From Clostridia bacterium (GTDB taxonomy: Bacteria > Bacillota > Clostridia > Oscillospirales > CAG-272): DNA of 64,000 nt. The notes beneath the pieces are model-generated. The model made no database searches, was not told the DNA's origin, and was given only the letters and a program-made list of their open reading frames with translations. The translations under genes and the position numbers were made by a program. Where the stretch lies: positions 5,901-69,900 of the forward strand of contig JAFTJB010000004.1 in the NCBI GenBank assembly GCA_017456625.1. Direction: 5' to 3'. Of this stretch, positions 1 through 64,000 are shown piece by piece (position 1 is the stretch's first letter; the number at the start of each line of letters is the position of its first letter).

Positions 1-356
1 AGCAGATCGCGTAGCTTTTGCAGGGTTCTGCCGCTATCGATGATATCCTCAATGATCACGACGTCCGCATCGGTAATGTCGCGCTTGAGATCGAGCTGAA
101 CCGCAATAAAGCCCGAGCTCTGCGTGCTTTTTCCGTATGAAGACACCTTCATAAATTCGATCCCGCAATGCAAGGGGATACGGCGAATAAGGTCGGTCGC
201 AAAAAAGATCGAGCCCTTCAGTACGATTACGAAAACCAATTCGTGCTCCGAATCCTTATAGTCCTCGGTCATCTGTGCCGCCAAGCGGTCGCAGATTCCT
301 GCAAGCTCCTCCTCGCTCACGAGGATACGTTTGATGTCCTGTCTGTTATAATACAT
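1..356 (-). CDS. hpt: hypoxanthine phosphoribosyltransferase (3' end cut by window edge)
   Basis: Manual minus-strand translation from the ATG at 354-356 gives MYYNRQDIKRILVSEEELAGICDRLAAQM...DADVVIIEDIIDSGRTLQKLRDL. The EDIIDSGRTL PRPP loop is the HPRT signature. It lies directly downstream of tilS, as in the Firmicute tilS-hprT arrangement. It is absent from the ORF track because no stop codon lies in the window. Confidence 0.85.
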   Translation of the reverse strand, partial: MYYNRQDIKRILVSEEELAGICDRLAAQMTEDYKDSEHELVFVIVLKGSIFFATDLIRRIPLHCGIEFMKVSSYGKSTQSSGFIAVQLDLKRDITDADVVIIEDIIDSGRTLQKLRDL

Positions 357-388
357 GATGTATTTTGTCCTTTCCTTTTGCGTTTAAT

Positions 389-1780
389 CTATAAGGGCTT
401 GATTTTTCTGAAGGAAACGAAAATTCCGCCATGCGAGAGATCACGCTCCTCCGCGCCGTCCCGCGCACCGACGTAAGGGATCCAAACGATCCCTTCCTCG
501 TCACAAAGCAGAGGGAGACGCGCACGCACATCCATTGAAAGACCTGCCTCTCGGTAGAGCCTGCGCACCTCTCGGTGCATACCACCCATGAGGATCCGAT
601 CCCCATCGCGGCGCGGTCGCCAATACATCCTGTCTTTCATTATATCAAAATTTTTCTTTAGAAATATATACGGGGCTGTTGATAAATTGTGAACTTTTAA
701 ATTTTTATCGTTTTTTTTGACAAAAACCGACATACTGCCATCGGGAAGCATCTGTTCACCCTCGCGAAACGGAAGTTCATATGAACACGGAAGCGATCCG
801 CGCGCCCTTTTGACGCAAAGCATACCCTTTTCGATCGCAACCACCGTTGCGCGTGGCAGGGTCAACTCGCTGTGTGCCTCCCCCGCCTTACAAAGACGTA
901 AAATCGCCTCCAGATGGACTCGCTCGGGAGAAATCCCCGCCGTATTTGTCAACCATCTCGACAAAATGCGTCCCTGCAATGCGCGCGCCTCACTGAGAAG
1001 CGGCACGATGGGAAGCGCCCCATCCTTTTCATGCTCGCGCAAAAAGCGATCTGCCATCGAGGAGAGAAGCTCCTCATCCTCGCGCAGGCTCGCGCTCATC
1101 TCACCGATCCGCTCGGTAGCACCCTCAAAAAGAGATTCGAGAACCGGCAAAACCTCGGCACGTACGCGATTTCGTGCATAAGCTGCATCGCAATTCGTCT
1201 CGTCGGTTACGTACCGCAGTGCGTTTTGCTCACAGAAAGCAACGATCTCGCGCTTGGTCACTCCAAGCATAGGACGAACGAGCATACCGCCCGAGAACGA
1301 GCGCACGGGGGCAATTCCGCAAAGTCCCAAAAGTCCGCTACCGCGTGCCATGCGAAACAGAACCGTCTCGGCATTGTCATCGGCATTGTGCGCCGTAACG
1401 AGCAGAGGAATATGATGCGCTTGCATCAGCTCGGCAAAAAACTCGTATCGTAGCTCTCTCGCCGCCTCCTCAATGCTCTTCCCGCGCTCCTTGGCGAGTC
1501 TTGGAACGTCTACGTCTCGTACAAAGATCTCCAGTCCGTATTCCCTTGCGAGCGAAATGCAAAAATCGCGATCGCAAAGAGCCGCCTCGCCCCTGATGCC
1601 GTGGTTAACGTGTGCCAAAAAGAGCAAAAAGCCGTCACGCTTTGCAAATTGCGCCAATACGTGGAGCAAAAAACGCGAATCCGCGCCCCCTGAAAGAGCG
1701 AGCAGAACAGGCGTATCCTTTTCGCACGAGGCAAGCTCCCACGGAGCCTTTACTCTTTCCATTTCCTTCCATCCCCGCAT
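389..1780 (-). CDS. tilS: tRNA(Ile)-lysidine synthase
   Basis: 463-aa ORF with the PP-loop motif VLLALSGGADSRFLLHVL near the N-terminus. Its start overlaps the dnaB stop by 1 nt (TAATG at 1778-1782). hpt lies downstream. Confidence 0.85.
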   Translation of the reverse strand: MRGWKEMERVKAPWELASCEKDTPVLLALSGGADSRFLLHVLAQFAKRDGFLLFLAHVNHGIRGEAALCDRDFCISLAREYGLEIFVRDVDVPRLAKERGKSIEEAARELRYEFFAELMQAHHIPLLVTAHNADDNAETVLFRMARGSGLLGLCGIAPVRSFSGGMLVRPMLGVTKREIVAFCEQNALRYVTDETNCDAAYARNRVRAEVLPVLESLFEGATERIGEMSASLREDEELLSSMADRFLREHEKDGALPIVPLLSEARALQGRILSRWLTNTAGISPERVHLEAILRLCKAGEAHSELTLPRATVVAIEKGMLCVKRARGSLPCSYELPFREGEQMLPDGSMSVFVKKNDKNLKVHNLSTAPYIFLKKNFDIMKDRMYWRPRRDGDRILMGGMHREVRRLYREAGLSMDVRARLPLLCDEEGIVWIPYVGARDGAEERDLSHGGIFVSFRKIKPL

Positions 1781-3123
1781 TACTGCGCTTCCAACTCCTT
1801 ATCGATGGTGACAAACTTGGTAAACTGACCGTTCCAACCGATGTTGACCGTTCCAACCGAGCCATGGCGGTTCTTTGCAATGATGACCTGCGCCACGCTT
1901 GCGCTTTGGTTGTTGGGATCCTGATCGGTCTTATAGTATTCGTCACGGTAGAGGAAAATAACCGTATCCGCATCCTGCTCAATCGCACCCGAGTCACGCA
2001 GGTCGGAAAGCATCGGCTTTTTGTCGGTTCTGCCCTCGGGTCCACGCGAAAGCTGTGCGCAACAAATGACGGGAACCATCAATTCCTTTGCCATGATCTT
2101 GAGCGAACGGGAAATCTCGGAGACCTCCTGCACACGGTTATCCTTGTGTCCGTCGCCCTGCATGAGTCCCAGATAGTCGATCACGACGAGTCCGAGATTT
2201 TTGACACGGCGAAGCTTTGCCTTCATTGCCGTAACCGTCATATTGGAGGTATCGTCAATGAGAATGTCACAGCCCGCAAGCTCACTCGATGCGTGCGCAA
2301 GCTTTTCCCAATCGTCCGGCTTGAATTCACCCGTACGGAGCGCATAGCTATCCACAAGTGCCTCACTCGAAAGCATACGGCTCACGACTTGGTCGGCAGA
2401 CATCTCGAGCGAGAAGAAGCACACCGTCTTTTTTGTCTGCTTTGCCACGTTGGTTGCTACGTTCAGCGCAAACGAGGTCTTACCCATACCGGGACGCGCG
2501 CCGACCAGAACAAGGTCACTCTTACCCATACCCGCAAGCACGCGGTCAAGCCCCGAAAATCCGGTCTGCGTTCCCTGCGTTGCTTCTCGGTTGGTATTGA
2601 GCTCCTGCAGGTGGTTGTACACCTCAACAAGAACGTCCTTGATATGACGGAAGTTCTTGGTATCTCTACCCTGTGCAATATTAAAAATGAGATTTTCCGC
2701 GTGATCGAGAATGGATGCTACCGCCTCCTGCTCGGAGTATGCCGCCTCCGCGATCTCACTGCTGGCAGAAATCAGCTGACGAAGAACGCTCTTTTCCTTG
2801 ACGATGCGCGCGTAGTCCTTGACGTTGAGCGCGTCCGGAACCGCCTCGGAGAGCGTACGGATGTAATCCTCACCGCCCGATTTGTCGTAAATCCCCTTGG
2901 TGACCAGCATATCGATGAGGGTGACCACGTCGATCTCTCGGTTCGCCAAGAAGAGCTCACGCATTGCAAGATAGATCTGCTTATGCTCAGTCAGATAGAA
3001 GTCATCCGACGTGATCAGATCCGCAACCTCGTTAAGCGCCGCAGGATCGACTAAGATCGATCCGAGAAGCGATTGCTCCGCGGGCATGGAAAAGGGTTGC
3101 TTTTTTACCAACTCATCCTGCAT
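1780..3123 (-). CDS. dnaB: replicative DNA helicase (DnaB family; DnaC in B. subtilis nomenclature)
   Basis: 447-aa ORF with Walker A GARPGMGKTSFALNVA, Walker B LVVIDYLGLM and a C-terminal IIAKNRHGSVGTV. It follows rplI, the canonical synteny. Confidence 0.95.
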   Translation of the reverse strand: MQDELVKKQPFSMPAEQSLLGSILVDPAALNEVADLITSDDFYLTEHKQIYLAMRELFLANREIDVVTLIDMLVTKGIYDKSGGEDYIRTLSEAVPDALNVKDYARIVKEKSVLRQLISASSEIAEAAYSEQEAVASILDHAENLIFNIAQGRDTKNFRHIKDVLVEVYNHLQELNTNREATQGTQTGFSGLDRVLAGMGKSDLVLVGARPGMGKTSFALNVATNVAKQTKKTVCFFSLEMSADQVVSRMLSSEALVDSYALRTGEFKPDDWEKLAHASSELAGCDILIDDTSNMTVTAMKAKLRRVKNLGLVVIDYLGLMQGDGHKDNRVQEVSEISRSLKIMAKELMVPVICCAQLSRGPEGRTDKKPMLSDLRDSGAIEQDADTVIFLYRDEYYKTDQDPNNQSASVAQVIIAKNRHGSVGTVNIGWNGQFTKFVTIDKELEAQ

Positions 3124-3126
3124 GGC

Positions 3127-3573
3127 TTATTTTTCGCAAACGAGAACGTTGATGGTTCCCGTGATCTCGGTGTAGAGCTTGACCTCTACACTGTATTTTC
3201 CGTACGCCTTGATGGGATCCTTCATAACGATCTTACGCTTGTCGATCACAAGCTTGTGGTCAGCCTCAAGTCTCTCCGCAATCTCCTTGGAGGTAACGGA
3301 GCCGTAAAGCTTTCCGTCCGCACCGCTCGATGCGGGGATCTTGACTTGGATCGCCTTGAGCTTTTCAGCCATCTCGCGCGCTTCCTTCTTTTCGGTCTCA
3401 ATGCGGTACTGACGAGCCGCCTCCTTGACCTTGACGTCGTTGAGCGCCTGCGCATCCGCAACCTTTGCCAGCTTTCTTGCGATCAAGAAATTCTTTGCGT
3501 ATCCGTCGGATACCTCGATCACGTCATTCTTTTTGCCCTGTCCCTTGACATCTGCAAGCAATACTACCTTCAT
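3127..3573 (-). CDS. rplI: 50S ribosomal protein L9
   Basis: 148 aa starting MKVVLLADVKGQGKKNDVIEVSDGYAKNFLIARKLA, the typical L9 N-terminal domain. It sits between gdpP and dnaB. Confidence 0.95.
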   Translation of the reverse strand: MKVVLLADVKGQGKKNDVIEVSDGYAKNFLIARKLAKVADAQALNDVKVKEAARQYRIETEKKEAREMAEKLKAIQVKIPASSGADGKLYGSVTSKEIAERLEADHKLVIDKRKIVMKDPIKAYGKYSVEVKLYTEITGTINVLVCEK

Positions 3574-3606
3574 TGTTTCTTATCCTTTCATATCGTGCTC
3601 CAAGCA

Positions 3607-5724
3607 TTATTTCGTCTTGGAGGGTGTCTTGTCATATTCGTTATCCAAATAGTCGTCGAGCACTTCCTTGAGCTGCAAGCACGCCGCCTCAAGCGTGGTG
3701 TTTTGCAGGCGGGTGCCCGCCATATCGTAGTGTCCGCCGCCGCCCATCTTCTGCATGATGATCTGCACGTTGATCTTATTGAAGGATCTTGCCGAAATGG
3801 TGACGGTATTCTCCGCGCGGAGCAGTGCAAACGATGCCTCAATTCCGTCCACCGTCATAAGCTTATCCGCCGCCTTTGCCACCGCAATGTTGTCATCCTC
3901 GGTTGCGGGATGATCGATACTGAGCCAGGTAATGGCGATCTTATCACGGTAGGTACGCGTACGGCTGTCTATGTCACTCGAGGTAAAGAGATCAGACATC
4001 GACTCGGCAAAGAAGCGTCTTGCCACGTTGGTGTGCGCACCGCGCTGATAGAGGTAATGCACAGCAGAGAAGGTCTGCATACCCGCTCCCTGCGTAAAGT
4101 TTTTGGTATCGAGCATCAGTCCCGTCAGCATCAGCGTTGCCTCCTCCTTGAGGAGCTTATCGCGATAGGGGCTGAACTCCAGCATCTCGCTGACCAGCTC
4201 GCTCGCGGACGATACCGCGGGGCGAATGTAGGTCATGAGCGGCTTGAACTCATACATCTGATCCTGTCTGCGGTGATGGTCAACAATAACGATGCGGTCA
4301 ACGCACTTGGTAAGCTTGGGAAGCTCGGTATTGAACACGTTGTTGACGTCACTCATGATCAGGAGCGTATCCGAGCGCACCGCATCAAGTGCCGTATCGC
4401 CGCTGATAAACATTGAGCGGTATTCGGGCAGATGTGCCAATACGTCGTAGCAGATACGGAAGTTTGCGTGATCACGGTTGACCACAATGCGGATCCTCGA
4501 GCTGTCTCCGCCGCGTGCACAGATCGCAAGACGGGCAAGACCGACGCAGGAGCCGATCGAGTCGTAATCGGGGCCTCTGTGTCCCATAATGAGCACGTTG
4601 CCCGCCTCACGCATCAGATTGCACAGATGCTGCGAATTGACACGCGAGGTAATGGTAGTGGAGCCGTACATCGTGTTGACCCGACCGCCATAAGGGGTAA
4701 TCGACTTGCCGTCGTTGACCGCCGCCTGGTCTCCACCCTTCTGAAGCGCAATGTCAAGCGCGTCGCTCGCTGCGCGCTCCTTATCCTCAAAGCTACCCGA
4801 CACCGCACCGATACCCATGGAAATGGTAACGGGGAAGCTGTTATCTCCAAGCTTAATATTTCTTACGGTGTCAAGAATATGGAACTTGTTTTCAATGCAA
4901 CGATCAAGAGCCGAGCGCGAAAAGATCATCAGATACTTCTCTCGGTCGTATTCGCGAAGCATTCCGCCAAGGCTGACCGCCCACTCCTTGAGCTTGTTCT
5001 CGATCTCGTTGACCGCGGTACGGTAATTGACACGAATGTACTGCGCAAGCTCCTGCAGGCTATCGATAACGATGTAAGCAACCACAGGCTCCTCCTCCGC
5101 ACGTGTACGGCGAAGGGCGGTCAGATCGGTAATGTCCTTGAAAACGACAAAATAATAATCCTTTCCGCGCGAGCGCATTACGTAGCATTGCAGCTCGTAG
5201 TTACGCGCGTCGATCTCGGTCACCATCGGGGTGCTGTTATCGATCGGCACACCGTCCTCGGTCACGGTAACGTCCTTCACGGGTGCGCCGTTCTGCGCGT
5301 ACGCGATGATATCCTTCATCGGAACAGAGCAAAAGGTATCCAGAGGCACGTTACACACGGGCGAGCGGTATTGCAGCATATCCTGCAACGCCCCGCTGAC
5401 GATCTTGACGATTCCGTCCTCGTTGATGATCGCGTAAGGCAGATCCACAACGTAACGGAACATATCGCTGACCTCTGTGGTCATCAGCTCTGCCGCCTCG
5501 TTTGCCGCGGAAACACGGCGATAGCGGTAGAGATACGCGAACAGAAGCACTGCCATGACCACAACGTAGACACCGCAAAGCCCCAATGCGTAGATCAATA
5601 ATCCTTCCTCCACAACCGCCGTCGCCAGCGTGAGCAGTCCCAAAAGGACCGTCCCAAGCACCGCAGATATGATGAGCGGCGCGCGCAGATCGGTGCGAAA
5701 GATCTGTTTATTTCTTTTTTGCAT
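3607..5724 (-). CDS. gdpP: GdpP/YybT-type cyclic-di-AMP phosphodiesterase (2 TM + PAS-like + degenerate GGDEF + DHH/DHHA1)
   Basis: 705 aa with two N-terminal TM helices, the DHH motif IVIVDHHRR and the DHHA1 motif GGGGHYDMAG. Placement in yybS-gdpP-rplI-dnaB synteny supports the call. Confidence 0.85.
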   Translation of the reverse strand: MQKRNKQIFRTDLRAPLIISAVLGTVLLGLLTLATAVVEEGLLIYALGLCGVYVVVMAVLLFAYLYRYRRVSAANEAAELMTTEVSDMFRYVVDLPYAIINEDGIVKIVSGALQDMLQYRSPVCNVPLDTFCSVPMKDIIAYAQNGAPVKDVTVTEDGVPIDNSTPMVTEIDARNYELQCYVMRSRGKDYYFVVFKDITDLTALRRTRAEEEPVVAYIVIDSLQELAQYIRVNYRTAVNEIENKLKEWAVSLGGMLREYDREKYLMIFSRSALDRCIENKFHILDTVRNIKLGDNSFPVTISMGIGAVSGSFEDKERAASDALDIALQKGGDQAAVNDGKSITPYGGRVNTMYGSTTITSRVNSQHLCNLMREAGNVLIMGHRGPDYDSIGSCVGLARLAICARGGDSSRIRIVVNRDHANFRICYDVLAHLPEYRSMFISGDTALDAVRSDTLLIMSDVNNVFNTELPKLTKCVDRIVIVDHHRRQDQMYEFKPLMTYIRPAVSSASELVSEMLEFSPYRDKLLKEEATLMLTGLMLDTKNFTQGAGMQTFSAVHYLYQRGAHTNVARRFFAESMSDLFTSSDIDSRTRTYRDKIAITWLSIDHPATEDDNIAVAKAADKLMTVDGIEASFALLRAENTVTISARSFNKINVQIIMQKMGGGGHYDMAGTRLQNTTLEAACLQLKEVLDDYLDNEYDKTPSKTK

Positions 5725-5760
5725 ATCATTTCCTCCCTCTACAAAGGATCACGTAAAGAA

Positions 5761-7089
5761 TCATTCCTGCGTGTCATCCTCGGAGTCTTTTTTGTCTTTC
5801 TCCTCCGACGGCTCCTTGGAATCGTTTTTTGATTCCTCATGCGGCATACGTTCGCCAAAATTCGTGCCATTGGGCGGCATCTGTTCCTTCATCTTACCGA
5901 TCATCCGTGCGCCGATCGCCGAGATGATAACAGTAAGCGCTCCAAAAAATGCAAGCAGGCTAAAGAGCGCGGTCACGTCGGTAATTAAAATAAAGATCAA
6001 CAGGATCGACAGAATGATCTTCGGTCCGCCCTTGGTCGTACGGAAGCGGAACACGGTCGCCCCAAAACCGATGAGAATGAGACCCGGGGTCAGAATCAGA
6101 TAGAAGTTCTGCGCGACCGCCGAAGCCATTCCGTTTGCGGGAAGCACCGCGGTGAGAAAAAAGGTCACCAAATAGATGATCGCAGAAGCCGTGCTCATCG
6201 TGAACGCGACCGATGCAGGCGTGAGCATCTTTTTCATTCCCAACGTGCAGTAGGTTCCGCAAACCAGCGACTGCGACTCGTAAGCAAGGATACTGCAAAG
6301 CACAATGACAAGCGCGGGCAGAATATTGTAGATCATTGCCACCAGGGTCACAAGATTTTCGCGGCTCATCAGCGTCTCCAGCGCGGTATAGGACGCACTG
6401 CCCTGCATCCCCTGCTCGGTCAAAAGCTTGAGCATCTCGTCCTTGTACCGCACCAGGATCCCAACGACCCATTCGCGTTGCGTATCAAAATGAGAAACGA
6501 TCGTATCGCGTGAGACCGAGCCGTAGGTAACAACAAAGTAGATCACCAGCAGCGCCAGCACCGTGACAAGAAGCCCACCAATGGTATAGCAGACTGCCGT
6601 CGTACGTCTCTGTCCCGTCACCGTCGCCAGAGCAAGTAAAAGAGATGCGGGTAAAGTAATGAGAGTCAAGCATGAGAGCGCGGGATCTCCCGTGATCGCA
6701 AAAGCAATCCCCCATGCGGCAATCGGCAAGATCACCGTTCGCCAAGGAGAGGGCATTGCGGTCAGAAGAACCGCTCCGCATCCCGTTCCTGCAACGATTC
6801 CAAGAACGGTAACGCCCGCCGAAAAGCTACCAAGGAGCGCCACGGGAATAAAGGAAGCAAGGATGACCGAAATGACGATGCGAGGCATACGCAACGCGTA
6901 TACAATACCTGCGCAAAGTCCGATATACGCGATCAGTGAAAGCTGCTCCGCACCAATAAAGATCGGTGAAAGAGCCGCCAGAATGTAGATCAGCACAATC
7001 GGGATCAGCGCGACCGTCTTTGGGTACGGAATCTCATCCCGCTTTTTCCAAGGATTTTCTATATCGGTATCAAACGGCATTTGATTCAT
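5761..7089 (-). CDS. polytopic membrane protein, YybS-like by position (DUF2232-type)
   Basis: 442 aa with at least 8 hydrophobic segments and an acidic, Lys-rich C-terminal tail. It lies immediately upstream of gdpP, where yybS sits in Bacilli. The assignment rests on synteny only. Confidence 0.5.
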   Translation of the reverse strand: MNQMPFDTDIENPWKKRDEIPYPKTVALIPIVLIYILAALSPIFIGAEQLSLIAYIGLCAGIVYALRMPRIVISVILASFIPVALLGSFSAGVTVLGIVAGTGCGAVLLTAMPSPWRTVILPIAAWGIAFAITGDPALSCLTLITLPASLLLALATVTGQRRTTAVCYTIGGLLVTVLALLVIYFVVTYGSVSRDTIVSHFDTQREWVVGILVRYKDEMLKLLTEQGMQGSASYTALETLMSRENLVTLVAMIYNILPALVIVLCSILAYESQSLVCGTYCTLGMKKMLTPASVAFTMSTASAIIYLVTFFLTAVLPANGMASAVAQNFYLILTPGLILIGFGATVFRFRTTKGGPKIILSILLIFILITDVTALFSLLAFFGALTVIISAIGARMIGKMKEQMPPNGTNFGERMPHEESKNDSKEPSEEKDKKDSEDDTQE

Positions 7090-7235
7090 TCTCTACCTCT
7101 TCTTCCTTTCATCTTTTTTTTCACAAGGGCACAACTACCCTATTGTAATAGTATATCATATTTTTTTGCTTTTGTAAACACCTATTTGCATTTTTTTGGC
7201 AACGTTGGCAACAATTCGCTCCCAACGCATTATAA

Positions 7236-7272
7236 AAAGAAGAAGTCCCCCCATCGGGAGGAACTTCTCTTT
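7236..7272 (-). terminator. probable intrinsic terminator after the LRR gene
   Basis: Minus-strand reading is agaagttcctccc-gatg-gggggacttct followed by a T-run, 10-45 nt past the stop at 7282. Confidence 0.5.
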
Positions 7273-7281
7273 TTTATCCGT

Positions 7282-8283
7282 TCAATCCAGCAAATGCGCG
7301 GGCTTTTGCTCGATCGTGGAGCGGCGGCGCTCACGCTTTCGCTCCTCAATGGTCTTGCCAACGATCACGACCTCGGCACGACCAAAGCTGCCGCAAAGAA
7401 TCAGCTGATGCTTCATTCTCCTTTGCATATACTCATTATCTACAATAATTTGGATCTTTTCGCGCGAAAAGCCAAGTCCAAATGCACCAAAGCCAAGTCG
7501 CTTGAGCGTATGTGGAACGGTCACCTGCTCCAAGCGCTCATTTTTAGCGAACGCTCCTCTGCCGATCACCGTGCATCCAAGCTCAATCTCCACGTTTTTC
7601 AGTCTTGCGCAACCGTAAAAAGCCTTTTTGCCGATCTTCTTGATCTGTGCGGGAACGGTAAACACGTAAAGTGCGCTACAAGCGCGGAATACCCCCGCGG
7701 GAAGCTCCTGCAAGGTTGCCGAAAGCTCAATCTCCTCCAAGGAGATGCAACCGCGGAACATTTCCCGCGACAAATGCGAAACTCCCGTCTCTGTAACAAC
7801 TGTTTTTAGCTCTGTACAATCCGAAAACGCACCACGTCCCAGCGTTTCCACGCAAGCGGGCACTGTCAGCGCCTCAATCGACGTACATCCGCGAAAAGCA
7901 AATTCACCGATCCTGCGAAGGCTCGTACCAAACATCGGCTCCTGCAAGCAATAGCAACGGTCAAATGCAAGATCACCAATCGAGGAAAGCCGCTCCATTC
8001 CGTCCACCTCGCGCAAGCGATAGCAATGGCGGAACGCACCCTTGGATATTCCAACGGTATTTTCATTCGGAAGCGACACCGAAAAGAGTCGCTTGCATCC
8101 GCCAAACGCCTCGGTCTTGACCGCAGATACCGTAGCAGGCAACCATACCTGCTCGAGTCTTCGGTCAAACGCAAACGCGCGCTTGCCAACAGATAGAAAA
8201 TCCGCCTCTGTCAGATCCACGTCCTCTTCCCTGCCGCGCCAGCGGGTAAGCTGCCATTTTTTTACCGTATATTGATTTTTCAT
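7282..8283 (-). CDS. BspA-type leucine-rich repeat protein (LRR_5-like), no signal peptide
   Basis: 333 aa with about ten ~23-aa units of the pattern I..I...AF..C..L..V.IP (for example IGEFAFRGCTSIEALTVPACVETLGRGAFSDCTELKTV). There is no N-terminal hydrophobic segment. The C-terminus is basic (ERKRERRRS). Confidence 0.65.
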   Translation of the reverse strand: MKNQYTVKKWQLTRWRGREEDVDLTEADFLSVGKRAFAFDRRLEQVWLPATVSAVKTEAFGGCKRLFSVSLPNENTVGISKGAFRHCYRLREVDGMERLSSIGDLAFDRCYCLQEPMFGTSLRRIGEFAFRGCTSIEALTVPACVETLGRGAFSDCTELKTVVTETGVSHLSREMFRGCISLEEIELSATLQELPAGVFRACSALYVFTVPAQIKKIGKKAFYGCARLKNVEIELGCTVIGRGAFAKNERLEQVTVPHTLKRLGFGAFGLGFSREKIQIIVDNEYMQRRMKHQLILCGSFGRAEVVIVGKTIEERKRERRRSTIEQKPAHLLD

Positions 8284-8296
8284 CGCTCCATCCTCC

Positions 8297-9034
8297 TCAT
8301 TTTACCAGTTCATTGCGCTCTTCTGTAAGCAGATACGCCTCCAGGCACACCGTTCCGTCCGAATCGGTCGTGCGGAACCAATATCCCCCCTCCTGCTGTG
8401 CACGCTCGACCTTGAGCGTATGTCCATAGGTCGCCTCATGCAGATAAGAGAGTGTAAATCCAAGCACGCGCTTGGAAAAGATCTCGGGAACAAAATCGCA
8501 CAGCATATCGGGGTATCGTGTGTTATTCATATGTCCGTTATAATCGATGTCACAATACCGAATGGTACGCTCGCCCGCTATCTCCACCTGCAGCATGGAA
8601 GGAAAATGCACACGGCGCGGCAGATCAATGTCAAGCGGATCATCGCCCGGAAATTCAAAGCGGAAATCGTTGACCTTGACCAATCTGCGCTCGCGAAGAT
8701 CCATCAACGCCCATACGGAATATGCCTCCGCCACGGTACGCCCATCCTTAAGGATGCAGAAGCAACGATTGAAGGAGAGTCCGCGGCTATCGCAGATCCA
8801 GGTCTGTACGTCTATCTCATCATGCGCGTACAACGGCTCGTAAATGCGCACCGAAATGCGGCTGAGCAAAAAGCCGAGTCCGTGCTTATCGCGCAGATCG
8901 TCAAGTGGAATACCGCTGAATTTCAGCTGCAAATTGGCAGTCTCCTGCATATACATTAAGATCTGCGAGGGGCGCACCTCTCTGTTGGCATCGGTATCGT
9001 GCCACTTGACTTGAAAATGGTGTGTATATTTCAT
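8297..9034 (-). CDS. acyl-ACP thioesterase family protein
   Basis: The ORF track gives 8297..9139. I prefer the internal ATG at 9032-9034 (MKYTHHFQVKWHDTDANREVRPSQILMYMQETA), which has AAGGAA upstream and yields a typical ~245-aa double hot-dog thioesterase. The H.F.V...D.D.N N-terminus is characteristic of the family. Confidence 0.7.
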   Translation of the reverse strand: MKYTHHFQVKWHDTDANREVRPSQILMYMQETANLQLKFSGIPLDDLRDKHGLGFLLSRISVRIYEPLYAHDEIDVQTWICDSRGLSFNRCFCILKDGRTVAEAYSVWALMDLRERRLVKVNDFRFEFPGDDPLDIDLPRRVHFPSMLQVEIAGERTIRYCDIDYNGHMNNTRYPDMLCDFVPEIFSKRVLGFTLSYLHEATYGHTLKVERAQQEGGYWFRTTDSDGTVCLEAYLLTEERNELVK

Positions 9035-9051
9035 ATATGGGTTCCTTTGCC

Positions 9052-9093
9052 TCGAAAAAATGTCGGGGAAAACCTCCGCAGAAGCTTTCCCCG
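9052..9093 (-). terminator. intrinsic terminator after the giant surface-protein gene
   Basis: 8-bp stem cggggaaa/tttccccg (9064-9071 with 9086-9093). On the minus strand it is followed by acaTTTTTT, about 70 nt after the stop at 9162. Confidence 0.55.
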
Positions 9094-9161
9094 ATGGTCC
9101 GGGAGAGATCACCGCTCTTTGCGATGATCCGTATCCCAAACAGATTGACGTTTATCCGTCA

Positions 9162-12100
9162 TTATTCGTTGTCTTCGGTTTCCTCGTCAGCAGGCTCCTC
9201 TTCAAGGCTCTCTTCAACGGGAGCTTCCTCCTCTGCCTCTTCCTTCGGCTCGGTGAAGTCATAATCCTCTTCCTTCTTACCGAAGATGCGGAGAATGCCC
9301 AAACCGATCTTTGCCACAGCGCGGCAAATTGCCAAGAAGCCCGTGCCAACCCACGCTACAAAGCGCGTGATGAAGTTGTTCTTCAGCTTACCGAGCGTGA
9401 AGAGCTTATAGAGGATCGCGATGATCGCGATGAGAAGAACAAGTGCGATCAGAATCCAGAGCCATACGACAGTTGCCGTATCCTCGATTCCGAAGGTTGC
9501 GAAGGAGATCGCGCCGAGAATGTCTGCGGACCAACCGTTGAAGGTGACCTTATCCTCGCCTACGTTGGGAGCGCCCGTACCCTGATGCTCGGTGCCGTTG
9601 ATGATGTTCTTATCATCATAAGCAACCGCCTCGATCGAATAGTTGATGTGCAAGCCGTCCTCTACATCGAAGGAGTAAACCAGAACGTACATATCTCCGT
9701 CAACGGATGTGTTGACCAGCGTGCAGCAATCCGAAATGGATGCCAGACGGTAGCCGTTGGTAAAGCGAACCTCAAAGGTTACAACGTCGCCGACCATTGC
9801 GCCATACTGCGGTCTGTTATTGATGTAGTAAACCGCATTGCCCGTAGGCGTGTAGGTTACGTCGATCTTAACTGCCGCATCGGGCATGGTGAACTTGCCG
9901 TTCTTAACGGTGACCTTGCTGCCGTTGACCGTAACGACCGTCAAAGCAGCCTTGTGGAATTCCTTGTTGATGATCTCTACCGTGATCTCGTTGCCAAAGA
10001 TCGCATCGCCCGTAACGGTGACCTCGGTCTCGTCGTAGGTGATGGAATAGGTGCAAGGCGTGTAGACGGCATCAAGAGAAGTCTCCGTGGTACCTGCCGC
10101 GATCATCTCTGCGATTGCGGTTGCAATATCAAAGGTTGCAAGCTCGGGGCACGCAACGGTGTGACCCTTCTTTGCGGGAATGATCAGCTCACCGAGCACG
10201 TCGGTCTCAACCGTAAAGGTGACCGATACAAGGACCTCATCCTCCTCGGGATCCACCACGTTCAAGGTGTACTCGATGGGTGTGTAGGTCATGTATACGT
10301 TCATGTCGATCGTGCCGAGGTTATCCTCGTCGTAGCCGATCCATGCGTCAAAGGTGTAAGCTGCGGGAAGCGTGTAGCTGCCGTTGAGTACGAAATCGTT
10401 CATGGAATCCATGTGAGCCTTGATAACCGCATCCTTGTCAAGCGCGATCGCGTGCTTGTTGTAAAGATCGGTCTTGACCAGCTCGTACGCGCCGTTGACG
10501 GGAGCGTAGTAGTTGACCTTGAAGCTCTTCGGCATAAGAGATGCCTTAATAGTAACGAACTCTGCGGGAACAACAAGCTTCCAGGTGGTATCGCTCAGCT
10601 TCGTCAGCTTCACAGTCTCACCCTTCGCGTTGACGTAATAAAGATCCACTACGTTGTAGTTCGCGGTAATACCGGAGGGAGTTACGATGATCTCGTCGCC
10701 CTCCTGATAGAACGCATCGGAATCAAATCCGGAGATCGTTGCGTTGATCACGGGAGCGGGGTTGGGCAGCCGGGTATCTGCGTGCGTAGCACCACCGTCA
10801 AGAATGGTGTACTCGTTTGCGAAGATCCAGGAAGCCTTGAGCGAATCAGGGCAGAACTCCAACACCTTCGTGCCGTTTGCGAGCGTGACCTTCTTGTTGG
10901 TGCTCATGACGTAAAGCTCGAGTGCATCGCCATTCTTCAGAATGATCGTGCGACCTCTGTAAGCATTTGCCAGCCACTCAAAGGGAACGCGAACCGTAAG
11001 CACGTCTCCGCTTGCAAGCTCGTAAGCCACACCGTCACGCTTGATCTCGATCATGAACGAGAACGCGTTGTTCTGGTTGTACTCATCCGCCGTGAAGGAT
11101 GCAATCTTCTTGTATGCAACGGTTACGTCGGTGGGAGAACCTGCAAAGACGTTCTGTACCAAAGCCTTATTCATGACAACAGGCTGATACAAGGTCTTTC
11201 CATCCGCGTCAATGAGACGGATGATGACACGCGCCTCTGCGTTTGCAACTGCCATGTACTTGCCAATGCCTGCGGGCAGATGGACGGTTCCCATGCCGCC
11301 CTTGAGCGTGATAACGTAATCGTACCATACGTCGCCGTCCTCGGTGCGCTCCTCAAAGAACGCATCGATCTTGTCGGCAATGGTGGGGTTGGCAACGTCG
11401 ATCTCATACTCCTCTGCATATGCAGCCTCCAAAACGAGAGGAGCTGTCACTGCAGTGTTGGTATCGTAAGCCGCACCGCTGAAGGTCCAGTGAGAGAATA
11501 CCTTCTCAAAGAGGTAGCAATCAAATTCGGGGACAACCTGGTTGTCGGGCTTGATCATGTTGAGGTATTCATCATTTGTAGCAAGCTTCTCGCCGTCCTT
11601 GATCCAGATCTGCTTGTAATCTGCGTTGTTCACCTTAAAGGTAACGAGATAAGAAGCAGCGAAGGATGCCTTGAAGTTCGTGGTACCGTCGATGGAAATC
11701 GCATCGAAGTCTACAACGCCGCCATCCTTATCAAGCCAAGCGTCGAACGCATAGCGAATGGTGTCATTGCTCTCGGGTGCTCTGGAGGGCGTTCCGATCT
11801 GCGTGAGCATATCGCTCGTGATCTTCTCACCGTTCTTGACCCAAAGCTGACCCTGAAGCGCGCCGTTATAATTATAGAAGGAAACCTTGTGGTAATCCGC
11901 AACGTGCTCTGCCTTACCGATAAAGGTCATGTCGCTCGTGATCGGAATATCGTTGGGCAGGGGATTTGCGGTTCCGTCATACTTTTTGCCGCTCTCATCC
12001 TTCCAATGCGTGAACGCATACTCATAACGAGTCTCGCCGAACTGCTTGAAGTAGGAGTCGGGCGTGGGAATCGCCTCGCCGATCGTGTTGCCGTATCTTA

Positions 12101-15100
12101 CAACGTATTCCTTCTTATAACGGTATTCGCCATCCTCCTTGAGTCCAAACAGGAAGGTTACCGTGTAGGTCTGCGTGAATTCGGTCTCGATCGTGAGATA
12201 GAGAGGTGCATCGGTAATGGTGAAGACACCGTTCACCTCAGTCTTGGAGGCATCATCGTAGGAGTTCTTCGCAACAGTCGTGCGAACGATCTCATAATGC
12301 TCGGGAGAGGTGATGGTTGCAATGAAGGGGACCGCACCTACGGGGAGGTAGGTGTAGTTATCGTCGTTGACGTGTACGTCATCCATGAAATCCAACTCAC
12401 CGACAATGGTTGCACCGGTATTGAGAGAGATGAATCTGTGATATACAGCGTACTCGTTTGCGAGCGTGTACTTGGAGAAATGATCGACCTCAAAGGAGAT
12501 CGTGTTGTTTGTGTGGGTGGTCGCGATCAGCTCACGGTTGTGAGGATCGTCAACGCAGTAAACGTGCGTGCCCTGTACGCCGTCGATATCGTCAACGGGA
12601 GTGAAGTCATCAAGGCTGAGTTCAATCTTAACAGGCTCTGCGAAGGTCTTGTCTCTACCGGTCATCTGACTGTAGGGAACGTAATCCTCACCAATAAGGA
12701 ACTCAAGCGTGTACTGAACTGCATTCTCGTGCGTATAGTAGCCGGACTCAAACTCTGCGTGAGGCGTGAGTCTGAAGGAAACACCACCGTTGCCGAGAGA
12801 ATTCAACTGCTCAACAGTCGCACCGCTGACCGTGATCTTGATACCGGTGTTATCATCGTCCAGAACGATGGTAGCGCCCTCGTTTACAAGATTTTGCGGA
12901 AGCGTGACAAGTGCGGAATCATATACGCCGTCACCATCCTCGTCCTTATTGGAGAAGACGTCGTCGATCGCGATGGAATAACCGTCCTCAACAGGAGTGG
13001 TCACAGGACCGTATACGGGATCAAAATACTCCTTCGTTCCGGAGGTAAATACGGGAACGAACGCCAATCCCTCAACGACCTCGGTCGTTGCGAAATCAAC
13101 GAGCGTCTGCTGGTCGTCACCAAGCAGTGCCCAGCCGTCCTGAACCCACTTCCAAATGGACTCGTATCCCTCGTCAACGGGCTTATTGTAAACAACGCTT
13201 GCAACGTCCGAAGCAGAGAGATAGGTTCCGAGCTTCTTGTAGAAGGACTGAAGCACGGTCGTGCCATCCTCTGCATAGAAGTATACCTTAGTGTAATCGG
13301 GATTGACCGTCGGGTCGATCTCGGGATATACGGACATATCGCCCGTTACCGTCTTGACAGGAACGCCGCCGGACAGCCAGCCGACGAGCAGAACGCCCTC
13401 GGGCTGATAGTCATACGCGGAGAGCTTTGCTCCCTTGGGAAGGAATACGGTATCAAGCGGCTTCGCGTCCATATCATGATAGGTAACGCGATAAATGTTT
13501 TCGAGCTGTACGGTAACGTCAACATTTGCGACAAGGGTATAATCCTCGGGGAAGAAGCCCTTAATGATCTCGACCATTTCGTCAGCATCGGGACCGTCAC
13601 CGTAGAATCTGCGCGCAAGCTTCTCTGCGAGCTTCTGAATATTGAGATCGCCCTTGGTCAAAGTAGCAGCGTTTTGGAACTTACCGTTGCCCTGATACAT
13701 CTCATCCAAAGTCTTTGTGAGAAGATCGGGAGCGAGTACATTGATCTTGTCGATCGCGCTCAGCGCATAGCTCTTAACCAGGTTGAAGGTCTTTCTGTAG
13801 GTCGCGATATCCTGATTTACGATATCCTCGAGATTTTCCATCAACTTTGCTTCATCGAGAACCGTAGAGACATCAACACCGAGCTTTTCATCAATAATCG
13901 AGATAACCTTATGAACAAAATCCTTTTTGCTCATTTCGTCGATCTTCTCGTCAAGCGCATCCAAGATCTCGCCCGTTGTCAGAGAAGAAACGTCCTTGCC
14001 CGTTGCAGCGGCATATTCCTTGAGAATACCGTTGACGTAGCCGATCTGTGCGAGCTTATCCATCAGCGCATCGGTATTGAGAGCCTTGAGAATGATCACA
14101 AGATCATCAATGGTCAGCGCCTTGAGGAAGTTCTTTGCATCCATAGATGCATCAAGCAGACCAACCAATCTGTCCTTCTCCGCAGCATCAAGATCGGTTG
14201 CGTTGATGATCTCTGCGTAGTAGTTCATTGCCTGCTCGGGAACCTTCACGTCAAGAATGACACTCAGGTCGGGCTTGATTTCATAATATACAAACTTGGA
14301 AAGGATCGAATTTGCCTTGGCTGCCGCATTCTTTACCGTTTCGATATCACCGTCCAGAACGAACTGCAATCCAAACAGCTTTTCCGCGTTGCCGCCGCTG
14401 AGCTTTTCATATTTTACGTCAAAATCAAAGGAAAGAAGCGTGTTACTCTCGAGGTTTGCAATATCCTCAAGGGTAGGAATCTTGCTGATGATCGCCGCGA
14501 GAAGCGCGTTGATGTCGATCATCAAGCGTCCGCTGGCTGTATCGCCCTGCTCCTTGGCGACCACGTAGCCGTCGATCGAAAATTCATCGATCGCATAGGG
14601 GATCTTGGAGAGCAGAAGCGTCTGCAGAGCGGGCATCGCCGCCTTAACGGTCTCGGTCTCCCAGATCACACCGATTTCCTCGGGAGAGAGCTGACCGACG
14701 AGCAGAGCAGCCAATTCCGCATCGACCGCCACCACAAACTTATCCATGTCAACGAGGTCGGTAACTGCCTTGCCCTCGGCATTAATAATAGAAAGGAGTT
14801 TATTGACGCCAATCGCCTCGATTGCGAGAGGAAGGTCGACGTACTGCGCAAGATTATCTTTGCCGATCGCAGCAACAACCTTATCCAGATTGAGGCAAGC
14901 TACGATATTAGCAAGTCCCTCGGTGTGGATGATGGTTTCAAGTCCGATTCCGTCGGTTGCGAGATGGTGAACGTCAATAGATTCGTGGAAGTGCTCCAAG
15001 CCCTCGGGAGTTACGTACTCGGAGATGTGCAGGAGGAGGAAATCGAGGTTATCGTGCAGATAATCCTCTTTCTCGATGTATGCGTAGAAGCGAGTCTCGT

Positions 15101-16325
15101 CAATGTTTGCCTCTGCGGCATCCGCGCGGAATTCATTGAACAGGAAGTGATCGGCAAGCTCCTTCATTCTGTTAGTCGTCAGAATTTCGGCACGTGCCGC
15201 ATCGGTCAGATAGAGACCGGGATCGCTCGCAACCTTCGCCTTGACGGTATCGAGCTCGGTTGCTATCATCGCTGCGAGTCCCGCATCGTCAACACCCAAC
15301 GCCGTCTTGAGCGCAGTAGCGTTAAAGTCTGCGAGCTCCCAATCGGTCTTGGCATTGATCCACTGCTCGATCTTTGCCATACCGTTGTCATCAAAATATG
15401 CATCGGGGTCAGCCTGGAGCATTGCGATCAGATCCGCATTGGCGGGATCGTTGAGGATCTCGTCAAGATGGATGTAGTCCACAATGTGTCTGCCGTCAGC
15501 CTCCGCACCTGCAACAAAGCCGTTGAAGTCGATATCGTCATCCTCAAACGCACTCATATCATATGCGCCGGTCACAGGATCCTTCTTCCAGTAGGAGAGG
15601 AACATATCAAGATCGTCGTCGTCCTCAATATAGTTCTCGATCGCGATATGGAATACGTTATCGTTAAACAGCGACTCACCCGTGCTCCAGAAGCCTGCGT
15701 GCGCAAGATCGTCGATGTAGATCGGGCAGTTATCGGGAATATTATCCCCATTCTTGTCCTCGCCGTCAACCGCAAGCAGCTCGTTGAGCAAGCCTGCAAG
15801 CCCCGCGCTGTCACCCTCGTAGTGGGACAGAAGGATATTGAGCGCGTCATTCTTCTTGATGATCTCCTCAAGCATTTCTCTCTCGTGGAGATTCTCGATG
15901 ATCGCACCGAAATCAAAGAATACGTCAATGCCGTCAGCTTTGCCGTCGTTGTCGGCATCGCGCTGCTCAAGCTCCTCAAGCAGTGCGGCAAGACCAATGT
16001 TATTCAGAATTGCCTCCGCAGAGACGATCTCAAGGATCTCCTCAACGGTAATAACCTCCAAAAGTGCGGCGATATCGATATTGATACCCTCAAGGATGGT
16101 CTCAACAAGCGGACTCTCCTTTTCGCCCTTCAGCAGCTCTACCAGCTTATCGGAGCTTACCTTTACGACAATGGCAGGGATCGTGCTCTCAGGATCATTG
16201 GGAGACGTCTGTGTACCTGATCCAACATCCAACCAGGGATCGGCTGCAAATGCGCTCAGCGGCAGTACCGCAAAGCTCATGATCAGCGCGAGAACCATGG
16301 CAAGAACTCTGTGAAAGATCTTCAT
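9162..16325 (-). CDS. giant (2387 aa) secreted, C-terminally membrane-anchored surface protein with Listeria-Bacteroides (Flg_new-type) repeats
   Basis: Start chosen at the ATG at 16323-16325, which gives the signal peptide MKIFHRVLAMVLALIMSFAVLPLSAFA|ADP. About 900 aa of acidic, helix-like sequence follow, with DxDxDG-type motifs (DADNDGKADG, DKNGDNIPD, NKDEDGDGVYD). Then come many beta-rich units ending in F/Y..W motifs (YAFTHWKD, YAFDAWLDKDG, VFSHWTF, YTFDAWIGYD, VTFNGWSAD, LLVGWLSGG). The C-terminus has a TM helix (VVWLWILIALVLLIAIIAILY), a second hydrophobic segment and an acidic tail. The gene has its own consensus promoter and terminator. Confidence 0.85.
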   Translation of the reverse strand: MKIFHRVLAMVLALIMSFAVLPLSAFAADPWLDVGSGTQTSPNDPESTIPAIVVKVSSDKLVELLKGEKESPLVETILEGINIDIAALLEVITVEEILEIVSAEAILNNIGLAALLEELEQRDADNDGKADGIDVFFDFGAIIENLHEREMLEEIIKKNDALNILLSHYEGDSAGLAGLLNELLAVDGEDKNGDNIPDNCPIYIDDLAHAGFWSTGESLFNDNVFHIAIENYIEDDDDLDMFLSYWKKDPVTGAYDMSAFEDDDIDFNGFVAGAEADGRHIVDYIHLDEILNDPANADLIAMLQADPDAYFDDNGMAKIEQWINAKTDWELADFNATALKTALGVDDAGLAAMIATELDTVKAKVASDPGLYLTDAARAEILTTNRMKELADHFLFNEFRADAAEANIDETRFYAYIEKEDYLHDNLDFLLLHISEYVTPEGLEHFHESIDVHHLATDGIGLETIIHTEGLANIVACLNLDKVVAAIGKDNLAQYVDLPLAIEAIGVNKLLSIINAEGKAVTDLVDMDKFVVAVDAELAALLVGQLSPEEIGVIWETETVKAAMPALQTLLLSKIPYAIDEFSIDGYVVAKEQGDTASGRLMIDINALLAAIISKIPTLEDIANLESNTLLSFDFDVKYEKLSGGNAEKLFGLQFVLDGDIETVKNAAAKANSILSKFVYYEIKPDLSVILDVKVPEQAMNYYAEIINATDLDAAEKDRLVGLLDASMDAKNFLKALTIDDLVIILKALNTDALMDKLAQIGYVNGILKEYAAATGKDVSSLTTGEILDALDEKIDEMSKKDFVHKVISIIDEKLGVDVSTVLDEAKLMENLEDIVNQDIATYRKTFNLVKSYALSAIDKINVLAPDLLTKTLDEMYQGNGKFQNAATLTKGDLNIQKLAEKLARRFYGDGPDADEMVEIIKGFFPEDYTLVANVDVTVQLENIYRVTYHDMDAKPLDTVFLPKGAKLSAYDYQPEGVLLVGWLSGGVPVKTVTGDMSVYPEIDPTVNPDYTKVYFYAEDGTTVLQSFYKKLGTYLSASDVASVVYNKPVDEGYESIWKWVQDGWALLGDDQQTLVDFATTEVVEGLAFVPVFTSGTKEYFDPVYGPVTTPVEDGYSIAIDDVFSNKDEDGDGVYDSALVTLPQNLVNEGATIVLDDDNTGIKITVSGATVEQLNSLGNGGVSFRLTPHAEFESGYYTHENAVQYTLEFLIGEDYVPYSQMTGRDKTFAEPVKIELSLDDFTPVDDIDGVQGTHVYCVDDPHNRELIATTHTNNTISFEVDHFSKYTLANEYAVYHRFISLNTGATIVGELDFMDDVHVNDDNYTYLPVGAVPFIATITSPEHYEIVRTTVAKNSYDDASKTEVNGVFTITDAPLYLTIETEFTQTYTVTFLFGLKEDGEYRYKKEYVVRYGNTIGEAIPTPDSYFKQFGETRYEYAFTHWKDESGKKYDGTANPLPNDIPITSDMTFIGKAEHVADYHKVSFYNYNGALQGQLWVKNGEKITSDMLTQIGTPSRAPESNDTIRYAFDAWLDKDGGVVDFDAISIDGTTNFKASFAASYLVTFKVNNADYKQIWIKDGEKLATNDEYLNMIKPDNQVVPEFDCYLFEKVFSHWTFSGAAYDTNTAVTAPLVLEAAYAEEYEIDVANPTIADKIDAFFEERTEDGDVWYDYVITLKGGMGTVHLPAGIGKYMAVANAEARVIIRLIDADGKTLYQPVVMNKALVQNVFAGSPTDVTVAYKKIASFTADEYNQNNAFSFMIEIKRDGVAYELASGDVLTVRVPFEWLANAYRGRTIILKNGDALELYVMSTNKKVTLANGTKVLEFCPDSLKASWIFANEYTILDGGATHADTRLPNPAPVINATISGFDSDAFYQEGDEIIVTPSGITANYNVVDLYYVNAKGETVKLTKLSDTTWKLVVPAEFVTIKASLMPKSFKVNYYAPVNGAYELVKTDLYNKHAIALDKDAVIKAHMDSMNDFVLNGSYTLPAAYTFDAWIGYDEDNLGTIDMNVYMTYTPIEYTLNVVDPEEDEVLVSVTFTVETDVLGELIIPAKKGHTVACPELATFDIATAIAEMIAAGTTETSLDAVYTPCTYSITYDETEVTVTGDAIFGNEITVEIINKEFHKAALTVVTVNGSKVTVKNGKFTMPDAAVKIDVTYTPTGNAVYYINNRPQYGAMVGDVVTFEVRFTNGYRLASISDCCTLVNTSVDGDMYVLVYSFDVEDGLHINYSIEAVAYDDKNIINGTEHQGTGAPNVGEDKVTFNGWSADILGAISFATFGIEDTATVVWLWILIALVLLIAIIAILYKLFTLGKLKNNFITRFVAWVGTGFLAICRAVAKIGLGILRIFGKKEEDYDFTEPKEEAEEEAPVEESLEEEPADEETEDNE

Positions 16326-16465
16326 AACAAAACCTCGCTTTGTTTCAAATTCTGCCCACGCAAACGGACAGTTTACATCGGATTGCGTCGGCAATTCCGT
16401 CAGCCCTACCCCCGCGGGCAGAGCATACAACCGTTTTTAGGCGCAGTGATGCCTATACATACTAT

Positions 16466-16494
16466 ATAATACCATCCAAAGCGGTTTTTGTCAA
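16466..16494 (-). promoter_or_regulatory. sigma-A type promoter of the giant surface-protein gene
   Basis: Minus strand reads TTGACA (16489-16494), a 17-nt spacer, then TATTAT (16466-16471). This leaves a leader of about 135 nt before the ATG at 16325. Confidence 0.6.
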
Positions 16495-16682
16495 GGTGTA
16501 GTTGGCACATTTTTTCAAAAATCTCACAAGTTTTTTTCTCTAATAAATAAATTTTCGTATATTTTGGCGAAATCAACAAACCTGCCGTCGACCTTTTGGA
16601 CAAATTGTCATCGCCTCGTTTTCTGTGTAGTTTTTATCACCTTTGTTTTTATAATTAGTCTTGTTCTTTTTCTAAAAAGTAA

Positions 16683-16719
16683 CCAAAAAACACGCGGAGA
16701 AACAGGAATTCTCCGCGTG
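16683..16719 (-). terminator. intrinsic terminator after the SGNH hydrolase gene
   Basis: Stem cacgcggaga/tctccgcgtg (16691-16700 with 16710-16719), followed on the minus strand by TTTTTTGG. Confidence 0.7.
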
Positions 16720-16737
16720 CTCGGTATGGTTTTTCGT

Positions 16738-17439
16738 TTATTTGACGATCGCGTTGATCGCTCCGGCCACGTATGCTGCGTGGAGCGAGATGACCTGCGG
16801 AACGAAGTGCGTATGGTCTCGGAAGAGCTCGCTGCCTTCAAGTCCGAGAGACTCGGTAAACGCGTACAGATCGACGATCTCAACGCCTCTCTTCTCCATG
16901 ATTTCACGTGCAATCGCGTTGTAGCTTACAACGTCCTCCGCACGTCTGGTAAAGGGCATGGTCGGCTTGTATCTCGTTCCGTCCGCGCGCGTGGTTGTGA
17001 TGAACACGGTCTTGATCCCCTTCTCCTCCATCAGATCCAGGATCGCCTGCAGGTTCGCGCGGTAGCCCTCCTCGTCGATCTGCAAATACTCGTCGGGGCG
17101 CTCTCGCTTGATGTCATGCAGACCGCAGTTGAAGAAAAAGTAGTCGCAATTCAACTCGCCCTTTTTATTCAAATCGTTCACGTATCTCAACACACGTGCG
17201 CTGTCACCGCCGTTTCCGCCGATGGGAAGATCGAGGTTTTTATACGCCTCCTCCGTTCCGGGCTTGCTGAAGATCTCAATGTCCGAACGCACCGCACGTC
17301 TGACCTCGGGACCGTAATCCAAACTGATGCTATCTCCGATCAAAAGAACCTTTTTCATGTTTTCATGCACTCCTTTTGCGTATTTCGCTATACCAATTAT
17401 AGCACATATTGCAGATATAATCAATATCGCATTGTACAA
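16738..17439 (-). CDS. SGNH/GDSL-family hydrolase with N-terminal membrane anchor
   Basis: 233 aa with an N-terminal hydrophobic segment (MYNAILIISAICAIIGIA), block I VLLIGDSISLDYG (GDS), GGNGGDS, and block V DHTHF (DxxH). Confidence 0.75.
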   Translation of the reverse strand: MYNAILIISAICAIIGIAKYAKGVHENMKKVLLIGDSISLDYGPEVRRAVRSDIEIFSKPGTEEAYKNLDLPIGGNGGDSARVLRYVNDLNKKGELNCDYFFFNCGLHDIKRERPDEYLQIDEEGYRANLQAILDLMEEKGIKTVFITTTRADGTRYKPTMPFTRRAEDVVSYNAIAREIMEKRGVEIVDLYAFTESLGLEGSELFRDHTHFVPQVISLHAAYVAGAINAIVK

Positions 17440-17535
17440 AATATTGGCAAATCGTTCAGGAATACCGCATATACATCTGCCTATATTTCATTATACCTCT
17501 TTTTGCCTGTTTGTCAAGAAAAAAGCGCAAAACTG

Positions 17536-17564
17536 TTGACAACGCGCCTTGATTATGCTACAAT
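17536..17564 (+). promoter_or_regulatory. sigma-A type promoter upstream of the riboswitch leader
   Basis: TTGACA (17536-17541), a 17-nt spacer, then TACAAT (17559-17564). Confidence 0.6.
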
Positions 17565-17574
17565 TTGTTTGCAT

Positions 17575-17826
17575 AAAAGAATAAACGCAGATCATAGAAG
17601 CTTTCTTTGTCGGGTGTGCCGCATGACGGTGCATTCGGGGATCAGGAAATGCGGTGCAAATCCGCAGCAACAGCCATTACCGTGACCGCGTACGGAAGTC
17701 GGAATGCTGATCGGTCTGCGACCTGTAAAAGTCTCTTGGGCAAAATGGGGAGGCGAGGGCAAGGATACGGCAGGGTATCCCTTTTCCGTCGCGCATGGCA
17801 CCCCATTGGAGGGTGCTTTTATTTTA
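17575..17826 (+). promoter_or_regulatory. probable cobalamin (B12) riboswitch with terminator-like expression platform
   Basis: The core GGGGATCAGGAAATGCGGTGCAAATCCGCAGCAACAGCCATTACCGTGA resembles the cobalamin consensus (GGGAA..GGTGnnAATCC..CAGC..CCGCnACTGTGA). A B12-box-like AAGTCGGAA...GACCTGT follows. The region ends in hairpin gcaccc/gggtgc (17798-17816) plus TTTTATTTT. The downstream DUF4430 and ECF-S-like genes are typical B12-regulated cargo. The call was made by eye, not with a covariance model. Confidence 0.55.
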
Positions 17827-17865
17827 TCTTTTGTGTGAAAAAACACACATGAAAGGAAAAACATT

Positions 17866-18306
17866 ATGAAAAAAACACTTTTGTGCCTCTTCCTCGCGCT
17901 CGTTTGTATCCTCTCCTGCTTCTCGCTTATTGCTTGCAAGGACGAGACAGCAGACCCGACCGAAACAGACCTGCTCTGGACAGACGCAACGTACAAGGAA
18001 GATAAGACCTTTGGCAACGGTTCCAAGACCGTACAAGTCGAGGTCAAGGCAGGTGACCGATCCGTCACCTTTACGCTCAAGACCGATAAGACCACTCTTG
18101 CCGACGCCCTTCTCGAGCATCAGCTTGTATCGGGCGAGGACGGCGCGTACGGGCTCTACATCAAGACAGTAAACGGAATTCTTGCAGACTACGACGTAGA
18201 TCAGACCTATTGGCAACTCACCAAAAACGGCGTCGATCCTATGACGGGCGCATCCGGTGTCACGGTAGCCGACGGCGAGCATTATGAGCTTACGCGCAAA
18301 AAATAA
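17866..18306 (+). CDS. DUF4430-family lipoprotein (transcobalamin-like fold family; putative corrinoid binding)
   Basis: 146 aa with signal peptide and lipobox MKKTLLCLFLALVCILSCFSLIAC|KDE. DUF4430-like blocks are TLADALLEH, GLYIKTVNGI, YWQLTKNG and VADGEHYEL. Confidence 0.65.
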   Translation: MKKTLLCLFLALVCILSCFSLIACKDETADPTETDLLWTDATYKEDKTFGNGSKTVQVEVKAGDRSVTFTLKTDKTTLADALLEHQLVSGEDGAYGLYIKTVNGILADYDVDQTYWQLTKNGVDPMTGASGVTVADGEHYELTRKK

Positions 18307-18844
18307 CAGCGCCTCACGCCGATTCGGATCGAAGCATATTTTTGAGATCACTCTGTTTGCCATGCTCGGTGCTCTCATGTATGCCTCAAAGCTTCTCATG
18401 GAGGTACTCCCGAACATTCACCTGCTTGCAATGTTCATCACCGTTTTTACCGTTGTTTTCCGAGCCAAGGCGCTCTACCCCATCTACGTCTTTGTTTTTC
18501 TCACGGGACTCTATGCGGGCTTTGGCGCATGGTGGCCGCCCTATCTCTACGTTTGGACCGTGCTTTGGGCTATCGTGATGCTTCTGCCAAAGAATATGCC
18601 GACACCTGTGGCTTGCATCGTTTATTCGCTCGTCGCCGGTCTGTACGGGTTGCTGTTCGGCGTGCTCTACGCTCCCGGGCAGGCGCTTATATTTGGCTAT
18701 ACCTTCGATCAGATGCTTGCATGGATCGCCTCGGGATTTGTGTTCGACGTCATTCACGGCATTTCAAATCTTGTCATCGGATTTCTGTCCGTCCCGCTCA
18801 TCAAGGTCACAAAAAGGGCATTACACGCAACGGGAATGTATTAA
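18284..18844 (+). CDS. small polytopic membrane protein, ECF-transporter S-component-like (CbrT-type candidate)
   Basis: 186 aa with 5-6 TM segments. It overlaps the upstream lipoprotein gene by 23 nt and lies behind the putative B12 riboswitch. The functional assignment rests on context and size only. Confidence 0.45.
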   Translation: MSLRAKNNSASRRFGSKHIFEITLFAMLGALMYASKLLMEVLPNIHLLAMFITVFTVVFRAKALYPIYVFVFLTGLYAGFGAWWPPYLYVWTVLWAIVMLLPKNMPTPVACIVYSLVAGLYGLLFGVLYAPGQALIFGYTFDQMLAWIASGFVFDVIHGISNLVIGFLSVPLIKVTKRALHATGMY

Positions 18845-18881
18845 AAAACAGCTCGCTCCGTTCAGAGCGAGCTGTTTTTTT
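18843..18881. terminator. bidirectional intrinsic terminator between convergent genes
   Basis: AAAAAA-acagctcgctc-cgttca-gagcgagctgt-TTTTTT: a perfect 11-bp stem flanked by an A-run and a T-run. Confidence 0.85.
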
Positions 18882-21222
18882 AGTTATCTTTGGTTTTTAT
18901 ATGCAATACCGCCGTGCGAAGTCCCGCGGATCGCGCGACCACGCGAAGATTTTCGGGATCCGTTCCGAGCTTGACGGCAACGCTGATCCGTCCCGCGCGC
19001 ATACGGCGAGAGGACTTGAAGATGGTATCGTGCTCCGTAATATCCGAGCCCGTTGAATAGATTCTGCAATCGCCATTTGCAATGAATTCCACAGACGCGA
19101 TCTCCGCATCGGGCACGACGTTTCCTTCACGGTCGCTCACAAAGCAGGAAAGAATGGCAATATCCTCTCCGTTGGCGCGTACGTCTTGCGTATCCTGCTC
19201 CAAGCAAAGCTGATATGCCTCACCCGACGTCTTTTGAACGTCCTCGGCAACAATCTTACCGTCGCGGTATGCCACCGCACGCAGTTCTCCGGGCTTATAA
19301 ACGACCTCCCATTCGGCATGCCCGTAGCGCTCGACCGCTCTCACGCCAAGGCTCTCGCCGTCAAGGAAAAGCTCGACCCGCTCCACGTTCGTATACGCGC
19401 GCACAGTAAAGGTCTCACCCTCAAAGCCCGCAAAATTCCAATGCGGCAGAAGATGTACCATCGGCTCGTCCGTCCAAAGCGATTGATTTTGATAATACGC
19501 ATCCTTCTTTTGCATAAAGAGATCGATCGCGCCGCTCTGCGAGCAAAGTCTTGGCCAAACCGCCTCTCCGCGATGCTCAAAGGCGATCCATTGGAAGCCG
19601 CCGAGGAGCCAATCATTCGCGGCAAAATACTTCCACGTATGCTCTCGTCCGAGAAACTGTCTGGTCGTATCTCTGTCCCACGCGGGCAGGAACGCGCGCG
19701 TCGGATCGGGATCAAAATACCAGCCTCTCGTCGTTCCCGTCGCGCAGCATTCGGAGGAAAATACGCCCTTGCTCGGGTATTTTTCGTGCACACGCTGATA
19801 AGCATCGAGGTTATAGTTGATTCCGACTACCTCATTTTCGTCGTAAACGGTCGCGGTATCGGGACGGTCAACGGCGGTCATGATCACGCGGCTGTCATCC
19901 AGCTTGTGCGCCACTGCCATGAGCGATTGACAGATCCTTCTTCCCTGCTCGGTAACAAAGTGATATTCCTCGTTTCCGACCGACCAAAAGATCACGCACG
20001 CGCGGTTGCGGTCGCGTTTGATGAGCATTTCAAGTTGTGCCTTTCCCTCATCGGTGGACTCAAACCAGCGCGTCTCGTCCATAACCAAAAATCCGTTCGC
20101 GTCCAGCTCCTCCATGAGTGCCTCGCTCTGCGGATAGTGGCTGGTTCGGTAGGCATTCGCGCCCATCTCCTTCATGAGTTGGACCTTGTATCGATGAATG
20201 TTATCGGGAACGGCCTTTCCCATCAAGCCGCAATCCGCGTGGCCGCAGAAGCCCTTGATCTTATAGTATTTATCGTTCACAAAAAGACCTCGGTCAGGGT
20301 CGATCCGTACGGTACGGAAGCCAAATTTGACCTCGGTGGCATCCACGTCCGCGCCGTCTTTGACGACTGTCGTGCGGAGCGTATAGCGATGGGGCTCATC
20401 GGGAGACCAAAGCTTGGGGTCCGTGACCTCAACACGGTCATAAACGACCGCCTTATCCTTGTATTCGGCACATCCGTCGGTCAGAACGGTCGCCACGGCC
20501 TCTCCGTTCGCATCCACGATCTCGCTCCGAACCGTGAAATCATGCGGCACGACGTCGTCGTTTCGAACCGTTGTCTCCAGCTCCACGCGCCATTTTCCGC
20601 CGCTCTCGTACACAGGCTTTGCAAACGCTCCCCAAAGATCTACCGCAACGCGGTCGGTCTTGATCATTTGAACGTGACGGTAGATTCCGCCGCCCTCATA
20701 CCACCAGCCCTCGTGCTCCTCGGTGTTGACGTAAACGGATAGGACGTTTTTCTCGCCGTCGAATTTGACCAGATCGGTGATATCCACCTCAAAGGTGTTG
20801 TAGCCGCAGAAATTATGCTTCGTCAGACAGCCGTTGAGATAGACGGTCGCGTGTGTGGCAACGCCCTCAAAGAGCAGTGTGATGCGGCGGTCGCGATCTG
20901 CCTCGTCCTCCAGCGTGAAATATTTGATGTACCACGCGTTATCGTAGTGGAAGAAGCCGAGCGCGCAGTTCTCATGCTCGTCGGGAATACCATCGATGAC
21001 GTAATCGTGCGGCAGATCTACCTTGTCCCAACGCTCGGATTTATGCTCCATGTCGTTTTTGTAGCGGTCGATCACAAAGTGATAATCCTTGCTTGCGGGA
21101 CCGTAATGATATCGCTCGGTCTTTGCGGAGATATAGGCAATGGACTTATACTGCGGCATCGGCTGCTTGAGATCACCGCGATGAAAGTACCATTCCTTAT
21201 CAAAATTCAAAATCTCTCTCAT
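18880..21222 (-). CDS. glycoside hydrolase family 2 (beta-galactosidase/beta-glucuronidase-like)
   Basis: 780 aa with GH2 motifs NAYRTSHYP and VIFWSVGNEE (acid/base Glu region), plus an N-terminal sugar-binding domain pattern. Confidence 0.8.
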   Translation of the reverse strand: MREILNFDKEWYFHRGDLKQPMPQYKSIAYISAKTERYHYGPASKDYHFVIDRYKNDMEHKSERWDKVDLPHDYVIDGIPDEHENCALGFFHYDNAWYIKYFTLEDEADRDRRITLLFEGVATHATVYLNGCLTKHNFCGYNTFEVDITDLVKFDGEKNVLSVYVNTEEHEGWWYEGGGIYRHVQMIKTDRVAVDLWGAFAKPVYESGGKWRVELETTVRNDDVVPHDFTVRSEIVDANGEAVATVLTDGCAEYKDKAVVYDRVEVTDPKLWSPDEPHRYTLRTTVVKDGADVDATEVKFGFRTVRIDPDRGLFVNDKYYKIKGFCGHADCGLMGKAVPDNIHRYKVQLMKEMGANAYRTSHYPQSEALMEELDANGFLVMDETRWFESTDEGKAQLEMLIKRDRNRACVIFWSVGNEEYHFVTEQGRRICQSLMAVAHKLDDSRVIMTAVDRPDTATVYDENEVVGINYNLDAYQRVHEKYPSKGVFSSECCATGTTRGWYFDPDPTRAFLPAWDRDTTRQFLGREHTWKYFAANDWLLGGFQWIAFEHRGEAVWPRLCSQSGAIDLFMQKKDAYYQNQSLWTDEPMVHLLPHWNFAGFEGETFTVRAYTNVERVELFLDGESLGVRAVERYGHAEWEVVYKPGELRAVAYRDGKIVAEDVQKTSGEAYQLCLEQDTQDVRANGEDIAILSCFVSDREGNVVPDAEIASVEFIANGDCRIYSTGSDITEHDTIFKSSRRMRAGRISVAVKLGTDPENLRVVARSAGLRTAVLHIKTKDN

Positions 21223-21351
21223 ATCAAACTCCCCTTTGCTTTCGTTGAAAACAGTTTATTATACTTTTCTCGGTTTTTCAAGGGAGATTATTGCAAAACA
21301 TGGACAAAAGTGATATTATATTAGCAAGAGACCAAAAAATGAGGTACCGAT

Positions 21352-22146
21352 ATGAACTACTATTATGCCAAGGGCAGAGTCAACACAGACAAGCAAAGCG
21401 AGGCGGCGCTCACTGTCAACAACTGTGGATACTACCGCGATCTCGGCGATCCGATCGAGATCAACCGCCCAAACGGACGGGGAGATTACCAGCTGCTCCT
21501 TTGCATTAACGGCAACATTACCGTATCGGACGAGCTGCTCGAGCGCGGCGATCTCTATCTTTTTTTGCCACACCAAAAGCAGGTCTACACCTATCATGCC
21601 ACACCCGATTCCTTCTATTGCTGGGTACATTTTACAGGCTATGAGGTGTCTGCTCTTCTTGAAAAATCGGCGCTCTCGCAAGGCAAGCACAGCGCAAAAT
21701 CGCGCCTTTCGGACCTCGAATCTCTCTTTCGGCTGATGGCATTGGAGCTGGGGCGACAAACTCTTGTCACAGACACACTTGCCGCAGGACTTCTCTGCTC
21801 CGTCTTGATGATGGTCGCGGATTCTAAGGTGCCGCTCTCACCCTTCCCGGCGGCAATCAAGCGGTTGGATGAGCTTGGCGATCGCGTGACGGTCGAGGAG
21901 CTTGCGAATATGTACAAAATGAGCAAAGGCCACTTCATCCGCCTCTTCCGTGACCACCTTGGGATCTCCCCCTATCAGTACCGCATTCAAAAGCAGCTCG
22001 AGCTTGCCAAGATGCTCCTTTCCTATTCCAGACTTTCCATATCCGATATCACGCACCATGTCGGCTTGGATGATCCTCTCTATTTCTCGCGCCTCTTTAA
22101 AAAGCACGTCGGCATTTCACCCTCACAATACAGAAAAAGACCTTAA
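21352..22146 (+). CDS. AraC family transcriptional regulator
   Basis: 264 aa with an N-terminal cupin-like domain and a C-terminal double HTH (GHFIRLFRDHLGISPYQYRIQ...DPLYFSRLFKKHVGISPSQYR). It is divergent from the GH2 gene. Confidence 0.85.
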   Translation: MNYYYAKGRVNTDKQSEAALTVNNCGYYRDLGDPIEINRPNGRGDYQLLLCINGNITVSDELLERGDLYLFLPHQKQVYTYHATPDSFYCWVHFTGYEVSALLEKSALSQGKHSAKSRLSDLESLFRLMALELGRQTLVTDTLAAGLLCSVLMMVADSKVPLSPFPAAIKRLDELGDRVTVEELANMYKMSKGHFIRLFRDHLGISPYQYRIQKQLELAKMLLSYSRLSISDITHHVGLDDPLYFSRLFKKHVGISPSQYRKRP

Positions 22147-22197
22147 AAACAGGCAGGATCCGCAAAAAGCAGGTCCTGCCCTTCTGTTTGGTAGCAT

Positions 22198-22698
22198 TTA
22201 TTGCACGCCGCACGCCCAGCGGATCACATCCATTGAGAGCGAGGAGGACTGAAACGCGAGCGGACAAAGTGCGTTGTCAAGCGTCAAGCAGGCGCCGTCC
22301 TGCAAGGTCAACAGATGCCGCTCCCCGTCCTTACGCACGGAGGCAAGCTCCGAGTCCGCCAAAAGAGAATCGATCGGCAAGAGCAATCCCGCAAGCATAC
22401 CTCTTTCACTCGCAACCGTCACCCCCTCTCTCTCAAGCTCCGCACTGCCATTGGGAAGCGCCACAACCGTTATCCCCGCAAGATTTCCCGTTCCCACATA
22501 TTCCACCATCCGTTTCGCGCCTCCCTCTCCGACAGAATACGTAATACGCGCCGCAAATGCCACGCCGTTCACCTCTCCCCGCACCTCTGCCGAAAAATCT
22601 TGATCCCGATAAGAAAAATAATTCGGCGTGATCGCGCCACACCCCAAAGCCATCGTCACAAGCACCGCAAAAGCAAGGACAAAAAACGCCTTTTTCAT
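22198..22698 (-). CDS. hypothetical lipoprotein
   Basis: 166 aa with signal peptide and lipobox MKKAFFVLAFAVLVTMALGC|G. No recognisable motif beyond that. Confidence 0.5.
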   Translation of the reverse strand: MKKAFFVLAFAVLVTMALGCGAITPNYFSYRDQDFSAEVRGEVNGVAFAARITYSVGEGGAKRMVEYVGTGNLAGITVVALPNGSAELEREGVTVASERGMLAGLLLPIDSLLADSELASVRKDGERHLLTLQDGACLTLDNALCPLAFQSSSLSMDVIRWACGVQ

Positions 22699-22791
22699 AT
22701 TACTCCATCACCTCTCATAAAATTTCATAGCAACTTTTTTCATCACGATCCATTTATATGAATATTTTTTTGCTTTCATTCGCAAAACCGG

Positions 22792-22820
22792 TTGCAATAT
22801 TTGTCCATTTATGTTATAAT
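22792..22820 (+). promoter_or_regulatory. sigma-A type promoter (extended -10) upstream of alr
   Basis: TTGCAA (22792-22797), a 17-nt spacer, then TGtTATAAT (-10 at 22815-22820), 41 nt before the alr ATG. Confidence 0.55.
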
Positions 22821-22861
22821 GAAATCCACAAGCAAAAGCACCTTGGAAAGGAGGCTGTCGA

Positions 22862-24079
22862 ATGGACCCGATTTACAAGCTATACTCTTCCCTGACCGAG
22901 CTGGAGCAGCAAAAAACCTGGGCAGAGATCGACCTGGATGCCCTGCGCAGTAACTATCGTGTTCTGCGCGCGATGATCCACGAAAAAAAGCCGGATACAC
23001 GCATCATCGCGGTTGTCAAGGCAGAAGCATACGGTCACGGAGCACCGGAATGTGTGCGCACGCTGCTTGATGAGGGATGTGACTTTTTTGCGGTCTCCTG
23101 CATTGACGAGGCAGTCGCAGTACGCACGGTCTGCGACACGGCGCAAAAGGAAGCGGACATTCTCATTCTCGGCTACACCCAACCCGTTCTCGCTCCTCAC
23201 CTTGCCCGATACAATATTATACAAACACTTCTCTCCGAAAATTATGCCGTTCAACTCAATACCGCCGCGCAAGGCGCCGGGGTTACGGTCCGAACACATC
23301 TTGCGGTCGACACGGGCATGAATCGCGTCGGCTTCGTGGCGCACAGTGAGGAGGAGATCCTTTCTACCGTCACAGCCATCTCACGTGTTTTGCGCTTCTC
23401 CAATCTCTGCATTGAGGGAATGTTTACGCACTACGCGAGAGCCGACGAGGAGCCGTTTGGCGAGGGCGACGCGCAGACCGCGCTTCAGGCAGCCCGCTAC
23501 CGTGCCCTTTGCACGCACCTTGAGGAGCGCGAGATCCGAATTCCCTTCCACCATTCCTGCAACAGTGCCGCCACCGTCAGACGTCCCGAGGATTACCAAA
23601 GCGGTGTTCGACTCGGCATTCTTCTGTTTGGCGCGAGGCCCTCGGAGCACGTCGAGCTTCCTCTGCGTCCCGTTATGAAGCTCAAAACCGTGATCTCGCA
23701 TCTTCACAAGCTCCTTCCCGGCGAGCATGTCAGCTACGGCGGAGACTTTTGCGCCTCTACCGAGCGTTTGATCGCCACGATCCCCATTGGCTACGCAGAC
23801 GGCTTCATGCGCGCATACAGCGGCATCCACGTCACCGTCCACACCGCCATCGGTGCCTGCCGCGTTCCCATCGTGGGCAAGATCTGTATGGATCAATGCA
23901 TGATCGACGTCACAGACACGGGCGCGCAGGTCGGCAACGAGGTCACTCTTTTTGGAAACGATCCAACGGAGCTATATGAATGCGCAAGCCGCGCATCCAC
24001 CGTTGATTACGAATGTCTTTGTCTGATCTCCTCGCGCGTGACGCGCAGGTACGTAGACCGAGACCAGCCCCGCGCGTGA
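22862..24079 (+). CDS. alr: alanine racemase
   Basis: 405 aa with the PLP-lysine motif AVVKAEAYGHGA, and a C-terminal PIGYADG...VPIVGKICMDQCMIDV typical of Alr. Confidence 0.9.
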   Translation: MDPIYKLYSSLTELEQQKTWAEIDLDALRSNYRVLRAMIHEKKPDTRIIAVVKAEAYGHGAPECVRTLLDEGCDFFAVSCIDEAVAVRTVCDTAQKEADILILGYTQPVLAPHLARYNIIQTLLSENYAVQLNTAAQGAGVTVRTHLAVDTGMNRVGFVAHSEEEILSTVTAISRVLRFSNLCIEGMFTHYARADEEPFGEGDAQTALQAARYRALCTHLEEREIRIPFHHSCNSAATVRRPEDYQSGVRLGILLFGARPSEHVELPLRPVMKLKTVISHLHKLLPGEHVSYGGDFCASTERLIATIPIGYADGFMRAYSGIHVTVHTAIGACRVPIVGKICMDQCMIDVTDTGAQVGNEVTLFGNDPTELYECASRASTVDYECLCLISSRVTRRYVDRDQPRA

Positions 24080-24098
24080 GCGCAGCAAAGGAGGTAAC

Positions 24099-24956
24099 AT
24101 GTCACAAAGCTTTTTATACGAGGACAAAAAAAACGAATTGTACATTGGCACGCCAAAAAGCAGAAAAAGGTGCCGCTTGCAGTGCGTCCCTCATCTGCAC
24201 AGACATCTTGAGATGGTCTATATGATCAACGGAGACTCTGTCGGATACGCCGACACCGTCCGCGCGGAAATCCACTCGGGTGATATTTTTCTCACCTTCC
24301 CCAATCAGATCCATTTCTACGAGAGCTTCGCCCCGGAGACCTACTATATCTTCATTTTTTCGCCCGACATGCTCCCCGAATTTTCGGAAATCTTTTCACT
24401 CTCGTCGCCACAATCCCCCATTATCAAAAACGCAGGACTGCAACCGGAGATCAAAGCCTTACTGACGGCGTTGGTGGAAAATGAGAAGCAAGGCGCAGAA
24501 CAAAAAAACGCCTTCTCCAAAAACCTACAGCGCGGATATCTCCTCTCACTTCTCTCACTCCTCATTCCGCAAATGGAATTGGAGCAGCTCTCCATCAGCG
24601 ATTCGGGGGCTCTGCGCGCCATCGTCTCCTACTGTACGAGTAATTTTTCAGAAAACCTTTCCCTCTCACTTCTTGAGGAAAAGCTTCACCTCAACAAGTA
24701 CTACATCTCCCACCTTTTCAGCAAAAAGCTCGGTCTCCGATTCAACGATTATATCAATTCTCTCCGCGTTTCCGAGGCGTGCCGTTATCTCCTCAACACC
24801 GATAACAGCATCACGGAGATCAGCGAAACGGTCGGCTTTAACACCCAGCGAACCTTCAATCGCGCGTTTATCAAGGCAATGGGACTCACCCCCGGAGAAT
24901 ATCGCAAAAAGAATTTTTTAAACGTCACAAAACAACAGAAAGGAGCTCTTACATGA
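24099..24956 (+). CDS. AraC family transcriptional regulator
   Basis: 285 aa with cupin N-domain residues (HLHRHLEMVYM) and an AraC HTH (YYISHLFSKKLGLRFNDYINSLR...TQRTFNRAFIKAMGLTPGEYR). It starts 19 nt after alr and overlaps ahcY by 4 nt. Confidence 0.85.
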   Translation: MSQSFLYEDKKNELYIGTPKSRKRCRLQCVPHLHRHLEMVYMINGDSVGYADTVRAEIHSGDIFLTFPNQIHFYESFAPETYYIFIFSPDMLPEFSEIFSLSSPQSPIIKNAGLQPEIKALLTALVENEKQGAEQKNAFSKNLQRGYLLSLLSLLIPQMELEQLSISDSGALRAIVSYCTSNFSENLSLSLLEEKLHLNKYYISHLFSKKLGLRFNDYINSLRVSEACRYLLNTDNSITEISETVGFNTQRTFNRAFIKAMGLTPGEYRKKNFLNVTKQQKGALT

Positions 24957-26194
24957 GCCAAATCAAGGATATCAATCTCGCGCCCTCGGGTGCCGATAAA
25001 ATTGCATGGGTACAGTCTTATATGCCCATTCTCAATCACATCAAGGAGGAATTCGAGAGAACGCTCCCCTTTAAGGGAAAGAAGATCTCCATGTCCATCC
25101 ACCTTGAGGCAAAGACCGCATACCTCGCAAAGGTGCTTCGCGCAGGCGGTGCGGAGGTCTACGTCACGGGATGCAATCCTCTCTCCACGCAGGATGACGT
25201 CGCCGCAGCACTTGCCGCCGAGGGCTTTGAGGTTTATGCACGTCACGGCGTTTCCGAGGAGGAGTACCGCGATCATCTGATCCAAACACTTTCCTGCCGT
25301 CCCGATCTGATCATTGATGACGGCGGAGATCTCATTTCCCTGCTCCACGGTGAGTGTCGAGAGCTTGGCGCAAACCTCATCGGCGGCTGTGAGGAGACCA
25401 CCACGGGTATTCACCGTCTGCTCGCAAGACAGGAGGCAGGACTTCTCGATTATACGATGATCGACGTCAACGATGCCGATTGCAAGCACCTGTTTGATAA
25501 TCGTTACGGCACCGGTCAATCCACACTCGACGGCATTATGAATGCAACCAATCTGATCATTGCGGGCAAGACCGTCGTCGTTGCAGGCTACGGCTGGTGC
25601 GGCAAGGGCCTTGCAATGCGTGCCAAGGGTATGGGCGCCGTCGTTGTCGTTACCGAGATCGATCCCATCAAGGCGATCGAAGCAGTCATGGACGGATTTA
25701 CCGTTCTCCCGATGGACGAGGCAGCCAAGATCGGCGACCTGTTCGTCACACTCACGGGATGCTGCGACGTATTGCGTCGCGAGCATTTCGAGGTCATGAA
25801 GGACGGCGTTTTGCTCGCAAACAGCGGACATTTTGACGTTGAGATCGACAAAAAGGCACTTAAGGCACTTTCTGTCGAGGATTGGGAACGTAAGCCCAAC
25901 ATTCACGGCTATCGGATGGCAGACGGAAGGATCCTCAATCTTCTTGCCGAAGGCAGACTCGTCAACCTTGCCGCAGGGAACGGACACCCGGCAGAGATCA
26001 TGGATATGTCCTTTGGAATTCAGGCAAAGGGACTCGAATATCTCGCAAAGCACGGAAAAGACCTCAAGAATCAGGTTTACGCCGTCCCCGCAGAGATCGA
26101 CCAAGAGGTCGCCGCGATCAAGCTCGCAGCCTCTAATATCACCATCGACACCCTCTCCGAAGCGCAAAAGGAATATCTTGGGCGCGTAGAATAA
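24953..26194 (+). CDS. ahcY: adenosylhomocysteinase
   Basis: 413 aa with IIDDGGDL, HRL, the NAD-binding VVAGYGWCGKG motif, and GHFDVEID and LAEGRLVNL blocks typical of SAH hydrolase. Confidence 0.9.
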   Translation: MSQIKDINLAPSGADKIAWVQSYMPILNHIKEEFERTLPFKGKKISMSIHLEAKTAYLAKVLRAGGAEVYVTGCNPLSTQDDVAAALAAEGFEVYARHGVSEEEYRDHLIQTLSCRPDLIIDDGGDLISLLHGECRELGANLIGGCEETTTGIHRLLARQEAGLLDYTMIDVNDADCKHLFDNRYGTGQSTLDGIMNATNLIIAGKTVVVAGYGWCGKGLAMRAKGMGAVVVVTEIDPIKAIEAVMDGFTVLPMDEAAKIGDLFVTLTGCCDVLRREHFEVMKDGVLLANSGHFDVEIDKKALKALSVEDWERKPNIHGYRMADGRILNLLAEGRLVNLAAGNGHPAEIMDMSFGIQAKGLEYLAKHGKDLKNQVYAVPAEIDQEVAAIKLAASNITIDTLSEAQKEYLGRVE

Positions 26195-26266
26195 GAAACC
26201 TATCAAAATAGCAATATTTGTCTACTATATTTAAGCCGCAAAGCAGCGGCAGAACGGAGCACTCGT

Positions 26267-28159
26267 ATGTCCGAAACAAATCAGCCGCTTCGCACGCAGA
26301 TCGCCGTCGTCGGAGCAGGTCACGCAGGAGTCGAAGCCGCCCTCGCAGCGGCGCGCATGGGGATCGACACCGTGCTGTTTACCATGTCACTCGATACCGT
26401 CGCGAATATGCCATGCAACCCCTCCATCGGCGGCACCGCGAAAGGGCACCTCGTCTATGAAATTGACGCACTGGGTGGAGAAATGGGCAGGGTTGCAGAC
26501 CTTGTCACACTGCAGTCCCGAACCCTCAATTTGGGCAAGGGAGCCGCAGTTCAAAGCAAACGCGTGCAGGCGGATCGCAAAAAATATCAAAGCATTATGA
26601 AGCACACTCTGGAAAAGACAGAGCACCTCCGTTTGATCCAGGCAGAGATCGTGGAGCTTCGTACAAAAGAGGACGAAAACGGCGTCAAGAGCGTCCGTTC
26701 CGTTGTAACAAAATTGGGCGAGGAATGGTTCTGTGACTGCGTCATTATTGCAACCGGAACCCACCTTGAAAGCGCAATATTTGTCGGTTCCGTATCCTAC
26801 GAAGCAGGTCCGGACGGGACGCTTCCCGCAAAGGGACTTTCCGCCTCTCTGCAAGCCGCAGGCATTAAGCTTTTACGTTTTAAGACCGGAACTCCGGCGC
26901 GCGTCAAGCGTTCAACGATCCGTCTTGATCAACTTGAGGAGCAGCCCGGCGACGATCACATCCTTCCCTACAGCGTACAGCATGACGAGGATATGTTCAA
27001 CGGAACCTCGCAAATCCCCTGCCACATCGTTTACACCAACGCAAGCACACACAAGATCATCCGAGATAACATCCAGAGAAGCGCCCTTTATTCCGGAAAG
27101 ATCCACGGCACAGGGCCGCGGTATTGCCCCTCCATCGAGGACAAGCTGGTCAGATTTGCAGACAAAGAGCGCCATCAGCTCTTTGTCGAGCCAATGGGAG
27201 AGAACACAGAGGAAATGTACATTCAAGGCTTCTCCACCTCCCTCCCCACAGACGTACAAGTCAAAATGCTCCACTCTCTCGCAGGATTTGAAAACGCGGA
27301 AATCATGCGCTACGCATATGCCATCGAATACGACTGCGCAGATCCTACACAAATGAACGCAACCTTAGAATTTAAGGATATAAAAGGCCTTTACGGCGCA
27401 GGTCAATTTAACGGCACCTCGGGTTACGAGGAAGCCGCGGCACAAGGACTTGTCGCAGGGATCAACGCCGCAAGAAAGCTGCAAAGCAAATCGCCGATCA
27501 TTATGAAGCGTTCCGAGAGTTACATCGGCACGTTGATCGACGATCTTGTCACAAAAGGTACGAACGAACCCTATCGCATGATGACCTCGCGTTCCGAGTA
27601 CAGATTACTCCTTCGTCAAGACAACGCAGACCTTCGACTCACTCCGATCGGACGCGAAGTTGGCCTCATTAACGACGCACGTTATGCGCAATATTTGTCT
27701 AAAAAAAGCAAAGAAGAAGCGGAAAAAGAGAGATTAGAGTCTACGCATGTCTCCCCGGAGACTGCAAACCCCTTCCTTGAAGAGATAGGCGAAACGCGGT
27801 TAAAGTCCGGCGCATCACTCGCAGATCTTCTCCGCCGTCCGGCAGTTAGCTATGAGCAACTTGCAAAAATAGATCCAGACCGTCCTCAACTCCCAGCAAC
27901 AGTTCGTCTCACCGTCGAGGTTGACATCAAATACGCAGGTTACGCCAAGCGGCAATGTGCAGAAGTCGAGCACCGCAAGAGGCTTGAAGAAAAGAAGCTT
28001 CCTCTTGACTTAAACTATCGAGAAATTCGCGGTTTGAGGATCGAGGCGGCGCAAAAGCTCGAAAAGCTCCGTCCACTTACACTTGGTCAAGCATCTCGCA
28101 TCAGCGGCGTCAATCCTGCCGATATATCCGTCCTCTTGATCTACCTTAATATAAAATAA
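26267..28159 (+). CDS. mnmG: tRNA uridine 5-carboxymethylaminomethyl modification enzyme MnmG (GidA)
   Basis: 630 aa with the FAD motif VVGAGHAGVEAALAAARMG, then NPSIGGTAKGHLVYEIDALGG and GPRYCPSIEDK. Confidence 0.95.
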   Translation: MSETNQPLRTQIAVVGAGHAGVEAALAAARMGIDTVLFTMSLDTVANMPCNPSIGGTAKGHLVYEIDALGGEMGRVADLVTLQSRTLNLGKGAAVQSKRVQADRKKYQSIMKHTLEKTEHLRLIQAEIVELRTKEDENGVKSVRSVVTKLGEEWFCDCVIIATGTHLESAIFVGSVSYEAGPDGTLPAKGLSASLQAAGIKLLRFKTGTPARVKRSTIRLDQLEEQPGDDHILPYSVQHDEDMFNGTSQIPCHIVYTNASTHKIIRDNIQRSALYSGKIHGTGPRYCPSIEDKLVRFADKERHQLFVEPMGENTEEMYIQGFSTSLPTDVQVKMLHSLAGFENAEIMRYAYAIEYDCADPTQMNATLEFKDIKGLYGAGQFNGTSGYEEAAAQGLVAGINAARKLQSKSPIIMKRSESYIGTLIDDLVTKGTNEPYRMMTSRSEYRLLLRQDNADLRLTPIGREVGLINDARYAQYLSKKSKEEAEKERLESTHVSPETANPFLEEIGETRLKSGASLADLLRRPAVSYEQLAKIDPDRPQLPATVRLTVEVDIKYAGYAKRQCAEVEHRKRLEEKKLPLDLNYREIRGLRIEAAQKLEKLRPLTLGQASRISGVNPADISVLLIYLNIK

Positions 28160-28172
28160 AAGGAGAATTGCA

Positions 28173-28898
28173 TTGGATTACCAAACTTTTCAAGAGTTAT
28201 TTCAACAATTATCCATCAAAAACAATACACAAGAGCTTACAAACGGCAACGAAAGAGATTTCTACACCCTTACAGAGCATCTGCTGAAGATAAACGAGAT
28301 AACGAATCTCACCGCAATTCGCAATATCCCCGATATTATTGCAAAACACTATATTGATTCTCTTCTCGCCGCAGAGTTCATTCCTTTTGGGTCTCGTGTT
28401 TTGGACATTGGATGCGGCCCGGGCTTCCCAACGCTGCCTCTTGCAATCGCAAGAAGAGACCTACAGATCACAGCATTAGACAGCACGCAAAAGAAAATTA
28501 ATTTTGTCAAAGAAACCGCAACTCTTCTCAGCCTCAAAAACGTTTTCGCCATTTCAGCACGCGCCGAAGATCACGACACGCTCAACAAGCTGGGCAAATT
28601 TGACGTCGTAACAAGCCGCGCCGTTGCTCGGCTAAGCATTCTTTCAGAACTTGCAATCCCATATGTAAAAATCGGAGGCTCTCTTATCGCTCTGAAAGCA
28701 GCAAAAGCCGACGGCGAACTGACAGAGGCAGCAAGTGGGATTTCCAAGCTCGGCGGTGCCACACCTATCATGCACAAGAAAGCACTCTGCTGTGCAGACT
28801 CCGACGAAGAAAGATGCATCATCGTCATCCCAAAGAGCAAGGAAACCCCCGTTGCATATCCACGTAGCTTTGGAGCAATCAAGAAAAAACCTTTATAA
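28173..28898 (+). CDS. rsmG: 16S rRNA (guanine527-N7)-methyltransferase RsmG (GidB)
   Basis: 241 aa from a TTG start with AAGGAGA 6 nt upstream. SAM motif VLDIGCGPGFPTLPLAI. It follows mnmG. Confidence 0.9.
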   Translation: MDYQTFQELFQQLSIKNNTQELTNGNERDFYTLTEHLLKINEITNLTAIRNIPDIIAKHYIDSLLAAEFIPFGSRVLDIGCGPGFPTLPLAIARRDLQITALDSTQKKINFVKETATLLSLKNVFAISARAEDHDTLNKLGKFDVVTSRAVARLSILSELAIPYVKIGGSLIALKAAKADGELTEAASGISKLGGATPIMHKKALCCADSDEERCIIVIPKSKETPVAYPRSFGAIKKKPL

Positions 28899-28904
28899 CA
28901 CAAA

Positions 28905-28928
28905 AGAGCCTCGCAGGAGGCTCTTTTA
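28905..28928 (+). terminator. intrinsic terminator after rsmG
   Basis: agagcctc-gcag-gaggctct followed by TTT. Confidence 0.6.
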
Positions 28929-28944
28929 TGTTTCACGTGAAACA
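28929..28944. promoter_or_regulatory. parS: parS centromere-like site (perfect palindrome)
   Basis: TGTTTCACGTGAAACA matches the Firmicute parS consensus TGTTNCACGTGAAACA and lies 170 nt upstream of soj. Confidence 0.85.
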
Positions 28945-28973
28945 TCCCTTACTAGCCGGTGATCTGATTTTAA

Positions 28974-28989
28974 CGTTTCACGTGAAACA
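28974..28989. promoter_or_regulatory. parS: second parS site (one mismatch)
   Basis: CGTTTCACGTGAAACA. Its start is 45 bp after the start of the first site. Confidence 0.8.
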
Positions 28990-29113
28990 TTTTTGATATA
29001 TTAGTAAATTCTTTTCTCTTTCTGTTGCATTTTAGGCGCAAGTGTGGTATAATAAATACGCTGGCACATTTATGCTCACCGTAAAGCAATTTAGATCGAA
29101 AGGAAGTAACCGG

Positions 29114-29875
29114 ATGGGTAAAATTATATCATTTGCAAACCAAAAAGGTGGCGTCGGCAAGACGACGTCCGCCATTAACATTGCCGCCGCGCTCGGAATT
29201 CTCGGATACAAGGTCCTCCTGATCGACCTCGATCCCCAAGGAAATGCCACCAGCGGCGTAGGAATCGCAAAAAAGAATCTCAAAGCCACTGTTTTTGATG
29301 TTTTGACCACCGATGCAAGCGCATCTTCGGTCATTCTTAAAACTCCCTTTGAGAATTTATGGCTGATCCCCACTCACACAACGCTTGCAAAAGCAGAACT
29401 CCTTCTTGGAGAGACAGAGGCGGGCGAATTTGTCCTCAAAAAGAAGCTTGAAGAGATAAGCGATCAATTTGATTACATTATTATTGACTGTCCTCCCTCT
29501 CTTGGCATGCTAACAGTCAACGCAGCAACCGCAAGTGACGGCATCATCATCCCTATGCAGTGCGAATTCTTTGCACTTGAAGGACTCTCTCAGCTGATGT
29601 TTACCGTCAGCCGCATCAAGGCGCATTACAACAAGGCATTGAACGTAACGGGAATTCTGATCACAATGCATAATAATCGACTGATTCTCTCCGCGCAGGT
29701 TCTTAACGAGCTTCGCAAGCACTATGCAGACAAGCTTTTCGAGACTACAATCTCCAGAAACGTCAAGGTTTCGGAGGCGCCCGGCTTTGGACTTCCCGTG
29801 TATTATCACGGCAAGCACTCCAAAGGCGCAGTAGAATACTTGAATGTTGCCAAAGAGCTCGTAGAGCGCATTTAA
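29114..29875 (+). CDS. soj: chromosome partitioning ATPase ParA/Soj
   Basis: The ORF track starts at 29042. I prefer the ATG at 29114 (AAAGGAAG RBS), which gives MGKIISFANQKGGVGKTTSAINIAAAL with the deviant Walker A KGGVGKTT. Confidence 0.9.
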   Translation: MGKIISFANQKGGVGKTTSAINIAAALGILGYKVLLIDLDPQGNATSGVGIAKKNLKATVFDVLTTDASASSVILKTPFENLWLIPTHTTLAKAELLLGETEAGEFVLKKKLEEISDQFDYIIIDCPPSLGMLTVNAATASDGIIIPMQCEFFALEGLSQLMFTVSRIKAHYNKALNVTGILITMHNNRLILSAQVLNELRKHYADKLFETTISRNVKVSEAPGFGLPVYYHGKHSKGAVEYLNVAKELVERI

Positions 29876-29912
29876 GGCAGAAAAGTACATATAACAAAGA
29901 AAGGAATATAGA

Positions 29913-30809
29913 ATGGTAAAAGGAAGAAGCGGATTGGGGCGCGATTTTTACGCACTTCTCGACGACAACATTCTCCCGGGTGACAAGAAGAGCTCCGCAA
30001 GTACGATTCGCATATCGGAAATCGAGCCGCGCAGAGATCAACCAAGAAAGACGTTTTCTCATGAGTCTTTGGAGCAGTTAGCCGATTCAATTGGGCAATT
30101 TGGCGTTCTTCAGCCCATTATTGTGCGTGAAAGCACACTTTTGGCAGGAACGTATGAAATTATAGCAGGCGAAAGACGCTGGAGAGCTGCAAAAATGGCA
30201 GGCTTAAGTGAAATTCCCGCAGTTGTATTGGACGGGGATGATCTGAAAGCCGCACAGGTTGCTGTAATCGAGAATGTACAAAGAGAGGATTTGAATCCTC
30301 TTGAAGAAGCGCTCGCATATCACACGTTGATTAAAAGCTTTGGATTAACACAGGAGCAGGTATCTAAACAGGTAGGTAAAAACAGATCCACTATTACGAA
30401 CATGCTTCGTCTTTTAGATCTCCCCGAAGAGGTCTTGGAATACGTGCGCAACGGTTCCCTGAGCGCAGGCCACGCAAGAGCGCTGTTGGGACTCAAAAAT
30501 CGCGATCAAATTGCAGGATTGGCACAAAAAGTCATTGATAAAGACCTTTCCGTTAGAGATGTTGAGCGCACGATCCGCCTTATGAACTATGAGCGCGAGG
30601 AAAGCGACGAGGACCAAAGCGAAGGCCTTCAGAGAAAGGCATACATGAAAGATCTTGAGCACCGTGCCGTTGCAACACTTGGAAGAAAGGTTCGTATTCT
30701 TAAAAGCGCAAAGAAAAAGGTTATTGAACTTGCATACGATGACGACGATGACCTCGAAGCCCTGTTAAAAACCATCTGTGGCGAACAAATTTTCAACAAT
30801 ATTGATTAA
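29913..30809 (+). CDS. spo0J: chromosome partitioning protein ParB/Spo0J
   Basis: 298 aa with ParB box II IIAGERRWRAAKMAG and the HTH region GLTQEQVSKQVGKNRSTITNMLRLL. Confidence 0.9.
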   Translation: MVKGRSGLGRDFYALLDDNILPGDKKSSASTIRISEIEPRRDQPRKTFSHESLEQLADSIGQFGVLQPIIVRESTLLAGTYEIIAGERRWRAAKMAGLSEIPAVVLDGDDLKAAQVAVIENVQREDLNPLEEALAYHTLIKSFGLTQEQVSKQVGKNRSTITNMLRLLDLPEEVLEYVRNGSLSAGHARALLGLKNRDQIAGLAQKVIDKDLSVRDVERTIRLMNYEREESDEDQSEGLQRKAYMKDLEHRAVATLGRKVRILKSAKKKVIELAYDDDDDLEALLKTICGEQIFNNID

Positions 30810-30835
30810 TATACAAGGAAAAGGAAGCAAATACC

Positions 30836-32116
30836 ATGTTAGACATCAAATATATCAAGGAATGTCCCGATGAAATTGTTGCAAGACTCGCAAAAAAAGG
30901 AAAAGACGCAAGAGAAGACGTCGAGATGATTCTCAAGCTTGACACCGAAAGACGCGCACTGATCAACGAAACCGAGGCACTTAAGGCAGACCAAAACAAG
31001 ACCAACAAGCTCATTCCGCAGTATAAAAAAGAAGGGAAGGACCTTTCCGCTATCTTCGCAGAGATGAAAGAGCTTGGCGCGAAGGTAAAATCGAATGACG
31101 AAAAGCTCAAGGAGGTAGAAACGCAGCTCACTTCCTTTATGCTCGGTCTTCCCAATCTTCCCGATCCGGACCTCAAAGAGGGCGGAAAAGAGAACAATGA
31201 GCCTCTTCGCTACTTTGGCGAACCCAAAAACTTTGATTTTGAGCCCCAAAACCACGTTGATCTATGCACCAATCTGGGATTGATTGACTACAAGCGCGGT
31301 GCAAAGCTTTCCGGAAACGGATTTTGGATCTACTCCGGCATCGGTGCACGTCTTGAGTGGGCAATTCTCAACTATTTTATTGATACACACATTGGAAACG
31401 GTTATCAACTCATGCTCGTACCTCACATGCTCGGTTACGAGTGCGGTCTGACCGCAGGACAGTTCCCGAAGTTCCAGGATGAGGTTTATTGGATGGAGAC
31501 CGCAGAGGATGAGCGTCGTCGCTTCATGCTTCCGACCGCTGAGACTGCATTGGTATCGCTCCACCGTGATGAGATCTTGACCGAGGCAGATCTTCCCAAG
31601 AAATATATCAGCTACACGCCTTGCTTCCGCCGCGAGGCAGGCTCTTACCGTGCAGATGAGCGCGGAATGGTACGCGGACACCAGTTTAACAAGGTCGAAA
31701 TGGTTCAGTACACGCTTCCCGAGAAGAGTGATGAAGCATTTGACGAGCTCGTAGCAAACGCAGAGAATCTTGTTAAGGGGCTTGGCTTCCATTTCCGTAC
31801 TGTTAAGCTTGCAGCCGCAGACTGCTCTGCATCTATGGCACGCACCTACGATATTGAGATCAACATTCCGTCCATGAACGGCTACAAGGAGGTTTCTTCT
31901 GTATCAAACGCCCGCGACTATCAGGCAAGACGAGGCATGATGCGTGTCAAGCGTGACAATGGAAAAATGGAGTATCTCCATACGCTGAACGGCTCCGGAC
32001 TGGCAACCAGCCGCATTTTCCCTGCGCTTGTTGAGCAAAACCAAAACGCAGACGGTAGTGTAACCGTTCCCGAGGTATTGAGAAAATATATCGGCATTGA
32101 TGTCATCAAGAAGTAA
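30836..32116 (+). CDS. serS: seryl-tRNA synthetase
   Basis: 426 aa with an N-terminal coiled-coil arm (MLDIKYIKE...) and class II motifs FRREAGSYRADERGMVRGHQFNKVE and GSGLATSRIFPALVE. It starts only 26 nt after spo0J. Confidence 0.95.
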   Translation: MLDIKYIKECPDEIVARLAKKGKDAREDVEMILKLDTERRALINETEALKADQNKTNKLIPQYKKEGKDLSAIFAEMKELGAKVKSNDEKLKEVETQLTSFMLGLPNLPDPDLKEGGKENNEPLRYFGEPKNFDFEPQNHVDLCTNLGLIDYKRGAKLSGNGFWIYSGIGARLEWAILNYFIDTHIGNGYQLMLVPHMLGYECGLTAGQFPKFQDEVYWMETAEDERRRFMLPTAETALVSLHRDEILTEADLPKKYISYTPCFRREAGSYRADERGMVRGHQFNKVEMVQYTLPEKSDEAFDELVANAENLVKGLGFHFRTVKLAAADCSASMARTYDIEINIPSMNGYKEVSSVSNARDYQARRGMMRVKRDNGKMEYLHTLNGSGLATSRIFPALVEQNQNADGSVTVPEVLRKYIGIDVIKK

Positions 32117-32201
32117 TTTCGGGAATGATGCGCGGGATCTTCTCTCTACGGATCCCGCGCACACCTAAAAAACCAACATTTCAGCAGAAACGGAGACTTA
32201 T

Positions 32202-32918
32202 ATGAGTAAATTCTTTCTACTTTCCGCAGGAGGAAACTCGCTCTGGAAAAATTTGGCAGAATGGTATCAAAATTCCGTCATCTGTGAGATTTTGACCTAT
32301 TTAGAAGAAAACTATTTTTCGGTTGCGCTAGGAAGCTATCAAAATTTTTCTGTTGCTGCGGGAACAGCAACGACGCTCCGCAACATTGTTTTGGGAATTG
32401 CAATAGGATTGATTATAGCCGGCGCTATGATTGCCTACACCAAACAGGTACATGGTAAGTTTGTTCGAACCGTGATCCGCAGTGGCTGTACATCTCCCGA
32501 GAACGCAAAAACATTATCCGAGCTCGGCTACTTTCAAAATCCTTCCATTCGTCGCGAATTAACAAAAAGAGTTACCTTTGGCAAACTTGTTCGTTGCGTA
32601 GAAGAGGATGTGCAAGCCAATAGCAGTTCCGATCATGAAACTTCCAAAGCTTCGGAGGTTGTAAACAAGAGAAAATCGTTCTCAGCATTGTTCCGAGTCA
32701 AGAAACAAGAATTTAAGATCGACTTTACGACCATGCACTTCTACATTCCGGAGGATCTGCGATACCGCGCTGAAATTCGTTTTGAAAGAAAAGGATCCAC
32801 CTGGGGATTTTTTGCAATCGTAGCCGTCATTACCGTAGTGATCTCATCGCTTCTGTGCATCTTTTTGCCGGATCTTTTCCGCCTCGCGGATAATTTGATT
32901 ACCCTTTTGTCACCGTAA
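32202..32918 (+). CDS. hypothetical membrane protein
   Basis: 238 aa with two hydrophobic segments (LRNIVLGIAIGLIIAGAMIAY and WGFFAIVAVITVVISSLLCIFL). No motif recognised. Confidence 0.4.
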   Translation: MSKFFLLSAGGNSLWKNLAEWYQNSVICEILTYLEENYFSVALGSYQNFSVAAGTATTLRNIVLGIAIGLIIAGAMIAYTKQVHGKFVRTVIRSGCTSPENAKTLSELGYFQNPSIRRELTKRVTFGKLVRCVEEDVQANSSSDHETSKASEVVNKRKSFSALFRVKKQEFKIDFTTMHFYIPEDLRYRAEIRFERKGSTWGFFAIVAVITVVISSLLCIFLPDLFRLADNLITLLSP

Positions 32919-32924
32919 ACACAC

Positions 32925-32957
32925 CAAAAAAGAGATGCAAAATTGCATCTCTTTTTC
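32925..32957 (+). terminator. intrinsic terminator
   Basis: AAAAAA-agagatgc-aaaatt-gcatctct-TTTTT. Confidence 0.75.
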
Positions 32958-33031
32958 ATATATATATTGCTTTTCTCATTTTTTTATGATAAAATTAAAT
33001 AGGTACAATTTAAGAAAAGAGGTTTAGCAGA

Positions 33032-34447
33032 ATGCTTCCTACTCCTGAAAATTATGCAATATATCCTTCTGTTGTTCTCGCAGCTACAATGACAAAAATG
33101 ACCATTATCGCAAGAGAAAAAGCATTTTTGCCGGTTGAAGGCGCTGAATATTGTCTTACAATTATCGGAAGAGATAATGATGAGTTGAGCTATAAGACGC
33201 CTATAACGCACCAAGTGATATCCGCAATTGCACATAACGGCGTGATATGCTTTGAGCATTCCTTTTCGGGCGAGCAGGAATATCTTGTAAAGCTATATCG
33301 GGATGAAACACTTCTTGCGGAGCTTCCGATCTACTCTCTCTCAGACGATCTTTATGACCGCACACCTCTAAAGGCGGATTTTCATTCCCACAGCTTTCGT
33401 TCTGACGGCAAGCGCGACCCGGCGGCAACAGCAGGCCATTACCGCGAGCAGGCTTACGACTGCTATGCGCTTACCGACCACAATCGCTTTTATCCCGGCG
33501 GTGAGGTTGACGAGACCTATCGCGGTGTCGATATGGAATTTTTCCGAATTAACGGGGAAGAAGTACACACACCGGGAAGCATTATTCATATTGTGCACGT
33601 TGGAGGAAGCACAAGCGTTGCGGAGCTTTACGTCAAAGACACAGATGGTTTCAACAATGAAACCGAGGAGTACAAAGCACGTGTTCCAAAGCAGGTTCCC
33701 GCGCAATACGTTGACCGCTATGCTCTGGCAATGTGGGCAACCGATAAGATCCACGCGGCAGGAGGGCTTGCAATTTTTCCGCACCCGTTTTGGAAGCCGG
33801 GCGGATCGCAGGTCAACAACGTCTGCTCCGATTTTGCAAAACTTCTTCTCAAAAGCGGTATGTTTGATGCCTATGAATTAGTTGGTGGCATGAAGCAGAT
33901 CGGCAACAACCTTTCAGTCGCACTTTGGAACGATTTGCGTGCAGAGGGGCTTAACATTCCCGTGGTCGGCTCCAGCGACGTTCACGGATATAAAAAATCC
34001 GCTGAATTTCCGCACCTATACACGATATGCTTTGCAAAAGAAAGAACAGCAGACGCAGTTTTGGAAGCAATCAAGACAGGAATGACTGTTGCAGTTGAGG
34101 CAAGCGGAACCGAGTATGATCGCCATTACCGCTGCTATGGAAGCTATCGATTGGTAGCCTACGCACAGTTTCTCCTCAACAACTTCTTCCGTCAAATGGA
34201 GCGCATTTGCACCGGAGAGGGAGTCGCAATGCGCGCATATGCGATCGGAGAAGCCGAGAAAGAGTTGATTGAGCTACAATCCAAGCAGTCGCGTGCATTT
34301 CGCGCCCGTTTCTTTGGAAAAGAGCCTCCGATTTTACCCTCCGCTGAGACACTTGAATTTGAGGAAAGATGGCGCGAGGTGCAGAGAAACGGCCCACAAA
34401 CAAGGGGGAGTGCAATCACCACCCCGCCTGTAAATTATCAAATTTAA
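33032..34447 (+). CDS. PHP-domain (polymerase/histidinol phosphatase-like) metallohydrolase family protein
   Basis: 471 aa with ADFHSHSFRSDG, YALTDHN and VVGSSDVHG, which are PHP-type metal-binding His/Asp motifs. The N-terminal ~100 aa are uncharacterised. Confidence 0.55.
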   Translation: MLPTPENYAIYPSVVLAATMTKMTIIAREKAFLPVEGAEYCLTIIGRDNDELSYKTPITHQVISAIAHNGVICFEHSFSGEQEYLVKLYRDETLLAELPIYSLSDDLYDRTPLKADFHSHSFRSDGKRDPAATAGHYREQAYDCYALTDHNRFYPGGEVDETYRGVDMEFFRINGEEVHTPGSIIHIVHVGGSTSVAELYVKDTDGFNNETEEYKARVPKQVPAQYVDRYALAMWATDKIHAAGGLAIFPHPFWKPGGSQVNNVCSDFAKLLLKSGMFDAYELVGGMKQIGNNLSVALWNDLRAEGLNIPVVGSSDVHGYKKSAEFPHLYTICFAKERTADAVLEAIKTGMTVAVEASGTEYDRHYRCYGSYRLVAYAQFLLNNFFRQMERICTGEGVAMRAYAIGEAEKELIELQSKQSRAFRARFFGKEPPILPSAETLEFEERWREVQRNGPQTRGSAITTPPVNYQI

Positions 34448-34455
34448 TTTCATAG

Positions 34456-34508
34456 CAAAAAGAGCGCCGAACGGTTACACATCGCTAACCATTCGGCGCT
34501 CTTTTTTA
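34456..34508. terminator. bidirectional intrinsic terminator between convergent genes
   Basis: AAAAA-agagcgccgaa...ttcggcgctct-TTTTTT with an inner ggtta/taacc stem. Confidence 0.8.
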
Positions 34509-35882
34509 TACCATTTGCTCGGGATGGAAAAGCGAATCAAATTGCTCTGCCGTTAGGAATCCCAGTCGCAAGCATGCTTCACGGAGCGTAATATTTTCGC
34601 TATGTGCAAGCTTAACGGTTTTTGCTGCATTTTCATAACCGATGTGAGGGTTCAGTGCCGTAACCGTCATGAGGGATCGGTCAAGATTCTCTCTCATTTT
34701 TGAACGATTTGCAATGATGCCACGCACACAATGCAATTCAAATGAGGTCATTGCATCGGCAAGCAGTCGAACAGACTGTAAGAAGTTGTACGCGCAAACC
34801 GGCATAAATACGTTCAATTCAAAATTTCCTTGCGAAGCTGCCATGCCGACCGCAACGTCATTTCCCATGACTTGCACCGCGACCATTGTGATCGCCTCAC
34901 ATTGCGTGGGATTAACCTTGCCGGGCATGATAGACGAACCGGGTTCATTCTCCGGAATAAAGATCTCACCAAGACCGTTTCTGGGTCCTGAGGCAAGCCA
35001 GCGGATATCGTTCGCAATCTTCATCAGATCAGCGGCAAGAGCCTTGAGCGCACCGTGCGCAAATACAAATTCATCCTTGGAGGTCAAGGAGTGAAACTTG
35101 TTTTGCGCCGTTTGGAAGGTAATACCCGTTAAGCGAGAAACTTCATCTGCAACCGCAACGTCAAAGCCCTTTGGTGCGTTCAGGCCCGTTCCAACCGCGG
35201 TACCGCCCAAGGCTAACTCGGAAAGTGGCTCGAGCGCTTGTAAAAGCATGGAACGGTCACGCTCCAAAGAAGTGCGCCAACCGGAGATCTCCTGCGAAAA
35301 GAGAATGGGGGTTGCATCCTGCAGGTGTGTTCTGCCGCATTTGATGGCATCTGTATTTTCGGATTCCAAACGAAGCAGGGTTTCAATCAATCTCTCCAAC
35401 GCAGGAAGGAGCTTCTGTCGAAGAGATAGAACCGCCGCGATGTGCATGGCGGTAGGAAAGGTATCATTTGATGATTGCGACATATTGACGTCATCGTTTG
35501 GATGGATCAATACTTTGCCAAGAAGCTCGTTCGCGCGATTGGCAACCACCTCATTTACGTTCATATTTGACTGTGTACCGGACCCGGTCTGCCATACAAC
35601 AAGAGGAAAATGCCCTATAAGTTTCAATTCGCTAACCTCGTCGCAAGCGGATACGATCGCATCGCGCTTCTCGGCGGTCATTTTTTCGGGACGAAGGGCA
35701 AAGTTCGCAAGAGCAGCAGCCTTTTTTAAAATTCCAAAGGCAAGAATGATCTCTGTTGGCATCGTCTCGAGACCCACACCGATGCGAAAATTCTCGCGAC
35801 TTCGCTCGGTCTGCGCGCCCCAATAGCGATCGGCAGGCACCTTGACCTCACCCATGGAATCATGTTCAATTCTGTATTTCAT
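34506..35882 (-). CDS. fumC: class II fumarate hydratase
   Basis: 458 aa with the N-terminus [28 protein letters not shown] and the signature [15 protein letters not shown]. The AAAGGAG RBS lies inside the end of the upstream GH35 gene. Confidence 0.85.
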
Positions 35883-37869
35883 TATCTGACTCCTTTAGAG
35901 CATAAACCGACGGCTCACATACACCGATCGGCATATCTATTTCCAAATAAACGTTACGGCGATTTTCTGCCGTCATGGGCAGAATTTTTAACGTCATCGT
36001 TGAGAAGGGAGATATCTCGCGAACGTCAACGTACCAACGATCTCCGTAAAGATAAAAATCCGAAATTAGGGCATCGCCGCAAAACAGTGCCGCGGCATTT
36101 CCCATCGCGTCGATCACAAGCGTTTTTGTATCGGGCGGAAGAACAAATTCATATTCTACGCTTTCAACAGTTTCAATCATGGAACCGTCTCGGTTTTCTA
36201 TGTGCTCAAAAACCGCATCGGAGAGCTTGTTACTCACTCGGCAAAGCGGAATAGAGCCAAAAACGTCTTCTGCGCGCCTCTCTTTTTTGCAAAGGCCAAG
36301 TTTAATCCCGCCAATGGATATCCCATCTTGAAGATCGATAATTTTTCCGTTTGCAAGACAGATCTGCGGCTTAATACCATCAAAAGCCTCAAAAATAACC
36401 TTGCTTTCATCTGTAAAAATCGGCATTGCCGTAATCCATTCGGCAACCTCAAAGCCAAGCGGGAATCGAATCGGAATAATTCCGTAGCTGTTTTTTGGTA
36501 CGGTGAGGGGAATCGATACGGGCAAGTTTTTGTCTGCTAACTCCACATGTACAGTTTCTGTGATATCTTTCATATTTTCCGCGTGTGCGTGATTATTGAA
36601 AAAGAGAAAGCCTCTTGTTCCATCGCTTCTGACCGCGCAACGCAACGTGTTGGTATCAAAAAGATCCTTTGGAGCATGATCGGGAAGATATGACGGCATT
36701 GGCGCCAGCAGTTCTCCAAAGTACTCCAAAAAGGAATGGATCGAGCGAAGCTCAAAGTAACTCTGTCGAAGCTGTCCGCAATCACCGATCGGAGCTTGAA
36801 AATCATACGAGATGATCGGGTAATCGTTTTTATACCCTGATTTTCGGCTTTCCTGCATCGTGGTCTTGCCAATGGGATTTCTTCCACCGTGATACATATA
36901 ATATCCGACTCCGTTGCAACCCGAGCCAAGACGGCAGATCACATTAGATGTAATATCAGACGAGGATAGCAGGGGGCGTCGATGGTAGGTTACTTGATTT
37001 CCTCCGCCAATCTCACACGTCAGATAGGGATTTGCCTGATCATCCAAGGCAACGGTTTCATCCTCGGAACCATCTGCATCAAGAACGTCTGTGCCGATAT
37101 CCGCGCTGTTCCAATCGCTTGAAAAATGGAATGTAGAATAGCCCAGCATTGGCTCGATATGTGCTGCCCAAGGAGCTTCGGGATAGCCACCGTAAACAGG
37201 GAGAAGCATTCCCTTGGGAAGCTCCGCGCCACGTCCTGCGGGTCCCCAGCCTGTCGCAGTGCGGATCGGCGCATGAAATCCAATCTCTTCGATCATATGA
37301 CACAACGTTTCCATATGCGGCGCGTTTCTGTGAAGCTCATTTTCCACCTGAATACCGATCACGACGTCCATATGTTCCTTGATCTCCTCATAAACGCGCA
37401 CAAAAAAGCGACGTACACAATCAAGATAGGGTTGCTCGTTGACGCGCGTATGCTCTTTTCCGCCGCATTTTTCAAGAAGCCAATCCGGAAAGCCTCCGTT
37501 TCGTGCTTCTCCGTGTGCCCACGGACCAAGTCGAAGGAAAAAGGGCATACCTACCTTTCTACAGGTTTCACAAAAGAAACCGAGATCGCGATTTCCGGAG
37601 AAATCAAACACGCCCTCCGTCTCCTCATGGTGGATCCAGAACAAATAGGAGGCAACGATCTCAATTCCGCCTTGCTTCATTTTGAGCAGCTCGGCCTCCC
37701 AATCGCTTCTCGGGACACGCGAAAAGTGGAATTCTCCCATGCGATAGATATACGGTTTTCCGTCTCGCGTAAGATAGTGATTGGTCACGGCATAAGAATG
37801 CCCCATGACCTCGCCACCAAATTTTTTTAAATAATACGGCTTTTTTGATTTGGTAAATTGAAATTTCAT
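35866..37869 (-). CDS. glycoside hydrolase family 35-like beta-galactosidase
   Basis: The pattern [56 protein letters not shown]...[22 protein letters not shown] follows the GH35 N-terminal catalytic-domain pattern. Start is set at the ATG at 37867-37869 (GGAGA 5 nt upstream) rather than the track start at 37881. The 3' end overlaps fumC by 17 nt. Confidence 0.65.
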
Positions 37870-37963
37870 AAAATTCTCCATTTACAACCAAACATTTTAG
37901 TGATATAATAATATTGACTAAATAAAGCTAATTTGCAATCTGATTTATAAGGATATTGAAAAA

Positions 37964-38746
37964 ATGATGTTTCACGAAATTCACAAAGAGCTTTTTTCCG
38001 TTCTACCATTCGTTCTGACCTCGGTTGGGGAAGGAATACAGAAATCAACAAACCGTCCCGCAGGCTTTGACTCCCACCATTTTTTATGGGTATATAAGGG
38101 TATGGGGAAATTCTGCGTGAACGGAGAACATTTCTTGCTCCGTGAAGGTGAGGGTGTATTTATCCGAAAGGACATTTCGCACAGCTACGAGGGGAGCGAT
38201 TTTTATACCGCATACATCACCTTTACCATGGATAAAAAAACGCTTGATTACCTCGGCACGGGAGATTGGTTTCGATTTTCCGTCCCTGCTTTTTTAGAAA
38301 GAGAGTTCAAGCATCTTTTGCAGTTTGCAATGGGTAACTCGACTGTGCTATCCCGTTCGTCAGCAGGATACCCGATCGTGATGGATATCTTTTTGTCTGT
38401 TTTAACAAGGAAAAATTCTACCGTCACAAAAGTACAGCAGATGCTGGAGTGCCGATACGGAGAATTATTGACACTTGACGATGTTGCCGCCGAGGTTGGA
38501 ATGGATCGCTTTTCCCTATGCCGCCATTATATGGCAGAGAGAGGCGTTACCGTAATGGAAGAATTGAACCGTATCCGCATTGAGAAAGCAAAGAGATATC
38601 TCAAATACAGCAACGATCCGATCAAAAGAGTAGGGAAGCTCTGCGGCTTTGAAAGCGCGAGTTATTTTGGAAAACGCTTTCGTGAGGCGGTTGGATGCAC
38701 ACCCATGGAATATCGAAAGAGACAAAATGAGGACATAGCTCGTTAA
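37964..38746 (+). CDS. AraC family transcriptional regulator
   Basis: 260 aa with a cupin-like N-domain and the HTH FSLCRHYMAERGVTVMEELNRIRI...SASYFGKRFREAVGCTPMEYR. It is divergent from the GH35 gene. Confidence 0.85.
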   Translation: MMFHEIHKELFSVLPFVLTSVGEGIQKSTNRPAGFDSHHFLWVYKGMGKFCVNGEHFLLREGEGVFIRKDISHSYEGSDFYTAYITFTMDKKTLDYLGTGDWFRFSVPAFLEREFKHLLQFAMGNSTVLSRSSAGYPIVMDIFLSVLTRKNSTVTKVQQMLECRYGELLTLDDVAAEVGMDRFSLCRHYMAERGVTVMEELNRIRIEKAKRYLKYSNDPIKRVGKLCGFESASYFGKRFREAVGCTPMEYRKRQNEDIAR

Positions 38747-38748
38747 CT

Positions 38749-39420
38749 TTAACCTGTGAAGGTATTGAGATACCACTGCCCATCCTCCGCAAGCGCGAAG
38801 GAAAGGGTGACCTGCTCGATCTGCCATGGGGTATCCTCAAGCCAGGTATCTACCTGAATACGGAAGAGATCCGCGGTACTCGGGTTGATGATCTCTATGG
38901 TGGAATAGTCATAAATTCTCATTCCGCTCAAGCCGTTTTCCATGTTGGAAAGCTGACGGAGCTGCGCACTGCCAACGTCGTAGCGTGCCTTGGCAACAAC
39001 CATGCCGTTCTGGCTGTCGGAAATGGCAAGACCGTCAAAAGCAGAGCTATAGAAGGGGGCAAGACATTCGGCGGTGTAGATCTTCTCTGCTGCCGTCTTG
39101 ATTTCGGTATCGGATCTGAATTTCGCAAACTCCGATACGTATTCATAGACAACCGCATGGGTATCCTCGCCGTAGATCATTTGATAATCGGCATACTTGG
39201 AGTCCTTTCCGTAGACAGGAAGCCCCGCGCCGTATAGAACAGTATTGATCTCCTTGGAGCCCTCGATCAATTCCACGATACGGTCGTAGACAGTCTCAAG
39301 AGCAGGAGCCGACGAGCATGCAGAGCAGCTCGAGCAGCCATTACATCCGGAGCAACCGCTACAGCCAGCCAATATCATTGCCAGCATAAGAGCCAGAAGC
39401 ATACAAAATCTTTTTTTCAT
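38749..39420 (-). CDS. lipoprotein with Cys-rich (GCS)n tether
   Basis: 223 aa starting MKKRFCMLLALMLAMILAGC|SGCSGCNGCSSCSACSS, a lipobox followed by six more Cys at 3-residue spacing. The rest has no recognised motif. Confidence 0.6.
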   Translation of the reverse strand: MKKRFCMLLALMLAMILAGCSGCSGCNGCSSCSACSSAPALETVYDRIVELIEGSKEINTVLYGAGLPVYGKDSKYADYQMIYGEDTHAVVYEYVSEFAKFRSDTEIKTAAEKIYTAECLAPFYSSAFDGLAISDSQNGMVVAKARYDVGSAQLRQLSNMENGLSGMRIYDYSTIEIINPSTADLFRIQVDTWLEDTPWQIEQVTLSFALAEDGQWYLNTFTG

Positions 39421-39454
39421 TCAATAAAACCTTTCAGGGGAAAATATAATTTAG

Positions 39455-39540
39455 ACATTGGGAGAGGAAAAACTCTTTAAGGAAGAGTTTTTCCTCTCCC
39501 ATACCCTCTCCTTTTCAGAACCTTTCAAAAAAGGGTTCGA
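39455..39540 (-). repeat. structured intercistronic element, copy 1 (GGGAGAGG...CCTCTCCC hairpin family)
   Basis: Perfect 18-bp stem gggagaggaaaaactctt/aagagtttttcctctccc (39460-39477 with 39483-39500) plus the flanking gaacc.../...ggttc hairpin. Its reverse complement aligns to 62176-62250. Confidence 0.7.
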
Positions 39541-39548
39541 AAATTTTT

Positions 39549-40379
39549 TCAAATCTCATAAAACTGTGCTCTCTCGTAATTTGCCTTATTTGGGCTGTGT
39601 AGAGAGATCATTTTTTTGCCGTCAAGGGTCTCAAAAAGCATTGCGTGACCGCCGTCAAAATCAAAATGGGGTGCGCCATGTGTCCATTGACCGTGAATAG
39701 AGTCACTTTCGGCATGAAAGATCGCATATTTCCCGCCGCGGAAGCTCGACCAGATCATTTTCGTCTTGCCGTCTCCGTCGTTGTAGAGGAAGGGACCGTC
39801 GGTGACGTAATTTTCTTTACTTGCCATTTCAACGTAGGGATTATCCGACGCGCGGAAAAGCATAAAGGGCTCACCAGCAGGCGCGGAAAGATCCTCCGTC
39901 AAGGGCATTGCCCACATCTCTCCATCGGTAACCTGTACCCATTCATGGCAAAAAACGATATACGGGGTGCCATTTTCCACCCAAAGCGTACCGTCAAGAC
40001 ATTCCCAATCCTCGGGAGTAACGGGCTTTTGAGAGATAGGCTTAAATTTTCCGTCGGGAGTATCGCAAACAAGGATCTGCGTCGCTCTGCGATGATCCTC
40101 ACTCTTGAAGCTACCGAACAGATAGTATTTTCCATTGTAAATATGAACCTCGGGTGCCCAATAATCGCGGTCTGCCCAAAATCCGATCTCAGATCCGTCA
40201 AAAATGATCTTTCCATCGTCAAAATTTTCAAGATCATAGGATTTGTAAACAGTAAAGGTGTGACCCGCGCGGAGACTTCCATACTCCAGATCGGTCGTGC
40301 CGTACATATAGTAGCAATTATGTTCTTTGTCCGTTACAATAAACGGATCTCTGATACGGATGTCCTCACGTTTCATCAT
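39549..40379 (-). CDS. glycoside hydrolase family 43-like protein
   Basis: 276 aa, no signal peptide. IRIRDPFIVTD (catalytic Asp region), YYMYGTT, YWAPEVHIYNGKYYLFGS and VTDGPFLY follow the five-bladed propeller GH43 pattern. Confidence 0.7.
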   Translation of the reverse strand: MMKREDIRIRDPFIVTDKEHNCYYMYGTTDLEYGSLRAGHTFTVYKSYDLENFDDGKIIFDGSEIGFWADRDYWAPEVHIYNGKYYLFGSFKSEDHRRATQILVCDTPDGKFKPISQKPVTPEDWECLDGTLWVENGTPYIVFCHEWVQVTDGEMWAMPLTEDLSAPAGEPFMLFRASDNPYVEMASKENYVTDGPFLYNDGDGKTKMIWSSFRGGKYAIFHAESDSIHGQWTHGAPHFDFDGGHAMLFETLDGKKMISLHSPNKANYERAQFYEI

Positions 40380-40409
40380 TTTTCTCCTTACGTTACCTTT
40401 TAACTTTTC

Positions 40410-40448
40410 TTTTAAAATTTTCGAGGGAGGGGAAGTATCCCCTCCCTC
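40410..40448 (-). terminator. probable terminator after gyrA
   Basis: Stem gagggagggg/cccctccctc (40423-40432 with 40439-40448), followed on the minus strand by gaaaaTTTT. Confidence 0.55.
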
Positions 40449-40454
40449 AAGATT

Positions 40455-42977
40455 TTATTCTTCTACGGGTGCAGTTTCCTCTACAGATTCTTCCTCTTCG
40501 CCGTTCTCTTCATTCTCAATGTGAGCAACCACGGTGAAGTTAACGAGCTTTTGATCCTCGCCAAGTCTCATGACGATAACGCCTCCCGCACTTCTGGAGC
40601 GCTCGGGAATGCCCGCAACGGGAGTACGAATGATAACGCCGGAATCGGTGATCATCATGATGTCATCCTCATCGGTGACAGCGGCAATTCCTGTGAGAAT
40701 ACCGCTCTTTTCGGTGATGTTATAGCAGGCAACGCCTCCGCCTCCGCGGTTCTTCATCAAACGGAAGTCATCAAACGGGCTGCGCTTACCAAAGCCGTTC
40801 TCGGTAACGCAAAGCAGACGCTTGCTGTCATCGACTACACAAACACCCGCAACGTAGTCGCCGTCCTTGAGGCGGATACCGCGCACACCGCGTGCGGTTC
40901 TACCCATGACGCGTACGTTGGACTCGGAGAAGCGGATCGCTTGACCGTTTGCGGTTGCGATCATCAGATCACATTCGCCATGCGTACGGACAACGAATAC
41001 CAATTCGTCTCCCTCGTCGAGGTGAAGCGCGATCTTGCCGCCCTTACGCTGATATTCGTACTCGGAAAGAGGCGTACGCTTGATCACGCCGTTTCTCGTG
41101 ACCATGGTGAGATACTCATCATCGGTGAACGCATCCACACTAATGCAGGCAGTGATCTTCTCGCCCTCTGTCATATCCAGAATATTGACAAGATTCTGTC
41201 CCTTTGCGGTTCTGCTTGCTTCGGGAATCATATATGCCTTACGCATCTGTACCTTACCCGTATTGGTAAACATCATCAGATAAGAATGGCTGTTGACAGA
41301 AATAACCTTTTCGATAAAGTCCTCATCCTTCGTCCCCATCGCAATGATACCCTTACCGCCTCTGTGCTGTGCGGAATAGGTATCGGCAGGCTGACGCTTG
41401 ATATAACCGGCGTGCGTGAGCGTGATCACGCAGCTATGGCGCTCGATGAGATCCTCAAGAACGATCTCATGCTCCGCGGGAACGATAGCGGTTCTTCTCT
41501 CATCCGCGTACTTGTTGCGGATCGCCATCATTTCGTCCTTAATGATCTGCTTGATCTTACCCATATCGGCAAGGATCTCCTCCAGCTCCTTGATGAGATT
41601 GTGGAGACGGAGAAGCTCATCCTCGATCTTTCCTCTCTCCATGCCCGTCAGCTTACCGAGTGTCATCTCAACGATCGCCTGCGCCTGAATATCCGTCAGA
41701 CCGAAGCGCTCCATCAGCTTGAGCTTGGACTCGGGAATGGAGGGCGAGGTCTTCATGATCTGTACGATCTCGTCGATGTTATCAAGAGCGATCTTGTATC
41801 CCTCGAAAATGTGTGCTCTCGCTTTTGCCTTATCCAGATCGAACTGCGTGCGACGGATGATGACCTGCTCCTGGTGCGCGATGTAGTGGTCGAGAATGTT
41901 GGCAAGATTGAGTACCTTTGGCTCGTTGTTGACGAGAGCCAGCATATTGACTGCAAAGGTCTCCTGAAGCTGGGTATATTTATAGAGCTGATTGAGAATG
42001 ATCTGTCCGTTTGCGTCGCGGCGGTACTCTACCACAATACGCATACCGTCTCTGCCCGACTCGTCACGCAGCTCGGTAATGCCGTCGATCTTTTTTTCCT
42101 TCACACATTGCGCAATGGATTCGCAAAGCAAGCTCTTGTTGACCGCGTAGGGGATCTCGGTGAAGATGATCTTGCGCTCTTCCTCTTTGATCTCCGCCTT
42201 AGCGCGGACCATAATATGTCCCTTACCCGTGGTATACGCCTGCTTGATGCCGTTGACACCGTAAATGGTCGCATAGGTGGGGAAGTCGGGACCCTGAATA
42301 AACTGCATCAGATCATCGATGGTACATTCGGGGTTGTCCATGCGGTAGATGGTGGCATCAATGACCTCTCCGAGGTTGTGGGGAGGAATGTTGGTCGCCA
42401 TACCGACGGCAATACCCATCGATCCGTTGACAAGCAGGTTGGGGAAGCGCGACGGCAAGACCGTCGGCTCCTGCAAACGGTTATCAAAGTTCGGCATCAT
42501 CGGCACAACGTTTTTGTCAAGATCACGCATCATCTCGTCCGCAATGCGGTCCATACGCGCCTCGGTATAACGGTATGCAGCCGCGGAGTCACCGTCGACC
42601 GAACCGAAGTTACCGTGACCCTCAATAAGAGGATAGCGGAGAGTAAAGGGCTGTGCCATACGTACCATCGTTCCGTAAACGGCAGCGTCACCGTGAGGAT
42701 GGTAGCGACCGAGCACGTTACCGACGGTCGTTGCGGATTTGCGGAAGGGCTTGGAATGAACCAAGCCGTCCTCGTACATTGCGTACAGGATACGACGCTG
42801 ACCCGGCTTCATGCCGTCTCTGACGTCGGGAAGTGCACGGGACATAATGACCGACATAGAATACTCAATAAAGGATTTCTTTACCTCCTTTTCCATGCCT
42901 ACGTCCACGATCTTCTGATTTTCAAACAGCGCCAATTCCTGCTGCTTGTCAACTATTTTGTCTTTTTCGTTAGCCAC
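40455..42977 (-). CDS. gyrA: DNA gyrase subunit A
   Basis: 840 aa from a GTG start. Motifs are [36 protein letters not shown] and [11 protein letters not shown] (active-site Tyr), with a C-terminal beta-pinwheel and an acidic tail. Confidence 0.97.
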
Positions 42978-43026
42978 GGTTTTTACACCTTTCCTGTATT
43001 GTATTGAAAAATATTAATTACAAAGT

Positions 43027-43569
43027 TCATCTTTTTCCTTGGAGCCGTACACAGATCCCAAGAAGCGGGAAAAAGATGAGTGCTCCAAACAAAAGCGTTC
43101 CGAGAAGCTCGGGAAGCGCCAGGGACAAAAGAAAGCTTGAAAAATCGATCTCACGGTAGGTGAGAAGCGTATAAGCAAATGTTGTGAGAAATCTCACGCC
43201 AAGAGCGATCGCAAAGCAGATCAGATAAGAGAGATAGCCGTGCGCGTTGAGCACCTTGACGTAATATCCGATCAGATATGCCATTATAAAATAGATCAGC
43301 GGAAGAAGAGAAATACCCGTTGATGCGAGCGCATCGATGATAAATCCCGCCGCGATCCCCGTAATGGAGCCTGCATGATATCCGCAAATCAATGTCACCG
43401 TCAAGACTGCGGTAATAATCAGATCGGGAGTCACGCCAAATGGCTTTATTCTTCCCATCACCGACGTTTGTATAATTGCAAGCAAAAAGAGAGTGGTTCC
43501 TATGATCACACAGTAACGAATGATCTCCGACCTCGTTTGTGCCTGCCTGCCGAGGATATACTTTGCCAT
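43027..43569 (-). CDS. mreD: rod shape-determining protein MreD
   Basis: 180 aa with 5 TM segments. Its start overlaps the mreC stop (TAATG). Size and position are typical of MreD. Confidence 0.6.
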   Translation of the reverse strand: MAKYILGRQAQTRSEIIRYCVIIGTTLFLLAIIQTSVMGRIKPFGVTPDLIITAVLTVTLICGYHAGSITGIAAGFIIDALASTGISLLPLIYFIMAYLIGYYVKVLNAHGYLSYLICFAIALGVRFLTTFAYTLLTYREIDFSSFLLSLALPELLGTLLFGALIFFPLLGICVRLQGKR

Positions 43570-44513
43570 TATCCGTATCCTCCGTTACCGACTCCGGGAG
43601 GAACGTAATCGTCCTCCTCCTCGGTCGTCTGATCCGCAGGAGGCGTGGTTACGGGCTTTTGATAATCTCCGTTATCTCCCGTTTCATATCCCGTAATGAT
43701 CAAAACGTAGTGCAGAGCGGAAAAATCGACCGTTGGACGGACGTTTGCGACGATCGTGCGGCTGTATTCGTCCACAGTGACCTCTTCGACCACACCGATA
43801 ATCAGATCGGCAGGATAAACGCTTCCGACACCGCTGGAGAGGACGAGATCTCCGACCTTAATATCGGCACCCTCTTCGATATAGGTCATTTTGCAAAGAC
43901 CCTGTTGCTCGAGCGTATAATCACCGATCACAACGCCCATCGTACCGCTGTTTTCAATATAGGCACCGATCCCCTTGGAATCCGCGCTTTTTTCAAGAAT
44001 TGTGGACACCTTACACCATGTGAGTCCCACCTCGATGACGTATCCTACCACACCTGCCTTCACCACCACGGGCATATTGATCGATATCCCGTGCGCGGTT
44101 CCTCTGTTGAGGGTAAAAACAGTCATGTAATCGGATGCCTCGGATCCGATCACCATTGCTTCCTCGAGGAGGAAGGAGGGATATTTATCCTTCATTCCGA
44201 GGTAATCACGCAAACGCTTGTTTTCCTCCTCCAGAAGCTCCGCATAATTTTTTTCGGCTTCCAATCGGGATATTTCCTCTTCCAATTGCTCATTGCGATC
44301 GATCAGAGCTCCCTGAAGCTGAAAATGCTTGAAAAAACCGCTGACCGCATCGGTCACAACGGTAGCTCCCCAGCGAAATGGGGTCGCGATCACACCAAGC
44401 ACCTCACGCACGGGCTCTCTGTAGCCCATGAGAGAGAACGTGGTCGATACCGTGCACAAGACGAGTGCAATGCACAGGCAGATCAAAAAGAATTTATTTT
44501 GAAATACCTTCAC
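43569..44513 (-). CDS. mreC: rod shape-determining protein MreC
   Basis: N-terminal TM segment, coiled coil (LEEEISRLEAEKNYAELLEEENKRLRDYLG) and beta-barrel blocks (VVKAGVVGYVIEV, GDLVLSSGVGSVYPADLIIGVVEEV). I prefer the GTG at 44511-44513, which has AGGAG 7 nt upstream. The track start at 44627 would translate through a palindromic repeat. The ATG at 44540 is an alternative. Confidence 0.8.
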   Translation of the reverse strand: MKVFQNKFFLICLCIALVLCTVSTTFSLMGYREPVREVLGVIATPFRWGATVVTDAVSGFFKHFQLQGALIDRNEQLEEEISRLEAEKNYAELLEEENKRLRDYLGMKDKYPSFLLEEAMVIGSEASDYMTVFTLNRGTAHGISINMPVVVKAGVVGYVIEVGLTWCKVSTILEKSADSKGIGAYIENSGTMGVVIGDYTLEQQGLCKMTYIEEGADIKVGDLVLSSGVGSVYPADLIIGVVEEVTVDEYSRTIVANVRPTVDFSALHYVLIITGYETGDNGDYQKPVTTPPADQTTEEEDDYVPPGVGNGGYG

Positions 44514-44556
44514 TCCCCCACTCCTTTCATAGAAATTCATTGTTTCGGGGTTAGGA

Positions 44557-44660
44557 CCTTGGGAGAAGGAAAACTCGGTTGGATTTTTCCTTCTCCCAAA
44601 CCCATAACTCCAAAAGGGACCTTCCAAAACGCCCTCATTCGAGAGCGTTTTGGAAGACTC
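44557..44660 (-). repeat. structured intercistronic element, copy 2 (diverged)
   Basis: Two hairpins: ttgggagaaggaaaa/ttttccttctcccaa (44559-44599) and cttccaaaacgc/gcgttttggaag (44621-44656), between the gyrB stop and the mreC start. Confidence 0.6.
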
Positions 44661-44686
44661 TCCTTTTTTGAATAGGGAAATTTCTT

Positions 44687-46947
<2,261 letters not shown>

Positions 46948-46965
46948 TCCGATGCCTTTCGTTTA

Positions 46966-48078
46966 TCAGCCATTTTTCTGCGTATAGACTCCGCTCTTTA
47001 CCTCTATGAGCTTGCCTCCGACCGAGCCGTATGGCTCACAGGTCGTCATAATCACCTGTCTGTCGGTCATTTTTCCAGAAAGATACGCTCTGCGCGAGGA
47101 ATCCAGCTCCGAAAATACGTCGTCAAAGAGAAACACGGGCTTCTCTCCGCAGATCTGCGCGCATACCTCTCCCTCCGCAAGCTTCATAGCAAGTGCCAAG
47201 GAGCGTTGCTGCCCTTGGGAAGCAAACATCCGCGCGGATTTTCCGTTGAGCTTGATGTCGATATCATCCTTGTGGATCCCCCACAACGTGCTTCCCGCAC
47301 CGATCTCTCTTTCGTGATTGTTCATGAGAAGATCATAGTAGATGCGCTCGGTCTGTGCCATATCCTCATATTCCTCTGCCTCTCGGTGTGAGGAGCCCTC
47401 ATAGACTGCGGTCGGTATCTCCCGATCCCCCATCATCTCAAAGAAGCAATCACGAATGCATTCCGACGCGCGCTTCAGATAGCGTACACGGTAGGAAGCG
47501 ATCACAGCCGCTTCTCTTGCCAATTGAGAGGACCAGAATTCCACCGTGTCATTGAAGGTACGGCGATCATCCTCGGCATTTCTGATCAGTTGATTTCGTT
47601 CTTTTAATATCTGATTGTATCGTTGCAGACTTTTGAGATAGACCGGATAGAGCTGTGAGATGGCGACGTCAAGATAATTGCGGCGCTCTGCGGGTCCGTC
47701 CTTGATCAAGGAAAGATTTTCGGGACAAAACAGCACGGTGCGGAAGGTACCGACGATATCGGAAACACGTCCGACCTTTACCCCGTTAAGCTCGATCCTT
47801 TTTCTTTTTCCCTTCATCATACGGACCGTTATATTCTGTTTTCTGACGGAATCGGTGAAATCGATGGAGATCTCCGCCATTTCCGCGCCGAATCTTACCA
47901 TATCCTCGTCATGAGAGGTACGGAAGCTCTTGCCGATGGCGGCAAATCCGATCGCCTCTAAAAGATTGGTCTTTCCCTGCGCGTTTGCGCCGTGGAGAAT
48001 ATTGACTCCTTCATCAAAGGTAACGTCCGCAAATTCTATGTTGCGAAAATCGCTGACCCTGATCCTGTTACAGTACAT
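46966..48078 (-). CDS. recF: DNA replication and repair protein RecF
   Basis: 370 aa with Walker A GANAQGKTNLLEAI, the signature SQGQQRSLALAMKLAE and Walker B VFLFDDVFSELD. Confidence 0.93.
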   Translation of the reverse strand: MYCNRIRVSDFRNIEFADVTFDEGVNILHGANAQGKTNLLEAIGFAAIGKSFRTSHDEDMVRFGAEMAEISIDFTDSVRKQNITVRMMKGKRKRIELNGVKVGRVSDIVGTFRTVLFCPENLSLIKDGPAERRNYLDVAISQLYPVYLKSLQRYNQILKERNQLIRNAEDDRRTFNDTVEFWSSQLAREAAVIASYRVRYLKRASECIRDCFFEMMGDREIPTAVYEGSSHREAEEYEDMAQTERIYYDLLMNNHEREIGAGSTLWGIHKDDIDIKLNGKSARMFASQGQQRSLALAMKLAEGEVCAQICGEKPVFLFDDVFSELDSSRRAYLSGKMTDRQVIMTTCEPYGSVGGKLIEVKSGVYTQKNG

Positions 48079-48093
48079 GATTCAAACGAATGA

Positions 48094-49245
48094 TCACTCT
48101 TTCATACGAACGGGCAGGAGCATAAAGATCTCCTTGACGTTTTCCTCTGCTTCAACGGGCTCGATGTTAATACCGGTCAATGCAGACGTCATAGAAAGCT
48201 TGACGTGCTCGCAGTCCGCTGCGCGAAGGCTATCGATGAGGAAGCGGTTGTTGAAAGCGATCAGAAGATCGCCGCCCTTATGCTCGATCTCAAGCTCATC
48301 ATATGTGCTTCCCATCGTGGAGGTAGCGGAGATACGAACGGTATTCTCGCAGAACTCCAGCTTAACGTGAGATTTAACGCTTCCCGCAACCTTTTCCTCG
48401 GTAACGAGAGCGGCTCTCTCGAGTGCGGAAATCATTGCGTCGCGCGAGATCACTGCCTCAATTCTGTGAGAGTTGACAAGAATACGGTCATAGTCGATAT
48501 ACTGTCCCTCAATGAGACGGGAGAAGAAAATAAGATTGCCGATGTGGAACACGATGTTCTTGCGGCTCATATAGATGCGAACGACCTCTCTCTCATCGTC
48601 GCGAAGCATCTTGAAGAGCTCGTTGACGGTCTTGGTCGGCATAATAAAGGAATAGTCAAGCGCTGTGGCATCCTCGTTTTTGTTTTCGATCTCGGTCTCG
48701 ACCTTGCATTTTGCAAGCTTGTAGCTATCACAGGAAACAAGAAGGAGCTCCTTATCGGTTACAGAGCAATAGCATCCGTTGAGAACGGGACGCTGATCAT
48801 TGACAGCCATTGCGAACATAATCTTTGAGAGCATGTTCTTCAAGGTAGCCTGACCGATCACAAATCCATCCTCGGTGGTCAATCTCGGAATGACGGGATA
48901 ATCTGCTGCGGGGAGAGCCTTCATGCGGTGGTTGGATTTTCCGCAGGAGATGCAAGCCTGAAGTGTGTCGTCAACGGTGAGTATGATCTCGCTGCCTTCC
49001 ATTACGCGAACGGTCTGAGAAAACTTCTGTGCGTTGATAATATAGCTTCCTGCTTCCTCGACCTCTGCATCAACGGTAACACGCATACCCTTTTCCAGGT
49101 CAAAGGTCGTCAATACGCAGGAGCCGTTCTCGTTTGCCTCGATGAGGATACCCTCGATCGCGCTGAGCGTGGACTTACCGGATACCGCACACATCAGAGG
49201 AGCAACCGCGTCATTGATCACTTGTCTGTTAAAAACGATTTTCAT
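48094..49245 (-). CDS. dnaN: DNA polymerase III beta sliding clamp
   Basis: 383 aa starting MKIVFNRQVINDAVAPLMCAVSGKSTLSAIEGILIEA, the typical DnaN N-terminus, downstream of dnaA. Confidence 0.93.
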   Translation of the reverse strand: MKIVFNRQVINDAVAPLMCAVSGKSTLSAIEGILIEANENGSCVLTTFDLEKGMRVTVDAEVEEAGSYIINAQKFSQTVRVMEGSEIILTVDDTLQACISCGKSNHRMKALPAADYPVIPRLTTEDGFVIGQATLKNMLSKIMFAMAVNDQRPVLNGCYCSVTDKELLLVSCDSYKLAKCKVETEIENKNEDATALDYSFIMPTKTVNELFKMLRDDEREVVRIYMSRKNIVFHIGNLIFFSRLIEGQYIDYDRILVNSHRIEAVISRDAMISALERAALVTEEKVAGSVKSHVKLEFCENTVRISATSTMGSTYDELEIEHKGGDLLIAFNNRFLIDSLRAADCEHVKLSMTSALTGINIEPVEAEENVKEIFMLLPVRMKE

Positions 49246-49769
49246 AATTTATAATAACCTTTCGATGAATTTTTTTATTTTTCGCTCTCTCGACAAAAAA
49301 GAGAGAAAAGAAAGAATAGAAAGAATTGGTAGTAGTAATATTATTATTGTCTGTGGATTTTGTGGAAATAAAATATGTTCTTGTAATACAAGACTTTTTC
49401 AAATCAAAAAAATGAATTTAACGTAGAAAAACATATGGAAAAAAGCAGGATGTTTTGTGGAAAATCGGGCATGAGAATTTGAAAAAATAAAGATTTTCAA
49501 AAAGAAGGAGAAAAAAGATTTTCCCACAATATTTTCCACAGTATCATTCCACAGGAGAAAAAGAAAAAATAAGGAAAAATGTCGAAAAAAGAAGAATTAT
49601 CAACAGGGAAGTAAGCCATGCTGTTCCACAATGAAAAAGCTTTGAAATACAAAGAAAAAATAATATAGAATCCATGAATAATACAAGGATTATAAGAGAT
49701 TATCTGCAATGTTTTCCACAGGTGTTGAAAAGTCTGTGGAAAACTAATTTTAGATGTGGAAAATGAATT
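49246..49769. other. oriC: oriC (dnaA-dnaN intergenic DnaA-box cluster)
   Basis: Six 9-mers differ by 1 nt or less from TTATCCACA: 49456-49464, 49532-49540, 49597-49605, 49712-49720, 49735-49743 and 49755-49763. Weaker boxes lie at 49352-49360, 49361-49369, 49520-49528 and 49622-49630. An AT-rich stretch with TAGTAGTAATATTATTAT at 49330-49347 abuts the tandem boxes. Confidence 0.85.
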
Positions 49770-51176
49770 TTATCTTTCCGAGATTTCCTTTTTGAGGTGG
49801 GATATCTCCGCAGAGAAGTCAGGTGAGGAATTGATCTTGTGAACGACCGTATTGATAGAGGACATTACGGTCGTGTGATCTCTCTCGAAGATCTTTCCGA
49901 TATTGGGATAGGACATTTCGGTCATCTCACGGATAAGATAGATTGCAATGTGGCGGGAATTTGCGATCTCCTTGTTTCTCTTTTTACCGGTCAGATCCTC
50001 CTTTGTGACGTTATACTTGCGATAAATGGAGGAAAAGATCTTATCCACCGTAACGTTGATCGGCTCGGTTCCGCCGTAGATATCCGTGATGCACTTTCTT
50101 GCGACCTCCATGGAGATCGGAATGCCGGAAATGAAGCTGATCGCGGCAAGCTTTTTAATGGTTCCTTCGATCTGACGGACGTTGGAGCGGAGATTTTCTC
50201 CGAGATAGGTCATGACCTCGTTGGAAAGAGAGATATTGACCTGCTCTGCCTTTTTCTGAATGATCGCAATACGAAGCTCCAGATCCGGAGGCTCGATATC
50301 AGCCAGAAGACCCTGCTCAAATCGGGAGCGGAGGCGTTCCTCAAGCGGATTGATATCCTTTGGAGGGCGGTCAGAGGTAATGACGATCTGCTTTCTCTCC
50401 TCAAACAGTGCGTTGAAGGTATTAAAGAATTCCTCCTGGGTAGAGGTCTTTCCGGCAATGAATTGAATGTCATCGATCAAGAGCACGTCGCATTTGCGGT
50501 ATTTGTCTCTGAAATCCTCCATTGTCTTGTTGGCAAGGCAGGAGATCATCTGGTTGGTAAAGTCCTCGCACTTGGAATAAATGATCTTGACGTTTGGGTT
50601 ATTTTGCTTGAGTCTGTTGACGATCGCGCAAAGCAAATGCGTTTTTCCCAGACCGCTGTTTCCGTAAATGAAGAGAGGATTGTAGTTATTGACAGGATTA
50701 TTGGCAACGGAAAAGGATGCTGCATGAGCAAACTTATTCGTGCTGCCTACAATAAAGTTTTCAAAGGTGTATTCAAAATTGTAGCTGGGCATAATCAGAT
50801 CGTCATCCTCTGATGCGGGAGAAGAGGATGCTATGGGAGTCGGGACGGACTCCGACTTTGGAGCAGCCTTTGCCGCATCGCCTGTCATGATCAGCTCTAC
50901 CTTGATCTCGAACCCGAGAGAGAGATTGAAGGCTTTATTGATCTTGTCAAGAAATTTATCCGAAATGTGCTGAAATTTAAAAGGAGAGTCTATTCCAAGT
51001 GTCAAAACGTCCATCTCACCCGTTTCTTCCTTATCGCGGTAAGAAATGACCTTGAGAGGATCGAACCAAAGGTTAATTGCAATATCAGAAAGTGCTTCTC
51101 CGTTTTTGTCCTTAAAGGATTCCTTGACCATATTCCAAACTTGAGACATTTCATCTATGTAATTTTGGTCAGACAT
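49770..51176 (-). CDS. dnaA: chromosomal replication initiator protein DnaA
   Basis: 468 aa with AAA+ Walker A GNSGLGKTHLL, Walker B LLIDDIQF, and the domain IV motif HTTVMSSINTV. Confidence 0.97.
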   Translation of the reverse strand: MSDQNYIDEMSQVWNMVKESFKDKNGEALSDIAINLWFDPLKVISYRDKEETGEMDVLTLGIDSPFKFQHISDKFLDKINKAFNLSLGFEIKVELIMTGDAAKAAPKSESVPTPIASSSPASEDDDLIMPSYNFEYTFENFIVGSTNKFAHAASFSVANNPVNNYNPLFIYGNSGLGKTHLLCAIVNRLKQNNPNVKIIYSKCEDFTNQMISCLANKTMEDFRDKYRKCDVLLIDDIQFIAGKTSTQEEFFNTFNALFEERKQIVITSDRPPKDINPLEERLRSRFEQGLLADIEPPDLELRIAIIQKKAEQVNISLSNEVMTYLGENLRSNVRQIEGTIKKLAAISFISGIPISMEVARKCITDIYGGTEPINVTVDKIFSSIYRKYNVTKEDLTGKKRNKEIANSRHIAIYLIREMTEMSYPNIGKIFERDHTTVMSSINTVVHKINSSPDFSAEISHLKKEISER

Positions 51177-51247
51177 AAAAAATCCTCCTTTCGTTCCTAA
51201 TAAAAAACACGATATAAAAATATTATATTATTTATATTATATCATAT

Positions 51248-51265
51248 TATGCGCGCGCGCGCATA
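51248..51265. repeat. alternating (CG)6 tract inside an 18-bp perfect palindrome
   Basis: TATGCGCGCGCGCGCATA embedded in otherwise very AT-rich DNA between dnaA and copA. Confidence 0.9.
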
Positions 51266-51336
51266 GTAATATATGTTATTTAAAATAAAATTTACATTTT
51301 ATTCAAAAAAGATACTCTATTTTCAGAGTGAAAAGG

Positions 51337-51350
51337 ACTACTATAGTAGT
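51337..51350. promoter_or_regulatory. 14-bp perfect palindrome, candidate operator over the copA -10 region
   Basis: ACTACTATAGTAGT, 23 nt upstream of the copA start. It contains TATAGT (51342-51347), with TTTTCA 16 nt upstream. Confidence 0.4.
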
Positions 51351-51372
51351 TAGTGAAGAGTAACATGGAGGA

Positions 51373-53961
51373 ATGATGAAAAGATTACACTATGAGATCA
51401 AGGGAATGAGTTGTGCGGCGTGTGTTTCACATGTGGAACGAGCTATTCGCGGCGTTTTGGGAGAAGGTGAGATTTTTACGGTTTCACTTCTCACAAACTC
51501 GGTGTCGATCTTGATCAATAATGATCAAAAAGACCTTGCTTTATTAGAGAAACAGCTTGAAGAGGCAATAAAAAATTCCGGTTATACACTGCTAACTAAT
51601 AAAAAAGAGGAACAAAAAACAGGAATATCGGAGTTTGAGATTGCAAAAAGAAAGCTGATCGCCTCTGCTGCTCTGACTCTTGCAGTCATGTATCTCGCAA
51701 TGGGTGGCATGATAGGCTTACCGATTCCCGAATTTTTGGTGGGAGTGGAAAATGCAATTTGGATGGCACTGTCACAGTTGATTTTGACAGTTCCCGTTCT
51801 TGTGATCAACTTCAAATTTTTTAAAAACGGATTTTTGGCGCTTGGGCATAGGGCGCCGAACATGGATTCTCTCATAGCTGTTGGATCGGGCGCATCGGTA
51901 ATATACGGACTTGTTTCGATCGTTTTGATCCTTACTGCCAATGGAGACGGCGTGTTGGTGCATTCCTTGCTTCACGACCTTTATTTTGAGTCGGCGGCAA
52001 TGATACTCACGCTTGTATCCCTTGGTAAGCTCCTGGAATCCCGTGCAAAGGAAAAGGCGGCGGATGCGGTAAAGTCCTTGGCATCCCTGTCCCCGAAATC
52101 GGCGGCGGTACTGCGAGAAGGCATGGAGCTGTCAATCCCGGTAGAAGAAATTGTTGTAGGTGATACGGTGATCATACGCGCGGGAGAATTGATTCCCGTG
52201 GACGGAGTGATCGTAAAGGGCGAGGGAAGTGCCGATGAATCCGCGCTTACGGGTGAGAGTATGCCGGTGGAAAAAGAAGCAGGTGATGCTGTCAGAGCGG
52301 CGTGTGTATTGACCTCGGGGTATCTTGAGATCAGAGCGGAGAAGGTGGGGAGCGAAACTTCTCTATCTCGCATTATTCGACTTCTGGAGGATGCGGCGGC
52401 ATCTAAGGCACCCATCGCACGGATCGCGGATAAGGTCAGTGGGGTATTCGTTCCCGTTGTAATGGCGATTTCGCTTGTGACCTTTCTTGTATGGATGCTG
52501 GTCACAAATCATATAGAGCAAGCGTTGCGCTCTGCGATCGCCGTGCTCGTCATTTCCTGTCCCTGCGCATTGGGGCTTGCAACACCGACCGCGATTACGG
52601 TTGGAATCGGGCGTGGAGCGCGCAACGGAATTTTGTTCCGCAATGCGGAGTCGCTCGAAAAGCTTTGTTCCGTCAAGACCGTTTTGTTCGATAAAACGGG
52701 AACCATCACGGAGGGAAAGCCCTCTTTAACAGATCTGTACGCATACGGAACAGATCCCGTAAAGCTGCTGCAATACGCGGCGGCTGTGGAAAAGCAATCC
52801 TCGCATCCTTTGGCTCTTGCGGTGGTAAGAGGAGCGGAGGAAATGAAGCTGGAGATCCCCACAGCGAGCGAATTTCGTTCTATGACGGGTGTGGGAGCCG
52901 AGGCAGAGGTATGCGGTGCTGTTTGCCGTATCGGTAAGCCCTCTGCAGAGGAGCGCGCCGCGTGGACGGTAAAAGAATATAAAAAAGAAGAAAAAAATAA
53001 ATCCGTAAATGTGATAGCACGCGAGGATCTTGAGATGATCGGAACGGATTTTGACAGTCTGGAAGAGGAAGGAAAGACCGCTGTTTTGGTCACGGTAGAC
53101 GGAAAAGCGGTCGGTGTTTTGGGAATTTCGGACCGTATTCGTGAGGATTCTCCTGCCGCGGTAGAGGCGCTTCGGAGTGAGGGTGTATCTTGTGTCATGC
53201 TCACGGGAGACAATGAACGCACGGCTGCATCGGTAGCCCGCCGCGTAGGGCTTGACGGATATCGCGCGGGGCTTTTGCCCGAGGATAAGGAGCAGATCGT
53301 AAGACAGATCGGTGAAGGCTCGTCTTGCGCGATGGTAGGAGACGGAATCAACGACGCGCCCGCGCTCGTGCGCGCGGACGTGGGAATTGCCGTTGGAGCA
53401 GGCACGGAGGTTGCGATCGACTGTGCGGGGGTTGTGCTCTCGGGCTCGTCGCTGTCGGGAGTTGCCGAGGCGTATCGCTTGAGCCGCGCGACCATACGTA
53501 TCATCAAGCAAAATCTGTTTTGGGCACTGTTTTATAACGCGGTATGCATTCCCGTTGCGGCGGGCGCTCTTTATCCGCTCTTTGGATGGCAATTGAGCCC
53601 AATGCTTGCATCTGCCGCAATGAGCTTCTCGTCGGTCTGCGTGGTCACAAACGCATTGAGACTGCGAACGGTAAAGCTGTTTTATTCAAATCGAAAACAA
53701 AATACAGAAGGAGACAATGAAGAAATGATGTTTGGAAAAAAGGAAGTTTATTCGATCCCTGTTGAGGGAATGATGTGCCCCCGTTGCGTGGCACACGTCA
53801 AGGAGGCTCTTGAGGCGATCAAGGGTGTGAAGGAGGTCGAGGTCAGCCTCGAGGAGAAAAAAGCGGTCGTAACCGTTAAGGAGGGCGCGGTTACCCCCGC
53901 GACGATCATCTCCGCCATTCAGACTGCGGGATACACCCCCGGTGAAGCAGAAAAAATTTAA
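51373..53961 (+). CDS. copA: copper-translocating P1B-type ATPase with N- and C-terminal HMA domains
   Basis: 862 aa with an N-terminal HMA domain (GMSCAACVSHVE), TGES, the TM CPC motif (SCPCALGLATP), DKTGTIT, GDGINDAP, and a second HMA domain at the C-terminus (GMMCPRCVAHVKEALE). Confidence 0.93.
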   Translation: MMKRLHYEIKGMSCAACVSHVERAIRGVLGEGEIFTVSLLTNSVSILINNDQKDLALLEKQLEEAIKNSGYTLLTNKKEEQKTGISEFEIAKRKLIASAALTLAVMYLAMGGMIGLPIPEFLVGVENAIWMALSQLILTVPVLVINFKFFKNGFLALGHRAPNMDSLIAVGSGASVIYGLVSIVLILTANGDGVLVHSLLHDLYFESAAMILTLVSLGKLLESRAKEKAADAVKSLASLSPKSAAVLREGMELSIPVEEIVVGDTVIIRAGELIPVDGVIVKGEGSADESALTGESMPVEKEAGDAVRAACVLTSGYLEIRAEKVGSETSLSRIIRLLEDAAASKAPIARIADKVSGVFVPVVMAISLVTFLVWMLVTNHIEQALRSAIAVLVISCPCALGLATPTAITVGIGRGARNGILFRNAESLEKLCSVKTVLFDKTGTITEGKPSLTDLYAYGTDPVKLLQYAAAVEKQSSHPLALAVVRGAEEMKLEIPTASEFRSMTGVGAEAEVCGAVCRIGKPSAEERAAWTVKEYKKEEKNKSVNVIAREDLEMIGTDFDSLEEEGKTAVLVTVDGKAVGVLGISDRIREDSPAAVEALRSEGVSCVMLTGDNERTAASVARRVGLDGYRAGLLPEDKEQIVRQIGEGSSCAMVGDGINDAPALVRADVGIAVGAGTEVAIDCAGVVLSGSSLSGVAEAYRLSRATIRIIKQNLFWALFYNAVCIPVAAGALYPLFGWQLSPMLASAAMSFSSVCVVTNALRLRTVKLFYSNRKQNTEGDNEEMMFGKKEVYSIPVEGMMCPRCVAHVKEALEAIKGVKEVEVSLEEKKAVVTVKEGAVTPATIISAIQTAGYTPGEAEKI

Positions 53962-53968
53962 AGAAAAA

Positions 53969-53998
53969 ACGGACACATCAAAGGATGTGTCCGTTTTT
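53969..53998. terminator. bidirectional intrinsic terminator
   Basis: AAAAAA-acggacacatc-aaag-gatgtgtccgt-TTTT between copA and the convergent ABC permease gene. Confidence 0.85.
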
Positions 53999-54012
53999 AA
54001 TTGCAGGGTAAA

Positions 54013-56370
54013 TTATGCTCTCCTTCTTACGGATCTGCGGAGAAGTCCGATGGCGAGAAGTGCCGAGGGAAGGAGCACGACCAGAATGATAAGCCACAGT
54101 ACGAACGCGGTAAGGCTGACGAGAAGCACGTTGGAAGCCATGGAATTTGCCGCGAGGTCGATGGTGGCAAGATCCTCCGAGGACATAAATCCAATAGAGG
54201 AGAGAAGAAGCTGATGGTTGCCGTTTTGCATATAGGGATCGCAAAGATCAAGTAGATAGGGCGTGGAGACCCAAAGGATCTTGCTGTCTCCTTTTTCCGC
54301 AATGGCACCGTAGGTATAGGAGGCAGGGTCCTCGTCAAGCTTGGTCCATTTTCCCGTGCTTGCGTCATAAGAGGAACGGGTTGCCGAGGTAGTTGTGTAG
54401 AGGAGACGGGTGATCTCGGTATTTGGATGATCGAGATCGAAGTAGATAGCGTGAACGTCGCTTACGACAATGCTGTCAACGAGCGGGTCGGTCACCTTGT
54501 GCGCGCCTGCCATCGCAACATGATAGCTTCCATTCACGTAAGAGGTGTTTTCCTCGTTGACACGGATGTTTTTATCGTCGGCAGAAAGTCCGTATTCGGC
54601 AAGAACGGATGCGAGATTGGGTTGCTCCTTTGTGTTGCAATAGGTCGTCAGGATCATGCTTCCGCCTGCCTCGAGCCATGCGGAAAGCGCATCGGTCTCC
54701 GCACGAGTCAGATCGAGCAGGGGAGAATTGAAGATCAATACCTCGTGCTCCTCTGTCAGCTCCGAAACGCTGAGGATGTATTGCACGTCACAGCTGTATT
54801 GGCGCAGGGATTGCACGACGGTGTCGTTGATCTCAGCATTGAGGGGAATGACGTTGCCGCTCTCGTCCTGATAAGCCGATTGTACAATGGCAACCGTGGG
54901 AACCTTTTCAAGGGTGACGAAGCGGATGGCGTTGGTAATTCCCTCCTCACCGTTAAAGTAGGGGGTCATGGTGTAGCCGAGAGAGGCGAGGGATTCTGCG
55001 GAGGCGGAATATTCCGCGGGAGAGAGGTAAAGTGTGCCCTCGTCGCTTTCATAATAGTAGTAATAAAGGTCAGCAAGGGAGAGGAGCATATAGCGGCGGG
55101 CGCTTTCCACAACAAAGCAGACCGCTCCCTCCTCCATCGCGCCAATGCCGTGATCGGTCAAGAATTCGGCTTCGGTCTTGGTATCGACCACGTCGACCGA
55201 TATATGGGAGGATTGAGATTCGTAATTTTTAAGGAAGGACAAAATGTCGGGATCGGCACCCAGCTCTCCGTTCTCACAAAGTAAATAGAGTGTTACTTCC
55301 TCGTTGAGAGAGCGAGACAATCTTTTGCTTTCGGTGGATAGACCGAAAACGGGATCGTTGGAAAGTGAACGCGAGCGAATGCTCCAAGGAAGCAGTGAGG
55401 CGAGAAGATTGAGCGCGATGAGAAGGATTGCGAGGACGAAAGCGCTTGCCGAGAGCAGGAGTCTTTTCTTTGTCATCGCGGGGGTGATTTTTTGAGCGAC
55501 GGTGTCAAATTCGCTGTCATGACGGTGAGAGACCGTCAATACGGTTAGAACAACGAAGAATGCCGTAAAGCAGATGAAAAAGAGAATTCCCTCGAGGTCA
55601 AATCTTCCGTAGATAAATCCCAAAAAGCGAGAAAACGGATTGAAGCGCGAGAGGAGCTTGGGAAGGAGGGAGAGGAAGATATCGGGAAGGAAAATAAAGA
55701 GAAACGCCAATGCAACGGGAAGTGCGGTAGCGCAGATCGCAGCGATACGGGAGCCGATCACAAGCCACAAAAATACGCAAGCTCCGACAAGCAAAAGCTC
55801 CAGCACTGCGAATGAGAACCATGCTGCGGAGGGGATGGAGGTAAGGAAGGTGTTGATCAGCAAAAGAGCGAGCAAAACGCCTGCCGAGAGTACCCAATTG
55901 ATCCAATTCTTCTTGAAAAAGACAGATAGATACAGGCAGAGCGACAGGAGTGCCGCACCGAGTAAAAGAAGTCCGAACCAGGCGAAATAGGATTCCGCCA
56001 TGTCGACCGTTCCAAAGAAGGAAAGAAGAAGCGGATAGAGCGCGATGACCGCCATGGAGATCAAAAGGATGGACAGATGGGCAAAATATTTTCCGAGGAC
56101 CACGTGCGCGGGACGAAGAGACAGCGAATAGAGAAGTCCGTTTGTGCCACACGCGCGCTCGGATGAAAAGCTTTTGTAGGTGAGGAGGGGAAGGGCGAGA
56201 ACAAATGCGGGAAATATTCCCGGCAGCGAGGAGGAGAATGATGGTGTTCCCGTCAGCATATTACGAAACACGGTATAAACACCGCAAAAAAGCAGTAAAA
56301 TAGCTATAACGGCAAAGCCGCGAACAGAGCCAAAGAGCTGGCGAAGCTCTTTTTTCAACATAATAAACAT
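54013..56370 (-). CDS. ABC-2 permease fused to GldG-like extracytoplasmic domain (GldF-GldG fusion type)
   Basis: 785 aa. The N-terminal ~290 aa have at least 6 TM segments and the GldF-like block LLTYKSFSSERACGTNGLLYSLSLRP. A ~430-aa soluble domain begins like GldG (SLSNDPVFGLSTESKRLSRSLNEEVTLYLL). A final TM helix follows. Confidence 0.6.
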   Translation of the reverse strand: MFIMLKKELRQLFGSVRGFAVIAILLLFCGVYTVFRNMLTGTPSFSSSLPGIFPAFVLALPLLTYKSFSSERACGTNGLLYSLSLRPAHVVLGKYFAHLSILLISMAVIALYPLLLSFFGTVDMAESYFAWFGLLLLGAALLSLCLYLSVFFKKNWINWVLSAGVLLALLLINTFLTSIPSAAWFSFAVLELLLVGACVFLWLVIGSRIAAICATALPVALAFLFIFLPDIFLSLLPKLLSRFNPFSRFLGFIYGRFDLEGILFFICFTAFFVVLTVLTVSHRHDSEFDTVAQKITPAMTKKRLLLSASAFVLAILLIALNLLASLLPWSIRSRSLSNDPVFGLSTESKRLSRSLNEEVTLYLLCENGELGADPDILSFLKNYESQSSHISVDVVDTKTEAEFLTDHGIGAMEEGAVCFVVESARRYMLLSLADLYYYYYESDEGTLYLSPAEYSASAESLASLGYTMTPYFNGEEGITNAIRFVTLEKVPTVAIVQSAYQDESGNVIPLNAEINDTVVQSLRQYSCDVQYILSVSELTEEHEVLIFNSPLLDLTRAETDALSAWLEAGGSMILTTYCNTKEQPNLASVLAEYGLSADDKNIRVNEENTSYVNGSYHVAMAGAHKVTDPLVDSIVVSDVHAIYFDLDHPNTEITRLLYTTTSATRSSYDASTGKWTKLDEDPASYTYGAIAEKGDSKILWVSTPYLLDLCDPYMQNGNHQLLLSSIGFMSSEDLATIDLAANSMASNVLLVSLTAFVLWLIILVVLLPSALLAIGLLRRSVRRRA

Positions 56371-56383
56371 CGTGATGACCTCC

Positions 56384-57205
56384 TTAAGCTTCGTTGCCGT
56401 CGTCGTCGATCAATTCATATTCGCCGCGCTTTTTCGGAGGTGTGTAGGTGCGCTTGGAATGACGTTTTTTGGAAAGACGAGAGGGCGCGGTATCGGGGAG
56501 AGACTCCATACCGCTGTTCTTGCATAGATTTGCAAAAAGCGTATCGAGTGCTTCGTCATTTGCATCATACGTGCCGAGCAGCCGTCCCTCCGAAAGGACT
56601 AATATGCTGTCGCAAACGTCACGCAAAAGGGAGAGCGACGTGCTTCCGATGATAACGGTCTTGGTGTCGGCGAGCAGATCGATGCGATCGAGCAAAGCAA
56701 GCTTTTCACGCTCACCAATGCCCACGCAGGGCTCCTCAAGAATGAGGATCTCGGGATCACCCACCAATGCCTGTGCCAGGCAAAGTCTCTTTCTCTCGCT
56801 TGGAGAGAGATGCGTGCAAAGGCTTCTTTTTCTTCCGCGAAGCTCTGCTTGATTGAGAAGTGAGGAAACGACCCGCACGCCGTCCTCAAAATCCAGTCCG
56901 CGCGCTTCCGCAATAAAGGAGAGATATTCCTCGGGGGTCATGTCTGGGTAGGGAATGAGATTTTTTGGCATATAACCAATGCATTTTCCGGCCTTCGCGC
57001 GGTCCTTGACGGTATCAAAGCCGTTGATGCGCACGAAGCCCGAATCCGGTGTGATCGCCCCGGCGAGAAGCGCCAAAAAAGCGCCAACGGTAGTGCCGAG
57101 CGGATCTAAAACACCGTATACCGAGCCGTTGACCAATTTAAAATCAAGCTTGTCCGCCACGAGTGTGGAATGACAAGTTTTTTGCAATGCTTTTCCTTCG
57201 ATCAA
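56384..57205 (-). CDS. ABC-transporter nucleotide-binding-domain homologue with degenerate catalytic motifs
   Basis: 273 aa from a TTG start with GGAGGA 7 nt upstream. It has the ABC NBD layout, but Walker A reads VLDPLGTTVGAF (no GxxGxGK[ST]), the signature reads LSPSERKRL, Walker B reads ILILEEP, and the H-loop region reads VIIGSTSL (no His). Confidence 0.7.
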   Translation of the reverse strand: MIEGKALQKTCHSTLVADKLDFKLVNGSVYGVLDPLGTTVGAFLALLAGAITPDSGFVRINGFDTVKDRAKAGKCIGYMPKNLIPYPDMTPEEYLSFIAEARGLDFEDGVRVVSSLLNQAELRGRKRSLCTHLSPSERKRLCLAQALVGDPEILILEEPCVGIGEREKLALLDRIDLLADTKTVIIGSTSLSLLRDVCDSILVLSEGRLLGTYDANDEALDTLFANLCKNSGMESLPDTAPSRLSKKRHSKRTYTPPKKRGEYELIDDDGNEA

Positions 57206-57253
57206 AATGAATTCCTCCGTTTTTTCGGTGACCGTAAATAATACAATACTATA

Positions 57254-57282
57254 ATTATAATATTATATGTGTTTTGTGTCAA
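57254..57282 (-). promoter_or_regulatory. consensus sigma-A promoter for the ABC operon
   Basis: Minus strand reads TTGACA (57277-57282), a 17-nt spacer, then TATAAT (57254-57259). Confidence 0.65.
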
Positions 57283-57384
57283 GTGGTTGTTCCGTTTTTG
57301 ATGCTTTTATGAGATTTTATACTTATAAATACCCAAAATAATTATAAATGTTGCAATAAGTTATATATTTGTTTATATTATACA

Positions 57385-57413
57385 TTGACACAGTGATGTT
57401 TTTGTGGTATAAT
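57385..57413 (+). promoter_or_regulatory. consensus sigma-A promoter (distal, glg operon leader)
   Basis: TTGACA (57385-57390), a 17-nt spacer, then TGgTATAAT (-10 at 57408-57413), about 250 nt upstream of glgB. Confidence 0.6.
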
Positions 57414-57594
57414 AACAAAGGTTTTTGATTTTCTTGTTAATTATAACAAAACAATAATGAAAAAATTGTCAAAAATGATATTTTTTTGTTTTACAGAAAA
57501 AAATCGAATTGAAAAAACAACGATTTGATACAAAAAAATGTTGTGAAAAACGCTGTAAATGTAGTCAAATGTAACGAAATTTGGGGTTTCTGTA

Positions 57595-57622
57595 TTGATT
57601 TTTTTGTAATATGTGATATAAT
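57595..57622 (+). promoter_or_regulatory. sigma-A type promoter (proximal, glgB)
   Basis: TTGATT (57595-57600), a 16-nt spacer, then TGaTATAAT (-10 at 57617-57622), 44 nt before the glgB ATG. Confidence 0.5.
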
Positions 57623-57666
57623 AATCGTGTATACATAAAATTAATTATGGAAAGGAAGGTGAAAAT

Positions 57667-59649
57667 ATGGCCGAGAAAAAAACGAGAAAGCGTACGGCAA
57701 AAACTTCCTTGCCCGATCACGGACAGGCAGCGTACTTTTTCCATCAGGGAACGACGTGCAAGGCTTACGAGTATCTCGGGGTACACAAAGAGGGCGTAGA
57801 CTACGCCTTTCGCGTGTGGGCACCGAATGCGGACGAGGTCTGGGTGTGCGGCGATTTTAACGGATGGAAGCCCGATGCGATCCCGATGAAGCGGATTACC
57901 GACAGAGGAATCTGGGAGGCGACCGTCTCAGCGGACGTGCTGGGCGAGGGTGCTGTTTACAAATACCGCATCCGCAACGGAGATAAGGAAATTTATAAAG
58001 CCGATCCGTACGGATACTATATGCAATTGCCGCCCGCCACGGCATCCGTTGTTTGCGATATTGACGGATATCAATGGCGTGACCGCGGTTGGATGAAGTA
58101 CCGCACAGGAAAGTTTGATCGACAATCGGTCATGAAGCAGCCGATGAATATCTACGAGATCCACCCGGGCTCGTGGGTACGCAACGATGAGGGCGAGCCG
58201 CTCACGTATGTCGATCTGGCACGCGAGCTGTCCTCCTACGTCAAGCAAATGGGCTACACGCACGTTGAATTGATGCCCGTTTCGGAGCATCCGTTTGACG
58301 GATCGTGGGGCTATCAGGTCTGCGGATATTATGCACCAACCTCTCGCTTCGGGACTCCAAAGGATTTTATGGAGTTTGTGGATTGTATGCACGAGGCGGG
58401 AATCGGCGTCATATTGGACTGGGTACCCGCACATTTTCCAAAGGACGCGCACGGTCTCTACGAGTTTGACGGACAGCCTTTGTACGAATATCAGGGCTGG
58501 GACCGTATCGAGCACGCGGGCTGGGGCACGAGACGCTTCGACGTCGGCCGCGAGGAGGTGCAAAGCTTTCTGGTCTCCAACGCGTATTATTGGATCGAGA
58601 AATATCACATCGACGGATTGCGTGTAGATGCGGTTGCGTCAATGCTCTATCTCGATTACGATAAGATGCCGGGAGAATGGGTACCGAATGTATACGGAGA
58701 CAACAAGTGCTTGGAGGCGATCGCGTTTTTCCAAAAGCTCAACGGACACCTCGCGCAGGATCATCCGGATGTGATGACCATTGCGGAGGAATCTACCGCG
58801 TTTGCAAACGTGACGGGCTTTGAAAACGGCGGACTCGGATTTTCGCTCAAATGGAACATGGGTTGGATGAACGACTCACTGTTTTATGCCGAGAGAGATC
58901 CGATCTACCGAAAATACGATCACAACAAGCTCACGTTCTCGCTTTCGTACGTTTTCAGCGAGCGCTACGTGCTTCCCATCTCTCACGACGAGGTCGTCCA
59001 CGGCAAAAAGTCGCTCCTCGACCGTATGCCGGGTGATTATTGGCAAAAGTTTGCGGGCACACGCGTGTTCATGACCTATATGATGACGCATCCCGGAAAG
59101 AAGCTTTTGTTCATGGGAAGTGAGATCGGGCAGTTCCGTGAGTGGGATTACGAGGGACAGATCGAGTGGTTCCTCACGGAATACGAGAAGCACGCGCAGA
59201 TCCAGCAGTTCAATGCCGATCTGAATCACTTCTATCTTGCGCATCCCGCGCTGTGGGAGCGTGACGACGGCTGGGAGGGCTTCTCCTGGATCGATGCCGA
59301 CAACGGCGACCAAAGCATTTATTCCTACCGACGCATCGATGCGAGCGGAAACGAATTGATCGTTCTGCTCAACTTTACCCCCGTGGTGCGGGACAACTTC
59401 CTTCTGGCAGTGCCCGCGGACGGTGTGTATGAGGAAATATTCAACTCCGATGCGACCAAGTACGGCGGTAGCGGCGTGATCAACGAGGGACGGTTTGAGA
59501 CCGTGCCCGCAATGCTCCGCGGCTATTCCCGTGCCATCAATATTACCGTTCCTCCGCTCGGCGCGGCGATCTTTCGCAGATTGGCAGAGCCAAAGCCGAA
59601 AAAGAGAGCGGCAAGAACCAAAGGGGCTTCTCAAAAGTCCAAAGCGTAA
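57667..59649 (+). CDS. glgB: 1,4-alpha-glucan branching enzyme
   Basis: 660 aa with GH13 catalytic blocks VILDWVPAHF, GLRVDAVASMLY, IAEESTAF and LPISHDEVVHGK. Confidence 0.93.
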   Translation: MAEKKTRKRTAKTSLPDHGQAAYFFHQGTTCKAYEYLGVHKEGVDYAFRVWAPNADEVWVCGDFNGWKPDAIPMKRITDRGIWEATVSADVLGEGAVYKYRIRNGDKEIYKADPYGYYMQLPPATASVVCDIDGYQWRDRGWMKYRTGKFDRQSVMKQPMNIYEIHPGSWVRNDEGEPLTYVDLARELSSYVKQMGYTHVELMPVSEHPFDGSWGYQVCGYYAPTSRFGTPKDFMEFVDCMHEAGIGVILDWVPAHFPKDAHGLYEFDGQPLYEYQGWDRIEHAGWGTRRFDVGREEVQSFLVSNAYYWIEKYHIDGLRVDAVASMLYLDYDKMPGEWVPNVYGDNKCLEAIAFFQKLNGHLAQDHPDVMTIAEESTAFANVTGFENGGLGFSLKWNMGWMNDSLFYAERDPIYRKYDHNKLTFSLSYVFSERYVLPISHDEVVHGKKSLLDRMPGDYWQKFAGTRVFMTYMMTHPGKKLLFMGSEIGQFREWDYEGQIEWFLTEYEKHAQIQQFNADLNHFYLAHPALWERDDGWEGFSWIDADNGDQSIYSYRRIDASGNELIVLLNFTPVVRDNFLLAVPADGVYEEIFNSDATKYGGSGVINEGRFETVPAMLRGYSRAINITVPPLGAAIFRRLAEPKPKKRAARTKGASQKSKA

Positions 59650-59747
59650 AACACAAAAAGGCAAATACCCCCAATAGCATTCCCCCGAAGATCTATCCCC
59701 AAAGTGAAAACAACAACGATGAATAAATCAGGAGGGCTCACAGAGTT

Positions 59748-60932
59748 ATGTATAAGAAAAAAGAATGTGTTGTCATGTTACTGGCAGGCGGGCAGGGAAG
59801 CCGTTTATACGCATTGACAACCAAGACAGCAAAGCCGTCGGTATCCTTCGGCGGTAAGTACAGAATTATCGATTTTCCCCTTTCCAACTGCACCAATTCG
59901 GGCTTGGATACGGTTGGCGTGCTGACACAGTATCAGCCGCTCTACCTCAACGACTATATCGGCACGGGACTCCCCTGGGATCTTGACCGCACCTTTGGCG
60001 GCGTGAAGATCCTGCCTCCCTATCAGGGACAGAACGGCTCCGACTGGTATAAGGGAACCGCAAATGCGATCTGGCAGAACATGGAGTTCATCAATCGCTA
60101 TGATGCAGAATACGTTCTCATCCTATCGGGTGACCACATCTACAAGATGGATTACGCAAAGATGCTTGATTTCCACAAGAAGAAGGGCGCGGATTGCACC
60201 ATCGCGGTCATCGACGTACCGAAGGAGGAGGCAAGCCGCTTCGGTATCATGAGCGCGAACGAGGACGGCTCGATCTTTAAGTTTACCGAAAAGCCCAAGA
60301 ATCCCGACAGTACCTTGGCATCTATGGGTATCTATATTTTCAACAAGAACAAGCTTCAGAGCTATCTCGAGGCTGACAGCAAGGATCCCGCATCTGCCAA
60401 CGACTTCGGTAAGAACATTATTCCTGCAATGCTTGCAGCAAAGGAGCGTATGTTCGCATATCCTTTCGAGGGATATTGGAAGGACGTCGGAACCATCAGC
60501 TCCCTTTGGGAAGCAAATATGGACCTGCTTGGCGAGAAGCCCACGCTTTCTCTTTCCGATGAGAGCTGGCGCATTTACAGCCGCCAGGAGGCATCTGCAC
60601 CCCAGTATATCGGTGCGAACGCGACCGTTGTCAATTCGACCCTTACCGCGGGCTGTGAGATCTACGGTTCGGTCAAAAACAGCGTGCTTGGCGCGGGTGT
60701 CAAGGTAGAGGCAGGCGCTGTCGTTGAGGATAGTGTACTGATGGAAAACGTCGTAATCAAAGCGGGCGCGGTGGTAAAATACGCCATCCTTGACAGCGGT
60801 GTGTGCATTGGTGCGGGTGCTACGGTCGGTGAGGACCGTGCGACCGCAAACGAGGTCGCTGTTGTCGGCGCGGACGTTGCAGTCCCTGCGGGCAAGGTGA
60901 TCGAAGCCGGCGCCATGATCTCGAAACTGTAA
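59748..60932 (+). CDS. glgC: glucose-1-phosphate adenylyltransferase
   Basis: 394 aa with [39 protein letters not shown] and a C-terminal left-handed beta-helix. Confidence 0.93.
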
Positions 60933-60945
60933 GGAGGGTAAAGCA

Positions 60946-62085
60946 ATGACGACAGCAGGATTGATTTTTTCCAATATTCACGACCAGAGCATTCCCGAAA
61001 TGACGCGTCAGCGTACCATGGCGAGCATCCCCTTCGGTTGCCGCTACCGTCTCGTTGACTTTGCGCTTTCCAATATGGTCAATTCCAATATTACCAACGT
61101 TGGTATCATCACCCACTACAATTACCGTTCTCTGCTCGACCATATCGGTACGGGTAAGGATTGGGATCTTGCACGCCGCTCGGGTGGCATCAAGCTTCTG
61201 CCTCCTTACGTAACCGCGTATGAAAACAACATTGCGGGCAGACTGTACGAGAGCCGTCTCGAGGCGATCGTCAGCGCGGGCAACTTTGTCAACCGTTGCA
61301 ATGCCGATTACATCGTGCTTTCCGATTGCGACGTGATCCTCAACATTGATCTGAACGAGGTCGTAAAGGAGCACATCCGTACGGGTGCGTACGTGACCAT
61401 CGTGACCAAACGCCTCAACACCGCAAATCACCATTTTGACGGAAACGTCGGTGTGGTTTCCATTGAGGAGGATGGCTCGATCGCGGATATTGCAAGCTAC
61501 AAGCCCCAGGATGACACGGGTGAGGTCGATATCAGCACCAATATCGTAGTCATGAGCCGCACGGATCTACAGGCTGTGATCGCAGAGTCGGTTGCGCGCG
61601 GATACAAGGATTTCTGGAAGGATATCGTAGCAAAGCAGATTCCGAACAAGCGTGTTCGTGCATATCGCTTTGACGGTTGGTACGCGTATATCTCCTCTCT
61701 GGAGAGCTACTTTGCAGTTTCCATGCAGCTGCTTGGAGACGACGCACGCCACAACCTCTTCGCACAGCCCAACAGGCAGATCTACACCAAGCTTCGCAAC
61801 AGCGCACCTGTCAAGTATACCGACAACGCGGTCGTTAAGAACAGCCTTGTTGCAGACGGATGTGTGATCGAGGGTACGGTAGAGAATTCCATCCTCTTCC
61901 GCGATGTTCACGTCGGACGCGGTACTGTGGTTCGCAATTCCATCCTTCTTCAGGATTCCTACGTTGGCGCCAACGTCAACCTCAATTGCGTCGTGACCGA
62001 TAAGAACGTCATCATCAAGGATGACCGCAATCTTTCCGGACACGAGACCATGCCCTTCTTCATTGAAAAGGGTACGATGGTATAA
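60946..62085 (+). CDS. glgD: glucose-1-phosphate adenylyltransferase subunit GlgD
   Basis: 379 aa. It is a GlgC paralogue lacking the GGxGxRL loop (MASIPFGCRYRLVDFALSNMVNS) and sits in the Firmicute glgC-glgD position. Confidence 0.88.
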   Translation: MTTAGLIFSNIHDQSIPEMTRQRTMASIPFGCRYRLVDFALSNMVNSNITNVGIITHYNYRSLLDHIGTGKDWDLARRSGGIKLLPPYVTAYENNIAGRLYESRLEAIVSAGNFVNRCNADYIVLSDCDVILNIDLNEVVKEHIRTGAYVTIVTKRLNTANHHFDGNVGVVSIEEDGSIADIASYKPQDDTGEVDISTNIVVMSRTDLQAVIAESVARGYKDFWKDIVAKQIPNKRVRAYRFDGWYAYISSLESYFAVSMQLLGDDARHNLFAQPNRQIYTKLRNSAPVKYTDNAVVKNSLVADGCVIEGTVENSILFRDVHVGRGTVVRNSILLQDSYVGANVNLNCVVTDKNVIIKDDRNLSGHETMPFFIEKGTMV

Positions 62086-62121
62086 ACAAGCAGTATAACC
62101 AAACCTATTGAAGTCTTCAGC

Positions 62122-62250
62122 TCCACTCTCCACGAGAGTGGTTTCCCAAAGCGTCCTGATGATCATGGACGCTTTGGGAAAGGTTCTGAAGGGGAGAGGG
62201 TTTGGGAGAGGGAAAACTCTTCCTTAAAGAGTTTTCCCTCTCCCAAGGTC
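62122..62250 (+). repeat. structured intercistronic element, copy 3 (three stem-loops)
   Basis: Three stems: ccactctc/gagagtgg (62122-62140), tcccaaagcgtcc/gacgctttggga (62144-62178), and a perfect 18-bp stem gggagagggaaaactctt/aagagttttccctctccc (62204-62244). Confidence 0.7.
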
Positions 62251-62297
62251 TTTCCTTTTGGAAACGATCCCAAATAAACATAGAAGGACAGAAAGAA

Positions 62298-63737
62298 ATG
62301 AAAAAGATTTTATTTGTAGGAGCAGAGGCAATGCCCTTTGCAGCCACGGGCGGACTCGGAGACGTTATGGGCTCTCTTCCCGCAGCACTTGCCGAGACGG
62401 GAGACACCGACGTACGCGTCGTTATGCCTCTGTATGCGGCGGTATCGCAGGAGTGGCGCGCGCAAATGAAGCAGGAAGCGGTATTCTACGTTCGTCTTGC
62501 ATGGCGTGAGCAGTACTGCGGCGTGTTCAGCCTACAGAAGTCGGGTGTTACGTATTACTTTATTGATAACGAATACTATTTCGGCAGACCGACTCTGTAC
62601 GGTCATCACGACGACGGTGAGAGATATGCGTATTTCTGCATGGCGGTCATGGAGATGCTGGCGCGCTTGGATTATTATCCCGACGTTCTGCATGCGCACG
62701 ATTGGCAGGCGGCTTTGAGCGTTGTTTATCTCAACTGCATCTACCGCAACCGCGCGGGCTATGAGAAAATTCAGACCGCATTCACCATTCACAACATCGA
62801 GTATCAGGGCATATATGATTTCGCGATCCTCGGAGACGTGTTCTCTCTTGGTGAGAACGAGCATTCTCTTATGGAGCACAGCGGCTGCATCAACCTGATG
62901 AAGGCGGCTGTCGAGTGCGCTGACCGTGTAACCACCGTCAGCCCCCGTTACGCAGAGGAGATCCGTACCGCGGAGTTCGCGCACGGACTTTCCGCATGCC
63001 TGTGCAACAACGCCGGCAAGCTTTGCGGTATTCTCAACGGCATCGACTACGTCTACTACGATCCCAAGAAGGATAAGGCGATCCCCGCAAATTTCTCGTC
63101 TCGCAGCATGGCGGGCAAGGCAGCTTGCAAAAAGGCGCTCCAGGAGGAGACGGGGCTTCCCGTTCGCGAGGACGTTCCCATGCTCTCTATCATCTCCCGT
63201 CTGGCTTCCCATAAGGGACTTGACATCGTAGAGGGCGCGATCGGTCGCTTGGTAGAGGAGAACGACATTCAGCTCGTGATCCTTGGCAAGGGCGAGGCTC
63301 GTTACGAGAGCTTCTTTACCGATCTGCAGGCACGCTTCCCCGATAAGGTGCGCGCGCTCATCACCTATGACCGCGATCTTTCCAAGCGCATTTATGCCGC
63401 AACCGATATCTTCCTCATGCCCTCCAAGAGCGAGCCCTGCGGACTGTCGCAAATGATCGCATCCCGCTACGGCGCGATCCCCGTTGTTCGCGAGACCGGC
63501 GGACTTTACGACTCGATCAAGCCGTTCTGGATGGATAAGAAGACCATGCGTGGCAACGGCTTTACCTTTGCGGACTACTCCGCAGACGTTCTGGCTCGTG
63601 TGACCGAATCCGCGATCGCACTTTACCGTGATCCCGTGCTCTGCAAGAAGCTTGTGAGCAAGATCATGAGAACCGATTTTTCCTGGAAGGCATCCGCAAC
63701 CCAATACATCGCTCTTTATGAGGGCATGCTTTCCTGA
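62298..63737 (+). CDS. glgA: glycogen synthase
   Basis: Start set at the ATG at 62298 (GAAGGA RBS), giving MKKILFVGAEAMPFAATGGLGDVMGSLP, the canonical GlgA N-terminus. The track start at 62202 would translate through the palindromic repeat. Confidence 0.93.
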   Translation: MKKILFVGAEAMPFAATGGLGDVMGSLPAALAETGDTDVRVVMPLYAAVSQEWRAQMKQEAVFYVRLAWREQYCGVFSLQKSGVTYYFIDNEYYFGRPTLYGHHDDGERYAYFCMAVMEMLARLDYYPDVLHAHDWQAALSVVYLNCIYRNRAGYEKIQTAFTIHNIEYQGIYDFAILGDVFSLGENEHSLMEHSGCINLMKAAVECADRVTTVSPRYAEEIRTAEFAHGLSACLCNNAGKLCGILNGIDYVYYDPKKDKAIPANFSSRSMAGKAACKKALQEETGLPVREDVPMLSIISRLASHKGLDIVEGAIGRLVEENDIQLVILGKGEARYESFFTDLQARFPDKVRALITYDRDLSKRIYAATDIFLMPSKSEPCGLSQMIASRYGAIPVVRETGGLYDSIKPFWMDKKTMRGNGFTFADYSADVLARVTESAIALYRDPVLCKKLVSKIMRTDFSWKASATQYIALYEGMLS

Positions 63738-63775
63738 CAACCAGATATCAGTTATACCACGGAGGCACAAAACCA

Positions 63776-64000
63776 ATGAACTACAAACCCAACAGTACGG
63801 AAGTAAAGGAGCTGCTTGAGGGCGTACTGCAACGCCACTTCGGGTGCTCCGCAGCGGAGGCGTCGCGCGATCAGATGTACAAGGCGGCGGCGATCACCGT
63901 TAAGAATATTTTGAGTGATAAGCGCACGGAATACAAAAAGAAGGTCAATGCGGCAGGCGCGAAGCGCGTGTACTATATGTGCATGGAGTTTCTGCTCGGC
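63776..64000 (+). CDS. glgP: glycogen/maltodextrin phosphorylase (5' part only; continues beyond the window)
   Basis: Manual translation from the ATG at 63776 (GGAGG 10 nt upstream) gives MNYKPNSTEVKELLEGVLQRHFG...AGAKRVYYMCMEFLLG. The YY.S.EFL.G block is the N-terminal hallmark of alpha-glucan phosphorylases. It lies at the end of the glg operon. Confidence 0.8.
   Translation, partial: MNYKPNSTEVKELLEGVLQRHFGCSAAEASRDQMYKAAAITVKNILSDKRTEYKKKVNAAGAKRVYYMCMEFLLG

Follow-up and report, generated by a model that had tools for sequence, protein, structure and literature searches.

A modular hairpin between glgD and glgA as a probable copy of an apparently undescribed family of dispersed intergenic palindromic repeats in gut Clostridia

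In the present study, the spacer between glgD and glgA was analysed in a stretch of 64,000 nucleotides (the window), in which Pfam places plus-strand glgB, glgC, glgD and glgA at 57.6-63.7 kb. From the stop codon of glgD (62085) to the ATG of glgA (62298) the spacer measures about 212-215 nt and holds three adjacent hairpins, designated hp0, hp1 and hp2 (Table 1), as many stem-loops as a sequence-only reading of this DNA had placed there. Its predicted folding energy is -98.7 kcal/mol, with z = -8.4 against shuffles. The last stem-loop had been given at 62204-62244 as a perfect stem of 18 pairs with a 5-nt loop; the perfection and the loop were borne out, but the stem has 20 pairs and extends over 62202-62246. 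In hp1 the base of the stem is conserved and the apical part is variable. The linker GGTTCTGAAGGGGAGAGGGT contains G-tracts together with a second copy of the arm motif GGGAGAGGG, and directly 3' of hp2 the sequence continues as GGTCTTTCC. A similar tag stands after each hairpin, AAGGTTCT after hp1 and AAGGTCTT after hp2 (62175-62190, 62245-62254), and in copy C of the structure both tags read AAGGTCC (44607-44615, 44550-44558). This recurrence suggests a repeat unit composed of a hairpin plus its tag.

Table 1. Positions of the hairpin modules, related copies and the downstream gene in the window
Feature	Position	Strand	Description
hp0 module, copy A	62123..62141	+	small hairpin CCACTCTC-CAC-GAGAGTGG
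hp1 module, copy A	62142..62181	+	TTTCCCAAAGCGTCC-loop-GGACGCTTTGGGAAA, 15 bp
linker, copy A, between hp1 and hp2	62182..62201	+	purine-rich, Shine-Dalgarno-like GGTTCTGAAGGGGAGAGGGT
hp2 module, copy A	62202..62246	+	TTGGGAGAGGGAAAACTCTT-CCTTA-AAGAGTTTTCCCTCTCCCAA, 20 perfect bp, 5-nt loop; covariance-model score 79.6 bits
3' tag, copy A	62247..62256	+	GGTCTTTCCT; family consensus from alignments AAGGTCTT
glgA	62298..63737	+	true start ATG 62298; RBS AGAAGGAC about 10 nt upstream
copy B, GH43 > lipoprotein gene	39449..39531	-	linker, hp2 39459-39501 (19 bp), tag; covariance-model score 73 bits
copy C, gyrB > mreC	44543..44660	-	hp1 44621-44656, hp2 44559-44599, tag AAGGTCC; covariance-model score 56.8 bits
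short related hairpin right after gyrA stop	40421..40450		TCGAGGGAGGGGA-AGTA-TCCCCTCCCTCAA; covariance-model score 17.7 bits

The structure recurs elsewhere in the window. The reverse complement of 39453-39531 (copy B) aligns with 62173-62251 over 79 nt at 90% identity, which agrees with the match of 39455-39540 to 62176-62250 described previously, and the lone stem difference between the two copies is indeed a compensatory G-C / A-T pair (columns 40/74). The third copy, announced at 44557-44660, also proved to be real. The claim that a shorter hairpin precedes the long one in every copy holds for A and C, but copy B has hp1 cut down to its 3' half. The distance from the end of hp2 to the next start codon was measured as 51, 38 and 45 nt in copies A, B and C, in line with the about 40-55 nt estimated before. 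In addition, the weak hairpin behind gyrA has an orthologue in the related locus L087 (13659-13726) that forms a fuller, canonical unit in antisense orientation. The core pattern gave 6 matches (3 palindromic sites on both strands) where 0.71 were expected, and none of 100 shuffles reached 6.

A covariance model (R1) was built from the window copies and from matches in other genomes. It returned three strong matches and one weak match in the window, and three more in the 7.3 kb of the same contig past the window end: one degenerate composite in sense orientation between glgP and an amylase gene (site D), and two copies of opposite orientation downstream of a serA-like gene. The total is 6-7 copies within the 71 kb of the source genome surveyed, 100% of them extragenic, in gene contexts as unrelated as the glg operon, gyrB/mreC, a lipoprotein gene and serA/DUF1934. 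The covariance-model search, which had been advised as a check, also located members of the family in six related Clostridia assemblies. The repeats are points at which metagenome assemblies break: the contig of the window stops 27 nt past its last copy (L017 19029-19056), the contig L075 of a relative (1-25) begins 25 nt before glgA, and L080-L082 end 40-160 nt after glgD.

The core unit of the family is hp2, whose 5' arm is GA-rich and 3' arm CT-rich, with the linker before it and the tag after it. Conservation is seen in the basal stem TTTGGGAGA...TCTCCCAA, in the purine-rich linker on the 5' side and in the AAGGTCTT tag on the 3' side; the apical stem varies yet pairs. Ahead of hp2 there are often hp1 (TTTCCCAAAG...CTTTGGGAAA) and hp0 (CCACTCTC...GAGAGTGG) in a fixed order. 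The order hp0-hp1-hp2 is repeated at three independent sites in two genomes, and in L087 hp0 lies directly upstream of hp1 at 9421-9435 and 14020-14036. The size of hp2 is 39-51 nt with 17-20 paired positions, and that of hp1 is 28-58 nt.

Covariation, the second check that had been proposed, was examined in 16 clearly homologous copies of hp2, over their basal 17 pairs and with the arms extracted by hand in register. In this sample 94.9% of the cells were paired, and double-sided (compensatory) changes were found in 11 of the 17 pairs (28 cells). None of 500 shuffles matched any of the hp2 pairing measures, and controls with slid partners were paired at 43-68%. The stem thus appears to vary in a compensatory manner, on evidence that we regard as good but no formal proof, as the kinship of the sequences inflates the shuffle control. 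Since the stem changes are compensated, the hairpin itself seems to be the thing preserved. Within hp2 the wobble counts are balanced, with 11 G.T (G.U) against 10 A.C; hence the strand asymmetry of wobbles was dropped as a means to discriminate RNA from DNA, because 11 versus 10 cannot tell the two levels apart.

Comparison with the relatives allowed the history of four sites to be followed. At site A (glgD-glgA) the element is present in the window, in L019 (identical) and in L076, where hp1 has compensatory changes (GCATCG/CGATGC) and hp2 has three G.U pairs; L018, L077, L079 and L083 have other hairpins instead. At site B, which precedes the lipoprotein gene, hp0, hp1 and hp2 are all found in L087, whereas L085 has a short remnant GAGAGGG-GTCT-CCCTCTC-AAGGTCTTTCC and L088 a 24-nt junction. 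At site C (gyrB-mreC) the element is present in L086 and L087 (full hp0-hp1-hp2), reduced to a short remnant in L085, and in L088 there is a 4-nt junction. Site D is degenerate on the window contig, occupied in L075, a full composite in L079, a variant in L018 and absent in L077. The distant relative L088, with its element-free 4-nt gyrB-mreC and 24-nt gyrA-lipoprotein junctions, has a family member elsewhere, and these tight junctions indicate that the elements were inserted at those sites. In the closer relatives, elements at orthologous sites were retained, shortened or replaced. The hp2 region of site B is 91.6% identical between L087 and copy B of the window, including a compensated change of a basal pair from T-A to C-G, whereas the adjoining spacer is 40% identical and the third-codon (synonymous) positions of the flanking genes 52-63%. 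Conservation so far above that of synonymous sites is better explained by a selected function than by selfish DNA alone. So the elements were inserted into tight junctions and then inherited, either conserved well above the neutral level or decaying. Beside copy B, the GH43 gene (39549-40379, minus strand) is intact in the window, is represented in L085 by a 66-aa N-terminal remnant (13572-13772), and is absent at this position in L087 and L088; the neighbouring copy B is the one without the 5' half of hp1.

No convincing target-site duplication or terminal inverted repeats were found at hp2 or at the composite. The empty sites of L088 differ over the entire spacer, therefore no insertion boundary can be read from them, and the AAGGTYCT that follows both hairpins is part of the unit and not a target-site duplication. 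No transposase Pfam family was found among the called genes of the L017, L077, L079, L085, L087 and L088 loci. RAYT genes are present as one copy per genome. We infer mobility from the distribution of the copies alone.

The family extends outside the Clostridia. When one genome per species was scanned for the pattern, 16 loci were obtained: 12 came from four Treponema MAGs and 2 from a 'Mailhella' MAG, and the other 2 were unrelated hairpins. The 'Mailhella' MAG has at least 3 copies on short contigs with AT-rich flanks; these contigs may be mis-binned, and the taxonomic labels are used as given in the records. The Treponema and window copies have GAGGGTTTGGGAGAGGGAAAAC and GTTTTCCCTCTCCCAAG exactly in common (22 + 17 identical nt), and their apical stems differ in sequence and are paired in both. 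The linker is conserved in the Clostridia, Treponema and 'Mailhella' copies, except in T11 and T13 of Treponema, which are entirely without the G-rich linker. The Treponema copies adjoin housekeeping genes (aroA, a class-I tRNA synthetase gene, gltB, lepB), and their modules are shuffled and joined with other small hairpins in varying order.

The sequence had not been recognised as a named family, and the Rfam check agrees. Rfam 15 gave 0 matches at the gathering threshold for the window and six related loci; below it there was only generic miRNA-hairpin noise, with mir-3156 as the best match (36 bits against a threshold of 76). Neither a scan of viral contigs nor blastn against plasmids and phages gave a match in the phage, plasmid and viral collections, and an exact-sequence search of the literature retrieved no paper with the element. 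The family is apparently undescribed and belongs to a lineage of uncultured gut Clostridia, with close copies in gut Treponema. Dispersed hairpin repeats have been described in detail for Proteobacteria and streptococci; to our knowledge, there are hardly any such descriptions for uncultured gut Clostridia or Treponema. All matches of a metagenome pattern scan (55/55 loci) were rejected, as they belong to a different, Ktedonobacteria-like long-palindrome family of soil whose sole overlap is the purine-rich core demanded by the pattern. This unrelated multi-copy palindrome of soil metagenomes and a Ktedonobacteraceae MAG (L001, L020-L074) has the form CACGATnnTTTGTGA-TGGGAGAAGAAAAAA..TTTTTTCTTCTCCCA-TCACAAAnnATCGTG; its middle segment covaries, and its outer ends come in two alternative forms. 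The Clostridia relatives also contain a second family of hairpin repeats, namely GTRGGGAACTTTTT..AAAAAGTTCCCYAC followed by ACCCCTCAAAAACTT (L079 12513-12575, L083 1671-1723, L086 about 790-840); it often lies directly 3' of stop codons, and its flank is like the 5' flank of the 'Mailhella' copies.

Among the known systems, the REP/BIME sequences are multi-copy extragenic palindromes of Enterobacteria and Pseudomonas (Di Nocera et al. 2013, PMC3733652; Nunvar et al. 2010, PMC2817692; REPINs, PMC3116915). A REP is defined as an imperfect palindrome of 20-40 bp with an unpaired GTAG or CGTC tag at one end (PMC3733652), and exceeds 100 copies per genome. The present elements resemble them in being extragenic and multi-copy, in lying between unidirectional or convergent genes, in being co-transcribed, in forming mosaics with other motifs and in having an unpaired conserved tag beside the hairpin; roles in mRNA stabilisation have been proposed as well. 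However, the hairpins found here are longer (43-51 nt, 18-20 bp), the tag is AAGGTCTT at hp2 or AAGGTTCT at hp1 with no GTAG or CGTC at either hairpin foot, and the elements occur in Clostridia and Treponema instead of Proteobacteria. Furthermore, the mosaic is an ordered series hp0-hp1-linker-hp2-tag of three different hairpins, in contrast to the inverted REP pairs of a BIME, in which REPs alternate in orientation with conserved linker motifs between them. Because it has neither the size nor the tag of a REP, the element was not filed as one, and the terminal inverted repeats with target-site duplication that distinguish a MITE were not seen at hp2 or the composite. The BOX, RUP and SPRITE repeats of pneumococcus (Croucher et al. 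2011, PMC3049150) are alike in their Firmicute host, fixed-order sub-units, strong predicted structure, intergenic position and co-transcription; this resemblance is one of kind only, the families being set side by side by description. BOX is Streptococcus-specific, and RUP, a MITE of IS origin, has terminal inverted repeats, none of which were found in the present element. Repeated intergenic foldable sequences have also been catalogued as stem-loop sequence families across bacterial genomes (Petrillo et al. 2006, PMC1590033; Cozzuto et al. 2008, PMC2267715). Those surveys dealt with isolate genomes, unlike the uncultured gut MAGs studied here. Integron attC sites, CRISPR and retrons were dropped as candidates, as the copies are flanked by core housekeeping genes, and neither an integrase nor a cas or RT gene was among the called or examined neighbours.

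The multi-copy modular spread outside genes, the insertion into unrelated core operons, the turnover, the assembly breaks and the occurrence in two phyla point to a repeat of the REP/BIME/BOX kind and not to a glg-specific regulator or terminator. Our main reading, to which we give a probability of roughly 60%, is that the structure between glgD and glgA belongs, as one of many copies, to a modular family of palindromic repeats dispersed over intergenic regions (REP/BIME- or BOX-like) that is co-transcribed in operons and acts most likely as an mRNA stability or processing hairpin. The sequence-only reading had raised two alternatives, a REP/BIME-like repeat or an element of RNA processing, stability or translation control, and the former is the better one. 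The units were inserted at formerly tight gene junctions in an ancestor of the Clostridia clade, possibly through a hairpin-recognising transposase, and later kept, shortened or replaced. Within the glgBCDAP mRNA the element would be co-transcribed and most likely serve as a determinant of stability or processing. Its hairpins may shield the upstream glgBCD segment from 3'-to-5' exonucleases, the Shine-Dalgarno-like linker and hp2 may shape a structured 5' region of the glgA segment, and the downstream genes would each retain their own RBS, 37-52 nt beyond hp2. Among the 5' mRNA stabilisers of Firmicutes are the cryIIIA STAB-SD element and stem-loops at the 5' end that form a barrier to RNase J1, all of them single-locus leader elements. 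The present element is similar in placing a Shine-Dalgarno-like purine run (GAAAAGGAGAGGG) by a stable hairpin upstream of a cistron, and differs in being a dispersed repeat. Such an effect on mRNA is suggested by the anatomy of the element and by analogy with REP and the Firmicute stabilisers. Strong conservation as at site B, together with the preserved pairing and the bias to sense orientation, would be compatible with an RNA-level role that was adopted later.

A more far-reaching form of this idea, which we consider unlikely and offer as a speculation, is that the element is more than selfish DNA: a selected transcribed module, made up of the hairpin and a decoy Shine-Dalgarno linker, has spread horizontally among co-resident gut Clostridia and Treponema and sets the processing and differential stability of cistrons in core operons (glgBCD versus glgA; gyrB versus mreCD-gyrA). 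It might be mobilised by an HUH-type enzyme that recognises hairpin and tag. The family shows hairpin repeats colonising core operons near the replication origin, persisting at orthologous sites across species and occurring in near-identical form in two phyla of one habitat, a pattern with a bearing on their spread and on co-option by the host.

The alternative that survives best is a purpose-built, non-mobile cis-regulatory RNA motif, in which the hairpin, the Shine-Dalgarno-like linker and the AAGGUCUU tag would be read by a trans factor (RNase, RNA-binding protein or 30S subunit), the motif being multi-copy since many operons use it; we consider it rather unlikely. Orthologous copies do last across species, and at site B they do so while synonymous sites are near saturation; the compensatory changes, with the basal T-A to C-G swap, are also what such a motif predicts, as is the constant spacing of 37-52 nt between hp2 and the following start codon. 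With the flanks included, folding is better for the canonical strand than for its complement, a gain that comes largely from the G-rich and U-rich flanks. Orientation has to be considered here. That the copies lie between co-directional genes and are uniformly in sense orientation had been claimed, and it is true for A, B and C (glgD>glgA; GH43>lipoprotein; gyrB>mreC), but it is not general: of the five co-directional sites in Clostridia four are sense (A-D) and one, the gyrA-downstream unit that is clear in L087, is antisense, and convergent regions contain several copies, which follow terminators. In Treponema the orientation is mixed, and the four copies that adjoin Pfam-verified genes are sense. 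Orientation calls in Treponema and 'Mailhella' from the longest ORF were discarded as too noisy at 55% GC; Pfam verified five flanking genes only. The sense orientation of four in five co-directional sites is a hint of a role at the RNA level. However, the oriC region lies within the window, so that for copies A-D sense coincides with the leading strand and the two effects are inseparable; two copies beyond the window end are oriented against replication. Besides the antisense and convergent copies, the flanking genes have no functional theme, Treponema combines the modules in shuffled form, close relatives lose or replace the elements while retaining the operon, and the G.U and A.C counts in the stem are balanced, all of which speak against a purpose-built motif.

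The oriC region itself occupies 40455-51400, with dnaA (49770-51176), dnaN, recF, gyrB, mreC, mreD and gyrA all on the minus strand. The sign of the GC skew switches at about 49-51 kb, and a cluster of AT-rich repeats and palindromes lies at 51197-51300. The placement of mreCD between gyrB and gyrA is kept in L085, L087 and L088. Elsewhere in the window, 9162-16430 contains a very long pair of opposite-strand ORFs of 2422 aa (minus) and 2386 aa (plus).

It is improbable that the element acts at the DNA level, as a cruciform, a G-quadruplex site or a site bound by a nucleoid or topoisomerase protein, in the manner of REP/BIME in E. coli. The perfect palindrome of hp2, the 4-5 G-tracts of the linker and 5' arm (GGGAAAGGGTGAGGGTTTGGGAGAGGG in Treponema copies) and the grouping of window copies near oriC and the gyrase genes would suit such an element. 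The G-tract pattern is nevertheless weak in copies B and C, the Treponema loci T11 and T13 do without the G-rich linker, and the clustering at oriC is seen on one contig.

A partial intrinsic terminator or attenuator that reduces read-through from glgD into glgA is slightly more doubtful still. The hp2 hairpin is very stable, and the GGUCUU tag is conserved. The absence of a U-tract after the long hairpin, noted from the sequence, is confirmed for copies B and C, but in copy A the tail (GGTCTTTCCTTTT, GGUCUUUCCUUUU) contains enough U for a lenient terminator scan to flag it. A GC-rich stem with an immediate U-tract, as in an intrinsic terminator, was not found: there are 5 T in 8 in copy A and 2-4 T in copies B, C and D, which have AAUGUCUAAA, AAGGUCCUAA and AAGGUCUUAU right after the stem. 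By contrast, the hairpin census shows the ordinary terminators of this contig as a separate class with an A-tract, a stem and a clear T-tract (T5-7). A 20-bp stem with Us interrupted by C is atypical of intrinsic terminators, and the elements are situated inside essential conserved operons (gyrB-mreCD-gyrA) with no promoter-like site downstream.

A coding role, either as an N-terminal extension of GlgA from the TTG at 62202 or as a small leader peptide, is hardly tenable and was rejected: although an in-frame ORF runs from 62202 into glgA and an ATG (copy B) or TTG (copy A) lies 5 nt downstream of the Shine-Dalgarno-like linker, the Pfam Glyco_transf_5 (starch-synthase) domain begins at residue 3 of the protein that starts at 62298, this ATG and its RBS are conserved in L018, L076 and L079, and relatives keep them below unrelated upstream sequence, so the ORF from 62202 is not a real extension. 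In addition, the hairpins of the copies differ in length by 4, 6 and 8 nt, hence no reading frame is conserved. Translation of the extended ORF had been named as an outcome that would overturn the structural reading, and the domain position and the conserved start argue against it. A covariance model of the family would improve the annotation of these genomes, in which the repeats break metagenome assemblies and mislead gene callers; GlgA is called as 468, 479 or 519 aa, depending on the assembly.
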